64,000 nucleotides of DNA from NCBI GenBank assembly GCA_016208965.1, contig JACQXB010000006.1, positions 58,262 to 122,261 on the forward strand, in the 5' to 3' direction. This DNA comes from Nitrospirota bacterium (GTDB lineage Bacteria > Nitrospirota > Thermodesulfovibrionia > UBA6902 > DSMQ01). Below, one piece after another: positions 1-64,000 of the stretch. The notes beneath the pieces were generated by a model. That model did no database searches. It was not told the DNA's origin and saw nothing but the letters and a program-made list of their open reading frames with translations. How positions within the stretch are numbered: position 1 is the first letter of the stretch; every line of letters begins with the position of its first letter. A program made the translations under genes and the position numbers.

Positions 1-655
1 CAGCCAAAAGTGTCGCTCCTCCTTCTCCAGAATAAATCCTTTTGTTATTAGAATTAAACTCATGTTTGACATCTACCAAAAGGTTCTCAATGGATAAAAT
101 TTTCCAGTGACGGCACCTATAGATATTTTTTATACCTTTTCCCCCATCAATAAAAATCTCAAGGGAAAGAATAAAGTGGTGCGCGTCATGAATAACTTTA
201 AAATCTTCAGAAGGCGAAAAAAAGAAACTTCTTTGGGTAGAATCAATGTTTTTGATATTATATGTCTTGCACTCTAAATATTGATACTCCCCTTTAAATT
301 GAAAAATAATATCTGGATACCCCATGGATTTCTTTTTCTTCTCTTTTCCTGTTGGTGTAGCTGGTTCTAATCCTTGTTCATTCATAGTGTTTTTTACAAA
401 AGGTTCAATATAATTTCCAACCTCATTAGGTCTATCACTTTCTATTCCGTTTGTACTAATCCTTTTAGCACTTTCCACTGCAACAAGTTTTAGTTTTTCG
501 AGTAGCTCTTTATCATACGGAACTGATAAATCAAATGGAATTACCTTGCAACCAGAGAGACTTTCGATAACTAAATTAAAAGGAATGTCCTTCAATGGTG
601 TGAGCATCTGCTTGATAACATTTCCTAATCTAACGACGTAATCTTTATCAGCCAT
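1..655 (-). CDS. Putative type II restriction endonuclease, PD-(D/E)xK-like (partial; gene runs off window start)
   Basis: Minus-strand ATG at 655 directly abuts the stop of the upstream MTase (656-658). Translation MADKDYVVRLGNVIKQ...GYPDIIFQF...EYQYLECKT carries a PD...ExK-like signature. No stop before position 1. Confidence 0.5.
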   Translation of the reverse strand, partial: MADKDYVVRLGNVIKQMLTPLKDIPFNLVIESLSGCKVIPFDLSVPYDKELLEKLKLVAVESAKRISTNGIESDRPNEVGNYIEPFVKNTMNEQGLEPATPTGKEKKKKSMGYPDIIFQFKGEYQYLECKTYNIKNIDSTQRSFFFSPSEDFKVIHDAHHFILSLEIFIDGGKGIKNIYRCRHWKILSIENLLVDVKHEFNSNNKRIYSGEGGATLLA

Positions 656-1945
656 TTATTTTACCTTTCTGAAGATAAGGATATTCTCTTTTTTCATTAC
701 ATTATAAAGCCCAAAAATAAGTTTCAAAATATTTCTCTCCAACTTAAAACCAAGCCCTGTCATATAATCAACAGTAAATTCTACCGTCTTTACTTCTTGC
801 CCCTGATAAGTGGCATTACCTATAACAATAACAGCATATTTATTAGGTTTTAAAATCCTATACATTTCGCTATAAGACTTCTTCATGTCGTTGTTATATA
901 ATTCAACTCGTTCTCTTCCTTTTCCACGCACACCGATAAAATCTTCTCTAATTTCATTCAATTTATAACCCATGTCCTCTAATGAGTGAGCATCATTTTC
1001 TATATAATCAAGGGCAATAGAATATGGCGGAGAGGTTATAATTCCATCAATAGAATTATCAGGTAGTTCAGTATTTCTTGAGTCTCCTTCTTTAAGGTTA
1101 ACATTCCCTAATTTTAAATGTAATGTTTCAGTGATTTCTTTATAGTCTTTTACCGAATCTATCATCAGATTCAAATTCTTGATAAATGACTGTTCAAAAG
1201 AACGTCCACGTCTTGATTCATCACTAACTGCCAATAGTCTTGTAAGAGCATAAAAATCTCGTGTATTATTATCTTTAATACCTTCCAAAACTTTGTAAAA
1301 ATCCTGTTCTTGATTGAAGAGAGATGGTTTGATTTTAGATATTAGAACATTTTTTGATTTTGTAATTTCATCTATTGCATAGACAGAGTTTGTTTTTACT
1401 TTACCTTGCAATACACATAAAGGAGAAATATCAATTCCTATAAAATTTATCCCTAATAGCTGTGCTTCCAACGCAGTTGTTCCACTTCCAGAAAATGGTT
1501 CAAATACGGTATCGCCTTCTTTTAGCCCGATGATATTTAGTAATGCTCTAATCATCTGAGGATGGAATTTGCCCTTATACGGATAAACCCAGTGAGTTAA
1601 ATATTGATTTACAGACCGTGTTCTGTTTTTTTGGATGATTTGAAAATAGTCAGTAAAATTTTTCCCAACAGACTTAAGGTAAGATGATTTTTTTATTATT
1701 TTTTCATTTAGCTCATTTGATTTATTATTTAATTTAAATTCTCTCAGTCCATTGGTAACTTCATAATCAGCCCCGAAAGCCCTCAATTCCAATTCTGCCA
1801 ATGACAGCTCATAAATAAACTGAACATTGTCTAACAAAGTTAAGTCAGCGTCTTTTGAATAACTAAAATCATAAGCCCAAAACTGACTTGCATCTTCAGC
1901 TCTTTCTAACATTATTTCACCCTTACGATTTGCAATAGTTGTCAA
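656..1945 (-). CDS. DNA amino-methyltransferase (N6A/N4C class) of an R-M pair
   Basis: 429 aa. Motif I FEPFSGSGTT precedes motif IV ITSPPYS. Tightly coupled to the downstream nuclease ORF. Confidence 0.85.
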   Translation of the reverse strand: MTTIANRKGEIMLERAEDASQFWAYDFSYSKDADLTLLDNVQFIYELSLAELELRAFGADYEVTNGLREFKLNNKSNELNEKIIKKSSYLKSVGKNFTDYFQIIQKNRTRSVNQYLTHWVYPYKGKFHPQMIRALLNIIGLKEGDTVFEPFSGSGTTALEAQLLGINFIGIDISPLCVLQGKVKTNSVYAIDEITKSKNVLISKIKPSLFNQEQDFYKVLEGIKDNNTRDFYALTRLLAVSDESRRGRSFEQSFIKNLNLMIDSVKDYKEITETLHLKLGNVNLKEGDSRNTELPDNSIDGIITSPPYSIALDYIENDAHSLEDMGYKLNEIREDFIGVRGKGRERVELYNNDMKKSYSEMYRILKPNKYAVIVIGNATYQGQEVKTVEFTVDYMTGLGFKLERNILKLIFGLYNVMKKENILIFRKVK

Positions 1946-1948
1946 TTA

Positions 1949-2200
1949 TTACCTCCCTCTTGCAAGCCCCTCAATTAGATAAGGCGGCAGTCCTGCCTCC
2001 CGCATCTTCTTTTGTATAGATACTATATCATAAGGTACCCTCTTTATTTCTATGGAATTTTGGGTGAGTATTGCGTATGAAGCATCAGGGTTATGGTCGC
2101 GGGGCTGTCCAACACTACCTACATTTGCTATATACCTGCATCTATCTTTAATATCGGCATAATCTTTGTAAACCGTTATCTTACCATCTGAACTCAGCAA
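1949..2200 (-). pseudogene. Orphan duplicated 3' fragment of the metallophosphoesterase gene
   Basis: The 83-aa ORF is ~85% identical to the C-terminus of ORF 6221..7039. DNA 1950-2076 is near-identical to 6221-6347, then diverges. Confidence 0.7.
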
Positions 2201-2261
2201 GCGTCTCCAGATAGCGTTTATCCTGTTCTAATGTCTTTTTCTGATATTCTTTTAGTTCCAT
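2181..2261 (-). pseudogene. Truncated helicase-like gene start (MELKEYQKKTLEQDKRY...), 26-aa remnant
   Basis: Minus-strand ATG at 2261. The same 5' sequence recurs at 3481-3582. The ORF runs into the phosphoesterase fragment and stops. Confidence 0.3.
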
Positions 2262-2293
2262 TTTTTATCTCAGCCAATTTCTGTGAACTGTGT

Positions 2294-3328
2294 TCAATTC
2301 TTTGCTTCCAGCATTAACTGCGCTCTTTGAATTGCTTTGTGTAATTTTTCAGCAAATAGTTCCTTTGGTGGTAATTTGGTTAAATATCCTGCTACTTTTA
2401 TTCTGTCTTCTGGCAAAAATAGTAACTCAATATGCTCCTTGCCTTTTTCTGCACAGAGGATTAGCCCTACAGGCGGGTTTTCACCTGCAAGCATTTCGTA
2501 TTTTTCTATGTATCTTAAATAAAGCTCCATCTGTCCTTTGTATTCTGCTTTGAATTTACCAAGTTTCAGGTCAATTACAACAAAACACTTCAATCTCCTA
2601 TGATAAAAAAGCAAATCAATGTAGTAGTCCTCGTTATCAATGGTAATTCTTTTCTGTCTTGCTACAAAGTAGAAATCTTTGCCTAACTCAATAATAAATT
2701 TTTCCAAAGCATTTAATATTGCCTTTTCCAAATCCTTCTCACTATAAGTATCACTGAGTTCTAAAAAGTCAAGGACATAAGGATCCCTAAAGACTAATTC
2801 AGGAGTTATCTTATCTTCTTCTTTCAATTCTTTTAATTGCTTTTCAATTGTCTTTTCCGGTAATTTTGAGAGGGCTGTTCTTTCATAGAGCATGCTATTT
2901 ATCCTATCTTGTAAAGTGCGGACGCTCTAGCGTTCCTTCTGGCAGAGAGTGGAGTAAAACCGGTGTTTCAAATCATCTTTGATAGGTAAAAGTATCCTTA
3001 TGTGTGTCCAACTCAACCCTTTGAATTCTCCACGCAGTGCGTGGAGAATTGGATAAGTTTCATAAAACTGGATCATAAACCATAAGTTTCGTGCAGAGAA
3101 AGATTTGCCATATTGGGCGATTAATAGTGAACTCAGTGAGTTCACTATCTTTTCACCATATTCAGCCCTGTCTGATTTTATTATTTCCTCTTTTATAGTT
3201 TTTCCAATATTCCAGTAAAGGATTACCATCTCCTGATTGATAGTAGCAGCAACCTTTTTTCTTGCCTGTTCAATTAAAACGGAGATTTTATCAAAAAGAC
3301 CTTTACTTTTCACAATTTTGCTCATCAA
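2294..3328 (-). pseudogene. DUF1016/YhcG-family PD-(D/E)xK nuclease with a single in-frame TAG (2927-2929)
   Basis: ORFs 2927..3328 (YhcG N-domain: ILYWNIGK, LSWTHIRILL, FYSTL) and 2294..2893 (nuclease core: IDLLFYH...VVIDLK) are in the same frame. The intervening codons read SVRTLQDRINS, so the stop sits where the family normally has Trp. Confidence 0.7.
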
Positions 3329-3444
3329 TCAATCCTTTGCCGATAAATCGGCACATTAGCAAAAGCACAAATAGCCTTGAGATATTCACCCCGCCAGTTG
3401 GATTTGAATTCAACATTTTGCGATTCAACTGATTTTAAAGCCAT
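3325..3444 (-). pseudogene. AlbA_2/Schlafen-like N-terminal fragment (39 aa)
   Basis: Minus-strand translation MALKSVESQNVEFKSNWRGEYLKAICAFANVPIYRQRID carries an EFK...ICAFAN signature. It ends in ATGA overlapping the DUF1016 start. Confidence 0.3.
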
Positions 3445-3480
3445 ATTTCCTTTCTCTCCCCTCGTCATGTAATCTTTGCC

Positions 3481-3582
3481 TCAATATCCAAACCGTGAGT
3501 TCAGGATTTGATCAACGGCAAGACAATCGAGATAAACCTTGACCTGTTCCAATGTCTTTTTCTGATATTCTTTAAGTTCCAT
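3481..3582 (-). pseudogene. Second truncated helicase-like gene start (MELKEYQKKTLEQVKVYLDCL...)
   Basis: 33-aa remnant. First ~40 nt duplicate those at 2225-2261. Confidence 0.3.
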
Positions 3583-3642
3583 TATTGTTCCTTAATGAAT
3601 TTCAATCCCTGTTCTTTAAAAAACTCAAAAAGGTCAATGTAT

Positions 3643-4071
3643 TTAATCTGGTATTTTAGTTTTATTGGGGTCGTCTTTTTCCTGAGTAATAATAGTAGTT
3701 CCTTTTGCTTGAGCCAAAGCAATTAAAAATGGGTCGGCGTCAGGTTCACCCGTTTGTAATTTCTTCTTATCGGGCAAATCAGGAAAATCCTTTATAATGT
3801 CTTTTGCAAATTGAAATATTTCAGGATTAGTTGAAATAAAAAAGCGTTTTTTATGCGCCACAGCCCATTTTTTTAACCTGTCATCTTTACCCAAGTATCT
3901 CATTATTTCCTCATACACAACATTTGTTGAGAACATATTTTTCTGCTTAATAAGAACTCCTATTTCATCCCAGATAGCCTTAAAGGTAGGATTATTCTGA
4001 GGATAAAAATTTATCAAGGTTATCAAAACATTTGTGTCAACGACGTATTTATCCCCAAAAGGCAATTCCAT
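3643..4071 (-). CDS. DUF4411-family (PIN-like) protein
   Basis: 142 aa, begins YVVDTNVLI. Sits 3 bp downstream of the HTH-ImmA gene, giving a two-gene module. Confidence 0.6.
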   Translation of the reverse strand: MELPFGDKYVVDTNVLITLINFYPQNNPTFKAIWDEIGVLIKQKNMFSTNVVYEEIMRYLGKDDRLKKWAVAHKKRFFISTNPEIFQFAKDIIKDFPDLPDKKKLQTGEPDADPFLIALAQAKGTTIITQEKDDPNKTKIPD

Positions 4072-4074
4072 AAC

Positions 4075-5217
4075 TTATATCGCTTCTTTAACTTTTGATA
4101 TTTTATCTAACGTTACCCCGAGATAATCAGCGGCACTTATATTATCAATCTTATTCTGTTCATAAGCTCCGAAGACCATAGAAACATATTTTTTACCTCT
4201 TTCCTGTATGCAAATCTTGATTTCATTTTTTTTGCCTCTTCCGCCGAAAGGCTCTTTATATTTACTCTTCCATTCTTCATGTTTACTGTGATAATATTCC
4301 TTCGTAGTTAAACCCAAAATTAATAATCTTCTTAATATGACCTCGGGGCTAACCTTGAAATCTTGTGCAATATCTTTTAGAATGTGGTCAGGCCATTCTT
4401 TCAGTTTCTCATTTGCTTTAACAATAGGATGATTTAATAATTTATCTTTCGGGGCTAAAAATGCTCCTGCAAAACGGTTACAAAATCTTTCTATATTTTG
4501 TGTCTCGTCTTCTTTCAAATCACAGATACCACCTTCTCTTAAAAGCAAATGAGCAAATTCATGGAAAAGTGTAAAAATCTTTGCAGATGGCTCATCAGAC
4601 CTTTTTAGAATAACAACCGGAACATCTTCATCAACTAAAGAAAGCCCTCTTATTTCCTTGTTTTGTGTAATGCTAATCTGAAAAACTAATATCCCGTTTT
4701 TTTCTAATATTTTTATCCACTCCTCTAAAGCGGTGTCTGTAGTAAATGAAACAGGGAACCCCTTAACACCTAATTGTCCTCTAATCTTTTCTGCAAGTTC
4801 TTCCGGATTATCCGATAAACTTGCCCTTAATGATAGTTTCTGAATTGGCTCGTCCAATTCTTTCATTAACTCAATAGTAGAATATTGAAAACGCCTTGCC
4901 TTTCTGATAGCCAAATGTGTTTTAGGATGAAGTGGCTTCTTTTTTTCGGAAGGAAGTGTCCGGTAATCAGTAGGAAAAGACGGTTCTTTTGGTGGGGTGG
5001 GTAATAAGAATGCTGTTATGGGTCTCTTGTAAATAAAGGCTAACCTTTCAAGTTGTGAAAAGGTGGGGTTTGCTTTACCTTTCTCCCAATTCTCTATAGT
5101 AGTTGTTGTTATTTTCTTTATTTCCTTAACAACATCCTTTGGCTCCATTCCAATACTTTCCCGTGCCCATATAAGAACTTCTGGTTCTATTGAAACGGCA
5201 AATGATTTATCAGGCAT
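4075..5217 (-). CDS. XRE-type HTH fused to ImmA/IrrE-family zinc metallopeptidase
   Basis: 380 aa. N-terminal HTH region, then HEFAHLLL HExxH motif followed by GICD. Confidence 0.75.
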   Translation of the reverse strand: MPDKSFAVSIEPEVLIWARESIGMEPKDVVKEIKKITTTTIENWEKGKANPTFSQLERLAFIYKRPITAFLLPTPPKEPSFPTDYRTLPSEKKKPLHPKTHLAIRKARRFQYSTIELMKELDEPIQKLSLRASLSDNPEELAEKIRGQLGVKGFPVSFTTDTALEEWIKILEKNGILVFQISITQNKEIRGLSLVDEDVPVVILKRSDEPSAKIFTLFHEFAHLLLREGGICDLKEDETQNIERFCNRFAGAFLAPKDKLLNHPIVKANEKLKEWPDHILKDIAQDFKVSPEVILRRLLILGLTTKEYYHSKHEEWKSKYKEPFGGRGKKNEIKICIQERGKKYVSMVFGAYEQNKIDNISAADYLGVTLDKISKVKEAI

Positions 5218-5234
5218 TTTATTCCTCCCATTTA

Positions 5235-6101
5235 TTATTCCTTCAGCCTATATATCTCAAACGGCAATTGGCAATAATCAATTCGGTATTCTAAAAGATA
5301 ATCGGTATCGAGATATTTGCTCGGGGCAAAGACAAGGCGCTTTTTGCCTTTGTACGGACCTAAGCTTTTTGCTACGTCAAGTGTGAGTGCGGTTGATTTT
5401 AGATAGTCAATATCAGGCTTGTAGAAAAGATATACTTCATATTCCTTTGATTCGCCAATGAAGTTTTTCTTTTCATTAACTTTTTTAGGATTAAATTCCT
5501 CTCCGGTTGCAGTATAAAAAATATAGCGCGCAAGCTCCATGTAATCACGAAGCTTTTTCCCTTCCAAAATGCTTTCCATCTCAATCGGCTCGCCAAGTTC
5601 AAAATAACTGAAAGTGCCGCCTAATCCTTCAAATCCCCCCTTGCCCCCCTTTTCTAAAGGGGGGATATTTTTAAGTCCCCCTTTGACAAAGGGGGATTGA
5701 GGGGGATTTTTCTTAATCCCCTTTATAACCCGCCTTACCCTTTCAGCAGTAATCTTATCCGCATAATCTTCGCATTCAACAAGAATAAACTTACGATTTC
5801 CGCTGTCTTCTTTATTTAAATCCAAAACTGCATGGGCAGTTGTGCCTGAACCGGCGAAGGAGTAGAGAACAATGGAGTCATTATCCGCAGATAACTTAAG
5901 TATTCTTTTTATCAGAGATGTAGGCTTTGGATTTTCAAATGGTAAATCAACTTCTGAAAAAATCTCTTTCAATCCTCTTCTTGCTTCACTATTACTACCA
6001 ACTTCATTAGCAAACCAAATAGTTAATGGTGTAATTCCTTGTTTAACCTCCAGATGATGATTCTGGACAAAACTTTTACCTTTAAAACTTAAAGTCGCCA
6101 T
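5235..6101 (-). pseudogene. C-terminal portion of a type III (Mod-like) DNA methyltransferase, 5' part missing
   Basis: NPKPTSLIKRIL...VLYSFAGSGTTAHAV gives motif X/I of a beta-class MTase. No DPPY or TRD part upstream. Two C6/G6 palindromic repeats are inserted in-frame. Confidence 0.55.
5631..5710. repeat. C6/G6 palindromic element, two tandem/overlapping copies, inside CDS
   Basis: aaatcccccc ttgcccccct tttctaaagg ggggatattt ... ctttgacaaagggggattgagggggatttt. Confidence 0.8.
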
Positions 6102-6220
6102 TTTAAATCAACCCTCCTTTTTCAAACACCTTTCGATGTTTGCTTGCAGGTATGGGAGTTATTTTGGGCATATTACGATACAGTTACCAATTCAATTGCA
6201 ACAAGCTTTTCATTAAACCC

Positions 6221-7039
6221 TTACCTCCCTCTTGCAAGCCTCTCAATTAGATAAGGCGGCAGTCCTGCCTCCCGCATCTTCTTTTGTATAGATACTATAT
6301 CATAAGGTACCCTCTTTACTTCTATGGAATTTTGGGTTAGCAGGGCGTAGGCTGCCTCTGAATTGCCGTCCCTTGGCTGGCCAACGCTGCCAACATTGAC
6401 TATATATCTGCAACCCTCTTTAATATCAGCGTAATCCTTATAAACAGAAATATCACCTTCAGGATTCATTTCTGCTATAAAGGGATAGTGACTATGCCCT
6501 ACAAAGCATATTCTTTCAGTAAAGAATTGAAAGTTTATATATGCATCCCATGTGTTCAGGATATAGTGCCATTGCTCAGGCTCTTTTGGTGTTGAATGGA
6601 CAAGATAGACATCCCCAAATCCCCCCTGCCCCCCTTTGCTAAAGGGGGGTAAGGGGGGATTTTCTTTATTGCCCTTTGTATCTCCTTGTGACACAAATGT
6701 TTCATCTGTAATTTTCAAGCTCTTGAAAATTGGAAGGCTCCTAAGAAACTCCTTATTTCTATCACTCAGAATCTCTGTTGTCCACTCTATTACCTCTTTG
6801 GCATAGGGATTAAAATACTCAATATCGGTTATGCCAATAACTGCATGGTCATGATTGCCAGCGAGGAATATTTGTGTTTCTTTTCTTAGGATTTTTATAC
6901 ATTCGTTTGGGTTAGGACCATACCCGACGATATCCCCTAAAAACCATACTGCATCAGGATTTTCTTTTTTTATTGTAATAAGGACAGACTGTAAGGCTTC
7001 AAGGTTGGCATGGACATCAGAGATAATGGCATAACGCAT
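6221..7039 (-). CDS. Calcineurin-like metallophosphoesterase (YfcE-like)
   Basis: DVHAN, GDIVGYGP and GNHD motifs. Carries an in-frame C6/G6 palindrome translated NPPLPPFSKGGQGGFG. Confidence 0.8.
   Translation of the reverse strand: MRYAIISDVHANLEALQSVLITIKKENPDAVWFLGDIVGYGPNPNECIKILRKETQIFLAGNHDHAVIGITDIEYFNPYAKEVIEWTTEILSDRNKEFLRSLPIFKSLKITDETFVSQGDTKGNKENPPLPPFSKGGQGGFGDVYLVHSTPKEPEQWHYILNTWDAYINFQFFTERICFVGHSHYPFIAEMNPEGDISVYKDYADIKEGCRYIVNVGSVGQPRDGNSEAAYALLTQNSIEVKRVPYDIVSIQKKMREAGLPPYLIERLARGR
6617..6663. repeat. C6/G6 palindromic element inside the phosphoesterase CDS
   Basis: aaatcccccctgcccccctttgctaaaggggggtaaggggggattt. Confidence 0.85.
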
Positions 7040-7078
7040 TCGCTAAATTAAAAAATTAAAATGCAAAATGTATCCCGA

Positions 7079-7504
7079 CTATTCGGGATGATTTTTGGTT
7101 TTTGGTTTTTGAATTTTATCAAGGATACCGTTTATAAATGTGTATGAATCTTCTGTTCCGTATTTCTTTGCTATCTCAATTGCCTCATTAATTGTGACTG
7201 ATGAAGGTATCGTGTCCTGATAAAGCAGTTCATAGGTAGCGGCTCTAAGGATATTTCTATCAATGACAGCCATCCTGTCTATACTCCAGCGCTCTGCTAC
7301 CTGTTTTATAACACTGTCTATTTTTTCTATATGCTCAACAGTCCCTTCAACAATGGTGCTTGCAAATTTTCTTACATCATCATCTTCTTTAATCCCATTC
7401 CAGAAATCTTTATATAAAGAGGCAGGAATTACTTTCATGGAGTTTGTAAGGTCAAGCTGAAACAGCATCTGAAGGGCATATTCTCTGGCTCTACGGCGCT
7501 TCAT
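7079..7504 (-). CDS. nusB: Transcription antitermination factor NusB
   Basis: MKRRRAREYALQMLFQLD... The longer ORF N-terminus is read-through of the 7-mer tandem repeat at 7503-7552, so the start is set at the internal Met. Confidence 0.85.
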   Translation of the reverse strand: MKRRRAREYALQMLFQLDLTNSMKVIPASLYKDFWNGIKEDDDVRKFASTIVEGTVEHIEKIDSVIKQVAERWSIDRMAVIDRNILRAATYELLYQDTIPSSVTINEAIEIAKKYGTEDSYTFINGILDKIQKPKTKNHPE

Positions 7505-7552
7505 AGGGCAGTGACGAGTGACGAGCAACAAGTGACAAGTAACAAGTAACAG
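7503..7552. repeat. Heptanucleotide tandem repeat (gtgacga/gtgacaa/gtaacaa)
   Basis: Seven consecutive 7-mers read directly. Confidence 0.8.
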
Positions 7553-7634
7553 CAAAATGCAAAATTCGGGATGCGCATCGCAGAATTAAAATCCGGGATC
7601 TGAAATCTGAAATCAGAAATTGAGAACTCGTTAC

Positions 7635-8096
7635 TCATAACTTCTTTAAGAGTTGCGCCATTTCTATGGCTACCATTGCAGCATCAGCCCCTTTATTACC
7701 GCTTTTTGTTCCTGCCCTTTCTATTGCCTGCTCAATGGTATCAGCGGTAATTACACCAAATGCCATTGGTATGCCTGTCTCCATTGAGGCAGACGCAATC
7801 CCTTTGGCTGTTTCTGAGGCAACATATTCAAAATGAGGTGTGGCTCCTCTGATTATAGTTCCAAGACATATAATGGCATCGTAGGTATTTTTTGAGGTGA
7901 TTTTCTTTGCAATAAGTGGTATTTCAAATGACCCGGGTACCTTTATCACATCTATATTTTTTTCATCTGCCCCATGCCTCAAGAGCACATCCATTGCCCC
8001 GTCCAGTAATTTGCTTGTAATAAAATCATTAAACCTGCTTACTATTATCCCGAATCTTAAGCCCTTTGCCTGAAGCTCTCCTTCATATGTTTTCAT
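7635..8096 (-). CDS. ribH: 6,7-dimethyl-8-ribityllumazine synthase
   Basis: Typical RibH sequence [14 protein letters not shown]. Confidence 0.9.
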
Positions 8097-8151
8097 AATC
8101 CCTCCCTCTTTTTAAGCTGATAGCTGATAGCTCATGGCTCATAGCTCATGA

Positions 8152-9366
8152 TTACACTTCTTCAAGCATATGTCCAAGTTTTTCCTTTTTCGTCTTAAGA
8201 TATTTAAGATTTTTTTCATGGGGCATTATCTCTATGGGCACTCTTTCCACAACGCTCAGCCCGTATCCTTCAAGGCCAATAATTTTTTTTGGGTTATTTG
8301 TCATCAAACGCATCTTTTTTACCCCGAGATTTACGAGTATCTGCGCGCCTATGCCGTAATCCCTTAAGTCTGGCTTGAACCCGAGCTTTAGATTTGCCTC
8401 AACTGTATCAAATCCACTATCCTGAAGCTCGTATGCCTTTAGCTTATTTGTAAGGCCTATGCCCCTGCCTTCCTGCCTCATATACAAAAGCACTCCCTTG
8501 CCTTTTTTTCTAATGATATCCATTGCCTTATGAAGCTGTTCTCCACAGTCGCATCTCTTAGAGCCAAATACATCTCCTGTAAGGCACTCAGAATGAACCC
8601 TTACAAGCACCCTGTCATCAGGTTTAATATCACCTTTAACAAATGCTATATGCACAGTGCTGTCAAGAAGATTACCAAAGGCAATCGCGGTAAAATCACC
8701 GCCATACGCGGTGAATATTTTTGTGGTAGCAAGTCGTGTTACAAAAGATTCATTGCGCATCCTGTATTTAATAAGGTCTTTAATGGTAATGATTTTTAGA
8801 TTATGTTTTTTGCAGAATTTCATAAGCTGGGGCACCCTTGCCATTGTGCCATCGTCATTCATTATCTCGCATATAACACCTGCAGGCTCAAGCCCTGCGA
8901 GTCTTGCGAGGTCAACAGAGCCCTCTGTCTGCCCAGCGCGTTTAAGAATCCCTCCTGGTTGTGACCTCAGAGGAAATACATGCCCAGGTCTTACCAGATC
9001 ATCCGGCTTTGTTTTGAGATTTATGGCAGTTAGTATTGTTTTTGCCCTGTCATGGGCAGAGATGCCTGTTGTTACACCCTTTTTTGCCTCAATTGAAACT
9101 GTGAAGGCTGTCCCAAAACGAGAAGTGTTGTTTTCTGCCATCATTGGGAGTTTGAGTGCTTCAACACGTTTAGGGGTGAGGGATAAGCATATAAGACCCC
9201 TACCATGTTTCGCCATAAAATTTATAGCCTCAGGAGTTACTTTCTCGGCAGACATTGTAAGGTCGCCCTCGTTTTCCCTGTCCTCATCATCAACAAGGAC
9301 TACCATCTTGCCATTTTTGATATCCTTTATGACTTCTTCAATTGTATTGAATTTGTATTTATCCAT
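8152..9366 (-). CDS. ribBA: Bifunctional 3,4-dihydroxy-2-butanone-4-phosphate synthase / GTP cyclohydrolase II
   Basis: 404 aa. RibB N-half (RENEGDL) and RibA C-half (CxCGEQL). Confidence 0.9.
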
Positions 9367-9369
9367 AAT

Positions 9370-9515
9370 TAAATTAAATCCAAAATCCTAAATTCTAATT
9401 TCTAAACAATATCAAAATTCTAATCTTAAAATGACTAAAACTTGTTTTGAATTTTGGATTTTTGCAATTTGATATTGTTTGGGATTTAGAATTTTGAGTT
9501 TAGGATTTTATGTAG
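9370..9515. repeat. AT-rich long imperfect inverted repeat in the ribE-ribBA spacer
   Basis: aaatccaaaatcctaaattctaatttctaaacaatatcaaa pairs with ttgatattgtttgggatttagaattttgagtttaggattt. Confidence 0.6.
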
Positions 9516-10182
9516 TGAATCCTCCTTCTCTTAGTTTTTCCATAAGCCCTGTATTATTGTCCCTGTTAGATAAAAATTTCTCCACGTATTTGCCTAATAT
9601 ATCAGCCTCAAGGTTTACCTTATCTCCAACTCCTTTAAATCCAAACGTTGTGGCGCTAAACGTATGCGGAATAATGGCGACCTTAAAGAATTTGTCCGAG
9701 ACATCTATTACTGTTAAACTTATGCCGTCAACTGTTATAGAGCCCTTCGGAACAATATATTTTAGAACTTTCCCTGGGGCATCAAATGTATAAAATGTAT
9801 ATTCTCCTTCCTGCCTCTTGTATTTTATTGTCCCCACACCATCAACATGGCCTGTTACTATATGACCGCCAAGTCTATCAGTTGGTCTTAACGCCCTCTC
9901 AAGATTTACTTTATCATTAACCTTAAGTTCTCCGAGGTTTGTATTTTTCAGTGTCTCAGGGGATACATCAAAAAAAAGTTCAGGGGTTTGAGTTTTGCCC
10001 GCCCCGCTTCGCGGAGCGAGGCCGGGGAGCTCAGAAACAGTAAGGCAGACACCATTTACTGATATGCTTTCACCTGTCTGTAACTCCACTTTGTAATCGG
10101 GTATAATGCACAACTTAATGCCAACCCCTGTATTTCTGATAGATGTAATCGTCCCTAAAACCTCAATCAGTCCTGTAAACAT
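9508..10182 (-). CDS. ribE: Riboflavin synthase alpha chain
   Basis: MFTGLIE..., SVNGVCLTV. Carries a ~12-aa GC-rich in-frame insertion (PGLAPRSGAGKTQTP) from the DNA at 9990-10030. Confidence 0.85.
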   Translation of the reverse strand: MFTGLIEVLGTITSIRNTGVGIKLCIIPDYKVELQTGESISVNGVCLTVSELPGLAPRSGAGKTQTPELFFDVSPETLKNTNLGELKVNDKVNLERALRPTDRLGGHIVTGHVDGVGTIKYKRQEGEYTFYTFDAPGKVLKYIVPKGSITVDGISLTVIDVSDKFFKVAIIPHTFSATTFGFKGVGDKVNLEADILGKYVEKFLSNRDNNTGLMEKLREGGFTT

Positions 10183-10189
10183 TAGTACC

Positions 10190-10510
10190 CTACCATTCTT
10201 CTATGTTAATGAAGAACTCGTAATTTTTCTCATATAGATTAACGGTCTCTTTCCAAGACGCCCTAAAGACATACTTACCGTTTTTTTTCAAAGTTATATT
10301 TTTCTCTTTTAAAGGAATCTTGTATTGATTCGCAAGAGACATAATTCTTTCCTTCACCTCTTCAGGTCTTGTTTCTACACTTACACTTGTCTCAAGTGTC
10401 TCTTTTACATCGCTGCGGAAGGCGTAGTAACGATAGTAGGGAATTGCGAACTGAAACGCCGAATAAATTAGTAAGCCAAGAATTAATAGATAAAAGGTGT
10501 TTTTTATCAT
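10190..10510 (-). CDS. Small membrane/secreted hypothetical protein
   Basis: 106 aa with a hydrophobic N-terminus. Lies between lepB and ribE. Confidence 0.4.
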   Translation of the reverse strand: MIKNTFYLLILGLLIYSAFQFAIPYYRYYAFRSDVKETLETSVSVETRPEEVKERIMSLANQYKIPLKEKNITLKKNGKYVFRASWKETVNLYEKNYEFFINIEEW

Positions 10511-10548
10511 AGTCTTACTCCTTAATATTTAAGGTTCATAAGTTATTA

Positions 10549-11235
10549 TTAATGAACAAGACTGCCTATCCTACTCCACCTTACTTTTTTCAGTAAATCT
10601 CCGTTTTTATCCCATGACCAGTAAATTATCAATGCCTTTCCTTTTACTTCATCCATATCTACATATCCCCAGAATCTACTGTCAAAGCTCTGGTCCCTGT
10701 TGTCACCCATCACAAAAAATTTCCCGTAAGGGACAGTATAAGGTCCCATATTAGGACATGGTTCAGGTAAATGAACTGTATATGGCTCGGACATGGCAAC
10801 CCCGTTTACATACACAGTCTTATTCTTTATCACAATCTCATCGCCCCCAACACCAATAACTCTCTTTATAAAATCCCTGCAGTCCGTTTTAAAAAAAGAA
10901 GCAATACTTTTACTCTCAATGACATTTTCAAACCTCTTTATAATGTTTTTGGAGAAGCCCTTACATTCCTCATTATTTTTAGGAAAAGAGAATACCATGA
11001 TATCTCCTCTTTTTGGCTGTTGTATAACCAGAAATCTCTTCTCTGTAAAGGGGATTTTAACACCATAAATAAATTTATTTACAAGTATATGGTCCCCTAT
11101 TTGAAGCGTGGGTATCATAGAGCCTGACGGTATCTTAAATGCCTGTATAACAAATGCCCTTATCAAAAGCGCAAGGATAAGGGCTGTTAAAATAGCCTCT
11201 ATATATTCTCTTAATTTTGATTTCCCTTTAGCCAA
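10549..11235 (-). CDS. lepB: Signal peptidase I
   Basis: SGSMIPTL and GDNRDQSFDSR boxes. Confidence 0.9.
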   Translation of the reverse strand: MAKGKSKLREYIEAILTALILALLIRAFVIQAFKIPSGSMIPTLQIGDHILVNKFIYGVKIPFTEKRFLVIQQPKRGDIMVFSFPKNNEECKGFSKNIIKRFENVIESKSIASFFKTDCRDFIKRVIGVGGDEIVIKNKTVYVNGVAMSEPYTVHLPEPCPNMGPYTVPYGKFFVMGDNRDQSFDSRFWGYVDMDEVKGKALIIYWSWDKNGDLLKKVRWSRIGSLVH

Positions 11236-11315
11236 TTTCTGTTTAACTCCATGTTTTTTAGTGTCAGTGTCAGTTTTCAGTGTCAGTAACTGACACCAAC
11301 ACTATTCACTGACAC

Positions 11316-13106
11316 TTATTTTACCTTAAGCACTGTAAGAAAAGCCTCCTGAGGAATCTCAATCCTTCCTACCTGTTTCATCTTCTTCTTGCCTTCCTTT
11401 TGTTTTTCAAGGAGTTTTCTCTTTCTTGTTATATCACCACCATAACATTTGGCGATAACATCTTTCCGCAAAGGTCTTATAGTTTCCCTTGCTATTATTT
11501 TATTCCCAATAGCCGCCTGAATAACTACCTCAAAAAGCTGTCTCGGGATAACCTCTCGTAATTTTTCAGCGAGCTGTCTTCCCTTATGATATGCCTTTTC
11601 CCTGTGGACAATAAGGGAAAGGGCATCAACAGATTCTCCATTTAACAGTATATCAAGCCTGATGAGGTCAGATTCTTTATATCCTATAAATTCATAATCC
11701 ATTGAGGCATAACCACTTGAAAGCGATTTTAGTTTATCATAAAAATCCCATAAAATCTCGTTTAAAGGAATTTCATAAGTTAAAATAATCCTGTCTTTTC
11801 CCAAATAAGTGAATTCTTTCTGCACCCCTCTTTTCTCTTGGCATAACGCAAGAATCTGTCCAACATATTTTTCAGGCACAAATATAGTTGCCTTTACATG
11901 GGGTTCTTCAATCTTCTCACACTTGTCAGGAAGTTTTGAAGGGCTGTCAATAAATAATGCCTCTCCAACTGTCTTTGTAACCCTGTAATTTACAGTGGGT
12001 GCTGTATTCACAAGCGAAAGCTCAAATTCCCTCTCAAGTCTCTCCTTCACAATCTCCATGTGTAGCAGTCCGAGAAAACCACTCCTGAAGCCAAACCCTA
12101 ATGCCACGGATGTCTCAGGCTCAAAGGTAAAAGAGGAGTCATTAAGCCTCAGCTTTCCAAGCGCATCCTTCAGGTCTTCATAGCGGGCTGTCTCTGTTGG
12201 ATAAAGCCCGCAGAAGACCATGGGTTTTACCTCTTTATACCCTTGGCACGGTTCAGGGGTAGGATTTTCAGCATTGGTAACTGTATCACCTATCTTTGTA
12301 TCTGATACACTTTTTATCCCTGCAGTAATATAACCAACCTCTCCGGCACTAAGGCTCGGGACAGGCTTTCTATCAGGTGTGAATATGCCAACCTCACCAA
12401 CCTCATATGTCTTCCCTGCTGCTATAAGTGTAATCTTTATCCCCTGTTTCACCTCTCCGTCAAAGACCCTGACGAGAATAATTACCCCTTTATAGGTATC
12501 AAACCATGAATCAAAGATGAGCGCCTTTAAAGGTTTGTCTTTATCCCCCTTAGGTAAGGGCACCTTTTTTACCACTGCCTCAAGAACCTCCTTGATCCCT
12601 ATACCTTTTTTTGCAGAGGTATAGATCGCCTCGGAGCAGTCAATTCCCATTAAGTCTTCTATCTGAGCCTTTACCTTTTGTGGCTCCGCATTTGGCAGGT
12701 CAATTTTATTTATAACAGGGATTATCTCAAGGTTATGCGCGCTCGCAAGGTAGGCATTGGCAAGTGTCTGTGCCTCTACCCCTTGTGTTGCATCAACTAT
12801 AAGGAGTGCACCCTCGCAGGAGGCAAGACTGCGTGATACCTCATAAGAGAAGTCAACATGCCCTGGCGTATCAATCAGGTTTAGTATATAGTTTTTTCCA
12901 TCTAATGCAGTGTAAGTTAATCTTACTGCATGTGCCTTTATTGTTATACCCCTTTCCCTTTCAATGTCCATAGAGTCAAGCACCTGTTCTGTCATATCTC
13001 GCTTGGATACAGCGCCTGTTAGCTCAAGGATTCTGTCAGCGAGAGTAGACTTGCCGTGGTCTATATGGGCAATGATAGAAAAGTTCCTTATGTTGTTTTG
13101 AGCCAT
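11316..13106 (-). CDS. lepA: Translation elongation factor 4 (LepA)
   Basis: 596 aa. [11 protein letters not shown]-domain and LepA C-terminus. Confidence 0.95.
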
Positions 13107-13164
13107 AATTTTCAGCTCATGGCTGATAGCTGATAGCTGATAAGCTGATAGTAGTTACTATGAG

Positions 13165-14088
13165 CTATGAACCACGAACTTTTTTAAACACCAGCCCTGC
13201 AGCGCCTATTGCACCGCCTTCCTCCAGTATAGTTTTTAATATCTCCACATGAGAGGAGAGGGATTTAATTGTCCTTTTATAAACCTCTGCTTTTAATTCC
13301 TCAATAAACAGGTCCCACGCACCAACAAGTCCACCCCCAAGGATTATAGCCTCAGGGCTAAAGATGTTAATTATGTTAGCTATACCGATGCCTAAATATT
13401 TCCCCAACTCCCTGAAGATATTCCTGCTAAGGGTATCTCCTTCAAAGGCTGCCTTATACACGATTTCCGGGGTTATTTTATAAAAATTGCCATTATGGTA
13501 TTCCCTTAATATGCTTTTTTCACCTTTCTCTAACAAGGAAATCACCTGTTCAACAACAGCCCTGCCAGATGCATACGATTCAAGACAACCAAAACCACCG
13601 CATGTGCAGTAGCGGCCATCTGTTTCAATAACCATATGTCCTATCTCAAATGCCCCCTCAAAGAGTTCACCCTTATAGATTGCCCCGCTACCCAATCCTG
13701 TCCCTAATGTCAGTGCAACAAAATTATTAAATTCCTTTCCTGTGCCTGCTAACTTCTCTCCATATGCATAGGCATTAGCATCGTTTTCAATCACGACAGG
13801 CAAAGAAAACTTTTTCTCAAAGATTTCCTTAACATGGCTGTTATTAATATCAGGTATATTTGGGGACTCAAGGACTACCCCATTTTTCCTATCTATTATT
13901 CCAGCGATTCCGAAACCGATACCAATCACATCAGACATTAGAAGGCTTTTTACGATTGTAAAAAGTTTGTCAGTAATATTATCTAAAGGCGTTGGCTCGG
14001 CAACCTTCTCAAGTATTTCCCCATTTTCATATATGCGTACAATCTTTATGTTTGTACCGCCAATATCAACACCAATTGCGCTTCTCAA
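13165..14088 (-). CDS. ROK-family sugar kinase (glucokinase-like)
   Basis: GVDIGGTNIK and CTCGGFGCLE zinc motif. Confidence 0.8.
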   Translation of the reverse strand: MRSAIGVDIGGTNIKIVRIYENGEILEKVAEPTPLDNITDKLFTIVKSLLMSDVIGIGFGIAGIIDRKNGVVLESPNIPDINNSHVKEIFEKKFSLPVVIENDANAYAYGEKLAGTGKEFNNFVALTLGTGLGSGAIYKGELFEGAFEIGHMVIETDGRYCTCGGFGCLESYASGRAVVEQVISLLEKGEKSILREYHNGNFYKITPEIVYKAAFEGDTLSRNIFRELGKYLGIGIANIINIFSPEAIILGGGLVGAWDLFIEELKAEVYKRTIKSLSSHVEILKTILEEGGAIGAAGLVFKKVRGS

Positions 14089-14292
14089 GATTAATCCTCC
14101 TAATAAAGTGTCAGATTGCCTGAGACTTTGCCTTTACTTCAACACTTATATCAAAACATAAATCAGGGTTAAGAATACATCCAAGATAGGGATATGCCTA
14201 TACTAAAAAAGGTATTTAGCAACAAGGAGTTTCAAATAATATCATAAATCTTATACTGCTGTAAACCCCGCACCAAATTGGTGCGGGGTTTA

Positions 14293-14457
14293 CCTTGTCA
14301 GCCTGTTGAAAAACTCTAAAATAACCATAAGTGTCATTCCCGCATGCTTTTAGCGGGAATCCAGTTTTTGTAAATTCAATAAGTTCTGGATTCCTGCTTT
14401 CGCAGGAATGACAATCTGGAGAACAAATTAGGACTTTTTCAACAGCCTGTTGTATCT
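14293..14457. mobile_element. MITE-like element with TIRs cagcctgttgaaaaa and an internal GTCATTCC..GGAATGAC palindrome
   Basis: Left TIR is gtcagcctgttgaaaaactc at 14293. Right TIR is ctttttcaacagcctgttg at 14435. Core is gtcattcccgcatgcttttagcgggaatccag...ctggattcctgctttcgcaggaatgaca. Confidence 0.6.
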
Positions 14458-14485
14458 TATGTTGAAAATCCTGTATTCTTTCATA

Positions 14486-15703
14486 ATGCAGATGCTAAAA
14501 CCCTTAGAACAGTTAGAGGTAATTAAAAGGGGAGTTGTTGAAATCATACTTGAAGATGAGCTTCTGAGGAAACTTGAGCGGTCATATAAGACCAGCACAC
14601 CTTTGAGGATAAAGGTCGGGTTTGACCCTACTGCCCCTGATATTCATCTGGGACATACTGTTTTACTCAGAAAGATGCGGCAGTTTCAGGACCTTGGACA
14701 CGAGGTCATATTTCTGATAGGTGATTTTACAGGCATGATTGGTGACCCGAGCGGGAGGGATGAGACGAGGAAGCCTGTCACGAGTGAAGAAGTAATAAAA
14801 AATGCCGAGACATATAAAGAGCAGGTATTTAAAATCCTTGACCCCAAGAATATACAGATAAGGTTTAACAGTGAATGGTTTGAGAAAATGTCTGCAATGG
14901 ATATTGTTAAGCTCGGCGCAATACGGACAGTAGCAAGAATGCTTGAGAGAGAAGACTTTAAAAAGAGGTTTGAGAATCATCAGGACATTACCATATTAGA
15001 ATTTTATTATCCGCTATTTCAGGCTTATGATTCAGTGCATCTTAGGACAGATATTGAACTTGGGGGTACTGACCAGCGATTCAATCTCCTCATGGGAAGG
15101 TCAATGCAGAAGACAATGGGCATGGAAGAACAGGTAGTTATCATGGTGCCGCTTCTTGAAGGGCTTGACGGCATAAACAAGATGAGCAAAAGTCTTGGGA
15201 ACTATATAGGCATTACTGATTCACCAAAAGATATGTTTGGAAAAATAATGTCCATAAACGATAAATTGATGCTCAGATATTATGAGCTTCTTAGCCGAAT
15301 ATCCATAGAAGGGCTTAATTCATTAAAAAAAAGCATTGAGTCTGAAGAGATACACCCCAAAAAGGCAAAAGAAGACCTTGCAGTTGAAATTGTTGAGCAA
15401 TATTATGGCAAGGAGCAGGCTTTAAGGGCAAAAGAAGAATTTGAACATATTTTTAAAGAAAAGGGCTTACCTGATGAGTTACCTGTTTTTAAACCCGAAT
15501 GGGAAGGCGGTGAAATTTGGCTTCCAAAGCTGATGAAACTTTCAGGCGTCGTCAACAGCACAGGTGAAGCCATAAGGCTGATTAAACAGGGCGGTGTAAG
15601 CATCAACGGTAAACGATGGGACGACCCCGATGAAAAATTATCGCAGGGAGAATATCTGCTTAAAGTTGGGAAAAGGAAGTTTTTGAAGGTTATGAGGGGG
15701 TAA
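14486..15703 (+). CDS. tyrS: Tyrosine--tRNA ligase
   Basis: HLGH and KMSKS motifs plus the C-terminal S4-like domain. The start was moved to the first ATG after the MITE TIR (ORF track starts 14450). Confidence 0.9.
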
Positions 15704-16157
15704 GTGTAAGGAATAAATACAGGAGAATAAATACATACTGTATTTATTTAAGAAATATGGGATGTGTGTGTGTATTTTTATTAAGTTTTCGTACCAAAAG
15801 GAATTTTTGAAATTCCGGCAGTAACTCCAGCCTGTCTTTGGACACTTTCCCCATATTTTACCAACTTGCCTTTTTACCTATATTACCACAAAATACAAAG
15901 TATAGGGCTTATTTTAAAATGATTTTTTCTTTATCTAAAACGTTAAATATGATATATTGTCTTTAATGAGTTCTTGAAATAGGAAGTTGGTATATTAATC
16001 GTTATGCCCATATTGAAAGAAGGCAGTGAAAGAAGGCAGTGACCCAAGGCCTTCAGAACAAGTATGAACTTTACTGCAAGAAAATAACTAAAATTATAAT
16101 TACTAAAATTAACTAAACCTTGATATTATTAATTATGATAAGTTATTATATTTAATA

Positions 16158-16430
16158 ATGTGGCACATCAAAGAACATCGAGATATCAAAAAGACATGTT
16201 CTAAGTTGCCGTTAAACATAGTAAAGAAATACGAACTTTGGAAAAATATCATTTTTCGTCATGGTCCTGAAAAATTAAAAGAATTTCCCGGTTTTCATGA
16301 TGAAAAATTAAAGGGTGTGCGCAGGGGACAACGCTCGTCGCGTTTGAGTGACCAGTATAGGGTCATATATACTGTGGGAAGAGATATTGTTACAGTTTTT
16401 GTTATAGAGATAACGCCACATAAATATTAG
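16158..16430 (+). CDS. higB: HigB-like (RelE-superfamily) toxin
   Basis: 90 aa ending LKGVRRGQRSSRLSDQYRVIYTV...VIEITPHKY. Sits directly upstream of the HTH antitoxin. Confidence 0.7.
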   Translation: MWHIKEHRDIKKTCSKLPLNIVKKYELWKNIIFRHGPEKLKEFPGFHDEKLKGVRRGQRSSRLSDQYRVIYTVGRDIVTVFVIEITPHKY

Positions 16431-16437
16431 GAGGACA

Positions 16438-16716
16438 ATGATGAAATCTCAGCAAAGTGCATTCAGAGCAGCAAAATCTCACGCTGTCTTATCAACAGGT
16501 GAAACTATTAGATTGCTTCGCGAATTGAAAGGCTGGACTCAGGAGGAACTCGCACGTAAATCTGGCATCAGTGCAACTAATATCAGTCTCTTGGAAAATG
16601 ATAGAGTTGAAATTGGCAAAAAGCGTGCTGAGCAGTTTGCAAAAACATTTAATGTTCATCCTGCAATAATTATGTTCCCTGAATACGAAACAAAGGAAAT
16701 TGAAAAGGCGGCATAA
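16438..16716 (+). CDS. higA: HigA-like XRE-family antitoxin
   Basis: 92 aa with HTH TQEELARKSGISATNISLLEN. 7 bp after the toxin. Confidence 0.75.
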   Translation: MMKSQQSAFRAAKSHAVLSTGETIRLLRELKGWTQEELARKSGISATNISLLENDRVEIGKKRAEQFAKTFNVHPAIIMFPEYETKEIEKAA

Positions 16717-16816
16717 CATTTCACTCCACAGGATGCGGCATAACGACCGCCGCACCTGTGAGTTTTAGCGTTAGACAAAGATATTATAAAAAAATATCAA
16801 AGAAAGGATTATTAAA

Positions 16817-17613
16817 ATGCCAAAAAAAGATGTAATTGCTGAAATATTTAAGATATGTAACAAAAAAATAATTTTACGTTCGATAATAATTTAGTAAAAG
16901 ATATTTCAAAAAAATGTAACTTTGGGAATCCGTTTGATGTAACAAAAATTGATAATAAAAATAAATTACCTGATATTTTACTGAAAAATGATTATGCGAT
17001 AATACATTTAGGCAGTGGAAAACATAAGTTTATTAAAGGTATAAAAAAAGTATTTCATAATTTCGAGCCTGTTCAAAAAGAAATTGAATGGACATATAAA
17101 AAAAGTTTATTAAACGAATATAATACAAGCGAATCAAATATATTGTCGGTAGCAAACAATCAGAGAATTTTGCATCATTTCTTATTTGGGAAAGATAAAG
17201 AATTTGATGATATAGAAATTCCACATCGTCCGAAAACCTATTTCCCCCACCGAACAAAAACAAGTCTTGAATATCGTTTTGGTAACGACTCGAAATTGAT
17301 TTTAAAAAATATTCAAATTGAAATAGATTTAACAATTGAATTTGAAGGCACCATCGGCGTATTTGAAGCAAAAAACGGCACACCTGATAGTTTTTCAATT
17401 TATCAAGTTTATCATCCTTTCTTATATTATCATAATATTAAACAAAAGCCTGAGATGAGTCGAAAAGTTAAAGAAATAATCTGTACTTATGTTGTAAAAA
17501 ATATCGAAGAAGAAATAACAAAGTTAAGATTATGGGCTTATACTTTTGAAAACCCAACTGATATTACATCTATTAAATTTATCAAATCGGCATGTTATAT
17601 TTTAAAAAAGTAA
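16817..17613 (+). pseudogene. Putative type II restriction endonuclease, reading frame broken at an A7 tract (16862-16868)
   Basis: ATG at 16817 gives a 25-aa product. The -1 frame is open from 16861 to 17613 and contains a PD...(D/E)xK-like IDLTIEFEG...FEAKNG. Adding one A fuses them into ~265 aa. The MTase follows 12 bp later. Confidence 0.45.
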
Positions 17614-17625
17614 AGAGGTGTTGTA

Positions 17626-18480
17626 ATGCAAGAAATTTTCCAAAATAAAATTTTCAATGAAGATGTAATGAGTGTCTTAAAACGAATGCCAGATAACTAT
17701 GTAGATATGATTTATAGTGATCCCGATTATAATGTCGGTATAAAATATAATGATAAGTCATATACAAAAGATTTTAAAGAATATATTGACTGGTATATCG
17801 AATTAGCCAAAGAATCATTAAGAGTTTTGAAAGATGAAGGTAATTTATTTTTTATTAATTACCCCAAACAAAACGCATATTTACAGGTTAAATTTCTAGA
17901 AGATGTTTGTTATGAAGTTTCTGAATATGTATGGATATATAACACAAATGTCGGTCATTCCCCCAAAAAATTTACAAGGGCACATCGCAGTATTTTGCAT
18001 TGCAGAAAAATAGAAAATAATAAATGGTTTAAAAAAAATGTTGCCGAGCCTTATAAAAATCCAACAGACAAGCGAATATTAGGAAATATTGCAAATGGTT
18101 CAACTGGCAGAATGCCTTATTCATGGTTATATTATAATTTAGTTAAAAATGTCTCACGAGATAAAACCATTCATTCTTGTCAAATACCATTAGGTTTAGT
18201 AGAAAAGTTGATTTTAGCTTCAACGGAAGAAAATGATTTAGTTTTTATACATTTTGGTGGTTCTGGCAGTGAAATAATACTGACAAAGCATTTAAAGAGA
18301 AAATTTGTATCCGCTGAAATAGATAAAATATATCATGATATGATACTTGAACGATTAAAAAGAAATGGCGACATTCCACATAAATATAAATTACAGATAG
18401 AAAGAAAGCAATCCGATAGAATTATTAATAACCAGATGGTTTTTTTTGACGCAAAAGCACAGAAACAAGACAATCTATAA
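17626..18480 (+). CDS. DNA amino-methyltransferase, beta class
   Basis: SDPDYN (motif IV) near the N-terminus and FIHFGGSGSE (motif I) near the C-terminus. Confidence 0.85.
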   Translation: MQEIFQNKIFNEDVMSVLKRMPDNYVDMIYSDPDYNVGIKYNDKSYTKDFKEYIDWYIELAKESLRVLKDEGNLFFINYPKQNAYLQVKFLEDVCYEVSEYVWIYNTNVGHSPKKFTRAHRSILHCRKIENNKWFKKNVAEPYKNPTDKRILGNIANGSTGRMPYSWLYYNLVKNVSRDKTIHSCQIPLGLVEKLILASTEENDLVFIHFGGSGSEIILTKHLKRKFVSAEIDKIYHDMILERLKRNGDIPHKYKLQIERKQSDRIINNQMVFFDAKAQKQDNL

Positions 18481-18646
18481 AGAGAAGTAGACAAACAACG
18501 TCACTTAAAGCAATAAAATCGTCTAACAATTCGCTCCAGCGGACAAAAAAGCTGCGCTTTTTTGCCGCTGAGCTCAAGTGTTAGGCCCTTTCAGAGGGAT
18601 AGAGGATTAGAAAGAAATCAAGCGAAACACATGAAAAGGAGCCAAT

Positions 18647-19645
18647 ATGATATCGAATATTTGGCACCAGATTCCGTTCCCCTTATTGTTGATCTGCCTA
18701 TTTTTCTTTATAGCATCAGGGGTAAGGCGAATTGGTTTAAAAAACAAAGGGACTATGCTATCTACTTTCCTGCTTGCAATTCTTTTATTGTGGATGGTAT
18801 TTCCAATACTTCCTTTTTCTATATTATCAGCACTAATTATCGTAGGCGCATCGTTCGGTTTGGCATTTGCGCATCGTGAACCTGTTCTGAAAATCATTAC
18901 CTTTTTCTTAGTCGCAGACGTCTTATTGATTTCCATTAATCAGCTCATTGAAGTTTCAGGGATCGCACGACGGCTTCCTCCTCTAGAATTTCTCATCAGG
19001 CGTGAACTTGTGTACTTTTATTTCACTGAAATAGTTATAGGTTCACTTTTGGTTGCGGTTGTATTTCTTATAACATTTTTGGTGATAAACTATGTTCTTA
19101 AAGTTGGCGAAAATAAGATACATCACGGTAGCCCATGCTTTTTAGTGACCACTATATTGACTTATGTTATCCAGCAGTTTCTACACCTCGAACATCCAGA
19201 AATGGGTTACAGGGTATTCCCCAATGGGAACATAGTAAAATATACAAACCTCAACACGGGTGATCCAGTAAGTGTAAATGCGCTAGACTCAATATTTAAG
19301 TCGGATGGCAGCATTATAATACCGCAATATGTAAGCATACTATCATATGGCGGCATTTTTTGGACGGTTGTGTTGATACTTGTCGTAGGCCTGAGTATTG
19401 TTTTCGGTGTTGCATTATCGCACAAAGGCGTGTTATCGGAATGGTACCAACGCACTTCACGACTAATCGTATTTGGTGTATTCTATTTTTCCTTTTATCA
19501 CATAATATTGATGAGCTTTCTTTATTCTGATTATGATTTACTTAATGGCCTGATGATGATACTGCTTTCTGCGATTACTATACCTTTTGGTGCTTTAATT
19601 GGATACTCTCTTAATGAAATGGCTATTCACAAAGAAAACGCCTAA
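18647..19645 (+). CDS. Polytopic membrane protein, unknown function, inside the R-M island
   Basis: 332 aa with at least 8 hydrophobic segments. No recognised motif. Confidence 0.5.
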   Translation: MISNIWHQIPFPLLLICLFFFIASGVRRIGLKNKGTMLSTFLLAILLLWMVFPILPFSILSALIIVGASFGLAFAHREPVLKIITFFLVADVLLISINQLIEVSGIARRLPPLEFLIRRELVYFYFTEIVIGSLLVAVVFLITFLVINYVLKVGENKIHHGSPCFLVTTILTYVIQQFLHLEHPEMGYRVFPNGNIVKYTNLNTGDPVSVNALDSIFKSDGSIIIPQYVSILSYGGIFWTVVLILVVGLSIVFGVALSHKGVLSEWYQRTSRLIVFGVFYFSFYHIILMSFLYSDYDLLNGLMMILLSAITIPFGALIGYSLNEMAIHKENA

Positions 19646-19784
19646 CAAAGCAAATGCACTCGGACGGCAAAAAGCGCCGCTCGTTCCTCGCTCTGCCTTT
19701 TGCCGCCAGTGATTTGCAACGTTATGTAAATAAGAATATTCAAAAACAATATTCAAAAACACATCGTTTTCAGTATAATAGTGC

Positions 19785-20429
19785 ATGCCCAACTATTTAA
19801 TAGAAATCTTTGAAGATGAAAAATTAATAGAGCGAATTAAAAAGCGATTACCGCACCTATTTCAACTCGCAGAATTTGAAAGCTCAAGGGCAGGAAAAAT
19901 TGGAATGGAAATTGGCTCTGTTCGTGAGAGAATAATTGTTGCCTTACTCATCTATAAATTCGGTGAAGCTAATGTAGAGTCAGAAATTCCTATCACAGAA
20001 TCAGAAGTGGATGTAAAACTATTTGGTGAGCCTATATCTGTAAAAACAATAACAGGAAATAGCTTCGCTGGTGTTAAACTGATATGGACAGTAGATGCTG
20101 AAAAGGCAAGACAATTTAGTGAAACATATCAGCCCATGTGTGATATGCTATTCGTTCAAATAAACTGGGGGAAAGAAGGAGGATTTTTCTACATTCCTAT
20201 AAGAGTTCAGAAAAGGCTTTTTGATAAAATAGGAAGAAAGAGCTATATAAAGCTTCCCAAAGCAGGAACAAATCCCAGAGGTGTTGAGATTACAAAAGAG
20301 GCATTGATAGCTTTAGTTGAAGACAGCGAGACAAAAGTTATTAAAATAAATTGGCAACGCAGCAAAATAGAATTCAATCCTTACAAGAGATGGGTTGACC
20401 TTTGGAAAGAGGACAAAGATGAAGTCTAA
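19785..20429 (+). CDS. Putative type II restriction endonuclease
   Basis: 214 aa with ESEVDVKLFGEPISVKT, a possible (D/E)xK core. 3' end overlaps the MTase start. Confidence 0.4.
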   Translation: MPNYLIEIFEDEKLIERIKKRLPHLFQLAEFESSRAGKIGMEIGSVRERIIVALLIYKFGEANVESEIPITESEVDVKLFGEPISVKTITGNSFAGVKLIWTVDAEKARQFSETYQPMCDMLFVQINWGKEGGFFYIPIRVQKRLFDKIGRKSYIKLPKAGTNPRGVEITKEALIALVEDSETKVIKINWQRSKIEFNPYKRWVDLWKEDKDEV

Positions 20430-21369
20430 TAGAAATAGAAGAAATGGGACAAAGACAAGTTCTTTTGGTTCTCCAGGGCGAATTGGCCATGATTCAAGTT
20501 CTTTCTATGCGAGCAGATTATATGAAGGACTACCGAAGGAAAATAAAGTTAAGTATCTGGAGAACCCTGTACCAGCAGATTGTTTAGATAAAATCTTTTG
20601 CAAGACAAGTGAAAACATAGAGGAACTGCCTGACAACAGCATACATCTTATGGTTACATCACCGCCCTACAATGTAGGGAAGGTATATGATGAAAATTTA
20701 ACTATGGACGAATACAGAGCATTTTTAAAGCGTGTATGGGCAGAGACAAAAAGGGTACTGGTTCCTGGAGGTAGAGCTTGTATTAATATCGCAAATCTTG
20801 GTAGAAAACCTTATATCCCCCTTCACACCTTTATTATTAAAGATATGCTTGATTTAGAGTTCTTGATGAGGGGAGAAGTGATTTGGAATAAAGCTTCAAG
20901 CGGCAGTCCTTCAACCGCATGGGGTAGTTGGCTTTCAGCACAAAATCCAACACTCAGAGATATTCACGAATACATCTTAATCTTCTCAAAAGATAACTTT
21001 TCAAGAGGTAGCCAGCATCATAAAAAAAGCACAATCACCAGAGATGAATTTCTTGAGTTCACAAAAAGTGTATGGACATTTCCGGCAGAACCAGCCACAA
21101 AAGTTGGACACCCTGCTCCTTTCCCTGTAGAGCTACCGTACAGACTGATTCAACTTTATACATTCAAGGAAGACATTGTTTTAGATCCTTTTGCTGGAAG
21201 CGGTCAGGCAGCGATAGCGGCAATAAAAACAGGAAGACATTATGTTGGATACGATATAAATGAAGAATACGTAAATTTGGCAGAGAGACGAATTAAAGAA
21301 TTCTCCGAAGCCTTTAAATCCCCTAAATTGTTTAAACCAGAAAAACAGGTCTTAATAAGCAATAAATAG
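20419..21369 (+). CDS. DNA amino-methyltransferase, beta class
   Basis: VTSPPYNVG (motif IV) then DPFAGSGQAA (motif I). ATG at 20419; ORF track gives TTG at 20395. Confidence 0.85.
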   Translation: MKSNRNRRNGTKTSSFGSPGRIGHDSSSFYASRLYEGLPKENKVKYLENPVPADCLDKIFCKTSENIEELPDNSIHLMVTSPPYNVGKVYDENLTMDEYRAFLKRVWAETKRVLVPGGRACINIANLGRKPYIPLHTFIIKDMLDLEFLMRGEVIWNKASSGSPSTAWGSWLSAQNPTLRDIHEYILIFSKDNFSRGSQHHKKSTITRDEFLEFTKSVWTFPAEPATKVGHPAPFPVELPYRLIQLYTFKEDIVLDPFAGSGQAAIAAIKTGRHYVGYDINEEYVNLAERRIKEFSEAFKSPKLFKPEKQVLISNK

Positions 21370-21542
21370 AAATAATTACATAACAAAAAAATCCAGCGGA
21401 TGCGATAAACTGCCCCGCTGATTTAGGCCGTTAGACGAAAAAATAAAGAGAATAATTTATGAAGTTAAAATTGGATATAAACAGTTCAAAGTTCAGGATC
21501 AAGTCTTGAAAAATCAGTTTTTATCTTTTCTGCCTCAACTTT

Positions 21543-21719
21543 TTATTCTCCCCCTATTTTCGTTGCCTCGTCAATAAGCATCACAGGAATGCCGTCTTTT
21601 ATATGGTAAAGGAGCTTACACTTATCACAGATAAGACCATTCTGGGATTCAGTTAACCTTATATCTCCCTTGCACTTAGGACATGCTAATATCTCAAGTA
21701 ATTCTTTACTGACAGCCAT
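21543..21719 (-). CDS. Trm112/YcaR-family small zinc-ribbon protein
   Basis: 58 aa MAVSKELLEILACPKCKGDIRL...LICDKCKLLYHIKDGIPVML. Below the ORF-track size cutoff. Confidence 0.6.
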   Translation of the reverse strand: MAVSKELLEILACPKCKGDIRLTESQNGLICDKCKLLYHIKDGIPVMLIDEATKIGGE

Positions 21720-21938
21720 TTTTAGCTCCTTGTTGGATAAGATTCTTTTGAGAGAAGTTTATCTTAAAAATAATGCCCCTGTCAAATTTCAAAGCGGGTC
21801 AATTAACATTTTATTTTTCAATTTGCAATTTTTATAAAATACTGTTAGATTTTACTTGTCTGTATGATTGTTTTTAAAAATCAACCTGCCCTTAAGTTAG
21901 AAAAGTTTTATTTCACAGGGCAAATAAGGAGGTGGAAT

Positions 21939-22502
21939 ATGCTTTTTAGAAAAGAAGAGCCAAAAACTGAGAATACAAAGACGAATGGTTATGAAGAGAA
22001 TTCTGCGAAGGACATCGGTAACCAAAAGATAAATACCATTCTGAAAGGAAGTAAGTTAACAGGCGATATAAATATATCCTGTGATTTAGAATTAAGCGGA
22101 GAGGTTGAGGGCAATATAAATTCTGAAGAAAGTTCCAACATTGTTATTAAAGGAACTTGCAAGGGGAATATAAGGACGCGGGGAGGTAATGTTGACATAG
22201 AAGGAGAATTGATTAACGGAGATATTATTGCAGGCGGTGATGTAAAAGTTTCAGGCAAGTTTAATGGCGGGATGGTAAAGGCAAAAGGCAAGATTTATGT
22301 AAATGGTGAATTCAAAGGCAGATTGGAAGGCAATGAAATTGAGGTAGGATCCAATGCCAGAGGAAAAGGAGAACTTTTTTATAACGAATATATTTCTGTT
22401 TCCAGAGGGGCTCAAATTGAGGCGCAGATAAGTCAAATTAAGGAAGAACCCAAAACAGTAAAAAAACTTCCTGATATAAGAGTAGTAAACATTGAGCATT
22501 GA
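21939..22502 (+). CDS. Bactofilin-family cytoskeletal protein
   Basis: Repetitive G-x-V/I-x-G beta-helix repeats. RBS aaggaggtgg lies before the ATG at 21939. Confidence 0.7.
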   Translation: MLFRKEEPKTENTKTNGYEENSAKDIGNQKINTILKGSKLTGDINISCDLELSGEVEGNINSEESSNIVIKGTCKGNIRTRGGNVDIEGELINGDIIAGGDVKVSGKFNGGMVKAKGKIYVNGEFKGRLEGNEIEVGSNARGKGELFYNEYISVSRGAQIEAQISQIKEEPKTVKKLPDIRVVNIEH

Positions 22503-22542
22503 GAAGCCTTACTTAAAATTTCACAGAGGAGGATATTAATTT

Positions 22543-22869
22543 ATGTCTAATGGTATTACAAATGTTACTCTTGATTCATGGGATGAGGAGGTTCTTCAGT
22601 CGACAGGCATTGTAATGGCTGATTTCTGGGCAACATGGTGCGGACCATGCAAGATGATGTCCCCGGTAGTTGAGGAATTAGCAAAGGAATATGAGGGCAA
22701 GGCAAAATTTGTAAAGGTAAATACAGATGAAAATCCCGAGCTCGCAAGTCGTTATAAAATTACAGGTATACCAACCCTTATATTTTTTAAAGGTGGTAAG
22801 ATGGTAGACCAGGTGGTAGGGGCAGTTCCTAAGGGACACCTTAAGACAAAACTTGACTCCCTTCTTTAA
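22543..22869 (+). CDS. trxA: Thioredoxin
   Basis: WCGPCK active site. Confidence 0.9.
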   Translation: MSNGITNVTLDSWDEEVLQSTGIVMADFWATWCGPCKMMSPVVEELAKEYEGKAKFVKVNTDENPELASRYKITGIPTLIFFKGGKMVDQVVGAVPKGHLKTKLDSLL

Positions 22870-22875
22870 TAAGAA

Positions 22876-23796
22876 ATGCTTTTTGATGTCATAATCATCG
22901 GTGGAGGTCCTGCAGGGCTTACTGCAGGCATTTATACCTCACGGGCACGACTCAAAAGTCTCCTTATTGAGAGGGCATTCCCTGGTGGTCAGGTAATGAC
23001 CACTGAATGGATAGAAAATTATCCTGGTTTTGATGAGGGTATCTCAGGGGTTGAACTCTCCCAGAAGATGGAAAGACAGGCAAAGAAATTTGGGCTTGAG
23101 ATAATACAGGGTTCTGTAGCGCGGCTCTCCTTATACGATAAAATAAAAAAAATAGAACTTGACGAAGGTCAGATATACGAGTCAAAGACATTGATAGTAG
23201 CCACAGGGGCAAACCCAATGCATCTTAAGGTAGAAGGTGAAGACAGATACAGGGGCAGAGGGGTTTCATACTGCGCTACCTGTGATGGAGCGTTCTTCAA
23301 AGATAAAAAGATTGCAGTCATTGGAGGTGGAAATTCCGCTCTGCAGGAGGCAATATTTCTTACAAAATTTGCAGAGATGGTTTATATAGTGCACAGGAGA
23401 GGTGAATTCAGGGCAACAAAGATACTGCAGGAAAGGGCATTTGCAAATCCTCATATAAAAGTTATATGGAATTCTGTTGCGGAAAAGATAGAAGGTGAGG
23501 ATACAGTGAATACATTGTTTTTAAGAAATGTAAAGACAAAAGAATCCACGAGACTCGAGGTTCAGGGAGTATTTATCTATGTAGGTTACAATCCCAACAC
23601 AGAGTTTCTTAAAGGGCTTGTTTATCTCAATGAGGAGAATTACATAGTTACTGACGAGAAGATGTCTGCTTCTTTGCCCGGGGTTTTCGCAGCAGGCGAT
23701 GCAAGAGTAAAGTTTCTAAAACAGATTGCCACTGCTGTTGGAGATGGAGCTATGGCAGCCATGGCAGCAGAAAAATATATAGAGGAGAATTTCTAA
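22876..23796 (+). CDS. trxB: Thioredoxin-disulfide reductase
   Basis: GGGPAG and CATCDG motifs. Confidence 0.9.
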   Translation: MLFDVIIIGGGPAGLTAGIYTSRARLKSLLIERAFPGGQVMTTEWIENYPGFDEGISGVELSQKMERQAKKFGLEIIQGSVARLSLYDKIKKIELDEGQIYESKTLIVATGANPMHLKVEGEDRYRGRGVSYCATCDGAFFKDKKIAVIGGGNSALQEAIFLTKFAEMVYIVHRRGEFRATKILQERAFANPHIKVIWNSVAEKIEGEDTVNTLFLRNVKTKESTRLEVQGVFIYVGYNPNTEFLKGLVYLNEENYIVTDEKMSASLPGVFAAGDARVKFLKQIATAVGDGAMAAMAAEKYIEENF

Positions 23797-23798
23797 GA

Positions 23799-23973
23799 TA
23801 ATATCTGAACGTATCTGCCTTCAAAAACCTTAAAAGGCAACATAAATTATATCGATGCCATATTGCAAAGAAGTTAGAAGTTTTTTCTTATAAGGTTAAG
23901 GGAATGCCAATTGCAATATGGCATGTTTAAAGGAGTTGCCCTAAGGCTTTCTCAGGTAGATACGTTCAGATAG
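23799..23973. repeat. Nested inverted-repeat structure between trxB and ffh
   Basis: Outer IR tatctgaacgtatctgc / gtagatacgttcagata. Inner IR tgccatattgcaa / ttgcaatatggca. Confidence 0.6.
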
Positions 23974-23986
23974 TTTAAGGAAGATT

Positions 23987-25360
23987 ATGTTTGAAGCATT
24001 ATCGGAAAAATTAGGAAGCATATTTAAAAAATTAAAAGGGCGAGGATTATTAAGGGAAGAAGACCTTACCGCTGCCCTTAAAGAGATCAAAATAGCCCTT
24101 CTTGAGGCTGATGTGAACTTCAAGGTTGTAAAAGACTTTATAGAGAGGGTAAAGGCAAGGGCTATTGGTAAAGAAGTAATTGAAAGCATTACACCCGGGC
24201 ATCAGGTTGTAAAGATTGTCCATGACGAACTCTGCAGCCTCATGGGCGGCGAAGACAATTTATCTTTAAGCCAGAGAAAGATCCATCTCTCCCCTAATCC
24301 ACCTACTGTTATTATGCTCGTTGGTCTTCACGGCTCAGGCAAGACAACTACCGCTGCAAAGCTTGCAAAAGGCTTTAAAAAGGATGGACGCAGACCTCTG
24401 CTCGTTGCCATAGACACAGCAAGGCCTGCTGCTATAGAGCAGCTTATCTCTTTAGGGTCGCAAATAAATGTGCCTGTTTACGGAACAAAGGCTGGAGACA
24501 GCCCAGTGAGGGTTTGCTCGGATGCTATTAAAAAGGCTCATTCCGAAGGCTGGGATGTTGTTATCCTTGATACAGCAGGCAGACTTCATATAGATGAGGA
24601 GTTAATGAAGGAACTGGATGACGTAAAGGCAGCGGCAAATCCAAAGGAAATCCTGCTTGTAGCAGATGCTATGACAGGGCAGGATGCTGTAAATATTGCA
24701 AAGTCTTTTAATGATAGGCTTAACATAGGAGGTGTTATCCTTACCAAGATGGATGGTGATGCACGTGGTGGGGCAGCGCTTTCAATTGTTGCTGCTACAG
24801 GAAAGCCCATAAAGTTTATAGGTGTTGGGGAGAAGATTGATTTACTTGAGCCATTTCATCCTGAGAGGATGGCGTCCAGAATACTGGAGATGGGTGATAT
24901 TGTAAGCCTTGTGGAAAAGGCACAAGAGGCAATAGGCATGGAAGATGCCATTAAATTGCAGAAAAAACTAAAAGAAGACAGGTTTACATTTGAAGACCTG
25001 AAAGATCAGATAAAGCAGATTAAGAAAATGGGATCTCTTGAAAATCTCTTTGGTATGATCCCCGGATTAGGTAAGCACATATCCCGAAGTGTCGGGACGG
25101 TAGATGAGAAGGAATTTATTAAGATTGAGGCGATAATCAATTCCATGACTAAAAAGGAAAGGGAAAGTTATGCTATAATTAATGGCAGTCGCAAGAGGAG
25201 AATAGCCCTTGGAAGCGGGACTACTGTAGCTGATGTGAATAGACTTATTAAACAGTATCTTGAAATGAAAAAGATGCTCAGGATGTTTAAGGGTGGTAAA
25301 GGTCCCGGGCTTAATAAGTTTAAGTTTCCTGATTTAAATTTTTTCCGGGGGCGTAGTTGA
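23987..25360 (+). CDS. ffh: Signal recognition particle protein Ffh
   Basis: GLHGSGKTT, DTAGR and the M-domain. Confidence 0.95.
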   Translation: MFEALSEKLGSIFKKLKGRGLLREEDLTAALKEIKIALLEADVNFKVVKDFIERVKARAIGKEVIESITPGHQVVKIVHDELCSLMGGEDNLSLSQRKIHLSPNPPTVIMLVGLHGSGKTTTAAKLAKGFKKDGRRPLLVAIDTARPAAIEQLISLGSQINVPVYGTKAGDSPVRVCSDAIKKAHSEGWDVVILDTAGRLHIDEELMKELDDVKAAANPKEILLVADAMTGQDAVNIAKSFNDRLNIGGVILTKMDGDARGGAALSIVAATGKPIKFIGVGEKIDLLEPFHPERMASRILEMGDIVSLVEKAQEAIGMEDAIKLQKKLKEDRFTFEDLKDQIKQIKKMGSLENLFGMIPGLGKHISRSVGTVDEKEFIKIEAIINSMTKKERESYAIINGSRKRRIALGSGTTVADVNRLIKQYLEMKKMLRMFKGGKGPGLNKFKFPDLNFFRGRS

Positions 25361-25451
25361 CAAAAATACTTACTATCTTAATTATAGTTATACTTCTACT
25401 TGCTGTTTATCGTATAATAATGAAAAAATAGAATCTTAAGGGGGTAATAAT

Positions 25452-25688
25452 TTGGTTAAGATTAGACTTGCGCGTAGGGGAGCAAAGAAAAAGCCATTTT
25501 ACAGGGTAATTGTATGTGACTCAAGGGAAAGAAGAGATGGCCCATTTCTGGAAATCATAGGGACCTACAATCCATTGACAGAGCCTTCTGATATAAAGGT
25601 AAACACAGAAAGAGCTAAATATTGGCTTAGTTGTGGAGCACAACCAACTTCTCAGGTGAGAAAACTTTTGAAGCTGGCTGGCTTATAA
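25452..25688 (+). CDS. rpsP: 30S ribosomal protein S16
   Basis: [21 protein letters not shown]. Confidence 0.9.
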
Positions 25689-25720
25689 AAGGTCAGCAAA
25701 ATTCTTACGGAGGTGGATAT

Positions 25721-25951
25721 ATGAAAGGGTTAATCGAGCAAATGGCAAAGGCTTTAGTTGATAAGCCAGAGGAGGTTTCTGTTGCTGAGGTGGCAGGGGA
25801 GAGGACAACTGTTTACGAGTTGAAGGTTGCAATGAGTGATCTCGGTAAAGTTATTGGGAAGCAGGGGAAAACTGCAAGGGCAATGAGGTCAATTCTGGGT
25901 GCTGCAGGGGCTAAACTCGGTAAGCACTGTGTTCTCGAGATATTAGAATAG
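25721..25951 (+). CDS. KH-domain RNA-binding protein (YlqC-like)
   Basis: [19 protein letters not shown] ggaggtgg lies before the ATG at 25721. Confidence 0.7.
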
Positions 25952-26685
25952 TGAAATGTGACATCCTGACGCTTTTTCCTGATATAGTTAATGCCTATCT
26001 TAAAGAAAGTATATTAAAGAGGGCACAGGAGGGAAAGCTTCTTGAGGTAAAGATTTATAATCTTAGGGACTTTGCCGCAGGAAGACATAAAGTACTTGAT
26101 GATTATCCTTTTGGCGGTGGCCCTGGCATGGTGATTAAGCCCGAGCCTCTTTTTAAAGCAATTGAGCATATTAAAAAAGACGGCTTGCCAAGGAGGGTAA
26201 TCCTCCTAAGTCCACAGGGGAAAACATTTACTCAATCAATGGCTGAGGAGTTCTCCCGAGAAAAACAGAGAGTGGTATTTATATGCGGAAGATATGAGGG
26301 TATTGATGAAAGAGTAAGGCTAAGGCTTGTGAATGAGGAGGTCTCAATTGGGGATTATGTACTGACAGGTGGAGAGTTAGGCGCCCTTGTTATAATTGAT
26401 TCAGCAGTAAGGCTTATCCCTGGCGCCTTAGGAGACGAGAGGTCAGCAGATGAGGAATCTTTCTCGTGGGGACTACTTGATTATCCCCAGTATACAAGAC
26501 CAAGGGAGTTTCAGGGGATGAGGGTTCCGGATGTGCTTATATCCGGGAATCACAAAGAGATATGGCTCTGGCGAAGGAAAGAGGCTTTAAGGAAGACAAT
26601 AAAGATGAGGCCAGACCTTATTAAGAAGATCAAGCTTGCAGACATCGATAAAAAATTAATCTCAGAGATTGAGGGGGAAGAATAA
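25951..26685 (+). CDS. trmD: tRNA (guanine37-N1)-methyltransferase
   Basis: GTG start. DILTLFP and [10 protein letters not shown] motifs. Confidence 0.9.
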
Positions 26686-26686
26686 A

Positions 26687-27040
26687 ATGGATTCCATAAG
26701 GATTATAGAAGATAGTTTTAAAAAAGAAGGCCCTTCCTTCCGTGTAGGAGATGCAGTGAGGGTAAATGTCAAGATTATTGAGGGGGATAAGGAGAGGCTT
26801 CAAACATTTGAAGGCATTGTTATATCCCGTAGAGGCAGTGGAACGCGGGAGACCTTCACCTTAAGAAAGATATCTTATGGTGTTGGGGTTGAAAGAATAT
26901 TCCCACTTTATTCACCAATGATAGAGGGTTTAGAGGTTATTAAACAGGGTGATGTAAGGAGGGCTAAGCTATATTACCTGCGCGGGAAGAAGGGGAAGGC
27001 AGCAAAGGTAAAGGAAAAATCTTTAACAACAACTGCATAA
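26687..27040 (+). CDS. rplS: 50S ribosomal protein L19
   Basis: FRVGDAV and typical L19 sequence. Confidence 0.9.
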
Positions 27041-27061
27041 CCCCGTTATTATTTCTCTACG

Positions 27062-27696
27062 ATGAAAAAATCCGCAGAGATTACCCTGTAATCACAGGCA
27101 TTGATGAAGCAGGCAGGGGCTCTTTAGCAGGTCCTGTTGTTGCAGGAGCAGTTATCCTTCCTTCAGGGCTTATCATTAACGGGCTCAAGGACTCAAAACA
27201 AGTTCCTGAGAATAAGCGCAGAGGACTCTTCTGGAAAATTGTATCTAACGCTGTTAGCATAGGTATTGGCATTATAGATGCTGGTATTGTAGATAGGATA
27301 AATATACTTAGAGCCACAAGGCTTGCCATGGAAGAGGCTGTTAGAGATCTGAAACAAGACCCTGATATTCTATTAATTGACGCCCTTAATCTTTATGATA
27401 TTAAAATCCCGCAGAAATCCATTATCAAAGGGGAATCTGTAAGCGCCTCAATAGCAGCAGCCTCTATTATCGCAAAGGTTGTCAGGGATGACATAATGCT
27501 CAGGTATCATGAAAAATACCCGATTTATAATTTTAAAGTGCATAAAGGATATTGTACAGAAGAGCATGTAAGATTAATAAGCATACATGGCCCATGCCCT
27601 ATTCACAGAAAGAGTTTTAGAAAGGTAATGGATCTACCACTACCATTTGAAATATGTGAAACACACATGGTGACAAGTCCGCACAAAGGAGAATGA
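27062..27696 (+). CDS. rnhB: Ribonuclease HII, apparent frameshift in the A6 tract at 27065-27070
   Basis: ATG at 27062 reads MKKSAEITL*. The adjacent frame reads (D)EKIRRDYPVITGIDEAGRGSLAGPVV through to 27696. One extra A restores a single ORF. Confidence 0.7.
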
Positions 27697-27714
27697 AAAC
27701 AGTCAGCGAAACAT

Positions 27715-27800
27715 CTGTCCTAATCGTCATTCCCCGACTCGATCGGGGAATCCAGAGTTTTATCCTTCCTGGATTCTCTGGTCAAGCCAGAGAATGACAG
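27715..27800. repeat. GTCATTCC...GGAATGAC palindromic element
   Basis: cgtcattccccgactcgatcggggaatccag...ctggattctctggtcaagccagagaatgacagc. Confidence 0.7.
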
Positions 27801-27890
27801 CTTGAAGGTTAAATGTATTTTCGGAGCAAAGTAGAAGTAGAGGGTAGCAAATAGCGAGATTTTTCTCTCTACCCTCTACTTTAGAAAAAA

Positions 27891-28301
27891 GTGTTTTACA
27901 AAATAGCCGCTGATATTATTGTCTTGATTCATTTTCTATGGATAGTATTTCTCATAGTTGGTGCGTTCCCGGGAAGGAAAAATAAATGGGTAAAAATTTT
28001 CCATATAGGAGGAATTGGTTTTGCTATTGTTATACAAGTCTTCGGCTGGTATTGCCCACTCACACATCTTGAAATCTGGTTAAGGCAGATGCATAACCCT
28101 TCATTATCTTTCGAGGGCTCATTCATAATACATTATGTAGAAAAATTCGTCTATTTTAACCTCTCACCAGAGATAATCTTTAGCATGACCATTGGGCTTT
28201 TACTCCTCTCTGCATGGCTTTATATTTTTAAATCCAAGAGCTCGTTGAAAAACTCAACAAGCTCTGATTACACAGATAAAAGATTAGATTACAGAGATTA
28301 A
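27891..28301 (+). CDS. DUF2784-like small membrane protein
   Basis: 136 aa, hydrophobic. Confidence 0.45.
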   Translation: MFYKIAADIIVLIHFLWIVFLIVGAFPGRKNKWVKIFHIGGIGFAIVIQVFGWYCPLTHLEIWLRQMHNPSLSFEGSFIIHYVEKFVYFNLSPEIIFSMTIGLLLLSAWLYIFKSKSSLKNSTSSDYTDKRLDYRD

Positions 28302-28419
28302 AACTCCTTGGAATATCTGTGTAATCATTTTTCCTAATCGGTGTAATCAAGGCTGTTGAGGGCTTTTCAACAGCCTGTCAAGAATTGACTTAATCGCCAA
28401 ATCCCTTTATATTTCAAAT

Positions 28420-29994
28420 ATGAGGTCTTCTATAAAAACCGTAGATTTTCTAATAATTGGTGGAGGTGTTGCAGGGCTAAGGGCAGCAATAGAGGTTGCA
28501 CCAGTTGGGAGTGTCATTGTCCTTACAAAGGACATGCCTGCAGAGAGCAGCACTGGATATGCACAGGGAGGGATTGCAGTTGCACTTAGTGATGAAGACG
28601 AGGTAGGCATTCATTATGAAGACACTATAAATGCAGGAGATGGATTGTGTAATAAGGATGCTGTCAAGGTATTAGTTGAAGAGGGGCCAGAACTAATACT
28701 TGAGCTTATCTCATGGGGTGCTGAGTTTGATAAAGAGGGTAGTAAACTCGCATTTACCCAAGAGGCAGCGCATTCCCGCAGAAGAATCCTACATGCCCAG
28801 GGAGACTCCACAGGAAGGGAACTTGAACGTGTACTTATTAATAAAGTTCGCACTTTTAAAAGTGTTTCAAGGTATGATTTTGCATTTACTGTTGATTTAA
28901 TTATAAAAGACGATAGATGCGCAGGAGCCATTATTTTAAGAGATAGAGAAGCCATCCATATTTATGCAAAGGCTACTATACTTGCCACAGGAGGCGCTGG
29001 ACAGCTTTATTCAAGGACAACAAACCCTGCTGTCACAACAGGTGATGGAATGGCAATTGCTTACAGAGCAGGTGCGGTGCTTCAGGATATGGAGTTTATA
29101 CAATTCCATCCAACAACGCTTTATTCTCCTTCTGCTCCTCAGTTTCTCATTAGTGAGGCAATGAGGGGAGAGGGTGCAATATTAAAAAATATCCATGGAG
29201 AGAGGTTTATGCCAGGGTATCATACCCTTGCTGAACTTGCACCGAGGGATATAGTATCAAGGGCGATTATCTCTGAGATGGTAAGAACAAATGCAAAACA
29301 TGTTTACTTAGACCTTACGCATCTTGATAAGAATTTTGTTAAAGGACGATTTCCGAGGATCTATTCAACATGCCTTCAGTTTGACATAGATATAACAGAA
29401 GACCTTATCCCTGTCTCTCCTGCAGCGCATTATGTAATGGGAGGAGTTAAAACCAATCTAAACGGTGAGACAGACATAAAAGGTCTTTTTGCAACAGGCG
29501 AAGTTGCATGCACAGGGGTTCATGGTGCAAACCGTCTTGCCTCAAACAGCCTCCTTGAAGGACTTGTATATGGGGCAAGGGCAGGGAGGTCAGCAGGGGA
29601 GTATGTAAATAAAAGTCAGAAGTCAGAAGTCAGAAGTCAGAGGTTAAAAACTGCTTCTTCCATTTTGCCTTCATTTGATACAGTGAAGATAAAAAGTACC
29701 TTGAGACGTTTGATGTGGGAGAAGGTTGGCATTATAAGATGCAAGGAGTCTTTAAATGCAGCAAGGGAATGGTTAAGAAAATGGGATTCTATCCTTAAGG
29801 CGGATTTCACAAGCAGAGAAAGGCTTGAGCTAAAAAATATGCTAACAGTTGCTAATTTAATTGTGGACTCAGCCCTCCTTAGAGAAGGAAGCATTGGAGC
29901 CCATTATCGTTCTGACTTTAAAGAAAGAGGAGAAAACTGGCAGAGGCATGTTATATCTCAGAAAGAAAAAGGCTTACAGCGGGCTGATGCGTAG
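28420..29994 (+). CDS. nadB: L-aspartate oxidase
   Basis: FAD-binding LIIGGGVAGL and HYxMGG. Contains an in-frame (aagtcag)x4 repeat at 29619-29648. Confidence 0.9.
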   Translation: MRSSIKTVDFLIIGGGVAGLRAAIEVAPVGSVIVLTKDMPAESSTGYAQGGIAVALSDEDEVGIHYEDTINAGDGLCNKDAVKVLVEEGPELILELISWGAEFDKEGSKLAFTQEAAHSRRRILHAQGDSTGRELERVLINKVRTFKSVSRYDFAFTVDLIIKDDRCAGAIILRDREAIHIYAKATILATGGAGQLYSRTTNPAVTTGDGMAIAYRAGAVLQDMEFIQFHPTTLYSPSAPQFLISEAMRGEGAILKNIHGERFMPGYHTLAELAPRDIVSRAIISEMVRTNAKHVYLDLTHLDKNFVKGRFPRIYSTCLQFDIDITEDLIPVSPAAHYVMGGVKTNLNGETDIKGLFATGEVACTGVHGANRLASNSLLEGLVYGARAGRSAGEYVNKSQKSEVRSQRLKTASSILPSFDTVKIKSTLRRLMWEKVGIIRCKESLNAAREWLRKWDSILKADFTSRERLELKNMLTVANLIVDSALLREGSIGAHYRSDFKERGENWQRHVISQKEKGLQRADA

Positions 29995-31411
29995 GGTAAA
30001 GATAATCTGCACAATAGGTCCTTCAAGCAACTCAAAGAGGGTAATTCATGAGTTGATAAAAGCAGGCATGGATTCTGCGCGGTTAAACTTTTCACATGGA
30101 ACTCGCGAAGAACATCAAAGGGTAATTAAAACAATAAGAGAAGGCTCTAAAAGATACAACTCACCTGTAAGTATAATTCAGGATTTGGCTGGGCCTAAAA
30201 TCAGGGTTGGTTCAATTAAAGACGGACATGTAATGCTCTCAAAAGGCTCGGTATTATCCCTTACTACGAAAGATATTGAGGGCAGTAGTGAACAACTATC
30301 AATATCATATCCTTATCTTATTAAAGATACAAAAGTTGGAGACAGAATCCTTTTAGACGATGGTTTGATCCAGCTAAAGATTATAGAAAAGCGAAAGGCT
30401 CGGTTAATTACAAAAATTATTGAAGGTGGACTTTTAAGGGAGAAAAAGGGAGTAAATCTCCCGGGTGTAAAAATCTCTGCCCCTGCATTTACTGAAAAAG
30501 ACAAAAAAGATGCTGAATTTGGAATAAAAATGGGGGTTGATTATATAGCAATGTCTTTTGTTCGCTCAAAAGAAGATATACTTAATCTTAAAAGCTGGTT
30601 AAAAAGACACGGGGCTGATACTCCTGTGATTGCAAAGATTGAGAAACCTGAGGCAGTAAAAAACATCAACGGGATACTTGAGCTTTCAGATGGGATTATG
30701 GTTGCAAGGGGTGACCTGGGCGTTGAAATTCCCCCTGAAGAGGTTCCTTTAATCCAGAAGAGACTTATATATGAGGCAAACAGGTCAATGAAACCTGTAA
30801 TAACCGCAACCCAGATGCTTGAATCCATGACAGAACACCTTAGACCAACAAGGGCAGAGGCAACAGATGTTGCCAATGCAGTCATTGATGGAACAGATGC
30901 CCTTATGCTTTCAGGGGAGACAGCAGTGGGTAAGTATCCAGTTGAGACATTGAAAATGATGGATAGGATTATTAATTTTACAGAGACAGGGTATTCAATA
31001 ACTACGGAAAGTTCACAGCCCACGGCTCGCCATTCACGGTTTACAAATTTTGCGCAGGCAATTGCGGAGTCTGCATGTATATCAGCCCATGACATAAAGG
31101 CAAAAGTAATTGTGGCTTTCACAAGAACAGGTTTTACAGCGCTCCTTGCATCAAAACAGAGACCTCAGGTTCCAATTATTGCTTTTACAACTACTAAGGA
31201 TGTTCAGAGAAGGATGAATCTTTACTGGGGGATAAAGCCGTTGATTATGGGGTTTCCTCACAGCACAGATGAGATGATATATAAATCAGAAAAGGCATTA
31301 CTCAGGAATGGTATTGTTAAAAAAGGAGATTCAATTGTAATAATAGCAACCTCTCATTTTGCATTAGGAGAGAAGACCAATATTATGAAACTTCACAGGA
31401 TTGGATGTTAG
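29987..31411 (+). CDS. pyk: Pyruvate kinase
   Basis: MRRVKIICTIGPSS. ATG overlaps the nadB stop by 8 bp. Confidence 0.9.
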   Translation: MRRVKIICTIGPSSNSKRVIHELIKAGMDSARLNFSHGTREEHQRVIKTIREGSKRYNSPVSIIQDLAGPKIRVGSIKDGHVMLSKGSVLSLTTKDIEGSSEQLSISYPYLIKDTKVGDRILLDDGLIQLKIIEKRKARLITKIIEGGLLREKKGVNLPGVKISAPAFTEKDKKDAEFGIKMGVDYIAMSFVRSKEDILNLKSWLKRHGADTPVIAKIEKPEAVKNINGILELSDGIMVARGDLGVEIPPEEVPLIQKRLIYEANRSMKPVITATQMLESMTEHLRPTRAEATDVANAVIDGTDALMLSGETAVGKYPVETLKMMDRIINFTETGYSITTESSQPTARHSRFTNFAQAIAESACISAHDIKAKVIVAFTRTGFTALLASKQRPQVPIIAFTTTKDVQRRMNLYWGIKPLIMGFPHSTDEMIYKSEKALLRNGIVKKGDSIVIIATSHFALGEKTNIMKLHRIGC

Positions 31412-31438
31412 GTTTATGAAATACAAAAACCAGATAAC
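31332..31438. repeat. Direct repeat copy 1 (3' end of pyk, ~105 bp)
   Basis: caattgtaataatagcaacctctcattttgcattaggag...ggtttatgaaatacaaaaaccagataac recurs at 32012-32118 with 2 mismatches. Confidence 0.9.
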
Positions 31439-31560
31439 GTTTTCACAAGCGATGTTTGCAATCTGGTGGGTGTGTTGACTCTTGCAAGACACATGACAGA
31501 TTGCAAATGTTTCATAAAACGCTTGTGTTGTGTTATCTGCCCGTGCGGGCAGAAAATACA

Positions 31561-31824
31561 CTATTGTTTATAAACATCTCCTCTGCCTCCGATTGATTTT
31601 ATTTCAACAGTCTTATCTTTGACATTAACCTCATAGACTATCCTGAAAGCGCCCATTTCATAACGGTATTTACCTTCAAGTTCACCATGTAATCTTTTGA
31701 TATGCGGACCAGAAAGCGGTTCTCTGCTGAGATTATCAATGCAGTTATTTAGTCTTCGTTTGGTGTCTTTATCTTGTTTTTTGTAATACTTTTCTGCTTC
31801 GTGAGAGATAAGGACTTCATACAT
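31561..31824 (-). CDS. RelE/ParE-family toxin
   Basis: MYEVLISHEAEKYYKK...GKYRYEMGAFRIVYEV...VEIKSIGGRGDVYKQ. No intact antitoxin identified upstream. Confidence 0.65.
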   Translation of the reverse strand: MYEVLISHEAEKYYKKQDKDTKRRLNNCIDNLSREPLSGPHIKRLHGELEGKYRYEMGAFRIVYEVNVKDKTVEIKSIGGRGDVYKQ

Positions 31825-32011
31825 CTTCTCTAACCTCTGCCCACCTTTTAACCCTTCCAGCCTTAAAGTCCTCATCTCCTCTCATTATACTATTCAGAAA
31901 ATCTTTGTCTTTGAGAATTTCCTTTGTCGCCCGCTGAGGCGGACAAGCACTCTGTTATCTGCCGTTGCGGGCATTTTTATTTAAATGGTCGCTGTCCCTA
32001 TTTATTTTATA

Positions 32012-32118
32012 CAATTGTAATAATAGCAACCTCTCATTTTGCATTAGGAGGGAAGACCAATATTATGAAACTTCACAGGATTGGATGTTAGGTTTATGAA
32101 ATACAAAAACCAGATAAC
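32012..32118. repeat. Direct repeat copy 2 (duplicate of the pyk 3' end)
   Basis: See copy 1. Together they flank a 573-bp insert. Confidence 0.9.
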
Positions 32119-32430
32119 TTGTTCATAATAGCACCGAGTGCCATTTTGCTCCAGAATATTGGGATGCTATCAGCACTTGGTGCGGATATTTTCATTCTGG
32201 CAGAATTGCCAGATTCCCTTTTCCTGTCAAAATATCTCACTCACCACCTCCTTTCGCTAACTCAATGGTATGCTCCTGTATGTATCTCTGTTTGCCTTAA
32301 CGATATAATTAATTATTGCTTAAACCCCTTATGGTGTCAAGTTTTTCCTTGTACAGAACAATATAGTTTCTATCACATCTGTCCAAAATAAATTTTCAAA
32401 AAATAAAAAAATGATACTGTTACTAATACT

Positions 32431-32540
32431 TCCCCCCTTTGTAAAAGGGGGGTGAGGGGGGATTTTATGGATAAATGCTTCTGCTTAGAGTTTTTTATTT
32501 ATAAAAATCTCCCCTCCCCCTCTTTGCTAAAGAGGGGAAC
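32431..32540. repeat. Two degenerate C6/G6 palindromic elements, intergenic
   Basis: cttccccccttt gtaaaa ggggggtgaggggggatttt and aaaatctcccctccccctctttgctaaagaggggaac. Confidence 0.7.
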
Positions 32541-32703
32541 ATAAAAAAAAGGTGCAACCTGATTTTAAAAATATTGATTTACCCGTCTAAAACCCTTATG
32601 TTATAAGGGTAAGTTTTGTGGTTTTAAATTATCTTGGACAGCAGTGAGTTTCTATTAATTAAAAAAATGTTAAAATAGACTTCTGAAAAGGAGGTAGCTC
32701 GCC

Positions 32704-33921
32704 ATGAATATGCAGGAATTAATCAAGCCTCTTATACAAAAAAACAACACAAAGATTGTGCTTATTGTTCTTGATGGCGTTGGGGGGCTCCCTAATGCCT
32801 CGGGGAAAACAGAGCTTGAGTCAGCAAATATACCGAATCTTAATGCACTGGCAAGAGGGTCTGCATGCGGATTGCATGTCCCAATTGCCTATGGTATTAC
32901 ACCGGGCAGTGGTCCCGGACACCTTGGAGTTTTTGGATATGACCCAATAGAGAATCAAATAGGAAGGGGAATTTTGGAAGTCCTTGGTCTTGGACTTGAG
33001 GTTAAAAGGACAGATGTTGCTGTACGGTGCAATTATGCCACTATCAAGGGCGGAATTATCATAGACAGAAGGGCAGGAAGGATACCAACCGAGCAGAATA
33101 AAATATTGACAGATAGACTGCAAAAAGAGATGAGAAGAATTGATGAAGCAGAACTCATATTTGCCCCTGGAATGGAGCACAGGTTCGCTGTCTTAATGAA
33201 ATTCCCTAAGCCGCTTGAACCTGATACCGCGATGATAACCGATACAGACCTGCAAAAAGAAGGGGTCACTCCCATTTATCCAGCACCACTTTCAAAAAAT
33301 GCAGAGAAAGTATCGAAGATTGTTGAAAAAGTGATAAATAAGTCTCAGGAGCTCCTAAAAAATGAGGAAAAGGCAAACTATATTTTAATGAGGGGATTTT
33401 CAATCATGCCGCATCTAACACCATTTCAAGAGGCATTTGGATTAAATGCCCTTGCTATTGCCGCATATCCTATGTATAGAGGGTTTGCGAGGCTTGTAGA
33501 AATGGATACACCTTCTCTAAAAAAAGATGTTAAGGAAAAGATTGAGTTTTTAAAACAGAAATACAATGACTATGACTTTTTCTTTTTGCATGTGAAAAAA
33601 ATTGATTCCTATGGTGAAGACGGTAATTTTGAGGGTAAGGTTGCAAGAATAGAGGAGTTTGATAAACTGTTGCCAGAGATACTTAAACTAAAACCTGATG
33701 TGCTTATTATAACTGGCGACCATTCAACGCCATCGTTAATGCGAAGCCATAGCTGGCATCCTGTGCCTGTGCTTCTTAAGTCTCCTTATGTCCTTGGTGG
33801 TCTTTGTAATGGGTTCTCAGAAAGGGAGTGTATAAAAGGGGAACTCGGGATTTTTCCTACAATAAATCTTATACCTTTAGCCCTCGCAAATGCTGGAAGA
33901 CTCAAAAAGTTCGGAGCATGA
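32704..33921 (+). CDS. apgM: 2,3-bisphosphoglycerate-independent phosphoglycerate mutase, archaeal type
   Basis: 405 aa, metalloenzyme-superfamily ApgM-like sequence. Confidence 0.8.
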   Translation: MNMQELIKPLIQKNNTKIVLIVLDGVGGLPNASGKTELESANIPNLNALARGSACGLHVPIAYGITPGSGPGHLGVFGYDPIENQIGRGILEVLGLGLEVKRTDVAVRCNYATIKGGIIIDRRAGRIPTEQNKILTDRLQKEMRRIDEAELIFAPGMEHRFAVLMKFPKPLEPDTAMITDTDLQKEGVTPIYPAPLSKNAEKVSKIVEKVINKSQELLKNEEKANYILMRGFSIMPHLTPFQEAFGLNALAIAAYPMYRGFARLVEMDTPSLKKDVKEKIEFLKQKYNDYDFFFLHVKKIDSYGEDGNFEGKVARIEEFDKLLPEILKLKPDVLIITGDHSTPSLMRSHSWHPVPVLLKSPYVLGGLCNGFSERECIKGELGIFPTINLIPLALANAGRLKKFGA

Positions 33922-33936
33922 AAAACACCGCGTAAT

Positions 33937-34668
33937 ATGATTGGAAAATTACTGAGAATCCTCTTTCCAGAGCCCTGCCCTATTTGCAACAACCCACCCA
34001 AGAACCATAGGATTGCACCTATATGTCCTGTCTGCTGGGAAGGGATTTCTCCATATACTGGCCCTATATGTCAGGTATGCGGTAAACCCCTTGTTTCTCA
34101 AGAGTCTATAATCTGTGAAGAATGTATTATTGATAAACCATATTTTAAGATAGCGCGGGGTTTTGGGCTATACGATGGAGCTCTAAAAAAAGCTATTAAT
34201 CTCCTAAAGTATCAAGGGATAAAAAGACTTTCAAAACCTTTATGTGATATAATTTTCAGGATAAACCCCGCACCAGAGAAATCTTTGTGCGGGGTAAAAA
34301 TCCCCGATGTGGACTTAATACTGCCCGTTCCTCTTCACAAAAAGAGACTCATGCAGAGGGAGTTTAATCAATCAGCCCTCTTAGCTAATGGTATAGGGAA
34401 AAGGCTTGGAGTTAAGGTAGCTATTGACTGTCTTGCAAGAACAAAAAATACAATACCGCAAGTAGGTCTTAGTGGAAAGGAAAGAAGACAAAATCTGAAA
34501 GGTGCATTTGAGGTAAGGAACAAAAATCTAATTCATGGTAAAACCATTATGCTCATAGATGATGTATTCACCACAGGCGCAACAGTGAGGGAATGTTCTA
34601 AGGTCTTAAAAAAGTCAGGCGCAGGAGATATCTATGTTATTACCCTTGCAGATAGCGGGGGAGATTAG
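33937..34668 (+). CDS. comF: ComF-family protein (zinc-finger + phosphoribosyltransferase domain)
   Basis: N-terminal CPICNN...CPVCW and PRTase motif MLIDDVFTTGAT. Confidence 0.75.
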   Translation: MIGKLLRILFPEPCPICNNPPKNHRIAPICPVCWEGISPYTGPICQVCGKPLVSQESIICEECIIDKPYFKIARGFGLYDGALKKAINLLKYQGIKRLSKPLCDIIFRINPAPEKSLCGVKIPDVDLILPVPLHKKRLMQREFNQSALLANGIGKRLGVKVAIDCLARTKNTIPQVGLSGKERRQNLKGAFEVRNKNLIHGKTIMLIDDVFTTGATVRECSKVLKKSGAGDIYVITLADSGGD

Positions 34669-34765
34669 TGAATAAATGCAAAATTCAATCCCGACGCTTC
34701 GGGACAAAATGCAAAATTAATGAGGCACTATACAACAATAGTGCTTCATTAAGGGAATAGAGGTT

Positions 34766-35605
34766 ATGTTTAAAATCTTATATAAACAAACGCTCGCTCC
34801 AAAGATTGACATGATGGTGATAAGTGCCCCCTACATTGCAAGACATGCAAAGGCTGGAAACTTTGTTGTAATAAGGCTTAATAAAAAAGGAGAAAGGATT
34901 CCGCTCACCATTGCTGATGCTGATGTGGGAAATGGAACTATTACATTACTCTTTCAGAAAGTAGGTAAGACTACAGAAGCACTGGGGATGTTAAAACGAG
35001 GTGGTTTTATCAGGGATATTGCAGGACCACTTGGACATCCTACGCCAATAACGAAGTATGGGGATTGCGTCCTTGTAGCAGGAGGTGTCGGGGGCGCTAC
35101 ACTCTATCCTATTATCAAGGCTTTGAAGGAAACAGGTAATAATATAACATTCATTATGGGAGCTCGTTCAAAGGAATATTTGATTTGGGAGGAGAAATTT
35201 AAAAAAATTGCAGACGAGTGTATTGTTACCACAGATGATGGAAGTTATGGCAGGAAAGGATTGGTTACTGATGTACTGAAAGAGGTCATCCAGAATAAAC
35301 CTATTGCAATTGTAGTTGCTGTTGGACCTGTAAGGATGATGAAAGCAGTTTCTGAGCTTACAAAACCTTATGGGATAAAAACTATTGTGAGCCTAAATCC
35401 ATTAATGGTAGAAGGAACAGGCATGTGTGGCGCTTGCAGGGTAAATATCGCTGGGAAGACAATGTTTGCTTGTATTGATGGTCCTGAATTTGATGGGCAT
35501 GAGGTGGATTTTCAGGTGCTTGAAAATCGTCTTGGGTTTTATAAAGAAGAAGAAGAGAAGGCTTATAAGTTGTTTTTGAATAAACCACGTAAAGGCAAGC
35601 CTTAA
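34766..35605 (+). CDS. NfnA/SudB-like FAD/NAD-binding electron-transfer subunit (PyrK-like)
   Basis: 279 aa with C-terminal [2Fe-2S] motif CGACRV...C. Confidence 0.75.
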   Translation: MFKILYKQTLAPKIDMMVISAPYIARHAKAGNFVVIRLNKKGERIPLTIADADVGNGTITLLFQKVGKTTEALGMLKRGGFIRDIAGPLGHPTPITKYGDCVLVAGGVGGATLYPIIKALKETGNNITFIMGARSKEYLIWEEKFKKIADECIVTTDDGSYGRKGLVTDVLKEVIQNKPIAIVVAVGPVRMMKAVSELTKPYGIKTIVSLNPLMVEGTGMCGACRVNIAGKTMFACIDGPEFDGHEVDFQVLENRLGFYKEEEEKAYKLFLNKPRKGKP

Positions 35606-35691
35606 AAAGGATTATTAAGATAAGCCATGAAAGATTTGATCCCGCAGCAAGCTATTGCACAAAGGATTTTTTGATAAGACATCAAAAGGTC

Positions 35692-35922
35692 ATGATAGAC
35701 AGGGACCTTGCTGAACTATACGGAGTGGAAACCAAGCACCTTAACAGACAGGTAAGGCGCAATATCCAGAGATTTCCTGAAGAATTCATGTTTCAGCTTA
35801 CCATTGAAGAACGGAATAAACTGGTGACAATTTGTCACCGGTTCAAAACAATGAAACACTCAATGACTCCACCTGAACCAAAACGCAAAAGAATTGGATT
35901 TCTTAGGGAAAAAGAGAAATAA
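35692..35922 (+). CDS. ORF6N-domain (KilA-N-like) protein, probably truncated
   Basis: MIDRDLAELYGVETKHLNRQVRRNIQRFPEEFMFQLT. Confidence 0.55.
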   Translation: MIDRDLAELYGVETKHLNRQVRRNIQRFPEEFMFQLTIEERNKLVTICHRFKTMKHSMTPPEPKRKRIGFLREKEK

Positions 35923-36328
35923 TAGCGAAGTTTAAATAGAAATATGCCAGCAAAGAAAAAAGATAATTTAGAAAAAGAGAAACTCCTTGCTGAGATTGAG
36001 CGGTTAAAGAAGGAATTAAAGAAAAGAAAGAACGAATGATAGAAATGGAGCTAAAACTGTTAAAATTAAAAGGCAGAAAATAAGAGGACAAAAACTGCAA
36101 CTTGAGGGAGATGTAATACAATGATGTCTAAAGAAGATTTGATAAGTAATATCCTCTCTATCCCTTCTGATGAAAGAAGTTATTTATTTACCACAGATAA
36201 AAGTAAATAAAATGGAAATCCTTATTTTACAAGCAGTTTGGCTGAGTTTATTTTCCTGCAGGAAGAATAAGAGGCTGAACAGTAAGGCAATATGAACAAC
36301 AAAAACCAAAAACTCAAACTCACGTGGA

Positions 36329-36553
36329 TTGGCAGGGAGAATTAGACGAGGTGAAAAAATAGCACAGCGTGCACTTCTCTTTGGCGCAGATGATTTAAAC
36401 GGCACAGTCATAGAGGAAAAAATTACCCATTCTGCAGGCGCGCTTTCAGACAATACAATGACAAGGGCTGAACTGGTGAATTTAATAAAAAAGGCAGGCA
36501 AGGTGCCGGTGGAGAGGGATTCGTTTTATAGACCGGTAAAAAGATTTCCTTAA
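36329..36553 (+). pseudogene. C-terminal fragment of a radical-SAM MqnC/MqnE/CofH-like gene
   Basis: 74 aa reading GADDLNGTVIEEKITHSAGA...RAELVNLIKKAGKVPVERDSFY, a typical C-terminus of this family. No N-terminal part upstream. Confidence 0.5.
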
Positions 36554-36686
36554 TTGACATCTTTTGCCGTAAATTGGTATAAAATCATTGGATGGGAAAT
36601 GGCTTTTAGTTCAATAATAATCCTCTATGGTATAATTAAAGTATAAATATCTTGTCACCGATATACTATGTAACGGTATATTCAAC

Positions 36687-37259
36687 ATGATAGAGACCTC
36701 CACCATAATCGAAGCATTGTGCTATATCCTCAAGAAATTAAAAAAAGCAGATAAAATCAAACTCGTCAAGCTGATATACCTTGCCGACAAGTACCATCTC
36801 ATCCGCTATGGAAGAACTATAACAAATGATGATTACTACGCAATGGAACATGGGCCAGTAGGTGCAACCGTTAAGGATGTCCTCAGCTTTGACCATTTTA
36901 ATATTCCCCCAAAAACATTCAAATATCTCTCAACCTTAATAGTCAAGGTTGATGAGAATCATTTTAGAGTAAATCCTGATGCGAAAATTACCTTCGATAT
37001 GCTGTCAGATACCGATAAGGAAGCCCTTGATTTTATTATTGAAAAATTTGGCGGTATGAATTCATGGCAATTAAGAAATTATACGCAGCAGTATCCTGAA
37101 TGGTATCAATATGAAGATATGCTCAAAAGCAGGCTTACAAAAAGAGAGCGGATTGATACAAAGGAATTATTATATACAACAAGAAAAAATGACATTCTAC
37201 GTATGCCCCGCAAACACGTCAAAGAGTCAGAAAAAATTCTGACAGGTAAATTTGACTGA
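36687..37259 (+). CDS. Panacea-domain (DUF4065, SocA-like) antitoxin candidate
   Basis: LVKLIYLADKYHLIRYGRTITNDDYYAMEHGPV... matches the DUF4065 N-terminal pattern. Confidence 0.65.
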   Translation: MIETSTIIEALCYILKKLKKADKIKLVKLIYLADKYHLIRYGRTITNDDYYAMEHGPVGATVKDVLSFDHFNIPPKTFKYLSTLIVKVDENHFRVNPDAKITFDMLSDTDKEALDFIIEKFGGMNSWQLRNYTQQYPEWYQYEDMLKSRLTKRERIDTKELLYTTRKNDILRMPRKHVKESEKILTGKFD

Positions 37260-37261
37260 TT

Positions 37262-37708
37262 GTGGACTTCCCGCCGAATTATATTGCTAAAACTTTATCA
37301 GGCTTCTGTGTATGCTACTTCAAAAATACAACTCATGACCCCGAAGCGCCGCCACATTATCATATAACTGTCCCTATTAGTGACGATTCAAGCCTTTTAT
37401 TGTGTATTATTACTTCCCAAGTTGAAAACAAAGCATGGTATTACCATAAAACCAATGAGGAAGCAGAATCATGTCTTGTAAGTGTAGATAAACACGATTT
37501 ACCTTTCTTAAAAAGAAAGAGTTTAATTGATTGCAATCAACCGGTACTCATACACAAAAACAAGTTTAGCAAAATAATTGACCCTGACCATAAATTTGAA
37601 GTTGTAACTCGAAATATTCCAAAAGAAATCAAAAAGAAAATCGTTAAAGCAATAAAAGACAGCCCGATTGTGAAACCTTTTATTAAGAAGCTTATAAAGT
37701 TTCCTTAG
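37262..37708 (+). CDS. Hypothetical protein, candidate toxin partner of the Panacea antitoxin
   Basis: 148 aa, starts 3 bp after the DUF4065 stop. No recognisable motifs. Lys-rich C-terminus. Confidence 0.4.
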   Translation: MDFPPNYIAKTLSGFCVCYFKNTTHDPEAPPHYHITVPISDDSSLLLCIITSQVENKAWYYHKTNEEAESCLVSVDKHDLPFLKRKSLIDCNQPVLIHKNKFSKIIDPDHKFEVVTRNIPKEIKKKIVKAIKDSPIVKPFIKKLIKFP

Positions 37709-37813
37709 GAAGAATTAATCACTAAACAGAGTAGTCATATATTTGTTATAATCTTTGAAAATTAGAAAAGTTCTCTATCCGAGAATTATCATGCTCATCA
37801 ATGAGAGGATAAA

Positions 37814-39808
37814 TTGAATAAATCTGACTACAAAACTCCAGAAGAAAGAATCGGCACTGATGAAATCTTTGACATGGTCTTTAGGGATTCATCGGTGAAA
37901 TATGGCTTGCAGGAGTTTTCTAAGGATATCTTAAAAAGAATAAGTGCTTTTGAAAAAGAAGATGGTAGGTTTTATATACGTTGCTTAAAAAGAGATAAAG
38001 ACATTTTTGTTTATGACAGAAATAAAAAAATGGGTAAGCCGGAAGAAGTTATTCGCCAGCTCTGGCTTATAAAGCTAACCAAAGAATATAAATATCCTCT
38101 TGACAGAATAGAAGTTGAGAAATCAGTTCACTTTGGCAGAGAAATTAGAGAAAAATCAGCAGATATTGTTTTATATAAAGAAGACAAAATCACGCCGTAC
38201 ATCGTTTTTGAACTGAAGCAGCCTAATGCCAAGAAAGCAGAAGAACAACTGAAATCATATCTAAGCGCTGAAGGTGCAGAAGGCGGAGTCTGGTCTAATG
38301 GTATTGAGAAATTCATACTTTACCGCCCTTATCCAAAAGAATATATTACTGTCCTGTCAGACATTCCTAATGTTAATCAGACATGGGATGACCTTTTTGA
38401 AGAAAAGTGGACTTATGGTGACCTGAAGGACAAGTTTGATCTTTCTTTTATTATTTCCCGACTTGAGGAAATGGTTTTAGCACAGGCAGGCGTAAATGTA
38501 TTTGAGGAAGTTTTCAAGTTAATCTATGCCAAGCTATATGATGAAGACCAGGCAAAAGATGTACGGACAAAAGAAGAAGTTCATTTCAGACAGTATAAAG
38601 ACCCAAAGAAAACCTATGTAATTATAAATGATGAGCTTTTCAAAGGAGCAATTGATGAATGGCAAGGGATTTTTAATCCATTATCAAAAATTGATTTAAC
38701 TCCTGAACAGTTACAGATATGTGTTCCTTTTCTGGAAAAAGTTAAATTTTTTGACTCTGGAAGAGAGGAATTGGAGATAATTGACCGTGCCTTTGAGCAT
38801 TTGATTGCTGAGGTTTCAAAGGGTCAAAAAGGACAATACTTTACACCCCGCAACGTTATTAAGATGTGTGTCAAAATGCTTAATCCTAAGAAAGATGAAT
38901 ATATCATTGACCCTGCCTGTGGTTCGGGAGGATTCTTGCTTCACACTATGTATTGGGTTTGGGATAATGATTTAAAATCTGTCTCCTTTTCAGCAAAACA
39001 AAAATATGCTAATCGCTATCTCTATGGAATTGATTTTGATGATAATATGCGCCGGATTTCTCAGGCATTGATGCTAATTGCCGGTGATGGCAGGCATAAT
39101 ATCTTTAAACGCAATGCATTAGATGGAAGGGACTGGATAGGGGAACAGGCAGAGGAAGCACGGACACAGTTGAAACCATTATTAGCCAGACAATACGAGG
39201 AAAACCGCAAGACTTATCGTTATCTTAATTTTGACTTATTGATGACTAATCCTCCATTTGCAGGCGAGATTACTGATTCAGGCTTACTGCGTCAATATGA
39301 GTTTGCAAAGAAGAATGGAAAACTCAAACAGAAAGTAGAACGACACCTACTTTTCATAGAACGTTCCTTAGATGCACTCTGTCCAGGCGGAAGAATGGCG
39401 ATAGTCTTACCCCAGGGAATTTATAATAATACAAATATGGAATGGCTGAGGCTCTGGCTTTTTGAAAAGGCACGAATCCTTGCAGTGGTCGGTTTGGAAG
39501 GAAATACCTTTAAGCTCCCAGCTCCTGCAAAAGGCACAGGGACAAAGACATCTGTTTTATTTCTGCGTAAATGGGATGAAGATGAAAAGCCTTTAGAAGA
39601 TTATCCTATTTTTATGGCAGTGTCTAAAAAATCAGGTAAGGACAATTCAGGAGAGTATGTATATCTTAACGAGAAAGGGCACAGGATAAAATCAGAGGGT
39701 GGCATCTTTGAATCACATGAGAATTTAAGGCTTGATGACGATTTAGATGAAATTGCAGACGAATTTGTAAAGTTTGCAAAAAAAGAGAAATTTATGTGGT
39801 GGAGATAG
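37814..39808 (+). CDS. R-M enzyme A subunit: N-terminal HsdR_N-like PD-(D/E)xK nuclease fused to gamma-class N6-adenine MTase (BcgI-A-like)
   Basis: 664 aa. N-terminal KSADIVLYKEDKITPYIVFELKQP (D...ELK), then motif I IIDPACGSGGFLL and motif IV LLMTNPPFAG. No helicase motifs. Confidence 0.7.
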   Translation: MNKSDYKTPEERIGTDEIFDMVFRDSSVKYGLQEFSKDILKRISAFEKEDGRFYIRCLKRDKDIFVYDRNKKMGKPEEVIRQLWLIKLTKEYKYPLDRIEVEKSVHFGREIREKSADIVLYKEDKITPYIVFELKQPNAKKAEEQLKSYLSAEGAEGGVWSNGIEKFILYRPYPKEYITVLSDIPNVNQTWDDLFEEKWTYGDLKDKFDLSFIISRLEEMVLAQAGVNVFEEVFKLIYAKLYDEDQAKDVRTKEEVHFRQYKDPKKTYVIINDELFKGAIDEWQGIFNPLSKIDLTPEQLQICVPFLEKVKFFDSGREELEIIDRAFEHLIAEVSKGQKGQYFTPRNVIKMCVKMLNPKKDEYIIDPACGSGGFLLHTMYWVWDNDLKSVSFSAKQKYANRYLYGIDFDDNMRRISQALMLIAGDGRHNIFKRNALDGRDWIGEQAEEARTQLKPLLARQYEENRKTYRYLNFDLLMTNPPFAGEITDSGLLRQYEFAKKNGKLKQKVERHLLFIERSLDALCPGGRMAIVLPQGIYNNTNMEWLRLWLFEKARILAVVGLEGNTFKLPAPAKGTGTKTSVLFLRKWDEDEKPLEDYPIFMAVSKKSGKDNSGEYVYLNEKGHRIKSEGGIFESHENLRLDDDLDEIADEFVKFAKKEKFMWWR

Positions 39809-39811
39809 AAC

Positions 39812-40591
39812 ATGTTATTTTTTATAGATGAAAGTTGGCAATCAACTCAGGATGGCAAATACAAAGTCGGAGTGTTATCGGCGATTCAAATAAAAAGTCA
39901 TGATTTTAATGAGTGCTCCAAGCAGATATATGAACTTAAAATTAAAAATTTAGGATACCGTGCTGGAGATTTAGAAATTAAGGGAAGAGAAATTTTAAGA
40001 AACTATCTTTTTGAACTTGAGTCAAAAGGCATAAAATCAAAAGAACTAAATCTCGTTAGAGATATTCTTACCTATATGCAGACTTTAGGTATAAAACTTT
40101 TTGCTTCTATTGTATTCTCAAAAAAGGAAATTGATTTGGCTTGTGCTAATGTAAATCAACTTGAAAGACCATTTTTCTTTTTATTTGAACGCATAGATTT
40201 ATTTATGAAGGAAAATTATCCAGGACTTATGGCTAAGTTAATCTTTGATGATAGAGGGATACAATTCAATAAAAAAATATCAAAAAGTGTGAGTAATTTC
40301 TTCCATAAAAGTAGCATTGGCCAGGAGTTTGATACTATTATTAAAGTTCCTTTCTTTGCAATCTCCACAGAGAATGTAGGAATACAAATGGCAGATATAG
40401 TTGCTCATATTTTGGGTAGCAGATTTACAGGAGATAAAAAACAAATAGAATTTTTCAAGAAAGTTAAAAGTCTTGAGTTTATAAGCAGAACTCTTGTTGA
40501 TATAAGAGGAAAAATGTTACAACTCCTTGGATTTAAAGTAGTAAAAGAGAAAGAGGCTGGCGATTTATTCAGTCCGGGAAGAACTGTATAA
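39812..40591 (+). CDS. DUF3800-family protein embedded in the R-M operon
   Basis: 259 aa starting MLFFIDESWQ, the DUF3800 N-terminal signature. 3 bp after the A subunit stop and 100 bp before the S subunit. Confidence 0.6.
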   Translation: MLFFIDESWQSTQDGKYKVGVLSAIQIKSHDFNECSKQIYELKIKNLGYRAGDLEIKGREILRNYLFELESKGIKSKELNLVRDILTYMQTLGIKLFASIVFSKKEIDLACANVNQLERPFFFLFERIDLFMKENYPGLMAKLIFDDRGIQFNKKISKSVSNFFHKSSIGQEFDTIIKVPFFAISTENVGIQMADIVAHILGSRFTGDKKQIEFFKKVKSLEFISRTLVDIRGKMLQLLGFKVVKEKEAGDLFSPGRTV

Positions 40592-40691
40592 AACTATAAG
40601 AAAGCTTGAAAGCTCCCTACCAGCCTCAAACTTATTATAGCTTATGTTAGGGTAAAAATCAATAAATTTTAGCGGGTGAAATTTTAAAGAA

Positions 40692-42038
40692 ATGGTCACT
40701 TATTCAATCATTAAGAAATCTCAAATTGAGGGCATATATCGGCTGGATGCTGAGTATTATCAGCCAGAATATTTATCTTTAATGAAATCTTTAAAAATAA
40801 TACCAAATGTTGAATTAAACTCCCTTGCTTTTGTGACTGACGGAATTCACTCCTCAATCGATTATGATAATAAAAGTAACATCAGGTGTTTATCTGCACA
40901 ATCTGTACAAGATAACTATTTTGATTTATCAGCAAATACTTTTATTTCAGAAGATCAACATAAAGTTAATTTAAGGACAAGTCTAAAAGTAGGAGATGCT
41001 ATACTTTCATCTGTAGGAACAATCGGTAATTGTGCCGTTATAACAGATAGTATTCTACCAGCAAATGCAGACCGCCATGTAGCAATAATAAGGTTATCTG
41101 CCAATAAACTATCACCGTATTTCTTATCGGTATTTTTAAATTCTAAATACGGAAGATTTCAAACCTTAAGAGAATCTACAGGGAATGTTCAACCTAATTT
41201 ATTTATCGATAAAATCAAAAAACTGATAATTCCAACGATAAAAAACCACAGAGAGATTAGCGAATTGGCTGAAAAATCTAACGATATGATACTTGCTGCT
41301 AATTTGCTTTACTCCCAAGCCGAAAATCTGTTTTTAGAAGAATTAGGATTGAAGAATTTTAAACCACAAGAGAACTTGTCCTATGTTGTTAATCTCTCTG
41401 ATGTAAAATCCGCTCGCCGTGCCGATGCCGAATATTTCCAGCCGAAGTATAAAAGGATGGTTGAGAAAATCAAAAAACACAATTTGAGTCTACTTGGCGA
41501 TCCGGTTACAATGAAGAAAGGATTCGAGCCGGGAAGCAACGAATATCAAGATAAAGGAAAACTATTTATTCGCGTGAGCAGCATTTCAAAACATGGAATA
41601 ATTGATAAAGACCAGAAATATTTAAGTGGAGAATTGTATCAAAAATTAAGAAAAGATTTTGAGCCAAAAATTGGTGAGATATTACTGACTAAAGACGCAA
41701 CGCCCGGCATTGCCTATGTATTGAAAGAGGCTATTGAAGGAGTTGTGGCAAGCGGCATTATGCGTTTAAAACTTAAAGAGAATATTGAAGCGGAGTATTT
41801 GACTCTCTGCATCAATTCTATTGTCGGTCAAATGCAGATTGAACGTGATGCAGGCGGTTCAATAATTGCGCATTGGAAGCCAGAACAAATTAAGAACTTA
41901 CAACTCCCTATATTCCCTAAACCAACTCAGCAAAAAATCGCTGACTTAGTCCGTCAGTCCCATGAGGCAAGAAAAAAGGCAAAAGAACTCTTGGAAGAAG
42001 CAAAAAGAAAAGTTGAGGAGGAAATTGAAAATAATTAA
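40692..42038 (+). CDS. R-M specificity subunit (HsdS-like, two TRDs)
   Basis: 448 aa with conserved HsdS repeats LPIPPL...KIADLV / QQKIADLVRQ. Confidence 0.8.
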   Translation: MVTYSIIKKSQIEGIYRLDAEYYQPEYLSLMKSLKIIPNVELNSLAFVTDGIHSSIDYDNKSNIRCLSAQSVQDNYFDLSANTFISEDQHKVNLRTSLKVGDAILSSVGTIGNCAVITDSILPANADRHVAIIRLSANKLSPYFLSVFLNSKYGRFQTLRESTGNVQPNLFIDKIKKLIIPTIKNHREISELAEKSNDMILAANLLYSQAENLFLEELGLKNFKPQENLSYVVNLSDVKSARRADAEYFQPKYKRMVEKIKKHNLSLLGDPVTMKKGFEPGSNEYQDKGKLFIRVSSISKHGIIDKDQKYLSGELYQKLRKDFEPKIGEILLTKDATPGIAYVLKEAIEGVVASGIMRLKLKENIEAEYLTLCINSIVGQMQIERDAGGSIIAHWKPEQIKNLQLPIFPKPTQQKIADLVRQSHEARKKAKELLEEAKRKVEEEIENN

Positions 42039-42044
42039 TTAACC

Positions 42045-42612
42045 ACGACATCAAATACAGTTTTATAAAAATTGTCCTTGAATACCCAGTAGCTTTGCTA
42101 CTGGGATGAAAAGGACATCCTGACGAATAGTCAGGATAGTTTTTTGTTAAAATACGGGCATGAGCCCATTGAGGAGAAGCAAGCACTGTGTATATGACCT
42201 GAAGTACCATTTTGTATGGATACCAAAGTATCGGAAGGAAGTATTGAAGAGTAGGGTAGCAAGTAGGATGAGGGAGATATTTGGGGAGATAGCGGAGCAA
42301 TATGAGATTGAGATAGATACGATGGAAGTAATGGATGATCATGTGCATTTGTTTTTGTCTGTGCCACCGAAGTATTCTCCTGCAGTAGTAGTACAACGAA
42401 TAAAGAGTATATCTGCGAAGATAATATTCCGAGAATTTCCAGAGATAAAGAAGAGCCTTTGGGGTGGTGAGCTTTGGAATGACGGATACTTTGTACGTTC
42501 TGTTGGCGATAAAGTAACAGCCGAAGTAATCCGTAAATACATTAAATATCAGCATAATGAACAAATTGGTTTTGAGTTTTAATGCCCCGCAGTTCTACTG
42601 CGGGGTTCTTTA
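42045..42612 (+). mobile_element. IS200/IS605-family insertion sequence (tnpA only)
   Basis: TnpA at 42160..42582 has HuH motif HVHLFL and a Y1 transposase fold. Subterminal hairpins cccagtagctttgctactggg, cctgacgaatagtcagg and ccccgcagttctactgcgggg. Confidence 0.8.
42160..42582 (+). CDS. tnpA: IS200/IS605 transposase TnpA
   Basis: 140 aa reading MSPLRRSKHCVYDLKYHFVWIPKYR...HVHLFL. Confidence 0.9.
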   Translation: MSPLRRSKHCVYDLKYHFVWIPKYRKEVLKSRVASRMREIFGEIAEQYEIEIDTMEVMDDHVHLFLSVPPKYSPAVVVQRIKSISAKIIFREFPEIKKSLWGGELWNDGYFVRSVGDKVTAEVIRKYIKYQHNEQIGFEF

Positions 42613-42692
42613 CTTAATTGTTTAATTACATCAAGAGCGAAAATAAGAAGGGCAAAAAACTTTTTGGTGGAATAGTCGCAAACTCTGACCCA

Positions 42693-42789
42693 AGAAATTA
42701 TTGCGGAAGATGGGTTTGCTTTGATAAGACAAGCAAAGAATTAAAAGATAATGATTTTAGTAATTGGAAGAATTTGGAGCTTTAATTTG
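42693..42789. repeat. Direct repeat copy 1 flanking the ParE-type TA cassette
   Basis: gaaattattgcggaagatgggtttgctttgataagacaagcaaagaattaaaagataatgattttagtaattggaagaatttggagctttaat is ~85% identical to 43491-43586. Confidence 0.8.
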
Positions 42790-42889
42790 TTTACAACATC
42801 ACCTACCGCCTGCCTGTCGGCAGACATGGCATGGGGCGGGATAGCGAGGATGAGAAATTTAGTATAATATATAAAAAGGAGGTAGCGTT

Positions 42890-43111
42890 ATGGGAACTAT
42901 TAGCAATGAACTTGTAGCAAAAATTAAATCTTTGCCGGACAACGAAAAGATAGAGCTGGTAGATTCTATCTTAATTCAGCTTGACAAGCCTGACCCTGAA
43001 ATTGACCGTGTTTGGGTAGAGGAGGCTCGCAAACGCTGGCAAGCATACAAAATGGGCAAAGTTGAGACTGTGTCTTATGAGCAGGTAATGGACAAGTATC
43101 GCACCAGATGA
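42890..43111 (+). CDS. Putative addiction-module antitoxin
   Basis: 73 aa. Overlaps the downstream ParE-like gene by 4 bp. Confidence 0.55.
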   Translation: MGTISNELVAKIKSLPDNEKIELVDSILIQLDKPDPEIDRVWVEEARKRWQAYKMGKVETVSYEQVMDKYRTR

Positions 43112-43419
43112 AAGTTCGTTTTTTAAAACCTGCGCAGTCGGAAGTTAACGATACCTTTGCATGGTATGATGCCCATTCACACAGCCTCGGCGTACAATTC
43201 TTGGATGATCTTGACCGTGCAGTCAGAAGAATTGTGGCATATCCCCTTGCAAACACAATAATTGAAGATGGTTTTCGGCGTTGTCTTTTATCAAGATTCC
43301 CTTATGGAATAATTTATGGCCTTGATGCTGAAACTGTTATTGTCATCGCAGTAGCCCATCTGCACAGAGAGCCGCGATATTGGATTGACAGACTGCTTGA
43401 ACAGAAAATCAATCTGTAA
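43108..43419 (+). CDS. RelE/ParE-family toxin
   Basis: 103 aa reading ...FPYGIIYGLDAETVIVIAVAHLHREPRYW. Confidence 0.6.
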   Translation: MKVRFLKPAQSEVNDTFAWYDAHSHSLGVQFLDDLDRAVRRIVAYPLANTIIEDGFRRCLLSRFPYGIIYGLDAETVIVIAVAHLHREPRYWIDRLLEQKINL

Positions 43420-43490
43420 CGACAACATGATTCGACCATGTGCTGGCAAAGCACTGTGGCTTCACAGCCGAGGATCTAGACTTCATCCCA

Positions 43491-43586
43491 GAGAAATTAT
43501 CGTGGCAGATGGATTTATTTTGATAAGCCGAAAAAAGATTTAAAAGATAATGATTTTGGTAATTGGAAGAATTTGGAGATTTAACC
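43491..43586. repeat. Direct repeat copy 2
   Basis: gaaattatcgtggcagatggatttattttgataagccgaaaaaagatttaaaagataatgattttggtaattggaagaatttggagatttaacc. Confidence 0.8.
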
Positions 43587-43633
43587 CGCTTGACTATCTA
43601 TCAAGTAACGAGGTTAAGAGGATTTGTTAAAAA

Positions 43634-45046
43634 ATGAGATATAGAACACCCCAAAAAAGAATAAAGGACTTTAAAGAAGTCGCCCTTGGGCTGACTGAAA
43701 GACAGGCAGTTAAAGAGGCAAATCGTTGTCTTCAATGCAGAAAACCAAAATGTGTTGAGGGCTGTCCTGTTGAGATTGATATTCCAAAGTTTATAGCGAT
43801 TGTAAAAGAGGGAGATTATCTAAGCGGGCTCAAAAAGATAAAAGAGTCAAATAACCTTCCTGCAATCTGCGGCAGGGTGTGCCCACAAGAGACACAGTGT
43901 GAAGGTAAGTGCATATTGAGGAAAAAAAGCAGGCCTGTCTCAATAGGGGCACTTGAGAGATTTGTGGCTGATTATGGGGTATCGTTAGGTCCTATGGAAT
44001 CGCCTAAGGTAAATCCTCCAAATGGGCATAAGGTTGCAGTTATTGGCTCAGGGCCAGCAGGGCTTACAGTAGCCTCAGACCTTGCAAGGCTTGGATATAA
44101 TACTACAGTCTTTGAGGCGCTTCACGAACCAGGTGGTGTGCTCCTCTATGGTATTCCTGAATTCAGGCTTCCAAAGAAAATCCTTCAAAGAGAGATTGAT
44201 TATGTCCGCAGCCTCGGGGTAAAGATTGTAGTTAATTGGTTAATAGGAAGAACACAGACAGCAGAGGAGCTTTTAGAGGATGGTTTTGAGGCAATTTTTA
44301 TTGGAGTTGGCGCTGGTTCCCCGAAGTACATGGGCATATTAGGTGAAAACCTGAACAATGTTTATTTTGCATCAGAGTTTCTAACAAGAGTTAATCTTAT
44401 GAAGGCTTATGACTTTCCTAAATATGATACCCCTGTTAAAAAGGCACAGAAAGTTGCTGTCATCGGGGGGGGCAATGTTGCAATGGATTCAGCAAGGACG
44501 GCATTAAGGCTCGGTGCAGAGAAGGTGTATGTGATTTATAGAAGAACCGAAAAAGAGATGCCCTCAAGACATGAGGAGGTTGAAAATGCAAAGGAAGAAG
44601 GCATAGAGTTCCATTTTCTCTCGGACCCGAGGACGGTGCTTGGAGATGAAAGGGGCTGGGTGCGCAGCGTTGAATGTGAACGGATGAGATTGGGTGAGTC
44701 TGATACATCAGGAAGAAGAACCCCTGAACCTACAGGTGAGAGATTCTGTATTGAAGTTGACCAGGTGATAGTTGCAATCGGTCAAAGTGCAAACCCAATA
44801 CTTGTCAACTCAATTAAAGGGCTGAATCTTTGGGGCAATGGTTATATCGTAGTAGATAAAGAAGGTAGGACGAATCTTGAGAGGATATTTGCAGGTGGCG
44901 ATATTACAACAGGCGCTGCTACTGTGATAAGTGCCATGGGTGCAGGGAAAAGGGCTGCGAGGGCAATTGATAATTTTATTATGAGGAGGAGAGAATCTCT
45001 CCAACAATCTCCTGAACCTGCTTTGAGTCAGAATAAGCCTCAATAA
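43634..45046 (+). CDS. NfnB/SudA/GltD-like NAD(P)H-dependent FAD/Fe-S oxidoreductase subunit
   Basis: 470 aa with Cys clusters CLQCRKPKCVEGCPV and VAVIGSGPAGL. Confidence 0.85.
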   Translation: MRYRTPQKRIKDFKEVALGLTERQAVKEANRCLQCRKPKCVEGCPVEIDIPKFIAIVKEGDYLSGLKKIKESNNLPAICGRVCPQETQCEGKCILRKKSRPVSIGALERFVADYGVSLGPMESPKVNPPNGHKVAVIGSGPAGLTVASDLARLGYNTTVFEALHEPGGVLLYGIPEFRLPKKILQREIDYVRSLGVKIVVNWLIGRTQTAEELLEDGFEAIFIGVGAGSPKYMGILGENLNNVYFASEFLTRVNLMKAYDFPKYDTPVKKAQKVAVIGGGNVAMDSARTALRLGAEKVYVIYRRTEKEMPSRHEEVENAKEEGIEFHFLSDPRTVLGDERGWVRSVECERMRLGESDTSGRRTPEPTGERFCIEVDQVIVAIGQSANPILVNSIKGLNLWGNGYIVVDKEGRTNLERIFAGGDITTGAATVISAMGAGKRAARAIDNFIMRRRESLQQSPEPALSQNKPQ

Positions 45047-46565
45047 TGGCACCTGCCTTGAATTCCTTTAGCAAATAAGGGGAACAAAAACCCACAATTA
45101 CAGTATGTCTTGATGCCTTTACTGTTTTTTTAAGTATAGTTTTTAATTTCCTGCTTAATCCACTCCTTCCTTTCCATGCAGAGATTTTTGAAAAGATGGC
45201 GATGATTAAAAATCCCCCTTTGCCCCCCTTTGTCAAAGGGGGGATGGGGGGATTTTTAGATGAAATGGTTTTATTGTCAACATAATAGGTCTCTATGTTT
45301 TTGTATCTCGCTTTAAGTGTATTAATAAATGGCTTGCCTGATTTGTTGTTGTCGTCATCAATGATGAGGACAGCTATTTGGTCTGAAAATGCTTCCTTTT
45401 TGTCATTGCGAGCCCCGAAGTTTCGGGGCGTGGCAATCTTTTTGTTTTTAATACCCTTTTGAGATTGCTTCGTCACTTCGTTCCTCGCAATGACATTTTT
45501 TACGATGCTTATTGATTTTTTTGTCAGCTTATAAGCAAAATCCCAGTTTGCCTTTGTTCCGATATCTTGCATCCTGTATCGTGCATCTTGTATCACTAAT
45601 TCTTTTTTCCCTTTTATAATTTTTTCGTAAGACTCATCAACCCTCTTTTCTATCTCATTCCATCTTGAGGAAAAATAATCTATTATTCTTTCAGGTTCGC
45701 TTGGATGAAGGATTATGTCTGCGCCTGCATTTAAAGCCATTAAACATGCCTTCTCCTCAGGATATCTAATTGCCTGCATATTCATTGCATCTGTGACTAC
45801 AAGTCCTTTAAATTTCATTTCAGTTTTTAGTAATCCTTTAATGGTCTTCTCCGAGAGGCTTGATGGAAATCTTGAATCAATAGCAGGCACTTTGAGGTGA
45901 CCTACCATTACCATCTTGACTCCTGACTTTATTGCCTCTTTAAAGGGATGTAGTTCAACTTTTTCAAGCCTTTTCATATCTGCCTTTACTATTGGTAGCC
46001 TTATATGAGAGTCCACGCTCGTATCTCCATGCCCTGGAAAATGTTTTGCACAAGCAATAATCCTGTGTTTCTGAAAACCTTTTATAAATTCATTCCCAAA
46101 CCATGAGACCTTTTCAGGATTCTCACCAAATGCCCTTACAGAGATTATAGGATTTTGGGGGTTTGTGTTTATATCAAGTACAGGTGCAAATATTACATTT
46201 ATTCCACATGCCTTTGCCTCTTGAGCGATAATGTTTATGGAGTTCCTTAACAGATTAATATCATCTTTATTTTTTGGGTTAATCGCCTGTCCAATAGCCA
46301 TAGCTGGAGGGAACAATGTGCCGCCTTCTATCTGCTGTCCAAGTCCTCGTTCAAGGTCAGAGGTTATAAAAAGAGGGATTTCACTTAGTTTCTGCAATTT
46401 CTTAATTGCCTCGCTTACATCTTTTAGCTTCCCGCCAAAAACAATAAAACCACCAATGCCTTTCTTAACAAGCGATTGGTAATATTGAAACTTTTTATGG
46501 ACATCTTTCCCATCAAGCCTTGCAATTATAAGCTGTGCAATTTTTTTATTTTTATCCATGGGCAT
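44979..46565 (-). CDS. Glycoside hydrolase family 3, NagZ-like beta-N-acetylhexosaminidase with a C-terminal extension
   Basis: KHFPGHGDTSVDSH motif. The C-terminal ~150 aa contains two in-frame repeat elements at 45208-45256 and 45395-45492. Start Met chosen at MPMDK. Confidence 0.7.
   Translation of the reverse strand: MPMDKNKKIAQLIIARLDGKDVHKKFQYYQSLVKKGIGGFIVFGGKLKDVSEAIKKLQKLSEIPLFITSDLERGLGQQIEGGTLFPPAMAIGQAINPKNKDDINLLRNSINIIAQEAKACGINVIFAPVLDINTNPQNPIISVRAFGENPEKVSWFGNEFIKGFQKHRIIACAKHFPGHGDTSVDSHIRLPIVKADMKRLEKVELHPFKEAIKSGVKMVMVGHLKVPAIDSRFPSSLSEKTIKGLLKTEMKFKGLVVTDAMNMQAIRYPEEKACLMALNAGADIILHPSEPERIIDYFSSRWNEIEKRVDESYEKIIKGKKELVIQDARYRMQDIGTKANWDFAYKLTKKSISIVKNVIARNEVTKQSQKGIKNKKIATPRNFGARNDKKEAFSDQIAVLIIDDDNNKSGKPFINTLKARYKNIETYYVDNKTISSKNPPIPPLTKGGKGGFLIIAIFSKISAWKGRSGLSRKLKTILKKTVKASRHTVIVGFCSPYLLKEFKAGAIIEAYSDSKQVQEIVGEILSSS
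45208..45256. repeat. C6/G6 palindromic element inside the GH3 CDS
   Basis: aaaaatccccctttgcccccctttgtcaaaggggggatggggggatttt translates NPPIPPLTKGGKGGF. Confidence 0.85.
45395..45492. repeat. GTCATTGC...GCAATGAC palindromic element inside the GH3 CDS
   Basis: gtcattgcgagccccgaagtttcggggcgtggcaatc...gattgcttcgtcacttcgttcctcgcaatgaca. Confidence 0.7.
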
Positions 46566-46629
46566 AAAGTAGCATTGAGGGTTAAAAATTGTCAAAAGAT
46601 AGTATTGAAAATTACCTCAGCAGAGTAAT

Positions 46630-47613
46630 TTATACTATCAGGAGGAGTGCTTTATAGATACCCCATGCAAGCAGGGCACAGACTGGTAGTGTAAATACCC
46701 ATGCCAGAACAATTTTACCTGCAATCCCCCATCTTACAGCAGACAGTCTTTTAGTTGCACCAACGCCCATGATTGCGGTTGCTATGACATGTGTTGTACT
46801 GACAGGAAGCCCGAATTGACTCGCACCCAAAATAACAGCAGTTGCTGATGTCTCTGCAGCAAAACCATGAACAGGTTCCAACTTCAACATATGAACACCC
46901 ATTGTTTTGATTACCTTCCATCCCCCAATGGCTGTACCCAAGCCCATGGCGAGAGCGCATATAAGTATAACCCAGAACGGGACATCTACAGAATGAAGAA
47001 CGCCAGCACTTACAAGTGAAAGGGTGATAATTCCCATTACCTTCTGTGCATCATTTGAGCCATGGCTGAACGCCATAAATCCTGACGAGAGAAGCTGAAG
47101 TTTTCCGAAATATTTATTTATAGTTCCTGCAGGAAGCGTTCCAAAGATTTTTAATATAACTTTCATAAGGGAGAATCCCAGCATTATTCCAAGTATAGGT
47201 GAAATAAGCAAGGCTGAGAATATTGTCATTAATCCTGTAATGTTAAGAATCTCTATGCCCCCATATGACACAGATGCGCCTATAAGACCACCTATAAGGG
47301 CATGAGATGCGCTTACAGGCATACCCAATTTTGTCATTGCAGTATTCCATGTAAATCCAGCAGAAAGCGCAGCAGCAACAACAACTGCCGTAACAGCCTT
47401 AGGATCTACAATCCCTGTTCCTATTGTCTTTGCTACCGCGGTTGTAGAAAATGCCCCTAAGACATTCATCCCTGCCGCAAGCAGGACTGCCTTGGTAGGT
47501 GTCAATACCCTTGTTGAGACAACAGTCGCAATTGCATTAGCGGAGTCATTCCAACCATTGCTGATGTCAAAGAGTATAGCAAGTACGATGATAAGAATGA
47601 TTATTTCAGGCAT
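46630..47613 (-). CDS. pit: Inorganic phosphate transporter, PiT family
   Basis: 327 aa with GWNDSANAIAT and GSNDAQK motifs. Confidence 0.85.
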   Translation of the reverse strand: MPEIIILIIVLAILFDISNGWNDSANAIATVVSTRVLTPTKAVLLAAGMNVLGAFSTTAVAKTIGTGIVDPKAVTAVVVAAALSAGFTWNTAMTKLGMPVSASHALIGGLIGASVSYGGIEILNITGLMTIFSALLISPILGIMLGFSLMKVILKIFGTLPAGTINKYFGKLQLLSSGFMAFSHGSNDAQKVMGIITLSLVSAGVLHSVDVPFWVILICALAMGLGTAIGGWKVIKTMGVHMLKLEPVHGFAAETSATAVILGASQFGLPVSTTHVIATAIMGVGATKRLSAVRWGIAGKIVLAWVFTLPVCALLAWGIYKALLLIV

Positions 47614-48223
47614 GCTTGAGCACTATAGCCTCAAGAGTATTCGCAACATCCTCACATCTGTCGGATGCATCCTCAAGATGTTCATATATCTCTTTCCACT
47701 TAATTATAAGGATAGGATCTTTAACATCATCGAACAATCTCCCCAGCGCATCTCTAAACTCTCTGTCAATCCTGTTTTCAAGTCTATTTATCTCAATGCA
47801 GTAATCCTGCATATGAGAATAATTTTTTTCTTTAAGCTTCTTTATTGCTTTATGTATAACTTCAGTAGTTGTGAAGAGGTCTTTAGACATTGAGGTTGCT
47901 TCTTTTGTTGGCTCTTTTATCTTAAAAACAGAAAGCCTGTCAACCGCCGCCCATATCAGGTCAAGGACATCATCCAGCCTTGATGCAAGGGTGTACAAAT
48001 CCTCTCTGTCTATGGGTGTGATAAAAGTTTTGTTGAGTTTTTTCATTATTTCATGTGTTAATATGTCCCCTTCCTGCTCCACCTCATATATTTCTTTAGC
48101 CCTTGCCTCAATATTGTCAAAGTTTTCCATAAGAGAGACAAGAAGAGAAGCTGCTTTTGTGAGGTTTAATGAAGCCCTGTCAAATATCTCAAAGAAGTCT
48201 ATTTCTTTTGGAAAAAGTTTCAT
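47606..48223 (-). CDS. DUF47/PhoU-like Pit accessory protein
   Basis: 205 aa. Overlaps the pit start by 8 bp. Confidence 0.75.
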   Translation of the reverse strand: MKLFPKEIDFFEIFDRASLNLTKAASLLVSLMENFDNIEARAKEIYEVEQEGDILTHEIMKKLNKTFITPIDREDLYTLASRLDDVLDLIWAAVDRLSVFKIKEPTKEATSMSKDLFTTTEVIHKAIKKLKEKNYSHMQDYCIEINRLENRIDREFRDALGRLFDDVKDPILIIKWKEIYEHLEDASDRCEDVANTLEAIVLKHA

Positions 48224-48266
48224 GATTTTTATTCACGGATAGGATATAGGAAATGAAAGCATGATG

Positions 48267-50909
48267 TCAAATAAAATGCTCCCTTACTGCCTTCCTGAAG
48301 ACAACCCTGCCATTCTCCATGTCTACCTCTATGACATCTCCTTCTTTGAATGTCCCGTCAAGGAGTTTTGTTGAGAGGGGATTTAAAATCTCTTTTTGAA
48401 TTGCCCTCTTAAGCGGTCTTGCTCCATAAAGTGGGTCATAACCAATCTCTGCAAGATAATCCTTTGCTTCGTCTCCTAACACAATATCAATGTGCTTGTC
48501 TTTTATATACAGCTTCATACGATTAAGCTGTATATCAACTATTCTCAAGAGTAATGCTTTGTTAAGTGCATGAAATACTATTATCTCATCTACCCTGTTT
48601 AAGAACTCAGGTCTGAAAAAGGTCTTTAGCTGTTCCATCACACCTTTACGTATCTGATCTTCATTGCTCCATTCAGTAAGCATCTCCTGAATGTGCTGAC
48701 TTCCGATATTTGAAGTCATTATAACAACCGTGTTTCGGAAATCCACTGTCCTTCCATGTCCGTCTGTAAGCCTTCCGTCATCAAGCAGTTGCAAAAGCAG
48801 ATTGAAGACCTCTTGATGTGCCTTCTCCACCTCATCAAAGAGGATTGCAGCATAGGGTCTCCTCCTTATTGCCTCTGTAAGTTGCCCCCCTTCTTCATAG
48901 CCCACATAGCCCGGCGGTGCCCCGATAAGCCTTGATACAGTGTGTCTCTCCTGATATTCAGACATATCAATCCTTACCATTGCGTTTTCATCATCAAACA
49001 GGAACTCTGCAAGCGCCCTCGCAAGCTCTGTTTTTCCAACTCCTGTCGGTCCAAGAAAAATAAAGGAGCCAATTGGTCTGTTAGGATCCTGTATACCCGC
49101 CCTTGCCCTTCTAACAGCGTTAGCAACTGCATTAATTGCCTCATCCTGCCCAACAACACGCAACTTTAGTCTGTCCTCCATCTTCAATAGTTTCTGCACC
49201 TCTCCCTCAAGCATCCTGCTTACAGGTATGCCTGTCCATTTTGAGACAATCTCTGCAACATCTTCTTCGTCAACCTCCTCTTTGAGCAACCTGCTTTTGC
49301 CATTCTGTTCTAAGAGTTTTTTATTTTCAGCATCAAGTCTTTTTTGAAGTTCAATAAGTTTTCCATATCTTAATTCTGCGGCTTTGTTAAGGTCGCCTTC
49401 TCTTTCAGCTTTTTCAGACTCAATCCTTGTCTTTTCAATCTCCTCTTTGATAGAACTTATCTTCTGTATCGCTTCTTTTTCCTTCAGCCATTGTGCCCTT
49501 AAGAGATTCCTCTTTTCTGTGAGTCCGGCAATCTCATCCTCAAGATGTTTAAGTCTCTCTCTTGATGCCTCATCTGCCGAACTTGCCGAAGCATCCTTCA
49601 GCACAGCCTGTCTTTCAATCTCATACTGCCTCAGTTTCCTCTCAAGCTCATCAAGCTCAGATGGCATGCTATCTATCTCCATCTTAAGTTTGGACGCTGA
49701 CTCATCAATGAGGTCAATAGCCTTATCAGGTAGAAATCTGTCTGAGATATATCTGTTACTTAAAACCGCAGCAGACACAATCGCAGAGTCCTTTATCCTT
49801 ACGCCGTGATGAACTTCGTATCTTTCTTTTAATCCCCTCAAGATTGATATAGTCTCTTCAACAGTTGGTTCCTTTATATAAACAGGCTGAAACCTTCTCT
49901 CAAGTGCAGGGTCTTTTTCAATGTGCTTTCTATATTCAGAAAGCGTTGTTGCCCCTACACATCTTAGCTCTCCTCTTGCAAGTGCGGGCTTTAACATATT
50001 GGATGCATCTATTGCACCTTCTGCAGCGCCTGCGCCAACAACAGTGTGAAGTTCATCAATAAATAAGATTATCTTTCCTTCTGCCTCTTCTATTTCCTTA
50101 AGCACAGCCTTAAGTCTGTCTTCAAACTCTCCCCTGTATTTTGCCCCTGCAATAAGCGCACCCATATCAAGGGCAACAACCCTTTTATCCTTCAGGCTCT
50201 GCGGGACATCACCTGATGTTATCCTCTGTGCAAGACCTTCTGCAATAGCGGTTTTTCCAACCCCTGGCTCTCCTATTACAACAGGGTTGTTTTTTGTCCT
50301 CCGAGAGAGCACCTGTATAACCCTTCTAATCTCCTCGTCTCTTCCAATAACAGGGTCAAGTTTACCCCTTCTTGCAAGGTCTGTTAAATCCCTGGCATAT
50401 CTTTGAAGTGCCTGATACTTAGCCTCAGGGTTTTGGTCTGTAACACGATGGATTCCCCTTATCTCACGCATTGCAGAGAGAACCTTATCTTCAGTAACAC
50501 CAAACTTTTCAAGAATCCTTCCTGCATTTCCCTCTGTGCCAATAATCCCTAAAAGCAGATGTTCAACACTTACAAAGTCATCTTTAAGATGCTCTGCATG
50601 TTGAAATGCTTTTTCAAAAACATCCTTAAGTGTCTGTGTGATGTAGATCTGCCCTATTGGTGTGGGACCAATGACCTTAGGAAATTTTTCTATCTCTGTC
50701 TCTATTTGGGACCTCAGTGATTTTACATCTACTCCTAATTTTTTGATAACCTCCAGTGCAATTCCTTCATCTCGAAGAGTCGAGTCTCCGACAAGGAGGA
50801 CATAAAGCAGGTGTTCTGCATCTACCTGCTGATTACCCTTTTTCTGGGCAAGCTGTTGAGCCTTTTCCATAGCCTCCTGACTTTTTATTGTCAATTTATC
50901 AAGTCTCAT
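48267..50909 (-). CDS. clpB: Chaperone ClpB
   Basis: 880 aa with two AAA+ modules (GEPGVGKT and GPTGVGKT) and a middle coiled-coil. Confidence 0.95.
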
Positions 50910-50934
50910 CTATTCCCCCACTTCTAAATGATTT

Positions 50935-51035
50935 GTCATTCCGTGCTTGACACGGAATCCAGATGTAGTTCCTGTGTAAACAGGAGGTCATACAAAAGGA
51001 ACTGGATTCCCGCCTTCGCGGGAATGACAGCTTAT
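50935..51035. repeat. GTCATTCC...GGAATGAC palindromic element
   Basis: tgtcattccgtgcttgacacggaatccag...ctggattcccgccttcgcgggaatgacagc. Confidence 0.7.
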
Positions 51036-51056
51036 AGGTATTTTCAGAGCAAATTT

Positions 51057-51401
51057 TCATTCCTCTTCCTCAAATGCTTCTTTTATTCTCTTTTCAAATT
51101 TCCTTTTTATATCCTTTTCAAGGTAGTCCATCATTTCCTCCATCTCCCTGTGCATTGTCTCAAGCCTCCGCCTCATCCTTAAGATTATATCCACACCTGC
51201 CCTGTTTACTCCCATGTCTTTTGTAAGTCCCAGGATCATCCTTATGCGCTCTAAATCTTCTTGAGAATATAACCTTGAGCGTCCGACCCTTTGTGGATGA
51301 AGCAGTCCCTCTCTTTCATAGAGTCTAAGGGTCTGTGGATGAATATGAAACATCCTGCAAACGACGCTTATCATGAATAATGGACGTTTTTTATCTTCCA
51401 T
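51057..51401 (-). CDS. hspR: MerR-family heat-shock repressor HspR
   Basis: FMISVVCRMFHIHPQTLRLYEREGLL. Sits between dnaJ and clpB. Confidence 0.8.
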   Translation of the reverse strand: MEDKKRPLFMISVVCRMFHIHPQTLRLYEREGLLHPQRVGRSRLYSQEDLERIRMILGLTKDMGVNRAGVDIILRMRRRLETMHREMEEMMDYLEKDIKRKFEKRIKEAFEEEE

Positions 51402-51543
51402 AACTTATTCCTTCAAACCCTAAATTCTAATATCTAAATTCTAAACAAATTCTAATGTTCAAATAACCAAATTCAAAACAGTTTTGAATATTTGAATTTA
51501 GAATTTTGATATTGTTTAGTATTTAGGATTTCGGATTTAGAGT

Positions 51544-52599
51544 TTAAGCCTTATACGCTTTTTCCACCTCTTTTAACGCTTCCCTCATTTTATCTGTAAC
51601 TTTCTTTGGCACTACTATTTTTATGGTTACATATTCATCGCCCCTTATGCCTATTTTTGTATTAGGGATTCCCTTGCCTTTAAGTTTGAATTTTTTCCCG
51701 CTGTCTGTTCCGGGAGGAAGGGTCATTGTAACCTGGCCATCAAGCGTTGGAACCTCAATCTTTCCTCCAAGTACTGCTTCGCCAATACTCACAGACATAT
51801 CAACATAGATATCATCTCCATCGCGCTTAAACACAGCGTGCGGTTTAACAGTCAGTTCTATGTAAAGATTTCCGAGATGCCCCTTTTTTATACCTGCACC
51901 TCCCATGCCTTTTAATTTTAGTCTGCTTCCCGTATGTGCGCCTGGGGGGATTTTTACTTTTATGGTTTCAGTAACAAGCACAGTTCCACTCCCTCTGCAC
52001 GACTTACATGCCTTTGTAATTATCTTTCCTGCGCCCTTACAGGAAGGACATGTCTGACTTACTCTGAAATATCCTTTGCCCTGCTGTATCACCCCTGCGC
52101 CTTTGCAATTAGAGCATGTCTGAGAGGTCTCAGCCCCCGTCCCTTTACACGCACTACATGAAATCTCTCGTGTTAATGTAATAGGTTTGCTTACACCCTT
52201 ATATGCCTCCTCAAGAGAAATTTCAATGGATGTTGCAAGGTCAGCACCACGCAGCGGTATCTCTTCGCCCCTGCGGCTGCCGAAAAGGTTTGCAAAAATA
52301 TCTTCAGCACCGCCAAAATCAAAACCAAAGTCAAAGGGTCTAAACCCTTCAAACCCTCTTGCTCCAGCCTCAAAAGGAGTCTTTCCAAACTGGTCATAAT
52401 CTGCCCGTTTCTTTGGGTCGCCAAGAACCTCATAAGCCTCGTTTATCTCTTTAAATTTCTGCTCTGATGACTTATCGCCTAGATTTAAATCAGGATGGTA
52501 TTTGCGCGCTAATTTCCTGAATGCCCTCTTTATTTCATCCTGAGAGGCATCTCTTTTTACACCGAGCATTTCGTAATAGTCTTTAGTTGCGGTCGTCAT
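51544..52599 (-). CDS. dnaJ: Chaperone DnaJ
   Basis: J-domain (HPD), G/F region and four CxxCxGxG zinc repeats. Confidence 0.9.
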
Positions 52600-52926
52600 T
52601 TTGCTTCCTCAATAGGGTTTTAAGGATTCAAGGATGAAAGTGAAAATTAAAAATCAAAGATAAAAAATTAAAATGACAGATTAAAATGTAAAAATATCTT
52701 CCTGACATTATCTTTGAATTTTGATTTGTCATTTTGCATTTTGATTTTTAATCTTTTATTTAGTTCCTTGATCCTTACGCCCCTTGAATCCTTTTTATAT
52801 CATATCAATTGATATGGTTCATGTCAAGTAAGTTTATTAAAGAAAGCAAAAATAGCCATAGTTTTTTTAAGAATTCGCGAGAATCATTATGTCAATCCCG
52901 AAGTGCCGGGAACACAAAGAATTATG

Positions 52927-53073
52927 AAAATCCCCCTCCATCCCCCTTTTTCAAAGGTATGAACCAGAGCGGTTCATACCAAAGGGGGAAATTTTCCCCC
53001 CTATTAAGAGGGGATAAAGGGGTGTATTCCCCTCTTTAGCAAAGAGGGGTGAGGGGAGATTTTATAAATAGAG
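52927..53073. repeat. Composite cluster of 2-3 C6/G6 palindromic elements with an inner hairpin
   Basis: aaaatccccctccatcccccttttt...aaagggggaaattttcccccc...ctttagcaaagaggggtgaggggagatttt. Confidence 0.7.
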
Positions 53074-53154
53074 TATTTTCGGGTCAATGGTTAATAAAAG
53101 GAATTGATTAGGAAAGGATGTAAAAAGATAAATATAGGAGTGAATTTTGGATAA

Positions 53155-54375
53155 TTAATTCAAAAGCCTTACACGCACCTTTGCGCCTTTTTTTATAAAT
53201 TCTTCATCTTCAGGTAAAATCATCAGGCTATTGGCAAGCATCATTGATTTTAATATTGCAGAACCCTGAGGACCTGTAGCCTTTGTTATATAACCACTGT
53301 TTTCCCATCGGGTCTGTGCCCTGAGGAAAAACCTCAGTCCTTTTTTCTTCTTTATATCCTCATCTAATATAGCCTCTACCTCTTTTATGCTATCATCCTT
53401 CTGTCCTAACATCTTAAGGATAGCAGGCATTACAAACATCTCAAAACTCACCATGCTTGAGACAGGATTTCCCGGCAATCCAAACACAGGCTTCCCATCC
53501 ATTATACCGAATAATACAGGTTTCCCTGGCCGCATTGCGATTTTCCAGAACTTTATCTCTGCCCCTAATCTCACTAAAACATCTTTAATTAAATCATAGT
53601 CCCCCATGGAGACCCCGCCGGATGTAACTATTGCATCATGCCCTCTGCACAGATTTATCTTCTTCTCTAAATCCCCTATATCATCTCTTGCAATGCCTAT
53701 GTTTGCCGGCTCCCCACCGCAACTCAGTATCTGGTTATATAATGTGTAGGTATTAGAGGTTCTGAGCTTCCCGTGTGTTAATTGTTCTTCTACATCTATT
53801 AGTTCATCGCCTGTTGCCAGGATAGCAACATGGGGTTTTCTTGTAACCTTTGCCCTTGAGATACCTAAGGCTGCAAGCATACCTATATGGGCCGGCTTCA
53901 GTAATGTTCCCTTTTGAATCACAAGCTCGCTGCTTTTTATATCTTCTCCTGCCTTTCTTATGTTATCACCGTATTCTACCTCTTTAAAAATCTTTACTTT
54001 TGACTTTTGACTTTTGACTTTTGACTTCTCAGTCTCTTCAACCATTATCACAGAATCAGCACCTTTAGGTATTGGCGCTCCTGTCATAATCTTTATTGCC
54101 TGACCGTGTTTTGTCTCCATAGAGGCAGCAATACCTGCTTTAATTTCTCCAATAACATCCAAAATTTTTGGCGTCTCATTTGAAGCGCCGACAGTATCAG
54201 ATGATTTAATCGCATACCCATCCATTCCAGAGTTATCAAAGGCAGGGATATCGCCACTGCTAAATGCATCTTCATACAGCACTCTTCCTAATGAATCTGA
54301 AAGAGAGATAGTTTCTGAATCTAATGGTGCGATAGAGTTAAGTATAATTGTTAATGCATCTTCAACTTTTATCAT
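53155..54375 (-). CDS. moeA: Molybdopterin molybdenumtransferase MoeA
   Basis: 406 aa reading GGVSMGDYD. Contains in-frame (ttttgac)x4 at 53996-54027, translated KSKVKSQKSKVK. Confidence 0.85.
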   Translation of the reverse strand: MIKVEDALTIILNSIAPLDSETISLSDSLGRVLYEDAFSSGDIPAFDNSGMDGYAIKSSDTVGASNETPKILDVIGEIKAGIAASMETKHGQAIKIMTGAPIPKGADSVIMVEETEKSKVKSQKSKVKIFKEVEYGDNIRKAGEDIKSSELVIQKGTLLKPAHIGMLAALGISRAKVTRKPHVAILATGDELIDVEEQLTHGKLRTSNTYTLYNQILSCGGEPANIGIARDDIGDLEKKINLCRGHDAIVTSGGVSMGDYDLIKDVLVRLGAEIKFWKIAMRPGKPVLFGIMDGKPVFGLPGNPVSSMVSFEMFVMPAILKMLGQKDDSIKEVEAILDEDIKKKKGLRFFLRAQTRWENSGYITKATGPQGSAILKSMMLANSLMILPEDEEFIKKGAKVRVRLLN

Positions 54376-54520
54376 TTGATTACAGGGTTGCTTTAGACAT
54401 GGAATTATTTATCCAGCACTCTGAGAATTGGTACTTGGATTTATTTAAGACCATGTTACAAAAGTATAGCCTATATTACTAAGAGCATATGGACATGTCA
54501 ATAAAATAACAGAAGCAAAT

Positions 54521-54575
54521 AAGCTAATAAGCTATAAGCTAAGAGCTAAAAGCTAATAGCTAATAGCTAAATAGA
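54521..54575. repeat. Heptanucleotide tandem repeat (a[at]aagct)x8
   Basis: taagcta ataagct ataagct aagagct aaaagct aatagct aatagct. Confidence 0.8.
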
Positions 54576-54629
54576 GAATTTCCTATCTGTTTTTATTATA
54601 ATTGGGAAGATTAGTTTAGATTAATAACT

Positions 54630-55784
54630 ATGAAGAGAAAAATTACAATAGGCACACGAAGTAGCAAGCTTGCCTTATGGCAGGCTGAATGGGTTAAATC
54701 TGAACTCAAAAAGCTTAACTCTGATTTAGAGATTGAACTTAAAAAGATTAAGACTACAGGTGATAAAATTCTTGATGTCCCTCTTGCAAAAATTGGCGGC
54801 AAAGGGCTTTTTGTAAAGGAGATAGAAGAAGCACTTTTAAGAAGAGAGGCTGACTTAGCAGTCCACAGCATGAAGGATGTGCCAACTGATTTACCTCAAG
54901 GGCTTCATATATCCGCTATATGTAAGAGGGAGAATCCGAGAGATGCCTTAATAGTAAGTCAAAAGTCAAATCCCCCCTTACCCCCCTTTGCTAAAGGGGG
55001 GCGTGGGGGGATTTTAAACTCGTCACTCGTTACTCGTCACTCGTTACTATACGAGCTTCCACATGGTGCAACAATTGGCACGAGCAGTCTTAGAAGAATA
55101 TGCCAGATATTAAGCATACAGCCTAATTTTAAAATTACACAGCTTCGCGGAAATCTTGATACAAGGATAAGAAAACTTGATGAAGGGAAGTTTGACGCCA
55201 TTATTGTTGCAGTTGCGGGTGTAAAAAGGCTGGGTTTATCTCATAGAATTACTGAAACTCTTGAACCTGATATATGTCTGCCCGCTATAGGTCAAGGGGC
55301 TGTTGGTATAGAATGCAGAACCGATGATAAATTTATAAATAGCATCCTTTCACCTTTAAATCACGTTGAAACATCTGTATGTGTGAAGGCAGAAAGGGCA
55401 TTCCTTAAGAGGTTAGAGGGCGGCTGTCAGGTGCCAATTGCAGCGTATGCGAGAATTGAGAAGATGCAAGATTCAGGATACAGGATTCAGGATACAGGAT
55501 TCAAGATACAGGATAATCATGCATCGTGCATCATGCATCATGCATCCGACATCGTCACTCGTCAATCATTACTATATATTGATATTGACGGTCTTATCGG
55601 CAGCGTCTCCGGAGACAGACTCATAAAAGGTCACATAGAGGGAAATCCTCAGGATGCAGAAAAACTTGGGGTCAACCTCGCGGAGGATTTACTCTCAAGA
55701 GGTGGAGAAAAAATACTTGCAGAGATTTATCCAGTTAGATCACTATCATCCGCTAACCATCTGAAACCCATTGATAATACATGA
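54630..55784 (+). CDS. hemC: Porphobilinogen deaminase with three in-frame repeat-derived insertions
   Basis: IGTRSSKLALWQA and the cofactor region are present. Insertions: a C6/G6 palindrome at 54968-55015, an (actcgtc/actcgtt)x4 run at 55015-55050, and 7-mer runs (caggata/caggatt)x6 plus (catgcat)x4 at 55462-55550. Confidence 0.85.
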   Translation: MKRKITIGTRSSKLALWQAEWVKSELKKLNSDLEIELKKIKTTGDKILDVPLAKIGGKGLFVKEIEEALLRREADLAVHSMKDVPTDLPQGLHISAICKRENPRDALIVSQKSNPPLPPFAKGGRGGILNSSLVTRHSLLYELPHGATIGTSSLRRICQILSIQPNFKITQLRGNLDTRIRKLDEGKFDAIIVAVAGVKRLGLSHRITETLEPDICLPAIGQGAVGIECRTDDKFINSILSPLNHVETSVCVKAERAFLKRLEGGCQVPIAAYARIEKMQDSGYRIQDTGFKIQDNHASCIMHHASDIVTRQSLLYIDIDGLIGSVSGDRLIKGHIEGNPQDAEKLGVNLAEDLLSRGGEKILAEIYPVRSLSSANHLKPIDNT

Positions 55785-55877
55785 TTTCAAATGATAATGT
55801 TCAAAACAGAGTGTATTTAACGTACACAGTTGCATGAATTAACTGGGCTAAAAGTTTCTGTTGTTAGATTTTTATAT

Positions 55878-56267
55878 TTACTTTTGAGGAATTAATGCCC
55901 TGTGTCTTTTTAGAAAATAGTCCCAGTCATGATGCCGCCGCAGCATGGATGACTCAAACAGGATTCGTGCCTCGGTGTCTTTGTCAGCAATGACCATCCC
56001 GTCGTTGATTATCTCAAAGGCAAATACAGGCTCCTCAACAGTATTAAGCACTGTAACCTGCACTTCTTCTTTTATTTCCCTTTCTATCTCTGCTTCAAGA
56101 TAGAACCGTGACCAGTCCTTAAGGCATTTCACATCAAAATAAACAGCAACATCCCAATCACTCTTTATGCCAGCAAAACCTTTTACCCTTGACCCAAAAA
56201 GATAACCAAATACAACACACTTGTTTTTCACCAATATATGCCTTATCTTCTCTAAAGTATCCTTCAT
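55878..56267 (-). CDS. Minimal nucleotidyltransferase (MNT)
   Basis: GSRVKGFAGIKSDWDVAVYFD. Confidence 0.75.
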   Translation of the reverse strand: MKDTLEKIRHILVKNKCVVFGYLFGSRVKGFAGIKSDWDVAVYFDVKCLKDWSRFYLEAEIEREIKEEVQVTVLNTVEEPVFAFEIINDGMVIADKDTEARILFESSMLRRHHDWDYFLKRHRALIPQK

Positions 56268-56674
56268 AGTCTCTCTATATATTTTATAAACTGTTCTATA
56301 TCTTTAATACCAGATTTAAGAAATTTCTCGAGCTCTGGCACTGTGTTTTTCTGATAATCGTGAGCAAGGAAATTCCTGAGTCCCGCAATATAGACAAATT
56401 TATGAGCAAAACCCTTAGGAATAATAGCGTAATCTCCAAGTTTATAAATAGAATCACTATATGTGGAGGCCTTGGGATAACCTTTTTTTATTATAATTAA
56501 GTCTGAAATGTCAAGGACTATTTCTGAACAAAGATAGATGGAACGTTCCGCAATTTTTTTTGCCTCAATAGATGTCTTAAGTTTTTTTAGTAATTCAGGC
56601 TTGCTTTTTTTAAGATAGAATAATTCCTCTTTCAGACGTTCAAGTTTTTGAAAAAGAACTCTATCCATGACCAA
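56264..56674 (-). CDS. HepT/DUF86-family (HEPN) protein
   Basis: RNFLAHDYQ fits the Rx4HxY motif. Overlaps the MNT gene by 4 bp. Confidence 0.7.
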   Translation of the reverse strand: MVMDRVLFQKLERLKEELFYLKKSKPELLKKLKTSIEAKKIAERSIYLCSEIVLDISDLIIIKKGYPKASTYSDSIYKLGDYAIIPKGFAHKFVYIAGLRNFLAHDYQKNTVPELEKFLKSGIKDIEQFIKYIERL

Positions 56675-57000
56675 AGTATAGCATAATCAAGAGAAGGTCG
56701 GTAAGTAGAAAATATTTAAGCCCCGAAGGGTTGTTGAAGGTAGTTCAGAACCCTGAACAATACTGCACCGCATGTTTTGATAATACCCAAGTTGAGCGTT
56801 TTTCTTGTTATGATATGAGGCATGTTCATTCAAAAACCCGTGTAACGCAACAGGATTCATTGAGAGGCAATTATTTTTTGGTTTCACCACATAAGTTATT
56901 CAAAAGATTTTCTATAAAAATAATTGCCTGTTATAAGGTCCCTAAAGATCCCTGATAATCTTTACTTTTTAACCTATTTTTAATAACATACTGACATGGA

Positions 57001-57123
57001 ACAAACGATTATTGAAAAGATCAAGAGTTATCTATATTCAAGGGATGAAGTAGTTACTGCCTATATCTTCGGATCTTATACTACTGAAAAGGTCAGTAGT
57101 ATGAGCGATATTGACATTTGAAA
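57001..57123 (+). pseudogene. N-terminal fragment of a second nucleotidyltransferase
   Basis: MEQTIIEKIKSYLYSRDEVVTAYIFGSYTTEKVSSMSDIDI followed by a stop. Confidence 0.4.
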
Positions 57124-57336
57124 AGGTTAGAAAAGGCGCTCCAGATACTTCAGCAGTCAAGTAAAGTTTCCTAAATTTTTTTTATCTCTCTGGAAAATTT
57201 TTTCCACGTTTTCTCAAATATCTTCTCAACAAATGTCATAATAAACGATAATAGCCCTGCCTCTTTCTTATCTTCCTGCTATTATCAAAGCCTTTAAATA
57301 CAGAAATGCTACCTGCCTAAGAGAAATACAGCATTT

Positions 57337-58560
57337 TTATAGCATATCCCATGGGATGGCAAATATGTTATGGGCAAGCTGCTTTACCTCTCTGCCGGTA
57401 TATATTAAGAGTCCAGCAGTAAATTTATTGTTCACACCTTTAAAAAACAGCAAGTTCTTTATATCACCCGCAGAAACAGTTTCTGAAAGTTTTATCTCAA
57501 CTGCTACTACTCCGTTTTCCTTTTCAATTACAAGGTCAACTTCCTTCTCCTTACCACCCTGCGTCCTGAAATAAAACACCTCTCCACCCAAAATGGATGT
57601 CATCACAATAAAGGTCAAAAGCACATAGGACTCAAGCAATGCTCCCATAAATGTTATCGGTATATCGCTTGACGAGAGATAGCCTGCAAGAGAGACTGTC
57701 AGCCCTGTGTCAATACAAAAAATCTTAGGAGATTTAATAAGCCTTACACTCATGTTCTTTGAGTACGGCTTTAACTTCATAAACAAATTTGTAGTCTCAA
57801 GTATATTAATATATCTGCCAAGCGTTGCCTGAGATAAGCCAGCGTCCCTCGCAACCTCGCTCTGTTTTAAAATTGAAGCATTTCTAATAGCAAGCAACTC
57901 CATTACCTTTTTAAAGTCAGATAGATATGAGACCTCTGAAATCTCTCTTAGATCCCTTTCAAGATAAGTCTTCTCATAAGCCTTCAGCCACATAGCAATG
58001 TGGTCTTCTTTTTTTAGAGATACAACGGGCGGAAGAAAACCCCTGAATAGGGTAAACTTCAAATCTATATCCGATGGTGTATAGCTGTCTTGAGTCTCTG
58101 AAGCCTTTCCCTTAGTTAAAAGCTTTTCAATCCATCTGTTTGGGACTCTTTCCATGAACTCCCCAAAGGAAAAAGGCAGGAGATTAAAATATATTGCCCT
58201 TCCTGCCAGACTCTCGGATACTCTCTTCATCAAGAGCATATTGGCCGAACCTGAAAGGACGATCCTCCTTGATTTGTCTTTATCTACTGCACTTTTTACA
58301 GCGTGCATAAAGGCAGGGGAGCGTTGGGCTTCATCAATGATTATATTTTTTGATATGTTAAGTATATCATTGGGCCTTTTTTCTGCGATTGAAAGAATAT
58401 CAAGATCGTCAAATGTAATGTAATGCCAGTCTCTGAATGGCTCTTCATTCTGAAGGAGAGTGCTTTTCCCTGTCTGCCTCGCCCCTGAAAGAACAATAAC
58501 AGGAGAAAATTCAACAGCATCCCTCATTTTCTCAGCAATCCACCTCTGTTTGTATATCAT
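57337..58560 (-). CDS. AAA-family ATPase with DUF4143
   Basis: Walker A GARQTGKSTLL. 407 aa. Confidence 0.8.
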   Translation of the reverse strand: MIYKQRWIAEKMRDAVEFSPVIVLSGARQTGKSTLLQNEEPFRDWHYITFDDLDILSIAEKRPNDILNISKNIIIDEAQRSPAFMHAVKSAVDKDKSRRIVLSGSANMLLMKRVSESLAGRAIYFNLLPFSFGEFMERVPNRWIEKLLTKGKASETQDSYTPSDIDLKFTLFRGFLPPVVSLKKEDHIAMWLKAYEKTYLERDLREISEVSYLSDFKKVMELLAIRNASILKQSEVARDAGLSQATLGRYINILETTNLFMKLKPYSKNMSVRLIKSPKIFCIDTGLTVSLAGYLSSSDIPITFMGALLESYVLLTFIVMTSILGGEVFYFRTQGGKEKEVDLVIEKENGVVAVEIKLSETVSAGDIKNLLFFKGVNNKFTAGLLIYTGREVKQLAHNIFAIPWDML

Positions 58561-59753
58561 GATATAAATTATATCATATCATGATAGAAAATATATCAAG
58601 TAACCAAGTTTTTTGGAAGGAATCAAAGAATATTTAACCCAGAAAATGCATTTCAAAATGATATGGATGACTGAAAAAGCTCTATTCGCAACACCTTAGC
58701 ATGTCGTTACATAATCAGTAAGTGCATAAATTTATGCAAAAACATTTATAAAGATTATGTAATGACACATATCAAATCTTGTTGCTTCATAGAGGTTTTG
58801 AAGGCATCCATATCTTCTTATTCCTTTTCTTAACTGCATTTTCTGGGTTAAAGGAATGCGAGTTTGAGATACTTAAATATAAGACAAAATACGGGTATTC
58901 TTTTAAAGTGGTTCAGAACCCTGAACAATACTGCACAGCTTGCTTTAACAATAACTACCCTATCTTTACTCCAGAGGAAAAAGTAGAGCAGATAGCGCTC
59001 TTTTAAGGTGTTCCTGAATTACTGCCAAGAAGTTCATAAGTATGACCACATGGACGTCATTCCTCCCGATGCTTCGGGATCGGGAATCTTTCTTTTCTGG
59101 AAGGATTGCGGACAAGCCGCAATGACAGTAATAGAGGGAGATGTGGCTTTACTTTTGACCGCATTAGTATTTACCTTCTTCTGTCTATATATTGAATTAA
59201 TTCTTTCTGGAAGTTCGGTATTACATCAATAAGTTTCTTGAAGTTTTTATATACTTCTTTATAATCTAACTCTAAATATTCATGGATGAGAATATTTCTA
59301 TATCCGCCTAATCCCTAATCCCTGATTTATTTTAGTCAAGTATTTTATGGCATAATTACAAAAATCGGTGTCCAGAAATTGCAAATTATTTTTTAAAATC
59401 AGGCATATTTATCTCTATATCTCCACTGCCAATCTTTATTGTCCGAGGCTTCGAGCCGCTTCTGCTTCCCTCTTGATCAGTACGCCTCTCATAATAGTCC
59501 CTTCTCCCGAAGAAGTCGGGACTGTAAGCTCATCCTCCACAGCCACCTCAAGCATCATCCTCGGTACGAACCGTCTGGTTCATACCTCGCCCCTATCCTT
59601 GTTAGCTCTGCCAGTGAACTCCTTTGCTTCAATTCTCCTAACCCTTTCTCAATGACTTTTTTTGACTTCTTTGATAAACTCTTTCTCATGGGTATAGTTC
59701 TCCTTTCTCCCTTTTAGGGATTGTTTTAATCCATTGAGAATTATACCCTTTTT

Positions 59754-60095
59754 TTGAATTTGCATAATTCATGTTACACTGTCACCAATCATCAGTACAA
59801 TCTTCCCGCATTTCACAAAAGCATCTGCTACAAGGGCAACAGGAAAGGCGTCGCTGAACGTTTCGGCGATGAATGTGTCCGCAAGAGCATTGACGTGAAT
59901 CTTTCCCTTATTGACCATTATGATCAGCTTTTAAGGAAGCTTGAATATTACATCTGTAAAAAAGCAAAGGCACACGACCCTGAGGCGCTGTTCCGTCTGT
60001 TGTCAGTGCCAGGAATAGGACAGACCCTTTCGTTGATTATCCTATATGAGATACATGACATCAGCAGATTTCCAAGCGTACATATAAAGCGATAA
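59754..60095 (+). pseudogene. C-terminal fragment of an IS110-family transposase
   Basis: LLSVPGIGQTLSLIILYEIHDISRFPS. Confidence 0.5.
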
Positions 60096-60143
60096 AGGGG
60101 ACAGCCTGCCGTCCCCTTTATTCTCCCTTTTTTCTTTTTTCCT

Positions 60144-62630
60144 TTAGAACTGTCCCCCTTTTTTCATTTTTTGTGTCTTGTGGATTCCCTCTGCCCTGAC
60201 TGCAAGATCAACCTTGCTGATCCAGTGCGTCCCAGGGAGAGGAGGATTGTCAATCCAGTTTGTTCCACCGCCGTGGCACTGTCCGCATGCGTAGTCAACG
60301 TCGACCCAGGCTGCGTTTGCATAGGTAGTAGTGGTATAGGTAGTGCCGCCAACTTCAATACTATGCGCATCATCAGACACCATATTGGCGATCTTCTTGG
60401 TAGCAGTACCACCGATACCGAACTCCAAAGCAGTCGGGAAGGTGCTGTAGCTGTCATCAGTATTGATCCTCCACAGGTGCATCGGGAAGCCGCCTGATGT
60501 TGCTTTAGGCATATGGCAAATCTTACAAGACTCAGCTTTTGCTTCAGCAGACATGTCTTCCTGAGGCGTTCCTGTTCCCATCTTGTGGGATATAGGTGTG
60601 GTTGCCTCAGTAGTGTGGCAAGTTACGCACTCCCTTCTTAAAGGCTCTGTTGCAGCAGGGTCGAAGAGACTCTGGTGAACATCGTGGCATGTTGTGCAGT
60701 TTCCCTGTGACTGATTAGCCCACCATGTGCCACCGGCATCAGCACATTGTGTGCTGGTCGTAATTTTTGTACCGTTTGCGTTGGTGGAAAGTATCGAACC
60801 CGTAGCTCCCGTGCCTGACCTGCAGAAAGAGTCTTTAAAGTTGCTGGCATACGTACCGCCGGAAACAATATCATACTTTCCGAGTGAGTTAGGCACAATT
60901 GTTCCTGTAAACTGTCCATGCGGGCTGTTCAGGAACGAGCCGCCCAGTACATGGCCGCTGAACTCCGGAATGTATGCCGGTGCGGTGGCGGTATTCTTGA
61001 CAGGAAGATACTCGGGATGAGTAAGGTCGTTATTTACGCCAGTACCATTAGTCTCCTTGGCAACGCTCTGGTGGCAACTGTAGCAAAGATTGTTTATATC
61101 GGATCCCGATGGTGTAAGATTATGAGTCGAAGTAACCGCAGTCGTTCCGCTATATACAGCCGGGACTGTTGAGGCATGGCACCTTGAGCATATAATACCG
61201 TCCTGGTCCCATTGTCCGGTTATACCGGCAATAGAGTTTTTGTCGGGATTAGACCCACCCTTTGCATACGAAGGGAAAGATGTCCCGGGTTCCAGTCCGC
61301 CTATGCCGTATCCCTGCACGCCTGTGGATGGATACCAGGTGCCTAATGCTGCTTCACACGTTGCCTGTGTGGTCTTTGAGGATATACTGCAAAGACCTAC
61401 CGTGGTGGTTTCGTTCCTCCAGCCTGTTGCATGGCATGATGCGCAACTGTAGCCAGAGCCGACGCCGTTATACCTGGCGTACGTACCCATCCAGACTACG
61501 GTGTAAAGACCGTCCGGCGCAGGCGCCATCCAGTCTCCGAAGAGGTACATCAGAGGCTTGGTGCCCCAAAGAGTGGTTGTAGCTGTTCCGGCGCCAAAGT
61601 CAAGTGTCTGGTAGTCGCCGGCCGTTGCTCCACTTGGTACCGCAGCCTGTGTATAGACAACGCTGTCAGGACCTGCCCAGTTCATGCCGGGGGTTACCTT
61701 CCTGAGCATGTTCTTGTGGCCTGTCATTGTGTAGTCCTGCTTCCATCTTTCAGCATACGAGTTATATTGTGATGTGTTGTTATGACATCTGAGGCACATA
61801 GTGGTGCTGGCGCTACCAGATGTTAGAGTAGCTACTGTTGCAGAACCGATTGTTGTTGTGCCGCTCTGGATGATTGTATTGTTCCATGAAAAGCCGTCGG
61901 TTATGCACGTGCCCATATTGGTATATGTTGTCAAGTCGGCCGGAAGTGCTGCATGGGCCGCAACAGTCGTTCCGCCGGCGAGGTTCTTAATTGGGTCCCA
62001 GTTACCGGTAGACCTCGATTTAGCACCATTTAAGCCTCCCCCAATACCATAAGCATAGATACATGAATTGGCCGAAGTACCCGAAGTACTCCATGAAAAG
62101 CCGATGCCTGCTGCGATACAGGAAGCCTGATCACCGTATGTAGAAGTTACATCTACCGAAGCATAGCAGAAGCCTTCTGTACCTGCTCCACTCGGTCCCA
62201 TTAAATACCAGGCAGAGGTACATTTTGATGCCCAGATTCCGCCATTTGCAGTGCACATGGCCGAAGTTCTATCCAGGCCGCTCAGGGATATACCGGTTGT
62301 CCCGCTGGAACAGGTGCTTGCCCAGAAATGGGCGCCGTCAGGATTTGTTGTAACTCCGCAGAGTGCCTGAGTTGTATAAGTAGAGGGCGACTGTAAATTC
62401 GCTATACAGTCAGCACGTGATGTTTTGGTTGCATCAATCGTCATGGTGCCGTCTGCTGCAATACCTGTAACGCATTTACCTCTGTCAGCAGGTAAATCCC
62501 ATAAGCCGGTCGTTCCGTTCTGTTCAGCGCCGTCAGGAAGGTAAATTGCCTGGGTGCTGCCGGCAAAGACAAACGGAATTGCCAGAACAAAAAACGCTGC
62601 CATAAAAAGCAGTTTAGGTTTAAATTTCAT
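60144..62630 (-). CDS. Secreted multiheme cytochrome c (8 CxxCH)
   Basis: Signal peptide MKFKPKLLFMAAFFVLAIPFVFAGSTQA. Haem-binding sites CLRCH, CASCH, CSRCH, CYSCH, CTTCH, CVTCH, CKICH, CGQCH. Confidence 0.85.
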   Translation of the reverse strand: MKFKPKLLFMAAFFVLAIPFVFAGSTQAIYLPDGAEQNGTTGLWDLPADRGKCVTGIAADGTMTIDATKTSRADCIANLQSPSTYTTQALCGVTTNPDGAHFWASTCSSGTTGISLSGLDRTSAMCTANGGIWASKCTSAWYLMGPSGAGTEGFCYASVDVTSTYGDQASCIAAGIGFSWSTSGTSANSCIYAYGIGGGLNGAKSRSTGNWDPIKNLAGGTTVAAHAALPADLTTYTNMGTCITDGFSWNNTIIQSGTTTIGSATVATLTSGSASTTMCLRCHNNTSQYNSYAERWKQDYTMTGHKNMLRKVTPGMNWAGPDSVVYTQAAVPSGATAGDYQTLDFGAGTATTTLWGTKPLMYLFGDWMAPAPDGLYTVVWMGTYARYNGVGSGYSCASCHATGWRNETTTVGLCSISSKTTQATCEAALGTWYPSTGVQGYGIGGLEPGTSFPSYAKGGSNPDKNSIAGITGQWDQDGIICSRCHASTVPAVYSGTTAVTSTHNLTPSGSDINNLCYSCHQSVAKETNGTGVNNDLTHPEYLPVKNTATAPAYIPEFSGHVLGGSFLNSPHGQFTGTIVPNSLGKYDIVSGGTYASNFKDSFCRSGTGATGSILSTNANGTKITTSTQCADAGGTWWANQSQGNCTTCHDVHQSLFDPAATEPLRRECVTCHTTEATTPISHKMGTGTPQEDMSAEAKAESCKICHMPKATSGGFPMHLWRINTDDSYSTFPTALEFGIGGTATKKIANMVSDDAHSIEVGGTTYTTTTYANAAWVDVDYACGQCHGGGTNWIDNPPLPGTHWISKVDLAVRAEGIHKTQKMKKGGQF

Positions 62631-63042
62631 TTCACTCTCCTTTCATTACATTATTCTCCCGAAGCGAAGCGAGAACCCGCGGATCATGAGGGGTATCTGA
62701 CACACCTGTTTCACCCACACCTACCCAAAAGAGCATCAGGCCGAGTCCAAGTCCTATCGCCAGAACTAAATAATGTCTTCTTCATCATTTTCACCTCCTT
62801 TCTAAATAAAGGAAGCACTTTTAAAAAGTGCTTTCCTAAATTATAGTTTGTTTAAAAATCTACTCACCCATAGATAGTCAAAGCTATCTATGGTCTTTTA
62901 TCCGGCACTTTCGAAAGTGCCGGATTTATAAGACAATTAATTTAATAATGATGACAAGCAAAATATATGCCAGTAGTAAATATTGCGGAAAACCCTTTTT
63001 AAAAATGAAAAAATGAACATCAGGATATTGGTAATTTCTGCT

Positions 63043-63094
63043 ATATTGGTGAAATCAGCATACCCACTTGCTGATTTCACCAATATAGCCTTCA
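63043..63094. repeat. Perfect 22-bp inverted repeat hairpin
   Basis: tgctatattggtgaaatcagca...tgctgatttcaccaatatagca. Confidence 0.8.
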
Positions 63095-63629
63095 TTTAAC
63101 CACCTAAAAATATCTTTGTGCCTTCTGAAAATGTCATTCCCCGACCCCCTTTTCGTCATTCCCCGACTTGCAGACTGTGTCGCAATTAATTATTTATAAA
63201 TGAGGCAAAAGAAATTCTTGTTAAGAATGAAATAGTGTAATATTATAGTGTTGCAAGGATATATTTAAAAGGGAAAATGGAGGGAAGGGGAATGGCATAC
63301 AGATATGGGGATAGGAATCAAGTAAACATGTTTCCACCGACGATATTGGGCGCTCTTGATGCTCAGAGCCTTCATTACTTCCAGGAATTCAGGAAAAACA
63401 AGAAAAACCAGATCATAAAGTTGATTCAAAAGTATACTGCGCCTTTGTATGCTACGTTCTCTGGCTTGAGTCAGTCTGCGAAGCTCTGCTACAGTGCCTT
63501 CAGGAATAATTACAGTAAGGGCATGCCCAAGCTCTATGATATCAGCGATAACTTTAGGGTCCTTCTGATCAGTTTTAGCAGGAGAATTCCCTTGAAGCTC
63601 TTTCAGTATATTTAGTTAGTGTCAAAGAT

Positions 63630-63960
63630 TCATAGTGTCACAGTGTCAAAGCTTTGCTCCTTTGATACTCTGATACTTTGATACTCCTCATAAGACCCTG
63701 TGGATTCAAAGCCTACAACTACTTCTTCAAGATTATGCGTTTTCTTCATCTGACAGACCTTTACCCAAAACTCCTGAAATCCTCTACTAGTGTTGAAAAA
63801 CTCAAATGGCTTTATGTCAGTTCCGTCAGGACATCTGCAATATCCGGTATGTTTCATTTTGCTCGCGTCCACTGTTGCAAGAAGTGTTTTCCCATTGACT
63901 CTCTTAAGCTTCTTTGTGTTAACATCTTTTCCCGACCCTTCGGGACTCCTTTCTTTGGTT
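63630..63960 (-). pseudogene. N-terminal fragment of an IS110-family transposase
   Basis: ...TLLATVDASKMKHTGY...FNTSRGFQEFWVKV...EEVVVGFESTGSYEEY then a stop. Confidence 0.45.
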
Positions 63961-64000
63961 TGAATTTAAACCAACTCGCTGATTGGTTCATTCCAAGAAA

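Follow-up and report, generated by a model that had tools for sequence, protein, structure and literature searches.

Probable remnant of an integron-like gene-capture platform tail to tail with the pyruvate kinase gene of a Nitrospirota bacterium

The stretch of Nitrospirota DNA analysed here, 64,000 nucleotides in length and referred to as the window, contains between positions 31430 and 32266 what is probably the remnant of an integron-like gene-capture platform, arranged tail to tail with the pyruvate kinase gene pyk. A preliminary description had interpreted the region as the site-specific integration of a minimal toxin-antitoxin (TA) element at the 3' end of pyk. The product of a site-specific recombination was retained from this interpretation, but the element is not self-contained; it is a cassette bounded by attC, and the insert is probably a decayed integron-like platform rather than a pyk-specific minimal TA element. 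The extent of the element had also been drawn too narrowly, as an attI-like docking site and a recombinase remnant lie just outside of it (32119-32266). Read on the minus strand, the order is the last nine codons of the recombinase, the attI-like site, a 680-bp cassette-like unit and the chromosome with the pyk 3' end. The unit spans from the G/TT core of attI (32118; the slash marks a junction here and below) to the G/TT core of attC (31438). Within it, the repeat copy A2, segment E and a half attC are followed by the antitoxin gene, truncated at its 5' end, by the intact gene of the RelE/ParE toxin and by a complete attC. The following parts were identified:

29987-31411, plus strand: pyk, pyruvate kinase gene, intact, 474 aa (PF00224 405.8 bits, PF02887 116.5 bits)
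31332-31438, no strand assigned: repeat copy A1, the last 80 nt of pyk and 27 nt of flank
31430-31551, minus strand: attC-type site of the toxin cassette (fold, generic attC detector, motif family, covariance model)
31561-31824, minus strand: RelE/ParE-family toxin gene, apparently intact, 87 aa from MYEV (PF05016 above cut-off)
31817-31930, minus strand: antitoxin gene remnant (3' part), codons 42-78 of 78 (31930-31820) and stop codon (translation, tblastn)
31931-31943, minus strand: filler of 13 nt (TCCGCCTCAGCGG on the minus strand), deletion junction between half attC and antitoxin remnant
31944-31973, minus strand: 5' half of a second attC, TGCCCGCAACGGC with R'' AGATAAC and L'' AGAGTGCTTG, ending after L''
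31974-32011, minus strand: segment E (…AATAGGGACAGCGACCATTTAAATAAAAA on the minus strand), a cassette 3' end that recurs
32012-32118, no strand assigned: repeat copy A2, pseudo-copy of the pyk 3' end and flank
32119-32236, minus strand: attI-like site X, ending …ATGAACAA/G at the A2 junction, aligning with attI regions of intact platforms
32237-32266, minus strand: tyrosine recombinase gene, last nine codons (IELAKGGGE) and stop codon (DNA-level homology)

The direct repeats A1 (31332-31438) and A2 (32012-32118) have a length of 107 nt and a single mismatch, A at 31371 versus G at 32051; the repeat as such had been recognised before, with a length of about 105 nt and two mismatches. At 31371 A1 encodes Glu, where 81 of 91 Pyk homologues have Gly, and A2 keeps this ancestral (consensus) Gly codon. 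The window Pyk was identical to the protein P0121 of a Nitrospirota MAG; exact look-ups of the window Pyk, P0121 and the toxin (three start choices) retrieved no record. Between the copies lie 573 bp (31439-32011) in which the ParE/RelE toxin gene is accompanied by an inverted repeat and by a 21-mer present in two copies. The latter occurs exactly twice in the 64 kb, at 31531-31551 and 31953-31973, for a chance expectation of 0.01; both copies had been reported, with coordinates 4-5 nt off. The final 9 nt of A1, CCAGATAAC, are the complement of the attC R' core. On the minus strand, the right edge of A1 reads …GAAAAC/GTTATCTGG… on the attC side and the right edge of A2 …GAACAA/GTTATCTGG… on the attI side; each copy ends 1 nt from a canonical G/TT crossover, one in attC and the other in attI. 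The junction 32011/32012 at the outer edge of segment E is the sole junction without a recognisable recombination site. Segment E precedes attC sites in several unrelated loci (L002, L018, L044, L047, L052, L080 and L104). Terminal inverted repeats were absent at the insert ends 31439 and 32011, and a DDE transposon, an insertion sequence or a MITE was rejected on this ground and on the size of the duplication, 107 nt and not 2-14 bp.

The imperfect inverted repeat of the preliminary description was borne out: the region 31425-31556 folded with -29 to -32 kcal/mol (z = -5.3/-5.9), and none of 200 shuffled sequences folded as well. This repeat represents the cassette's recombination site, of the attC type, and each of the 21-mers forms the conserved 5' end of one attC. 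On the minus strand, the complete site starts with a 5' extension TGCCCGCACGGGC, followed by R'' AGATAAC (31538 to 31532), L'' CACAAGCG and a long loop, and closes with L' CGCTTGTG, the spacer AAAAC and R' GTTATCT (31438 to 31432). The spacers are asymmetric, about 1 nt on the 5' side and 5 nt on the 3' side, and from a reading of the sequence the L helix appears to have no regular bulge. R'' and R' are two positions off the strict RYYYAAC and GTTRRRY, many family members having GTTAGGC or GTTAACT. A generic attC detector matched 7 of 7 positions in R and 8 of 9 in L. The covariance-model match (E~0.002) was driven by the 5' box; the model (R1) saw only this conserved box and paired it in the window attC with the wrong 3' partner. 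The half attC, matched by the same model with E~0.005, is identical to the 5' half of the attC that lies upstream of this TA cassette in L002, L007 and L011. These two sites, one complete and one half, were the only motif sites that the covariance model found in the 64 kb. Three additional matches of the generic detector (9401-9504, 16082-16148, 51440-51520) were AT-rich palindromic repeats and were discarded as false positives. Rfam gave no hit above threshold in 29000-35000, L062, L091 and L108.

The attC 5' motif was present in about 100 DNA stretches from many phyla. Downstream of it, arms complementary in at least 8 of 9 positions were found at 31 of 104 sites versus 0 of 104 shuffles. 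Sites of the motif family measure 68 nt in the median, with a 3' spacer of 5 nt and the core GTTA[AGT]NN. In 19 aligned sites, selected beforehand for arm complementarity and with much shorter loops than the window attC, compensatory changes affected 11 of 12 pairs of the L helix, and AAC and GTT were invariant. The covariation score of 0.243 compares with 0.112 +/- 0.013 for shuffles (0 of 500 reached it) and with at most 0.115 for slid controls. The window site and its family are thus imperfect inverted repeats with a structure conserved over sequence, as is required of integron attC sites. For hairpin ends of the IS200/IS605 type the opposite was observed, since the hairpin within the 21-mer is conserved across copies in sequence but not in pairing. 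Elements of that type carry conserved subterminal hairpins at both ends for a Y1 transposase; the sites described here have R and L boxes beside a tyrosine recombinase. An extended outer stem (TGCCCGCA with TGCGGGCA) was also rejected as a general feature of the sites: it was paired in 32 % of cells, about chance, and is real only where the next cassette starts with TTATCTGC…TGCGGGCA (L011, L059, L123). Folding energy alone proved a poor test, because the sequences that follow the toxin gene in L002 and L003 folded no better than shuffles (z = -1.4 and -0.4). The exact motif was absent downstream of 80 metagenomic recombinase genes; it thus marks one subfamily, and the generic detector was needed for the wider search.

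The toxin assignment of the preliminary description held, with 34.3 bits (E = 3.5e-8, cut-off 23) to PF05016 ParE_toxin. Among 282 homologues the best was 97 % identical, and the toxin deviated at none of the positions conserved in at least 90 % of 120 homologues. The antitoxin had correctly been called degraded, but the 25-aa peptide offered for it was misidentified. This peptide, MPATADNRVLVRLSGRQRKFSKTKIF (26 aa with the coordinates 31894-31974), is a spurious open reading frame in a frame other than that of the true remnant, which consists of 37 codons (31930-31820, minus strand), overlaps the toxin start by 4 nt and is 97 % identical over 37 aa to the intact gene of L001 (tblastn). Intact genes of 78 aa are present in L001, L002 and L003; their N-terminal part is weakly DUF2281-like. 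The remnant lacks the N-terminal 41 codons, the ribosome-binding site, the promoter and the start codon context. Homology to L001-L005 is lost at the filler 31931-31943, where, compared with L002, about 188 nt are absent. Searches of Pfam and NCBIfam with the 45-aa antitoxin fragment gave no match, and a second antitoxin copy was not found in the window. The gene thus belongs to a type II TA system by the fold family of its toxin, but the intact cognate antitoxin upstream is missing. The toxin itself would be either silent or neutralised in trans.

Site X starts, on the minus strand, directly after the recombinase stop codon. It aligned over its full length, with 68 % identity and long identical blocks, to the stretch between recombinase stop and first cassette junction of L011 and L108, and also to L062, L091, L007 and L003. 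By sequence and layout it is a putative attI site, adjacent to a recombinase gene and with a GTT insertion point. The recombinase remnant is homologous at the DNA level (TTGAGTTAGCGAAAGGAGGTG) to the gene ends coding for …LDTLELAKGGDQ (L108) and …LDTLELAKGGEE (L062), both followed by the stop codon. Further recombinase sequence was not detected in the window by tblastn, nor does the 64-kb window contain a tyrosine recombinase gene. Two open reading frames of 48 aa (32094-32240) and 90 aa (32119-32391) had no match in Pfam or NCBIfam; the former is explained instead by attI DNA conserved at the nucleotide level.

Intact relatives of the platform show the complete layout. In L002 and L003/L004, TGCCCGCAnCnnCAGATAAC stands on either side of the 78-aa antitoxin gene overlapping the 87-aa toxin gene, and L003 presents an array of three units with this motif between them. 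In L011, an intact recombinase gene is followed by a 125-nt attI ending …ACGA/GTTATCTGCTCATTGCGGGC and by at least three further attC sites; L108 and L112 have full-length recombinases in the same layout. A duplication of the flank like that of the window was absent in L002, L007 and L011. A …AGTT(A/G) core was located about 95-150 nt past the stop codon in 16 of 18 recombinase loci read. In the recombinase loci a strict attC detector gave 10 matches downstream on the same strand versus 1, 1 and 1 in the controls and none in shuffles. From this layout, and not from a characterised enzyme, we infer an attC x attI recombination by the platform recombinase.

The recombinase family, with at least 5,877 members at E<=1e-60, differs from integron integrases. 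The recombinases of the platforms with homologous attI (L011, L112, L108) reached 226 and 219 bits with TIGR02249, below the cut-off of 265, and in two stretches. Residues ~180/206-242 of VchIntIA (2a3v) have no counterpart in them, while XerA aligned in one stretch. They lack the additional IntI-specific domain near patch III by which an integron integrase is recognised among tyrosine recombinases, carry an extra N-terminal domain and are as close to XerA as to IntI. A longer match in the recombinase of L123 was considered as an IntI-type domain and dismissed as a stop-rich insertion. Because the recombinase of the intact relatives lacks the IntI-specific domain, the locus was not filed as a canonical integron, and this absence counts against our account. 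The literature searched contained no account of integron-like platforms whose recombinase is insertion-less, and the supplements of PMC9668308 list no attC of the window's subfamily.

For the origin of the present arrangement we infer that the locus joins head to tail the 'occupied' (attC/flank-pyk) and the 'empty' (attI/flank-pyk) alleles of one docking point. Two routes would lead there. An aberrant excision from the occupied allele may have produced a 680-bp circle of flank copy and cassette, which then re-entered at the empty allele; alternatively, a tandem duplication of cassette and flank may have been followed by an ordinary attI x attC excision. The identical product would result from a crossover at G/TT, from one within the 107-bp homology or from one at the left edge of the latter, and because of this the crossover position is not readable from the sequence. 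An illegitimate join would be needed solely at 32011/32012, the junction that this account does not explain by a recombination site. In a separate event, about 190 nt were deleted, and with them the TA promoter, 41 codons of the antitoxin and the 3' half of the attC upstream. The platform, its recombinase gone, is dead in cis. The intact attI and the one intact attC could still allow the 680-bp unit to be moved by a related recombinase supplied from elsewhere.

An argument against this account comes from another, independent Nitrospirota genome (L187), with a Pyk 68 % identical to that of the window. Here a pyk 3'-end repeat of about 200 nt and 98 % identity (four mismatches in 208 nt), including about 15 nt of flank, encloses an unrelated two-gene module of 1.19 kb without integrase, and this insert has neither attC nor attI features. 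The same anatomy without these sites points to a pyk-related cause, or to circle integration as a general route, rather than to an integron-type recombination. It also qualifies our view of the pyk 3' end as target: the recombination points in the window are the G/TT cores of attC and attI rather than a pyk-defined site, but the duplication of about 200 nt in L187 is in favour of the earlier proposal. A small element without integrase may carry its own pyk 3' end as attP, its integrase being encoded elsewhere or lost; the native gene end would come to lie on the far side, as it does with tRNA-targeting islands or cis-mobilisable elements (CIMEs), and the integron-type parts would be incidental cargo. 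We regard this as rather unlikely, yet with L187 the targeting of the pyk end remains a live rival. In both genomes the repeats extend from inside pyk to just past the stop codon, the classic pattern of elements that restore their target, and in the window the displaced copy A2 holds the consensus Gly while the gene-proximal A1 holds Glu. The arrangement of repeat, insert and repeat was present in two of six pyk lineages examined, a small sample chosen because of the window finding, which weakens the argument. No other housekeeping gene had a duplicated 3' end in 1.1 Mb of loci, where the other long direct repeats were cassette-end or contig-end repeats. Against a pyk-specific element, the left edges of the repeats differ, being 80 nt (window) and about 187 nt (L187) before the stop, so that no single shared core is evident. 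As in CIMEs, the repeats include the target 3' end and leave the target gene intact, in the window and again in L187; a cognate integrase and a shared core site are missing, the inserts being unrelated and without integrase in themselves or in their flanks. Moreover, the nucleotide-exact coincidence of the right edge with the cores of attC and attI would have to be chance.

Less probable still is an origin independent of any recombinase. A fragment of the occupied allele from a sibling strain could have been taken up, end-joined to a circle and integrated by a RecA-dependent single crossover in the 107 bp (Campbell-type), or a spontaneous tandem duplication could later have been trimmed; the integron-type sites would then account for the two alleles but not for the duplication event. 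Tandem duplications and single-crossover integrations are common events, the product would be formally identical to that of our account, and L187 has the same anatomy without any attC or attI. A 680-bp circle and a recombination over just 107 bp would be required, however, and this origin gives no reason why both known cases sit at pyk. We treat it as a variant of the last step of the platform account, from which sequence alone does not separate it. An assembly artefact, i.e. two strains or a free circular cassette and an empty site merged into a tandem, would suit a contig from a metagenome-assembled genome, repeats of about 100 nt near assembler k-mer sizes and the co-existence of occupied and empty alleles expected in cassette systems, but is very improbable because a substitution distinguishes the copies and the sequence of the junction 32011/32012 is unique; the independently assembled L187 shows the same anatomy, there with several mismatches.

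Preferring the decayed platform, we find the closest known systems in the sedentary chromosomal integrons of the Vibrio superintegron type, with relBE, parDE and higBA cassettes, and in the CALINs, their decayed forms. Sedentary integrons have cassettes bounded by imperfectly palindromic attC with R''(…AAC), L'', L' and R'(GTT…), a GTTRRRY-type core and a G/TT junction; TA pairs with their own promoter are among the cassettes, and loss of the integrase leaves orphan arrays (PMC4889954, PMC9668308). The window shares with them the attC layout, the TA cassette and an attI docking site beside a tyrosine recombinase gene. In contrast, the platform recombinase lacks the IntI-specific domain and has an extra N-terminal one, the window holds only one complete and one half attC, and in this attC subfamily R'' is preceded by a conserved extension of 13 nt and the spacers are strongly asymmetric, with 1 versus 5 nt. 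CALINs are defined by at least two attCs without an integrase nearby; with a recombinase remnant and attI, the window is closer to a decayed complete platform. In the 'inverted-integrase' integrons of Treponema and other Spirochaetota and in archaeal integrons, attI lies just 3' of intI (PMC4889954, PMC9668308). These resemble the platform in a recombinase gene co-oriented with the cassettes, attI directly 3' and a canonical GTT insertion point, but the integrases of both are IntIs defined by the IntI-specific profile, whereas the platform family stays, at 219-226 bits, below the cut-off of 265 of the integron-integrase model and skips the VchIntIA residues named above. CIMEs and islands in target 3' ends likewise combine repeats of a conserved gene 3' end with a small module, an intact gene and the lack of an integrase; unlike in CIMEs, the repeat edge in the window coincides with the attC and attI crossover points, and a cognate integrase or core site was not identified. 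The Xer-dependent pdif modules of Acinetobacter plasmids are also small, often TA-coding and delimited by sites for Xer-type tyrosine recombinases. Their sites are 28-nt double-stranded dif-like sequences, whereas those described here are folded palindromes of 60-110 nt with covarying arms, and the platform has a dedicated adjacent recombinase with attI.

An apparent TA element inserted into pyk has thus become a readable fossil, in which the docking site, the cassette, a recombination site and the traces of three rearrangements can be recognised and an intact toxin gene outlived both its antitoxin and its platform. Tentatively, the window may be regarded as the footprint of an integron-like system that, with recombinase family, attI and attC together, is so far undescribed as such. 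Such a system would combine co-oriented recombinases without the IntI-specific domain, a conserved attI directly downstream of their gene and canonical attCs spread over bacterial phyla and into archaeal MAGs. It would account for part of the many 'integrase-less' attC clusters. The attI-proximal unit with its copy of the array flank would then be a natural case of a platform making chromosomal DNA a cassette, and the presence of a flank copy within a cassette-like unit is relevant to the question of cassette origin. The comparisons suggest that attC arrays in Nitrospirota, Desulfobacterota, Planctomycetota and other anaerobic lineages may be served by a recombinase clade outside the standard integron definitions, from which it is excluded because the IntI-specific domain is absent. 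This domain is thought to be essential for the recognition of folded attC sites. The second pyk-end duplication in L187 bears on the choice of target sites. If confirmed, the existence of such platforms would have implications for the recognition of folded attC sites, for a descent of integrons from Xer-like recombinases and for the reason why so many attC clusters lack a detectable IntI.

The intact pyruvate kinase gene (pyk) is followed in the window by a second copy of its own 3' end. The two copies of this direct repeat (A1 and A2; A is the repeated sequence) enclose an insert of 573 bp with an inverted repeat, a toxin gene and a 21-mer present twice.

Parts of the pyk locus
29987-31411, pyk (pyruvate kinase), intact
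31332-31438, repeat copy A1, 107 nt, the final 80 nt of pyk and 27 nt of flank
31538->31532, minus strand, R'' AGATAAC, followed by L'' CACAAGCG and a long loop, 5' part of the complete attC-type site
31438->31432, minus strand, R' GTTATCT, preceded by L' CGCTTGTG and the spacer AAAAC, 3' part of the same site
31561-31824, minus strand, gene of a ParE/RelE-family toxin (PF05016 over the cut-off)
31930-31820, minus strand, antitoxin remnant, residues 42-78 of a 78-aa antitoxin, 97 % identity
31973->31953, minus strand, half attC-type site, the second 21-mer followed by AGAGTGCTTG, a 5' half that ends after L''
32012-32118, repeat copy A2, 107 nt
32119-32236, minus strand, X, a stretch that recurs in unrelated loci
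32266->32237, minus strand, 3' remnant of a recombinase gene, 30 nt upstream of X, IELAKGGGE*

A preliminary description had reported direct repeats of about 105 bp with 2 mismatches. The repeat stands with slightly corrected coordinates, but its copies differ only once (31371 A, 32051 G). The described content of the insert (inverted repeat, toxin gene and 21-mers) was confirmed, the 21-mers being shifted slightly to 31531-31551 and 31953-31973; no others occur in the 64 kb (chance expectation 0.01). The inverted repeat folds strongly (z = -5.3 and -5.9, one value per strand). Upstream, tandem AGAAGTC(A) repeats at 29614-29642, near the 3' end of an L-aspartate oxidase-like gene (28420-29994), encode ...KSQKSEVRSQR....

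The sequence plan shows that both the inverted repeat and the 21-mer belong to attC-type sites. In a survey that took a single genome from each species, the reverse-complemented 21-mer (TGCCCGCAnCnnCAGATAAC) was present in 100 DNA stretches, the hosts being Nitrospirota, Desulfobacterota, Planctomycetota, Nitrospinota, Chloroflexota, Bacteroidota, Firmicutes and some archaeal MAGs. Downstream of it follows the plan of an integron attC, with a variable arm, loop, complementary arm, 5-nt spacer and GTTA[AGT]NN core; these sites have a median of 68 nt. Arms complementary at 8 or more of 9 positions were obtained for 31 of 104 sites and for none of 104 shuffled ones, and this count is the unbiased test because the 19 sites aligned for covariation had been chosen beforehand for arm complementarity. 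Among these 19, compensatory double changes affected 11 of the 12 pairs of the L-box helix, the covariation score was 0.243 versus 0.112 +/- 0.013 in shuffles (0/500 as high) and at most 0.115 for slid partners, and the AAC/GTT base of the R box was invariant. For an outer stem outside the R box the sites gave no general support (32 % paired). Three AT-rich palindromic intergenic repeats of the window (9401-9504, 16082-16148 and 51440-51520; the first and last are homologous copies, ...AAATTCAAAACA.GTTTT...AGAATTTTGATATTGTTTAG) were detector mimics unrelated to attC.

The half site is identical to the 5' half of the attC preceding the toxin-antitoxin (TA) cassette in three comparison loci, L002, L007 and L011. 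It is cut after L'' and joined through a 13-nt filler to antitoxin codon 42, which points to a deletion of about 190 nt between it and the antitoxin remnant. Short conserved cassette tails of several types (AATAGGGACAGCGACCATTT, GAGGGACACTTCCCAT, GGGTCAAACCTTCAAAATTCATTTT, GGGTCTTGAAATATGACTTTT) stand right before attC sites: in the window at 31974-32000 (minus strand), and in numerous loci (L002, L018, L044, L047, L052, L066, L080 and others) some 10-15 nt ahead of the attC motif. The R' end of the attC preceding TA cassettes reads TGTTATAAT, TGTTATGAT or TGTTATCAT (L002:4745-4800, L003:960-1000 and 1650-1680, L007:5600-5625, L011:6210-6225), and from these sequences the GTTAT core of R' would double as an extended -10 box for the TA operon.

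The toxin, with homologues of up to 97 % identity, looks intact, since every position conserved in at least 90 % of 120 homologues is unaltered in it. Close toxin homologues always have a 78-aa gene at the upstream position. The remnant found there in the window (...ATKEILKDKDFLNSIMRGDEDFKAGRVKRWAEVREDV*, minus strand) overlaps the toxin start by 4 nt and has lost codons 1-41 together with promoter and ribosome-binding site; no second antitoxin copy was found within the 64-kb window. The suspicion of a degraded antitoxin was thus borne out, only residues 42-78 of 78 being left, while the short peptide offered as antitoxin is a spurious ORF of 26 aa and the real remnant lies in another minus-strand frame. 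A search for the same cassette elsewhere, suggested earlier, retrieved the complete TA pair with TGCCCGCAnCnnCAGATAAC on either side in L002 and L003/L004; in L003 the motif separates three small units arranged as an array. Promoter-like sites face the toxin on the cassette strand at 32340->32312 (11/12 consensus matches) and 31911->31884 (10/12); as consensus matches only, they leave room for possible toxin expression. If expressed, the toxin would need neutralising by a paralogous antitoxin encoded elsewhere.

In L011 and L108 an intact tyrosine recombinase gene is present, and the homologue of X lies in the space between its stop codon and the first cassette junction (...AACGA|GTTATCTGCTCATTGCGGGC and ...GAACAA|GTTGACC, respectively), and the L011 array goes on with at least three more attC sites. 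Of 80 metagenomic relatives of the recombinase (50-81 % identity), 18 were examined closely for layout, and 16 of these share two or three short palindromic boxes and then ...AGTT(A/G) about 95-150 nt past the stop codon. Around recombinase genes, a strict generic attC detector found 10 sites downstream on the same strand, one each on the opposite strand, upstream on the same strand and upstream on the opposite strand, and none in shuffles. The homology of X together with the conserved downstream layout argues for an attI-type docking site. The DNA of IELAKGGGE* matches the final recombinase codons of L108 and L062, and no further recombinase sequence was found within the 64-kb window; the window thus probably holds a platform with its recombinase gene deleted. 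Internally deleted recombinase remnants precede the same kind of attI-type site in L007 and L062.

These two remnants (L007:5093-5290, L062:2713-2878) arose independently by the same type of deletion, joining the N-terminal ...SFPYDP domain in frame to the C-terminal ...(LGH)...IYTHV...SPLDTL tail; attI is retained in both. In L123 a stop-rich insertion of about 330 nt (2140-2470) splits the recombinase gene between HTLRHSFA and THLLESG, and attI and the first cassette start (GTTATCTGCTCAGTGCGGGCA) are kept despite it. The unrelated loci L062 (2985-3235), L091 (2236-1940, minus strand) and L108 (2630-2860) share the first unit past the attI junction, about 250-300 nt without an ORF and highly self-complementary (GTTGACCAAAATG...CATTTTGGTCAAC GGCTGGCGG ... 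CACCCGCCAGCC); without a match to any Rfam family, it may represent a non-coding cassette. A G/C-tract hairpin repeat (...CCCCCCTTTGTAAAAGGGGGG... / ...CCCCTCTTTGCTAAAGAGGGG...) adjoins the recombinase 5' end in L011 and lies at 32430-32540 in the window, where the recombinase gene would have been. Further copies are scattered over the window (5631-5695, 6617-6663, 45209-45244, 52927-53065, 54968-55016) and occur in L002, L034, L038, L082 and L102; Rfam matches of the hairpin were miRNA-like and due to chance only.

In its anatomy the platform corresponds to a chromosomal integron, with attI, attC, cassettes with G|TT junctions and TA cassettes with their own promoters. Both integrons and their decayed forms without an integrase have been described from these phyla and from Archaea; in the latter, attI lies directly downstream of intI (PMC4889954, PMC9668308). 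The platform-type recombinase, in contrast, reaches 219-226 bits with the integron-integrase model (cut-off 265), split in two stretches, and has no counterpart of the IntI-specific domain (residues ~180/206-242 of the reference integrase VchIntIA, 2a3v), whereas the tyrosine recombinase XerA aligns with it end to end. It carries an extra N-terminal domain (VSFPYDP...RWHP...KxWSFP). Its family comprises at least 5,877 proteins at E<=1e-60, named 'site-specific tyrosine recombinase/integron integrase' or 'XerD' in public sources; a literature search found no description of such a platform with an insertion-less recombinase. Given this outcome of the defining IntI test, the locus is described as integron-like rather than as a canonical integron.

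On the minus strand the copies start ...GTGAAAAC|GTTATCTGGTTTTTG (A1, attC side) and ...ATGAACAA|GTTATCTGGTTTTTG (A2, attI side), their identity beginning at the G of GTT, 1 nt off the canonical G|TT crossover. Since identity starts at the GTT of attC and attI, attC|A-pyk and attI|A-pyk may be taken as the 'occupied' and 'empty' forms of one docking point, present here in tandem. The 680 bp from G|TT to G|TT would be a cassette-like unit that opens with 107 nt copied from the flank of the array. Aberrant excision from an occupied allele could have released a 680-bp circle (A plus cassette) that entered an empty allele; the crossover may have lain at G|TT (attI x attC), within the 107-bp homology (RecA) or on the left edge of this homology. 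Equally, cassette plus A could have been duplicated in tandem, the copy next to attI then being lost by ordinary attI x attC excision. Both routes give the same product and are not separable by sequence; either would require one illegitimate junction, 32011|32012, where no recognisable recombination site was found. The mismatch codon, Gly in A2 as in 81 of 91 Pyk homologues and Glu in A1, is compatible with every route. The identity of the parts is well supported; the origin of the duplication is what we infer from them.

A credible rival is that the pyk 3' end itself is a preferred site. It is kept alive by L187, a Nitrospirota MAG locus (GCA_038918575.1, JBCKZZ010000002.1) whose Pyk is 68 % identical to that of the window:

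L187:5236-6843, pyk repeat-insert-repeat, the repeat of about 200 nt and 98 % identical, consisting of the pyk 3' end and about 15 nt of flank

The L187 insert of 1.19 kb holds two genes, one for a protein of 81 aa and one for a retropepsin-like protein of 211 aa, and no integrase; it contains no attC or attI motifs and has no similarity to the insert of the window. Three tRNA genes follow the repeat-insert-repeat. The comparison of pyk loci in relatives, as proposed earlier, also gave four lineages without any insert, and two of six with one are too few to prove targeting. Recurrent integration of circles beside highly conserved genes stays alive as the alternative to a pyk-end preference. 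The 1.1 Mb of loci compared contained no further gene 3'-end duplication, their other long direct repeats all being cassette or contig ends. The proposed site-specific integration of a TA element at pyk is supported in part, a preference for the pyk end being unproven. An assembly artefact is left with a low probability.

The platform would be dead in cis. With attI and one attC still intact, the unit might yet be excised or reshuffled by a related recombinase supplied in trans. The wider implication of the locus, which we put forward as a tentative and rather doubtful possibility, is an integron-like system whose recombinase is of the insertion-less kind and which takes up flanking DNA as well.

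Follow-up and report, generated by a model that had tools for sequence, protein, structure and literature searches.

Results

Organization of the panA-panT locus

The locus lies in a 64,000-nt stretch of DNA from a Nitrospirota bacterium, hereafter called the window. It consists of two genes on the plus strand, designated panA and panT, and both ORFs were found at the coordinates that an earlier sequence-only reading of this DNA had given them. The genes, their junction, the upstream elements, and the regions of the encoded proteins are listed below.

36554..36583, + strand: promoter-like P1, composed of TTGACA (36554-59), an 18-nt spacer, and TGg-TATAAA (36575-83); read from the sequence
36628..36645, + strand: promoter-like P2, an extended -10 element TGgTATAAT (36628-36636) overlapping the near-palindrome TATGGTATAATTAAAGTATA
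36687..37259, + strand: panA, ATG start, 190-aa Panacea (DUF4065) antitoxin candidate
36762..37106, + strand: Panacea domain core, PanA residues 26-140, from the Pfam envelope
37107..37256, + strand: PanA C-terminal extension, residues 141-190, conserved tail
37257..37264, + strand: coupling junction TGA-tt-GTG, comprising the panA stop codon TGA (37257-37259), the 2 nt tt, and the panT start codon GTG at 37262; read from the sequence
37262..37708, + strand: panT, GTG start, 148-aa MazF/PemK-fold toxin candidate
37301..37660, + strand: MazF-like core, PanT residues about 14-133, from the secondary structure of the model
37661..37705, + strand: family-specific C-terminal helix with the invariant Ser, S134-P135 ... 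K142; SPIVKPFIKKLIK

The spacing between the two genes is 2 nt (TGAttGTG), not the 3 bp reported previously. Across 24 further loci carrying the pair, gaps ranged from -8 to +7 nt, and panT started with GTG in 19, ATG in four, and TTG in one. The conserved GTG start, also used in the window, is a distinctive point of the panT family. The fixed length of the homologues, their number (542 clusters, described below), the low dN/dS, and the synteny together indicate that panT is a real gene and not a chance ORF. The median pairwise dN/dS was 0.09 for panT and 0.08 for panA at dS of about 1-1.8; purifying selection acts on both genes alike.

At roughly 35.5-41.5 kb of the window, the GC content drops to 0.30-0.36 from a level of about 0.40. 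The segment 35606-43633 splits an NfnA-like gene (34766-35605) from an NfnB-like gene (43634-45046). In addition to panAT, it carries an ORF6N gene, a CofH_C fragment, a type I methyltransferase with an N-terminal HSDR_N_2 domain, a DUF3800 gene, a specificity subunit, an IS200-type Y1 transposase, and a ParE-like toxin. This segment resembles an insertion of a mobile or defence island.

The region of about 150 nt 5' of panA, which includes P1 and P2, travels with the pair. Alignment of the loci showed that P1, at which a repeated TGGTATAA box is located, is kept 5' of panA in loci with unrelated neighbours, and that P2 is the most conserved non-coding block of the 5' region. From their sequences, P1 and P2 probably function as promoters, and the near-palindrome at P2 is a possible operator.

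Domain composition of PanA

PanA matched the whole 113-position profile of Pfam SocA_Panacea (PF13274) over residues 26-140 (E=9.2e-23, 81.8 bits) and also matched PHROG 1281 (E=3e-23). The most conserved block of the Panacea core is KLVKLIYLADKYHLIRYGRTITNDDYYAMEHGPVG. The C-terminal 50 residues, with the pattern ...RERI.T.ELL....DP...P.KH.KES.KILTG.F, are kept even in homologues of ~30% identity. No DNA-binding domain was recognisable in PanA by the Pfam scan, which leaves autoregulation without an explanation. A single-sequence model of PanA was unusable (pLDDT 36.6). Orthology with SocAB was rejected, as PanA scored 16.9 bits (E 0.0039) against the NCBIfam SocA equivalog NF047745, for which the cutoff is 190.

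A natural variant of PanA was found in one MAG contig (L013; MAG JACQXG01), in which residues about 25-80 are deleted in frame and residues 81-190 are kept. The deleted stretch corresponds to the most conserved Panacea block. The promoter region of this locus is intact, as is its PanT with all invariant residues. If the deletion is not an assembly error, it would mean that neutralisation resides in PanA residues 81-190. Such a reading would fit the view put forward by Ernits et al. 2023, in which the Panacea core serves for sensing and appended elements neutralise (PMC10440598). With the L013 variant in support, we infer that the PanA tail is a putative toxin-neutralising element.

Predicted fold of PanT

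PanT gave no match above threshold in Pfam, PADLOC, NCBIfam, or PHROGs. Its one NCBIfam match, to ICE_Mbov_0400, scored 20.9 bits against a cutoff of 55 and was hit by two of 75 family members; it was judged to be noise. Structure prediction, which had been proposed for the 148-aa ORF by the sequence-only reading, yielded a confident MazF/PemK-fold model (AlphaFold2 with 35 family members; mean pLDDT 92.7, pTM 0.86). In a Foldseek search of the PDB with this model, MazF occupied the first 17 ranks, and only MazF and type III toxins appeared through rank 24. A Foldseek search against viral models returned 'PemK-like protein' and 'Endoribonuclease'. MazF outscored CcdB in both fold searches. The model thus firmly places PanT as a strongly diverged member of the MazF/PemK/CcdB fold, an SH3-like barrel.

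The modelled core comprises strands at residues 16-20, 32-37, 44-51, 72-75, 87-98, and 113-116 and the canonical C-terminal helix at 121-133. To this MazF core, the model adds an N-terminal helix (5-11), a helical insertion (54-71), and a terminal helix (139-144). Compared with MazF/PemK/Kid proteins (Pfam PF02452; B. subtilis MazF 4MDX, S. aureus MazF 4MZM, and M. tuberculosis MazF9 6KYS), PanT has about 35 extra residues, accounted for by the N-terminal helix, the 54-71 insertion, and the C-terminal SP helix, and lacks a Pfam match above threshold. The antitoxin partner also differs, being a Panacea protein in panAT and MazE/PemI (AbrB- or RHH-type) in MazF/PemK systems.

Three residues (H32, C91, and S134) are invariant across 75 diverse PanT members, and F20, T51, S52, and N92 are at least 91% conserved. 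Position 51 is Thr in 68 of the 75 members and Ser in six. The 'ITSQ' sequence at the end of strand 3 parallels the 'CTTQ' of E. coli MazF, in which Thr52, equivalent to Thr48 of B. subtilis MazF, is catalytic. Position 32, which opens strand 2, is His in all 75 members, and a conserved Arg counterpart is absent. PanT residues were mapped onto MazF by motif, secondary-structure, and Pfam register, not by superposition. According to this register, T51-S52 after strand 3 would lie at the catalytic Thr site of MazF, H32 at the start of strand 2 would lie at the catalytic Arg site, and C91-N92 would belong to the strand with which MazF reads RNA bases. In MazF-bs and MazF-sth, an Arg in the loop before strand 2 and a Thr after strand 3 are essential (PMC10893535). 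We infer a putative PanT active site at the MazF location with an altered catalytic set, in which an invariant His apparently takes the place of the catalytic Arg.

Sequence family and distribution of PanT

The relationship of PanT to MazF was barely visible at the sequence level. phmmer and profile searches of PanT against PDB sequences gave chance matches only or none, the PanT family profile reached hhalign probabilities no higher than 0.1% with E. coli MazF and ChpB, and the window PanT had no PemK match in Pfam at E<=1. PemK_toxin was, at the same time, the only Pfam family that recurred among the 75 diverse relatives, 15 of which matched it at E<=1 (best E 0.0011). Ten relatives scanned individually scored 12.8-16.1 bits, with the gathering score at 23.1 bits, and in four of the ten inspected, residues about 42-111 aligned to positions 32-92 of the 109-position PemK_toxin profile. 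This sub-threshold register spans the ITSQ and S.IDCN motifs. The sequence-level tie of PanT to PemK_toxin thus appears faint but real, and a signal this faint explains why motif reading of PanT had found nothing. The earlier description of the panA partner as unrecognisable therefore holds for domain libraries, in which no match exceeds the threshold, but not for structure prediction, which gives a MazF/PemK fold, nor for its relatives, 15 of 75 of which carry the sub-threshold PemK_toxin signal.

The window PanT has 61 close homologues (44-100% identity), nearly all of 146-151 aa, and most of them come from MAGs of Nitrospirota and Nitrospinota. When the family profile was used for a full HMM search, it retrieved 542 clusters at E<=1e-3 and 196 at E<=1e-10, counted as clusters at 50% identity. 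The family is almost entirely metagenomic; none of 20 sampled representatives had a RefSeq entry. It occurs in Nitrospirota, Nitrospinota, anammox Planctomycetes, Elusimicrobiota, and one Thermotogae virus. PLSDB plasmids were searched by tblastn with PanT and with three divergent relatives, and INPHARED phages with PanT; neither collection gave a match.

Pairing and mobility of panAT

We examined the surroundings of panT in about 30 loci, which came from 20 GTDB genomes (18 of which had a real match), some 12 metagenome contigs, an IMG/VR contig, and a phage genome. In every context, a Panacea gene was located directly 5' of panT with a gap of -8 to +17 nt, and the pairing held from 100% down to 25% PanT identity. 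The PanA homologues directly upstream showed 25-100% identity. The antitoxin-first bicistronic arrangement with a toxin candidate downstream, as read from the window, is supported by these loci, and the same pair, which the sequence-only reading had suggested looking for, recurs among unrelated flanks. The neighbours of panAT included type I RM genes, Usp/TauE genes, an MqsR-MqsA-SecB cluster with an integrase, and cobalamin genes. Two diverged paralogous copies of panAT (L024 and L028) were present in one MAG.

The pair is also found in viral DNA. In the IMG/VR contig (one UViG, detected by the viral-contig scan with a close alignment), panAT is located beside terminase-like and RadC-like ORFs; the terminase-like label is our own reading of the ORF sequence. 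The temperate Marinitoga camini virus 1 (MCV1) encodes the same pair as UF08_38 and UF08_39. The upstream protein of MCV1 is a Panacea protein (E=1e-19), and its partner scored 59 bits against the PanT family HMM, with an hhalign probability of 97%. Taken together, panAT is an obligate, mobile unit.

Comparison with known PanAT systems

A catalogue of PanA partners was compiled by Kurata et al. 2022 (PNAS 119:e2102212119), in which clusters T5, T6, T8, and T25 are MazF-like (PMC8832971). CDD gives no match for the PanT proteins of P. moraviensis (T6) and B. ruminantium (T25), which are MazF/PemK-like by HHpred; each is toxic through a selective block of protein synthesis and can be neutralised by PanA (PMC8832971). 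Stable PanT:PanA complexes were obtained for five pairs, including the MazF-like pair of P. moraviensis (PMC8832971). T5 and T8 consist of 'hypothetical proteins' that HHpred matches to MazF with a probability of >99%; the gene order is A|T, and the two genes are a few nt apart (PMC8832971). The T8 MazF-like PanT of F. xanthum is non-toxic in E. coli, and for C. bovis (T5) the toxin is toxic, but so is its PanA (PMC8832971).

The window locus resembles these systems in several respects. It has a Panacea/DUF4065 partner and a conserved two-gene order on the same strand with a gap under 100 nt. As in the systems of Kurata et al., a stand-alone Panacea antitoxin without an N-terminal domain is encoded first, the toxin gene follows within a few nt in the same orientation, its product is 'hypothetical', without a CDD/Pfam match and MazF/PemK-like via sensitive methods only, and the distribution is patchy and mobile, with phages included. 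Unlike those systems, the window family is almost wholly metagenomic.

We compared the PanT family with the T6 member of Acetobacter orientalis. The pair on plasmid pAOF1 of A. orientalis FAN1 was assigned to T6 by organism, gene order, and the 14-nt gap; it is listed as T6 with a 14-nt gap, and the locus agrees (PMC8832971). The match was marginal (hhalign 37.7%, E 3.4e-4, 116 columns; hmmsearch 15 bits) and takes in both the conserved His and the SP motif at the C terminus. Profile comparison thus suggests that the window PanT family is a distant sister of T6 that forms a different cluster at ordinary thresholds. T8 includes Nitrospirae HCH-1 and Ca. Jettenia, with -8 overlaps (PMC8832971). 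In the window family there is a Ca. Anammoxibacter member, and some loci have -8 overlaps; this parallel to T8 is circumstantial only. Marinitoga camini virus is absent from the dataset of Kurata et al. 2022 (PMC8832971).

Discussion

We consider it likely that 36687-37708 is a type II PanAT toxin-antitoxin module whose MazF-fold endoribonuclease toxin is restrained by PanA. This reading is based on the Panacea domain, the predicted fold of PanT, the strict pairing, the selection acting on both genes, the mobility of the pair, and the precedent of Kurata et al. (PMC8832971). Weighing against it are the failure of the window PanT to match PemK_toxin at E<=1 and of profile searches to reach MazF, the lack of a conserved Arg counterpart, the non-toxic PanT of F. 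xanthum and the toxic PanA of C. bovis (PMC8832971), and the absence of a recognisable DNA-binding domain in PanA. The module would probably be transcribed from its own conserved 5' region (P1/P2). panA would be translated first and panT by coupled re-initiation at TGAttGTG; since GTG is a weak start codon, PanT should stay sub-stoichiometric. PanT would act as a ribosome-independent endoribonuclease that arrests translation. PanA would bind and sequester PanT and keep it inactive, probably by means of its C-terminal half and the conserved 50-residue tail, with a possible sensor role for the Panacea core. PanT would be set free, and growth would halt, upon phage infection, loss of the island, PanA turnover, or a comparable trigger. 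The location of the pair in a low-GC mobile or defence island beside a type I restriction-modification system fits a role in abortive infection or addiction.

Other readings of the locus differ in what PanT does and in what PanA does to it. PanT could share the MazF/CcdB fold without being an RNase, acting as a gyrase poison like CcdB or on another target, with PanA as its antitoxin. We regard this as improbable, because MazF ranks above CcdB in both fold searches, the Thr-Ser-Gln after strand 3 and the sub-threshold Pfam matches favour PemK/MazF, and translation rather than replication is what the validated MazF-like toxins linked to PanA inhibit (PMC8832971). The pair could also be a non-classical TA, in which PanT is inactive or non-toxic alone, or is an effector fired by a phage cue, and PanA serves as the sensor of a defence module. 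The non-toxic T8 MazF-like PanT of F. xanthum (PMC8832971), the type I RM system, DUF3800 gene, and other TA genes alongside in the low-GC island, the presence of the module on a temperate virus and the IMG/VR contig, and the natural PanA without the Panacea N-terminal half beside an intact PanT all speak for such a role. At the sequence level, however, this reading overlaps the type II module, as many TAs are defence systems; no PADLOC model matches PanA or PanT, and the strong purifying selection on active-site-like residues argues against an inactive PanT. On balance we think it unlikely, although less so than the CcdB-like alternative.

SocAB of Caulobacter crescentus, a type VI TA, likewise has a Panacea-domain antitoxin gene 5' of the toxin gene. 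Its toxin SocB is a DnaN-binding replication inhibitor that is degraded by ClpXP via SocA. The sequence-only reading had drawn a parallel between SocAB and the window pair, which holds for the antitoxin-first order but extends neither to PanA, which falls far below the SocA equivalog cutoff, nor to the toxin, which unlike that of SocAB has a MazF-like fold. By analogy with SocA, in which the Panacea domain was first seen and which has the identical gene order, PanA would be a proteolytic adaptor that delivers the toxin to ClpXP. This is very improbable given the equivalog score and the predicted fold of PanT; a link to SocB was absent from the domain, profile, and fold searches run, and the five stable PanT:PanA complexes are consistent with type II sequestration (PMC8832971). 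A type III system of the ToxIN/CptIN/AbiQ kind, with an RNA antitoxin and the Panacea gene as a bystander, is effectively refuted. TRF found no tandem repeat array adjoining panT, only two weak repeats at 36006-36045 and 36300-36318, and there was no Rfam match. Unlike CptN/ToxN/AbiQ, PanT has no RNA repeat antitoxin and its protein partner is invariably present; panT begins 2 nt after panA, and this adjacency is invariant across the family.

With the type II module as the preferred reading, panAT is most likely a further example of the described PanAT systems with a MazF-like toxin and does not constitute a new category of system. The earlier suggestion that the 148-aa ORF might found a new toxin family is not borne out in kind, in view of the MazF fold and the precedent of Kurata et al. 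2022 (PMC8832971); at most, PanT would represent a sequence family of a known kind that catalogues cover poorly or lack. The new points are limited to the Pfam-less sequence family, the apparent His-for-Arg replacement, the extra SP helix, and the suggestive PanA deletion. A more ambitious interpretation is that this Pfam-less, strictly Panacea-linked MazF branch, marked by His-for-Arg, the invariant Cys, and the Ser-Pro helix, has a different catalysis or RNA target, is controlled by the C-terminal half of PanA, and serves as an abortive-infection unit; this combination is conceivable but doubtful.

The locus is a further case in which structure prediction resolves a Panacea partner that domain databases miss. 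If validated, PanT would represent a sizeable and environmentally widespread MazF-like subfamily without a Pfam model. With the natural PanA deletion, the proposed division into a sensor core and a neutralising tail could be tested cheaply, and the His-for-Arg set could shed light on how chemistry and specificity differ among MazF-fold RNases.

Genomic context of PanAT

The pair formed by PanA, a Panacea (DUF4065) antitoxin candidate, and PanT, a MazF/PemK-fold toxin candidate, lies in a segment of about 8 kb (window 35606-43633) with a GC content of 0.30-0.36, compared with about 0.40. The following features border or lie within this segment.

34766-35605, NfnA-like gene with DHODB_Fe-S_bind domain, bordering the segment
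35671-35922, short ORF of 83 aa with ORF6N domain
36329-36553, ORF of 74 aa
37814-42038, type I RM-like gene cluster
39812-40591, DUF3800 gene, between the M and S genes of the cluster
40692-42038, S subunit gene of the cluster
42160-42582, IS200/IS605-type Y1 transposase gene (E=2e-45)
42966-43256, minus strand, ORF overlapping the ParE-like ORF
43108-43419, ParE-like toxin ORF (E=8e-6)
43634-45046, NfnB-like gene with Fer4_20 and Pyr_redox_2 domains, bordering the segment

NfnA and NfnB genes are neighbours as a rule, which gives the segment the appearance of an inserted island that splits the operon. At the edge of the island, the ORF6N-domain ORF, which covers profile positions 6-66 of 86, and the 74-aa ORF, whose match to CofH/MqnC is confined to the C-terminal part, resemble gene remnants. 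No HsdR was visible in the RM-like cluster; its methyltransferase is a protein of 664 aa with an HSDR_N_2 domain at the N-terminus, and the match of the DUF3800 gene to PADLOC PDC-M04A was weak. The ParE-like ORF has no identified antitoxin, and Pfam gave no match for the overlapping minus-strand ORF.

The 5′ region of panA

The region upstream of panA (window 36554-36670) is kept among loci whose flanks are unrelated, as found by comparison of these regions (alignment A5). It includes the following elements.

36575-82 and 36628-35, two promoter-like boxes, with TGGTATAA common to both
36626-36645, near-palindrome

A CACCGATA-like box precedes the panA ATG. No DNA-binding domain was recognisable in PanA.

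PanAT pairs in viruses and other genomes

Pairs of the same family were found on viruses. In the temperate Thermotogae virus Marinitoga camini virus 1 (L038 1405-2503; KP836355.1 28057-29155), UF08_38 and UF08_39, both annotated as hypothetical, encode PanA and a MazF-like PanT and overlap by 8 nt. The viral contig IMGVR_UViG_3300002498_000169 (L044 34-4456) carries PanA (3416-3991) and PanT (3992-4456, GTG start) without a gap, together with a RadC/JAB-like ORF (2636-3232) and a 651-aa ORF that, as read from its own sequence, is a terminase-like candidate.

In JGI metagenome contigs (L005-L010; e.g., L005 5567-7301), PanAT is adjoined on the opposite strand by genes for an MqsR toxin, an MqsA antitoxin and a SecB-like chaperone, which is a toxin-antitoxin-chaperone-like arrangement. 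Integrase genes are also present at these loci, as is an ORF of 40 aa that overlaps the start of panA. The MAG JACRHB01 (NC_groundwater_1766) has two diverged PanAT copies, L024 and L028, whose PanT proteins are 61% and 83% identical to that of the window. Diverged pair copies within one genome are typical of paralogous TA modules.

At L013 3600-4447 (JACQXG010000038.1), PanA has a natural in-frame deletion of residues ~25-80, the best-conserved portion of the Panacea domain. The adjoining PanT is intact, 83% identical, and retains every invariant residue. The deletion could be an assembly artefact, or it could be a sign that the C-terminal half of PanA suffices for neutralisation.

Follow-up and report, generated by a model that had tools for sequence, protein, structure and literature searches.

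Type IIB restriction-modification (R-M) enzymes such as BcgI and BsaXI combine an N-terminal PD-(D/E)XK nuclease and an N6-adenine methyltransferase (MTase) in one chain. Specificity comes from a second, HsdS-like subunit that has two target-recognition domains (TRDs); there are two genes and no ATP motor (PMC3592470; PMC11997821). That R-M operons can harbour embedded defence candidates has been published, and defence functions are over-represented among such genes (bioRxiv 10.1101/2024.01.29.577857). Proteins of the DUF3800 family have been described in type VII retrons, either as the associated protein or as a fused domain (PMC7736814), and as an accessory of a Cas12a2 branch (PMC10910872). 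In Legionella, a strain-specific DUF3800 gene was scored as essential by Tn-seq (bioRxiv 10.1101/2020.10.01.323287). Moreover, the DUF3800-associated RNA motifs DUF3800-I to -XI have already been published (Weinberg et al. 2017, PMC5737381).

The window analysed here is a 64-kb stretch of DNA from a Nitrospirota bacterium. The original prediction had placed three ORFs in it, for a catalytic subunit (A), a DUF3800 protein and a specificity subunit (S). All three were recovered at the same positions, with the DUF3800 gene between A and S and 3 bp after A. The cargo had been taken for a single gene; it is instead a two-part cassette of DUF3800 and a convergent, structured small RNA. The locus comprises the following features:

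37723..37752, plus strand: possible sigma-70-like promoter of the A operon (TAAACA-18-TATAAT with TG; consensus scan)
37814-39808, plus strand: A subunit gene, R-M fusion protein of 664 aa, TTG start
39812-40591, plus strand: DUF3800 gene, 259 aa, starting 3 bp past the A stop
~40541-40630, minus strand: structured small RNA gene, convergent with DUF3800 (covariation, covariance model)
40634..40662, minus strand: sigma-70-like promoter of the small RNA (TTGATT-17-TATAAT; scan), ending 5-6 nt before helix P1
40692-42038, plus strand: S subunit gene, HsdS-like protein of 448 aa with two TRDs (Pfam Methylase_S)
42117..42137, no strand assigned: terminator-like hairpin with T-runs in both directions at the operon end (consensus scan)

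The promoter call for the A operon is weak, as promoter-like sites around it occurred at chance level in the consensus scan. DUF3800 and A share one strand with a gap of 3 bp and are apparently co-transcribed.

As in other cases of 'guilt by embedding' (R-M, BREX, DISARM; PrrC in EcoprrI; PADLOC PDC), a foreign gene is nested in co-orientation and the cargo is strain-variable. The locus differs in that the host system is type IIB-like and not type I, and in that the cargo includes an opposite-strand non-coding RNA gene, which is invisible to protein-based surveys. Any functional coupling like the PrrC-EcoprrI masking would be hypothetical here. The best overall explanation, with a probability of about 0.6, is a type IIB-like R-M system with a captured, autonomous DUF3800-RNA cassette that may act as a back-up defence.

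A predicted two-gene, type IIB-like R-M system

The A protein, annotated by NCBI with the same length of 664 aa, has two Pfam domains: HSDR_N_2 (aa 76-185, E 1e-21, approximately nt 38039-38368) and N6_Mtase (aa 322-607, E 2e-32, approximately nt 38777-39634), the latter of the gamma-class N6-adenine MTase type. No helicase domain was found in A by Pfam. The motifs quoted in the original prediction were located at residues 116 (ADIVLY), 131 (VFELK), 366 (DPACGSGGF) and 479 (NPPF). Over its full length, A matched the PADLOC model PDLC03034 with 544 bits. The S protein matched Pfam Methylase_S and, over its full length and in two stretches, PADLOC Specificity_I.

In a profile search, the best-matching solved relative of A was RM.BsaXI, a type IIB enzyme (E 4e-32). 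The two nuclease segments were collinear, and residues E102, D117, E133 and K135 of the PD-(D/E)XK domain aligned on E73, D90, E105 and K107 of BsaXI, which are catalytic by mutagenesis (PMC11997821). All four residues were invariant across 17 A homologues. The similarity between the nuclease domains is faint: their alignment alone is weak (12.9 bits), and RM.BsaXI is longer (916 aa vs 664 aa). A sequence search of the N-terminal 229 aa of A against the PDB gave nothing significant, the weak collinear match to BsaXI appearing in the profile search only. An AF2 model of A built with 17 close homologues reached a pLDDT of 40.

With one type I HsdR (from locus L013; related loci carry L numbers) as tblastn query, no match was found in the 64-kb window or at 80 related loci, in line with the claim that no hsdR is nearby. 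Among 31 related loci with long flanks, 21 had no further ORF of at least 650 aa, and the large ORFs in the other 10 were housekeeping or other defence genes. The HsdR with an SF2 helicase motor that marks classical type I R-M was found neither in the window nor in these 31 loci. In the test for MADS (methylation-associated defence system), which took in the MAD2 and MAD5 equivalogs, A scored 273 bits and S 154 bits, below the NCBIfam cut-offs of 720 and 400, respectively.

Judged from these comparisons, the two genes encode a self-contained, type IIB-like R-M system with no ATP motor, and the conserved residues point to restriction activity. The original prediction had described A as a nuclease core plus N6A MTase without helicase, S as a two-TRD HsdS homologue and the pair as type IIB rather than type I. 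The domain matches agree with it on both subunits, and the collinearity with RM.BsaXI, the four retained catalytic residues and the missing HsdR agree on the type. By analogy with BcgI and BsaXI, the subunits would assemble as A2S; this complex would add methyl groups to a bipartite site and, where the DNA is unmodified, cleave to either side of that site. Two-sided cleavage and SAM dependence, known for BcgI and BsaXI, are predicted for A and S by the same analogy.

The family of A is very large, with >7,800 close relatives, and is labelled as a type I M subunit by databases (PADLOC, JGI). This label would suit an orphan type I-like M and S pair that only methylates, the N-terminal domain of A not being an active nuclease; the 12.9-bit nuclease match to BsaXI and the unsuccessful structure prediction would fit as well. 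Such a pair is improbable. The four catalytic residues are all present and invariant, the HSDR_N_2 match is strong, and the family is strongly conserved and widespread with quickly diversifying S genes, as expected for a restricting system.

Cargo between A and S, and other settings of the cassette

Unlike the locus in the window, BcgI and BsaXI have no extra cassette between their two genes. In 42 of the 62 evaluable related loci, S followed A directly; the remaining 20 carried cargo of 236-2197 nt between them. The usual length of the A/S junction was 0-20 nt, and the cassette here occupies ~0.9 kb. Pfam domains in the cargo included NYN (a four-locus cluster), DUF4145 (a two-locus cluster), an AAA_15 (OLD-like) ATPase, DUF6119, DUF5655 and an unrelated DUF3800. 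When filled and empty junction sequences were compared by reading, no target-site duplications were evident at the cassette borders.

The A-DUF3800-S order recurred in three loci (L040, L120, L121). Four classical type I operons (L013, L019, L020, L021) showed the order hsdM-DUF3800-...-hsdS-...-hsdR; the 358-369-aa gene that follows the cassette in the type I loci matched no PADLOC family. Other copies of the subfamily were solitary, lying between housekeeping genes or beside mobile elements, namely a serine recombinase (L005), Tn7-like TnsA/B-TniB-TniQ (L123) and an HTH_17-rich element (L122). The DUF3800 subfamily was not found on viral contigs, so a direct phage link is missing; this observation runs against the best explanation.

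Because most related A-S pairs have no insert and others have unrelated cargo, and because members of this DUF3800 subfamily are also found alone and in type I operons, the cassette is read as captured optional cargo and not as a third subunit of the restriction enzyme. The original prediction had left both roles open for DUF3800. A hitch-hiking defence gene fits, whereas an unrecognised third component does not, given the 42 of 62 loci without insert and the other cargo elsewhere. An integral component or regulator of the R-M enzyme, e.g. for restriction control or establishment, with or without the RNA, is very improbable, even though 3 bp separate DUF3800 from A, the two genes are co-oriented and apparently co-transcribed, and the gene order is repeated in three further loci. 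Against it stand the 42 related pairs with nothing between the genes, the 19 others with different cargo, the subfamily members in type I contexts and between housekeeping genes, and L121, where A is truncated to 304 aa while the cassette and S are kept. Since the same protein-RNA pair is seen in type I junctions, in housekeeping gaps and beside mobile elements, the cassette is autonomous.

Of the distinct subfamily loci, ~1/4 to 1/3 fell exactly in M/S junctions of two R-M types. Taken over all intergenic sites, such junctions make up a far smaller share. Alternatively, the cassette could serve only its own spread, as an addiction or mobile module without any part in defence, and sit in R-M junctions because these tolerate and co-transfer insertions (a 'genomic sink'). 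The many copies between housekeeping genes or beside mobile elements (L005, L123, L122) fit such a module, as does the Legionella DUF3800 gene, which behaves as an addiction component (bioRxiv 10.1101/2020.10.01.323287). We consider this unlikely, though it is the strongest of the competing explanations: it does not sit well with the precise placement of that share of loci in M/S junctions, with the defence-type domains of other cargo at the same junction, or with the literature tying DUF3800 to retrons and Cas12a2 systems.

The DUF3800 protein and a minus-strand structured RNA

The DUF3800 protein scored 46.5 bits with Pfam PF12686, against a gathering cut-off of 21. The N-terminal DE motif (D6, E7) and the C-terminal QxxD motif (Q192, D195) were invariant in 30 sequences, and the invariant residues further include E55, E126, D146 and D147. 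The modelled fold is RNase H/PIWI-like, with a disordered C-terminal tail (aa 248-259). The PADLOC model PDC-M04A gave a weak match (20.9 bits, E 5e-5) and scored 26.3 bits with the homologue from L013; no partner gene of PDC-M04 was identified.

The partner of DUF3800 is an RNA of ~80 nt with three helices, which was absent from the list of the original prediction. Its parts, as given by the RNA model, are:

40627-40619 paired with 40561-40553, minus strand: helix P1
40618-40599, minus strand: P2 hairpin
40598-40595, minus strand: junction UAUA
40594-40562, minus strand: P3 long hairpin
40552-40541, minus strand: U-rich tail

The last 17 codons of DUF3800 (aa 243-259) lie opposite the RNA gene, and the stop codon (40589-40591) falls inside P3. 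The RNAalifold consensus had -45.5 kcal/mol and 30 pairs, 25 of them with double (compensatory) changes. Consensus pairing held in 96.5% of cells; none of 500 shuffles was as high, and slid controls of the alignment were 34-51% paired. The minus-strand reading contained 92 G-U cells. The plus-strand reading was rejected, with 80% pairing, four G-U cells and many A-C mismatches.

The covariance model scored the window RNA with 91 bits and recovered the element in six loci outside its training (L014, L016, L120-L123). By this model, the RNA was found in a fixed position beside every intact subfamily DUF3800 gene examined, overlapping or abutting its 3' end. Versions with a short P3 adjoin DUF3800 proteins that are only 25-28% identical. 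In 14 of 19 close loci, a promoter (at least 8 of 12 matches, 16- or 17-nt spacing) ended 4-6 nt before P1. One match of 26.8 bits, in L105, was treated as a false positive; it lies inside a 556-aa ORF for a predicted membrane protein. A second pairing site, between the 3' part of the RNA and DUF3800 codons 7-10 (GAAAGYTGGCA), was given no weight, as shared descent suffices; the Ser8 codon was AGY in 21 of 22 loci.

Against the Rfam 15 models, the RNA had no match up to E = 10 in window positions 40450-40750 or in L020 positions 3380-3680; in the window, no model reached its gathering score. DUF3800-I, -V, -VII and -IX are among the Rfam models, and two of them were detected in other loci. Like DUF3800-I to -XI, the RNA is a conserved structured element tied to DUF3800 genes. 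For the published motifs, either strand is possible and several have a terminator-like end after them, whereas strand, promoter, 3' end and coding-sequence overlap are defined for the RNA here. It is a well-supported new family among the DUF3800-linked RNAs.

Control over or binding of DUF3800 by the RNA is a candidate relation, and its direction could be reversed: the essential DUF3800 gene of Legionella behaves as an antitoxin would (bioRxiv 10.1101/2020.10.01.323287). On that view, the abundant RNA would do the harm or carry the activity, and DUF3800 would be an RNase that processes or neutralises it; or the RNA might work mostly in cis, regulating the DUF3800 mRNA by antisense pairing like the RNAs of convergent type I toxin-antitoxin (TA) pairs. 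The near-consensus promoter and very stable fold of the RNA, its overlap with the 3' end of the mRNA in the window and the Legionella Tn-seq result would agree with this, but we regard it as unlikely. In L013, L015 and L019-L021, the RNA lies entirely past the DUF3800 stop codon. Its conserved unpaired nucleotides and three-way junction suggest recognition of shape over simple antisense pairing. Retron-associated proteins are generally held to be toxic effectors, which also argues against reversed roles. In type VII retrons, the retron-associated protein is DUF3800 (PMC7736814).

Possible function of the cassette

Within the preferred reading, a captured and autonomous cassette, a TA-like back-up defence module is tentatively proposed, at somewhat below even odds. 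DUF3800 would act as a nuclease effector, and the cognate RNA would keep it inactive or serve as its sensor. The effector role is favoured by the RNase H/PIWI-like fold, by the presence of DUF3800 in type VII retrons and a Cas12a2 branch, and by the enrichment of defence functions among genes embedded in R-M operons. The place in the R-M operon would give the cassette co-expression and co-transfer.

The cassette resembles RNA-protein TA systems (type III, ToxIN-like; type I, txpA/RatA) in being a small module of a nuclease-fold protein and a cognate small RNA, mobile and found in defence contexts. txpA/RatA is a convergent type I pair, to which the window RNA can be likened, being convergent and overlapping the 3' end of the mRNA. 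However, type I systems encode a small membrane peptide and not a 259-aa RNase H-like protein. The upstream, same-strand, tandem-repeat RNA antitoxin of type III systems was not found in the cassette, whose RNA is downstream and on the opposite strand. A further observation at odds with the best explanation is that, in contrast to type III antitoxins, the RNA is convergent and present as one copy.

Type VII retrons (PMC7736814) are alike in being defence systems in which a DUF3800 protein bearing the N-terminal DE motif is teamed with a non-coding, structured nucleic acid. They differ in having a reverse transcriptase, which is absent here, and the RNA of the cassette is unrelated and convergently transcribed. 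More speculatively, DUF3800 proteins and their cognate RNAs (the new motif and eleven unrelated Rfam motifs) may form one widespread, unrecognised RNA-protein defence or TA class, in which a dedicated small RNA restrains or arms an effector with the RNase H/PIWI fold. This generalisation is doubtful at present.

The R-M system itself is ordinary, although the type I M label of a family with type IIB hallmarks is worth correcting. The compact two-part cassette adds a new RNA family to the unexplained DUF3800-linked RNAs. For this family, the strand, the promoter and the 3' end are fixed, and so is how strictly it goes with the protein; the position of the cassette in R-M operons points to defence. 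Gene-based surveys of embedded defence overlook such non-coding partners. If the unified class were true, it would be the counterpart of type VII retrons without reverse transcriptase. It would also explain a puzzle standing since 2017, and would mean that RNA partners escape surveys of embedded defence genes that look at proteins only.

Genes and type of the restriction-modification system

The operon contains three genes, as the original prediction had it, all in the same direction: A (the nuclease-methyltransferase fusion subunit), a DUF3800 gene and S (the HsdS-like specificity subunit).

Genes of the operon according to the ORF listing
37814-39808, plus strand: A, 664 aa
39812-40591, plus strand: DUF3800 gene, 259 aa, 3 bp beyond the A stop codon
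40692-42038, plus strand: S, 448 aa

In Pfam searches, A gave HSDR_N_2 (aa 76-185, E 1e-21) and N6_Mtase (aa 322-607); the gene between A and S gave DUF3800, and S gave Methylase_S. The motifs quoted in the prediction were located at A residues 116, 131, 366 and 479. The window proteins were identical to proteins annotated in a Nitrospirae metagenome-assembled genome.

Database labels point to type I: A gave a full-length match (544 bits) to the 672-position PADLOC model 'type I MTase', and its relatives are named 'type I M protein' by JGI. The best solved relative of A was the type IIB RM fusion RM.BsaXI (E 5e-28 for the sequence alone, 4e-32 for a profile), and type I HsdM chains scored far below it. 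The profile alignment was collinear in two segments (A 70-142 to BsaXI 41-114; A 228-591 to BsaXI 234-626). In the first segment, A residues E102, D117, E133 and K135, all invariant among 17 homologues, aligned with BsaXI E73, D90, E105 and K107, which are catalytic by mutagenesis and conserved across type IIB enzymes (PMC11997821). This segment on its own was a weak match (12.9 bits), a direct search with the N-terminal 229 aa of A found no match and the AF2 model of A had a pLDDT of 40. The basis for assigning a nuclease is therefore the Pfam domain together with the motif-level match to BsaXI. Despite the labels, the sequence comparisons favour a type IIB-like enzyme, in line with the type IIB reading first proposed. 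The MADS equivalogs were not reached (A: 273 bits, MAD2 cut-off 720; S: 154 bits, MAD5 cut-off 400). The R-M is a known kind of system that is mislabelled in databases.

The predicted lack of a nearby hsdR held. A tblastn search with one type I HsdR gave no match within the window or in 80 related metagenome loci. Among 31 loci with long flanks (≥4 kb upstream or ≥6 kb downstream), 21 had no other ORF of at least 650 aa. The large ORFs of the other 10 were Lon, PheT, GyrA, PriA, a complex I chain-5-type subunit (Proton_antipo domains), a YfhO-like membrane protein, an SMC-like ATPase, a serine recombinase, a TOTE primase-helicase and GmrSD, none of them HsdR.

The identity of A was 83-94% among the best 120 of >7,800 matches, with named sources from several phyla, and that of S ranged from 29 to 77% in related loci. 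We read the conserved A and the variable S as pointing to a mobile system in which specificity domains are shuffled. From family knowledge, an A2S assembly would methylate a bipartite site, and double cuts would fall around unmodified sites.

The operon lies in an island (35606-43633) with an ORF6N fragment, a CofH_C fragment, a Panacea pair, an IS200-type TnpA and a ParE-type TA pair. The flanking 279-aa and 470-aa genes are, judging from their sequences, presumably two subunits of an NfnAB/sulfide-dehydrogenase-type oxidoreductase. The Panacea pair (36687-37708, plus strand) consists of a 190-aa gene with a Panacea (SocA-like) antitoxin domain and, 2 bp on, a 148-aa gene without a Pfam match; they are likely a toxin-antitoxin pair. 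In the related locus L040, a Panacea pair (92% and 88% identity to the window pair) also stands ahead of A.

A structured RNA convergent with the DUF3800 gene

Comparison across loci revealed a conserved block beyond the DUF3800 stop codon. An alignment of 18 loci gave a three-helix junction (P1, P2 and the long hairpin P3). The DUF3800 gene and this RNA gene on the opposite strand are here called the cassette.

RNA features in the window
40541-40630 (approximately), minus strand: structured RNA (alignment and covariance model)
40662-40634, minus strand: sigma-70-like promoter of the RNA, TTGATT-17-TATAAT (scan)

Read from the minus strand, RNAalifold gave -45.5 kcal/mol and 30 pairs, 25 of which showed compensatory double changes. 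Pairing covered 96.5% of cells; none of 500 shuffles reached this, and slid controls gave 34-51%. A plus-strand RNA was rejected (-17.9 kcal/mol, many A-C mismatches, pairing of only 80%, and 4 G-U cells vs 92 on the minus strand). Energy, pairing and G-U asymmetry thus place the RNA on the minus strand.

In 14 of 19 close loci, a sigma-70-like promoter (TTGACA-like, 16- or 17-nt spacer, TATAAT-like; ≥8 of 12 matches) ended 4-6 nt ahead of the first helix. The closing helix was followed by a U-rich tail (6-10 T in 12 nt). Judged by these signals, the RNA gene looks like an independent transcription unit. The element folds more weakly on the plus strand (-23.2 vs -32.2 kcal/mol) and no T-run follows there, so read-through towards S does not seem obviously blocked.

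The covariance model, built from 18 RNA sequences, scored 72-98 bits in all close loci. Six loci outside model building (L014, L016, L120-L123) also matched, and position and strand were always the same. RNAs with a shortened P3 adjoined DUF3800 proteins of merely 25-28% identity (L024, L027 and L039 from Actinobacteria/Solirubrobacterales, and L031 from an unclassified bacterium). The only subfamily copy lacking the RNA was L017, the DUF3800 of which was truncated at about residue 189. Within this sample, the coupling of RNA and DUF3800 is strict.

In the window, P3 contains the stop codon of DUF3800, so that the last 17 codons (KEKEAGDLFSPGRTV) are complementary to the RNA. Most of this tail (aa 248-259) was disordered in the AF2 model (pLDDT <50), and the tail was missing in some homologues. 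The RNA lay entirely past the stop codon in L013, L015 and L019-L021; in L009-L012, the ORF ran through the RNA gene, giving 274-280 aa. Such read-through proteins (relatives P0026, P0059, P0062 and P0064) have low-complexity tails, which probably arose as a side effect of the RNA sequence.

DUF3800 codons 7-10 (GAAAGTTGGCA, 39827-39840) resembled the 3' gene segment GAAAGAGGCTGGCGA (40548-40562). The 3' strand of the RNA is complementary to this segment and could thus form a second pairing close to the codons for the catalytic DE. The Ser8 codon was AGY in 21 of 22 loci, which may be due to shared descent.

No Rfam 15 family matched the RNA, even at E up to 10. Rfam holds DUF3800-I, -V, -VII and -IX, two of which were detected elsewhere among the loci, 2.7-3.3 kb from the DUF3800 gene: DUF3800-V in L013 (13489-13581, minus strand) and DUF3800-VII in L026 (14237-14323, minus strand). 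The type I operon of L013 thus has two different DUF3800-linked RNAs.

Insertions between A and S and other cassette contexts

Both A and S could be judged in 62 related loci. In 42 of them, S stood at -4 to +19 nt from A, and 20 had an insert of 236-2197 nt. Among 80 related loci, L040 was the sole carrier of the window-type DUF3800; L092 had a DUF3800 insert for which BLASTP gave no significant match to the window protein. One cluster of four inserts had a NYN domain in its scanned member, and a cluster of two was scanned as DUF4145. Single inserts included a 600-aa AAA_15 ATPase, DUF6119, DUF5655, a protein called ORF6N-like for its resemblance to the window's ORF6N fragment, and several small or unassigned proteins. 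Given this diversity, the A/S junction is a place where different kinds of cargo have landed repeatedly. Alternative inserts were seen in L067, L082, L094, L113, L105, L110, L106, L107, L092, L088 and L091. Several insert proteins had R-x4-6-H motifs (HEPN-like by eye), and small membrane proteins also occurred.

The window DUF3800 subfamily was tight (54-87% identity among the best 120 matches), with named sources from Nitrospirae, Elusimicrobia, Omnitrophica and Syntrophorhabdaceae. The nearest relatives (84-87%) again lay in A-S junctions (L040, L120 and L121). In L121 (2919-6089), A was cut to a 304-aa MTase fragment, and the cassette and S were intact; the cassette may outlive its host R-M.

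Four genome loci (L013, L019, L020 and L021) had the order hsdM, DUF3800, a 358-369-aa gene or AAA_14 ATPase, hsdS and other inserts. A canonical hsdR closed the operon in L013, L019 and L020, the three loci checked for it. Directly after the cassette, these three type I operons encode the 358-369-aa protein (L013 10892-11971, L019 11024-12133, L020 3620-4696), for which Pfam gave no family and PADLOC no convincing match. The protein may be an additional partner there; its gene is missing from the window.

In one locus, DUF3800 lay 4 bp past a 988-aa ResIII protein. The neighbours of solitary copies included Fic and a GNAT, a radical SAM gene, an NrdD-type reductase with a radical SAM gene, HisG, an outer-membrane efflux gene and PilZ. 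Their mobile neighbours included a serine recombinase, a Tn7-like TnsA/B-TniB-TniQ set and an HTH_17-rich element. The Tn7-like transposon (L123 732-6511, beside the cassette) and the HTH_17-rich region (L122, around it) are possible vehicles of cassette spread. In L005/L016, a solitary cassette followed a serine recombinase. A few kb away lay a type I R-M operon in which hsdR and hsdM enclosed an AbiEi/AbiEii pair (L005 about 330-4300).

The survey of DUF3800 neighbourhoods for R-M linkage showed a marked preference for the M/S junctions of two R-M types; solitary copies occurred too. These varied contexts identify DUF3800 as portable cargo and not a fixed subunit. Of the two roles originally considered, a hitch-hiking gene is therefore retained, and an unrecognised third component is not, given also the insert-free A-S pairs. 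The placement agrees with the 'guilt-by-embedding' picture of genes within R-M operons; DUF3800 matched a candidate of that study, PDC-M04A, weakly (bioRxiv 10.1101/2024.01.29.577857).

Proposed role of the cassette

The loci document the anatomy of the cassette, its portability and its protein-RNA coupling. For its function, we propose that DUF3800 would act as a nuclease effector which the cognate RNA would keep in check or arm. The cassette would then serve as a toxin-antitoxin-like back-up defence, to which the R-M operon would give co-expression and co-transfer. We put the probability of this reading at roughly 40%. The effector role is supported indirectly by the links of DUF3800 to type VII retrons, as an associated protein (PMC7736814), and to a Cas12a2 branch, as an accessory (PMC10910872), and by the defence domains among neighbouring cargo. 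The reverse polarity, with a harmful RNA and a protective DUF3800, could apply instead, as hinted at by a Legionella Tn-seq screen in which a DUF3800 gene scored essential (bioRxiv 10.1101/2020.10.01.323287).

Defence candidates embedded in R-M operons and DUF3800-linked RNAs as a class are already published. Close to DUF3800 genes, Weinberg et al. described eleven RNA motifs that are unrelated to one another, and gave no functional hypothesis (PMC5737381). The window RNA is one more, with its strand, promoter and 3' end defined here. New are this RNA family, which Rfam lacks, its gene structure, the way it overlaps the coding sequence and the identification of the embedded 'gene' as a protein-RNA cassette. 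As an R-M finding, the locus is ordinary; through the compact cassette, an RNA-protein association that is so far unexplained becomes accessible to testing.

Follow-up and report, generated by a model that had tools for sequence, protein, structure and literature searches.

Translated repeat DNA probably fills two surface loops of hydroxymethylbilane synthase in a Nitrospirota lineage

The hemC gene studied here (54630..55784, forward strand) lies within a 64-kb window, by which we mean the whole stretch of DNA analysed, and most probably (about 80%) represents a working hydroxymethylbilane synthase (porphobilinogen deaminase) gene, with translated copies of two repeat classes specific to the lineage occupying two of its surface loops. 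The presence of repeat DNA in hemC, reported in a first-pass annotation, is confirmed, and the inserts are best read as translated, tolerated and fast-turning-over repeat DNA. We infer that the inserts are translated, that enzyme activity is retained and that the repeats move in the manner proposed below.

An intact enzyme core with two composite inserts

The intact 384-aa ORF matches the Pfam domains Porphobil_deam (PF01379, E = 7e-85) and Porphobil_deamC (PF03900, E = 4e-18) as well as the E. coli HemC structures 1AH5 and 1PDA (E ~ 1e-92); the ORF list, Pfam and PDB matches thus bear out its earlier identification as HemC. In the AlphaFold2 model, which matches 1PDA with a TM-score of 0.94 (normalised to 1PDA; Foldseek E = 2e-39), the core is confident, and pLDDT values below 50 are confined to residues 49–58 (the known active-site lid), 121–134, 285–310 and 371–384. 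Residues R10, K82/D83, R155/R156, R173, R179 and C266 are invariant across 61 HemC orthologues and correspond, by alignment register, to E. coli R11, K83/D84, R131/R132, R149, R155 and C242. In the established HemC literature, C242 is the cofactor-binding Cys, and D84, R11, R131, R132, R149 and R155 are the catalytic Asp and Arg residues. The protein aligns with E. coli HemC in three blocks (5–109 with 6–110, 138–276 with 114–252 and 320–367 with 260–307). Accordingly, although the extra length had been assigned to three repeat stretches and the repeats are indeed there, the alignment with E. coli HemC places it at two sites, plus ~11 residues in the C-terminal tail (aa 368–384; 55731..55781, forward strand), which is non-repeat (no TRF match) and lacks an E. 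coli counterpart past 307–313.

Insertion site 1 (aa 110–137, SQKSNPPLPPFAKGGRGGILNSSLVTRH; 54957..55040; this and all further hemC features are on the forward strand) is a gap in the E. coli alignment with pLDDT below 50 at 121–134. The insert of 84 nt, or 28 residues, replaces three residues of E. coli HemC (N111–Y113), a gain of 25, at the junction between strand 105–109 and helix 139–142, and consists of AAGTCAA x2, a 45-nt C6/G6 hairpin and ACTCGTY x4. Its 5' module is an AAGTCAA heptamer array of 2.1 units (54956..54970; TRF), read SQKS; the array has five units in orthologue L082, and the same unit family also occurs in-frame in moeA (53989–54027) and nadB (29611–29641). The following 45-nt double-stem palindrome (AAT-C6-TTA-C6-TTT-GCT-AAA-G6-CGT-G6-ATT; 54969..55013) is read in phase 0 as NPPLPPFAKGGRGGI. 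Its 22-nt arms (54968–54989 and 54993–55014) are 86% complementary, and the predicted RNA fold of the surrounding 111-nt region (54950–55060) has an energy of -43.2 kcal/mol (z = -5.8). The 3' module comprises an ACTCGTC/ACTCGTT array of 4.4 units and a terminal TTACTATAC (55018..55053; TRF), together read SSLVTRHSLLY; the array proper spans 55018–55048, and its 14-nt period is 100% matched (TRF).

Insertion site 2 (aa 277–319, EKMQDSGYRIQDTGFKIQDNHASCIMHHASDIVTRQSLLYIDI; 55458..55586), likewise a gap in the E. coli alignment and with pLDDT below 50 at 285–310, has an insert of 129 nt, or 43 residues. It replaces the seven-residue turn of the domain 3 beta-hairpin (E. coli 253–259), adding 36 residues between strands 270–278 and 315–324 of the AlphaFold2 model, and is composed of CAGGATW x6, CATGCAT x4 and a degenerate ACTCGTC module. 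The CAGGATA/CAGGATT array (55461..55515; TRF and repeat search) has 6.6 units in the GATACAG register, for which TRF gives an extent of 55470–55515, and is read in all three frames as QDSGYRIQDTGFKIQD; the same unit is also found at site 1 of L083 and site 2 of L081. It is followed by a CATGCAT array of 4.4 units (ATCATGC register; 55516..55546; TRF), read NHASCIMHHAS and related to the CATGCAT array at the same position in L081. The site is closed by a second, degenerate ACTCGTC...TTACTATA module (55552..55576), read VTRQSLLY and 88% identical to 55027–55051.

Most of this composition had been recognised before. The C6/G6 palindrome (then placed at 54968–55015) was recovered by an inverted-repeat search, and the fourfold ACTCGTC/ACTCGTT, sixfold CAGGATA/CAGGATT and fourfold CATGCAT arrays by TRF, but the AAGTCAA array of site 1 and the degenerate ACTCGTC module of site 2 had been missed. 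The claim that the reading frame is kept through all inserts holds, the ORF being open and stop-free. The AlphaFold2 model predicts that the inserts are disordered on a normal fold and lie between secondary-structure elements. Candidate insert-derived HemC peptides are GGILNSSLVTR, IQDTGFK and IQDNHASCIMHHASDIVTR.

Empty sites and turnover among hemC relatives

All 120 listed Nitrospirota metagenome orthologues vary at the same two hemC loops, and the inserts are open and in-frame in every one of them, with both sites occupied in nearly all. The inserts do not align to conserved HemC, and relatives with empty or near-empty sites exist. A short E. coli-like hairpin is found at site 2 in several more distant relatives, among them L003, L004, L005, L007, L024 and P0102 ('ARLIDGRVVMDGLVGS'), and site 1 is near-empty in P0072 ('ITKVQSFKDL') and L206. 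The core protein is 97.6–99% identical among L081, L204 and L205, and their third codon positions are ~90% identical; at site 2, L081 has CAGGATA and CATGCAT arrays, L204 is empty (TLNNGKLSMD) and L205 has AAGTCAG and CTCTTCA arrays. Divergence among these alleles extends from directly after GCTCATGCG to TGGATGGATT. The whole hairpin-turn segment is exchanged between filled and empty alleles, the comparison of which revealed neither a target-site duplication nor a clean insertion boundary. The loop cassettes of relatives measure 72–109 nt, and all these data come from metagenome assemblies, so that the number of units in a repeat may not be exact.

The composite at site 1 of the window (palindrome, then ACTCGTY module) also recurs at site 2 of L083, with 88 of 94 nt identical (94%), whereas identity at four-fold degenerate sites in the hemC core is only 57% between the same two sequences, pointing to mobility or homogenisation of the composite. 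The earlier proposal of tolerated selfish-DNA insertions in surface loops is thus supported by the disordered inserts on a normal fold, the empty sites and the window-wide repeats described below, the DNA being presumably selfish. As to the mode of insertion, composite and rapidly replaced cassettes at two sites fit better than clean one-off insertions at three.

Repeat classes across the window

Both repeat classes occur well beyond hemC. Other copies of the hairpin family in the window are located at 5635–5705, 6621–6658, 32432–32461, 45214–45251 and 52932–53001, and the hairpin ends are AAAT...ATTT in every window copy. The palindrome pattern has five matches (three loci) in the window, compared with none in 100 shuffles. 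Outside hemC, three copies are in-frame, in genes for a DNA methylase, a metallophosphoesterase and a GH3 hydrolase.

Among periods 4 to 12, only period 7 is enriched: the window has nine strong period-7 arrays and none of periods 4–6 and 8–12, and Markov resamples gave none. The units are AAGTCAR, ACTCGTY, CAGGATW, CATGCAT, AAGCTAA and AGCTGAT. A 7-nt unit does not divide into whole codons, so heptamer arrays are read in three frames and give 7-residue-periodic peptides. Five of the nine strongest arrays are situated mid-domain within conserved enzymes (HemC, NadB and MoeA), those of NadB and MoeA being in-frame as well. Arrays are also found directly 5' of the start codons of hemC, nusB, lepA and the ORF at 7635–8096. 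In a stop-codon test, the intragenic arrays were free of stop codons in the direction of the host gene; the intergenic AGCTGAT array (8115–8149) has stop codons on one strand, and the AAGCTAA array of 7.1 units in the hemC 5' leader (54521..54571, forward strand; TRF), which ends 59 nt before the ATG, has them in every frame of both strands. Hairpins and period-7 arrays were absent from the hemC neighbourhoods of other Nitrospirota and from 320 kb of other taxa; these repeat-free controls are mainly distant taxa with few close relatives and derive from a HemC protein scan of a genome collection, which was dominated by generic HemC peptide patterns.

The hairpin in metagenomes

The exact hairpin pattern was found at 120 metagenome loci. 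Out of 108 unique contexts, 44 (41%) are inside long ORFs; for randomly placed positions in these loci the figure is 48%. The in-ORF copies are strongly biased in phase: 39 of 44 are in phase 0 and five in another phase, while the remaining phase has none. Spacers with perfect complementarity are less common within ORFs (4/44) than outside (18/64; p = 0.017); a complementary TTA..TAA spacer would create a stop codon. The in-ORF copies form a subfamily with a TTA spacer, phase 0 and TCA...ACT flanks. Hosts of the in-frame hairpin include TatD, ribonucleotide reductase, class-III aminotransferase, GltX and HypF, in which the Pfam domain matches span the element. Many copies are visibly decayed.

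Two further properties were considered for the hairpin and set aside. As a bidirectional intrinsic terminator, only the copy at 45226–45251, not that of hemC, was flagged by a consensus scan; among 106 contexts, U/A-tract content is nearly equal in ORF and non-ORF copies, most of which lack a tract, although one of six measures gave p = 0.007. Flanking heptamers are mutual inverted copies at some metagenome loci (e.g. L113) but not in hemC, and this is no general rule. Open-access text yielded no prior description of the peptide motif, of Nitrospirota heptamer repeats or of Nitrospirota MITEs.

Proposed mechanism and alternative explanations

We propose that two repeat classes supply the loop fillings. 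The ~45-nt C6/G6 hairpin class encodes NPPLPPFxKGGxGGI in one phase, and the heptamer class (AAGTCAR, ACTCGTY, CAGGATW and CATGCAT) would be translated through all three frames. Gain and loss of the repeats would take place in the DNA itself, with three likely routes: some form of transposition or recombination, slippage as the arrays are replicated, and swapping of whole loop segments among hemC alleles. Selection would retain only in-frame, stop-free versions at positions where a floppy extension does not disturb the fold. In HemC, two loops would be permissive, one directly after strand 1 of domain 2 and the other at the turn of the domain 3 beta-hairpin, and both would therefore be hypervariable across the Thermodesulfovibrionales-like Nitrospirota clade. 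The tolerance and recurrence of such arrays are odd: a slip of any heptamer array by one unit in either direction would cause a frameshift in an enzyme presumably needed for heme. Moreover, a very stable hairpin in the coding region could hinder translation.

More speculatively, the Thermodesulfovibrionales-like lineage may have an active DNA process by which 7-nt arrays and a coding-adapted C6/G6 hairpin are introduced into protein-coding DNA and whole loop cassettes are swapped. The repeats would then be products of a separate mutational or mobile system that has machinery of its own, rather than passive junk, and the process may be shared with the heptamer arrays of cyanobacteria and Beggiatoaceae. 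We consider this rather doubtful; if true, it would make surface loops hypervariable in core enzymes whose sequence is otherwise strongly conserved.

Less probable still, the loop fillings might be selected and functional, either as flexible Gly/Pro-rich or 7-residue-periodic protein loops or as an RNA-level pause, stability or terminator-like element. The identity of the composite DNA (94%, compared with 57% at neutral sites of the host gene) could signal constraint, but alleles with 97.6–99% identical cores have wholly different contents, one of them none, and many copies are visibly decayed, which fits turnover. Likewise, the in-ORF copies can be recognised as a subfamily by spacer, phase and flanks, but the hairpin resides in unrelated enzymes at unrelated positions. 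The hairpin region does fold strongly (-43 kcal/mol, z = -5.8), but most copies lack the U tract expected of a terminator, with little difference between those within and outside ORFs. Finally, even though both sites are filled in nearly all of the 120 listed orthologues, the inserts are disordered in the AlphaFold2 model.

Removal of the inserts before the protein matures, as an intron-like RNA, by translational bypassing over the hairpin, reportedly known from phage T4 gene 60, or as an intein, is very unlikely. It would account for a strong hairpin within a coding sequence and for inserts dispensable for the predicted fold, but Rfam has no match at gathering score in the window or the gene (only noise at E > 0.2 in the gene), Pfam detects no Hint/intein domain, the inserts are just 28 and 43 residues long, and no stop codon follows a take-off site. 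Furthermore, the 120 listed orthologues keep the inserts open and in-frame, 39 of the 44 in-ORF hairpin copies share one phase and stop-creating spacers are avoided, all of which counts against removal because a skipped segment would need neither constraint.

An assembly artefact from mis-joined repeat reads, a concern already raised in the first-pass annotation, or a decaying, non-functional hemC copy is just as improbable: although assembly of tandem repeats is difficult, the genome was itself reconstructed from a metagenome and a second hemC could exist outside the window, the identical HemC protein occurs in a separate and independent NCBI record (MBI4653666.1) on a 167-kb contig, the 120 orthologues have the same kinds of fillings and over 100 independent assemblies the same architecture, the 84 nt of site 1 and the 72–109-nt cassettes of relatives fit one read of an assumed typical 150 nt, the frame and catalytic residues are all intact, and close alleles, with 97.6–99% amino-acid versus ~90% third-position identity, indicate strong purifying selection.

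Implications

Collectively, these considerations favour tolerated, rapidly exchanged repeat DNA as the origin of the hemC inserts. Selfish DNA that is inserted in-frame into housekeeping genes is familiar above all from Rickettsia, where it is often tied to the relaxed selection of intracellular life. Here a different element does likewise in free-living environmental bacteria, and its frequency in ORFs is close to that of positions chosen at random. Heptanucleotide arrays are a decades-old curiosity of unknown origin, described as essentially intergenic; in the present case they are in the middle of core enzymes although a one-unit slip would frameshift the gene. Since entire cassettes distinguish alleles that are 97.6–99% identical, the hemC loops, a natural and easily amplified marker, should make it possible to measure directly how fast and by what mechanism the repeats turn over. 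Across many enzymes, the inserts also mark out the loops that tolerate an insertion. In practice, such inserts lengthen annotated proteins, give rise to spurious 'hypothetical proteins' (e.g. the ORF at 52809–53039) and can mislead metagenome annotation and homology clustering.

Comparison with known systems

The 29-residue insert of human HMBS was considered as a possible occupant of the same loop, and no shared position is claimed. Cyanobacterial heptanucleotide repeats are known as STRR. Known heptamer systems include the TAACTGA arrays of Beggiatoaceae and cyanobacteria, the translatable ones of which give LSVISYQ in Beggiatoa (PMC4679880), and the G-rich heptamers of Xanthomonas and Nostoc (PMC4692102). 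Like these, the window displays a lineage-specific excess of exact 7-nt arrays in which several unit families are mixed, many of them just upstream of start codons; translatable arrays give 7-residue-periodic peptides, and no generating mechanism is known. However, none of the window units is TAACTGA, GGGAATC or GGGGAYT, the units described in those studies, and whereas the known arrays are overwhelmingly intergenic, those described here are found mid-domain in conserved enzymes.

REP elements have a GTAG or CGTC tag at the palindrome end, and intragenic REPs exist (PMC3733652); prokaryotic MITEs are reviewed in PMC10969869. REPs are further characterised by an associated RAYT gene (an IS200/IS605-type tyrosine transposase), and MITEs by flanking target-site duplications and a parent insertion sequence whose terminal inverted repeats match. 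The hairpin resembles both in being a short, GC-rich, high-copy stem-loop repeat, some copies of which are inside genes and presumably translated. Unlike in REPs, the hairpin end has no GTAG/CGTC tag, CGTC being present only within the ACTCGTC heptamers next to the copy in hemC. Unlike in MITEs, no target-site duplication is seen between filled and empty hemC alleles. A Pfam scan of 40 ORFs of the 64-kb window identified no RAYT or other transposase, nor a reverse transcriptase, and the ORF share of the hairpin (41%) is near the random 48%, without clear depletion from coding sequence.

A close parallel is found in the Rickettsia palindromic elements (RPEs; Ogata et al. 2000), which, in the account given in PMC10969869, are ~150 bp long, are inserted in-frame in many unrelated housekeeping genes and are read as selfish DNA. 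As with RPEs, a short, scattered palindrome family is found both between genes and in-frame in unrelated genes, and insertion positions appear compatible with the fold, as shown here by the model of HemC, the single host modelled. The hemC element is set apart from RPEs by length, being a 45-nt C6/G6 double hairpin rather than ~150 bp, and by host lineage, its hosts being free-living Nitrospirota of environmental metagenomes and not obligate intracellular bacteria. Unlike RPEs as described there, the hairpin is often flanked by heptamer arrays, and two loops of one enzyme are refilled repeatedly, with turnover between alleles that are 97.6–99% identical. By this comparison, the hemC hairpin is best described as analogous to RPEs, a different element in a free-living lineage.

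Anatomy of the hemC inserts

The single long ORF of the region (54630..55784, + strand) encodes a 384-aa hydroxymethylbilane synthase, HemC, matched by Pfam PF01379 (E=7e-85) and PF03900 (E=4e-18) and by E. coli HemC structures (E~1e-92), which bears out the extra length noticed in the first-pass annotation. HMMER aligns it to E. coli HemC in three blocks (query 5–109/Ec 6–110, 138–276/Ec 114–252 and 320–367/Ec 260–307), placing the extra length at two insertion sites, not three, and in a C-terminal tail of ~11 further residues encoded by non-repeat DNA. Every repeat listed earlier (palindrome, ACTCGTC/T, GATACAG and ATCATGC arrays) is found, but the count of three insertions falls to two, as the palindrome and the ACTCGTY array share site 1. 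Site 1 (aa ~110–137, +25 residues) is a composite of AAGTCAA x2 (54956–54970, +), a 45-nt hairpin, AAT-C6-TTA-C6-TTT-GCT-AAA-G6-CGT-G6-ATT, read as NPPLPPFAKGGRGGI (54969–55013; 22-nt palindrome arms 54968–54989 and 54993–55014, 86% complementary), and an ACTCGTY x4 module with terminal TTACTATAC (55018–55053, +), in which the tandem-repeat match is ACTCGTC/T x4.4 (55018–55048, +). Site 2 (aa ~277–319, +36 residues) contains the reported CAGGATW x6 (as GATACAG x6.6, 55470–55515, +) and CATGCAT x4 (as ATCATGC x4.4, 55516–55546, +), and ends in a previously overlooked degenerate second ACTCGTC...TTACTATA module (55552–55576, 88% identical to 55027–55051).

Residues R10, K82/D83, R155/R156, R173, R179 and C266 are all kept and are invariant in a 61-sequence alignment; the HMMER alignment pairs them with E. 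coli R11, K83/D84, R131/R132, R149, R155 and Cys242, the cofactor cysteine. The AlphaFold2 model (mean pLDDT 81.9, pTM 0.81) aligns structurally with E. coli HemC at a target-normalised TM-score of 0.93–0.94, and pLDDT falls below 50 solely at 49–58 (the known mobile active-site lid), 121–134, 285–310 and 371–384. Insert 1 lies between strand 105–109 and helix 139–142, and insert 2 between strands 270–278 and 315–324. Since the core superposes and the inserts have low pLDDT, both resemble flexible additions to two surface loops in an otherwise normal fold, the position proposed for them earlier. An 828-aa multiheme c-type cytochrome ORF at 60144–62630 (local GC 0.51 vs ~0.39 for the window) points to a genuine heme demand and thus to a need for a working hemC. 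A HepT/MntA toxin–antitoxin pair lies directly downstream of hemC.

Repeat families across the window

The repeats far exceed chance expectation: the hairpin pattern has five matches (3 loci) in the window vs none in 100 shuffles, and among strong tandem arrays of periods 4–12, nine have period 7 and none any other period, with no strong period-7 arrays in resampled window sequence. Hairpin family copies occur elsewhere at 5635–5705, 6621–6658, 32432–32461, 45214–45251 and 52932–53001. Three of these loci are in-frame within other genes, namely, a DNA methylase ORF (5235–6101; two tandem copies at 5635–5705, ...NPPQSPFVKGGLKNIPPLEKGGKGGF...), a metallophosphoesterase (6221–7039; NPPLPPFSKGGQGGF at 6621–6658) and a GH3 glycoside hydrolase (44979–46595; NPPIPPLTKGGKGGF at 45214–45251). 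Also in-frame are two AAGTCAR-family arrays, AAGTCAG x4 in NadB, L-aspartate oxidase (29611–29641, SQKSEVRSQ), and AAGTCAA x4.6 in MoeA (53989–54027, − strand, KSKVKSQKSKVK), as well as a 14-nt-period array in GH3 (45563–45594, − strand). In-gene heptamer arrays lack stops in the host direction, and the hemC frame stays open through its inserts, as had been claimed. The intergenic AAGCTAA x7 array, which ends 59 nt before hemC (54521–54571), has stops in all frames on both strands, and an intergenic AGCTGAT array has them on one strand.

Intergenic heptamer arrays are also placed immediately upstream of start codons at 7510–7551, 8115–8149 and 13115–13142, where they could influence how translation begins: one of the GTYACTY family ends ~6 nt ahead of the probable nusB ATG, and others of AGCTGAT type lie ~19 nt before the 7635–8096 ORF and ~9 nt before lepA. 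The dnaJ–moeA intergenic region (52860–53080) is filled with a cluster of degenerate hairpin copies, from which a spurious 76-aa ORF arises (52809–53039, ...NPPPSPFFKGM...); repeat-derived ‘hypothetical proteins’ of this kind pollute metagenome annotation. A Pfam scan of 40 window ORFs detected no transposase, RAYT or reverse transcriptase, and neither the window nor hemC matches any Rfam family. A 22-nt direct repeat x2 (ATATCATGATAGAAAATATATC, 58554–58598), overlapping the start of an AAA/DUF4143 ATPase gene and reaching just upstream, is unrelated to the hairpin and heptamer families. Defence and addiction genes are dense (656–6101, 17626–21369, 36687–42038, 55878–56674), including four N6_N4 DNA methylase ORFs, a ThaI-type restriction enzyme, a type I HsdM/HsdS pair, PIN/DUF4411, a SocA-like antitoxin and a YhcG nuclease split over two ORFs (2294–2893, 2927–3328).

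Hairpins in metagenome contigs

An exact-pattern scan of metagenome contigs yielded at least 120 hairpin loci, representing 108 unique contexts. Among the matches listed, 44/108 are in ORFs (reading open for 60 codons or more to either side), compared with 48% of 45-nt windows placed at random in these loci, so coding sequence is not clearly avoided in this sample. The in-ORF copies among these matches are read mostly in phase 0 (NPPLPPFxKGGxGGI, 39/44), five in the second phase and none in the third; many share TCA...ACT flanks. Spacers with perfect complementarity are less frequent in ORFs (4/44 vs 18/64, p=0.017, among the matches listed); one such pairing, TTA..TAA, would make an in-frame stop. 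The hosts are ordinary enzymes, as shown by Pfam domain matches that span the hairpin in TatD, ribonucleotide reductase, class-III aminotransferase, amidohydrolase, GltX and HypF. A strict heptamer run lies within 60 nt of 10/35 pattern-strand in-ORF copies (29%) vs 4/61 others (7%), again among the matches listed.

Several different repeat-derived inserts occur per protein at loci L110 (CarB-like), L118 and L179 (HypF), and one HypF carries at least four Pro/Gly-rich hairpin-derived segments; multiple hits are thus not peculiar to hemC. At two hairpin loci (L113, L197) the flanking heptamer arrays are mutually reverse complementary (e.g. AAGGTCA ... TGACCTT), lengthening the palindrome; those flanking the hemC hairpin are not complementary to each other. 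A terminator role for the hairpin finds little support.

Turnover of loop fillings among orthologues

The window HemC is identical to NCBI MBI4653666.1 from a Nitrospirota MAG. Its 120 best matches, from independent Nitrospirota/Thermodesulfovibrionales assemblies, are 59–69% identical and 318–394 aa long, with nearly all length variation at the same two sites (spans of 10–60 residues at site 1 and 10–54 at site 2). Fillings in the orthologues include SQKSKVKSQK-type heptamers, NSSLVTRHSLL, MQDSGYKIQD and NPPLPPFSKGGRGGI hairpins, the last at site 1 in 48/120 and at site 2 in 32/120. In some relatives site 2 is empty, resembling that of E. coli (e.g. ARLIDGRVVMDGLVGS), and in one orthologue, P0072, site 1 is nearly empty (ITKVQSFKDL). 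The heptamer unit at one site varies by lineage, site 1 having CAGGATA x4 in the metagenomic hemC L083 and GGCAGTC in L001. The hemC neighbourhoods of other, repeat-free Nitrospirota contain neither hairpins nor period-7 arrays, and nor do 320 kb of sequence from a further 50 taxa.

Three metagenomic alleles, L081, L204 and L205, have core proteins 97.6–99% identical (third codon positions ~90%), and their site 2 holds, respectively, CAGGATA+CATGCAT arrays (97 nt), an empty loop (TLNNGKLSMD, 25 nt) and AAGTCAG...CTCTTCA arrays (109 nt). Identity among the otherwise near-identical sequences breaks down abruptly after GCTCATGCG and returns at TGGATGGATT, with no target-site duplication at these boundaries. 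Judging from such alleles, turnover of the fillings is fast. By eye, variants on the 5′ side link L081 to L205 and those downstream link L204 to L205, a pattern suggesting that hemC alleles may have recombined, the breakpoint being at this loop. This mosaic look is consistent with exchange of the entire hairpin-turn segment, plausibly through allelic recombination, and less so with clean transposon insertion.

A selected function for the inserts is hinted at by the window site-1 composite: its counterpart at site 2 of L083 matches it at 88/94 nt, yet the two hemC cores share only 57% identity at four-fold degenerate sites. Either this composite was picked up recently from a homogeneous family, or something besides HemC function keeps it constant. 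However, near-identical alleles differ completely in content, one (L204) is empty and many copies are decayed, which argues for turnover rather than constraint. It is unlikely that the inserts are removed from the RNA or the protein, given that frame and stop avoidance are kept throughout, the inserts are short, and neither an Rfam intron family nor an intein domain is present. Mis-assembly, too, is unlikely because the inserts are short and the same kinds of filling appear in independent assemblies.

The best-supported reading is that hemC is predicted to be functional and that its two permissive loops hold repeat DNA of two lineage-specific classes that is presumably translated. Repeats of both classes would come and go at the DNA level, and selection would pass solely in-frame, stop-free versions at positions tolerated by the fold. 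The first-pass observation is thus confirmed with its anatomy corrected, and its interpretation as tolerated repeat DNA, here sharpened, is supported by in-frame copies in other genes, empty sites and near-identical alleles with differing contents.

Comparison with known repeat systems

In the open-access literature we found no account of the hairpin or of its peptide signature, nor of heptamer arrays within Nitrospirota genes. Heptamer arrays of cyanobacteria, Beggiatoaceae and Xanthomonas have no known mechanism and are described as mostly intergenic, in-gene cases being at protein ends or in hypothetical proteins (PMC4679880, PMC4692102); the window arrays upstream of start codons resemble in placement the TAACTGA arrays of Beggiatoaceae (PMC4679880). 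Intragenic REPs have been reported (PMC3733652). Unlike REPs, the hemC hairpin has no GTAG/CGTC tag, and no RAYT was detected among the 40 window ORFs scanned; unlike classical MITEs it shows no target-site duplication at the hemC loops. We therefore file it as neither. The closest parallel of the hemC inserts is the Rickettsia palindromic elements, found in-frame in many housekeeping genes (Ogata 2000, as cited in PMC10969869). Noteworthy here are the scale across the clade, the repeated occupation of the same loops, the rapid cassette turnover and the presence of 7-nt arrays within essential genes.
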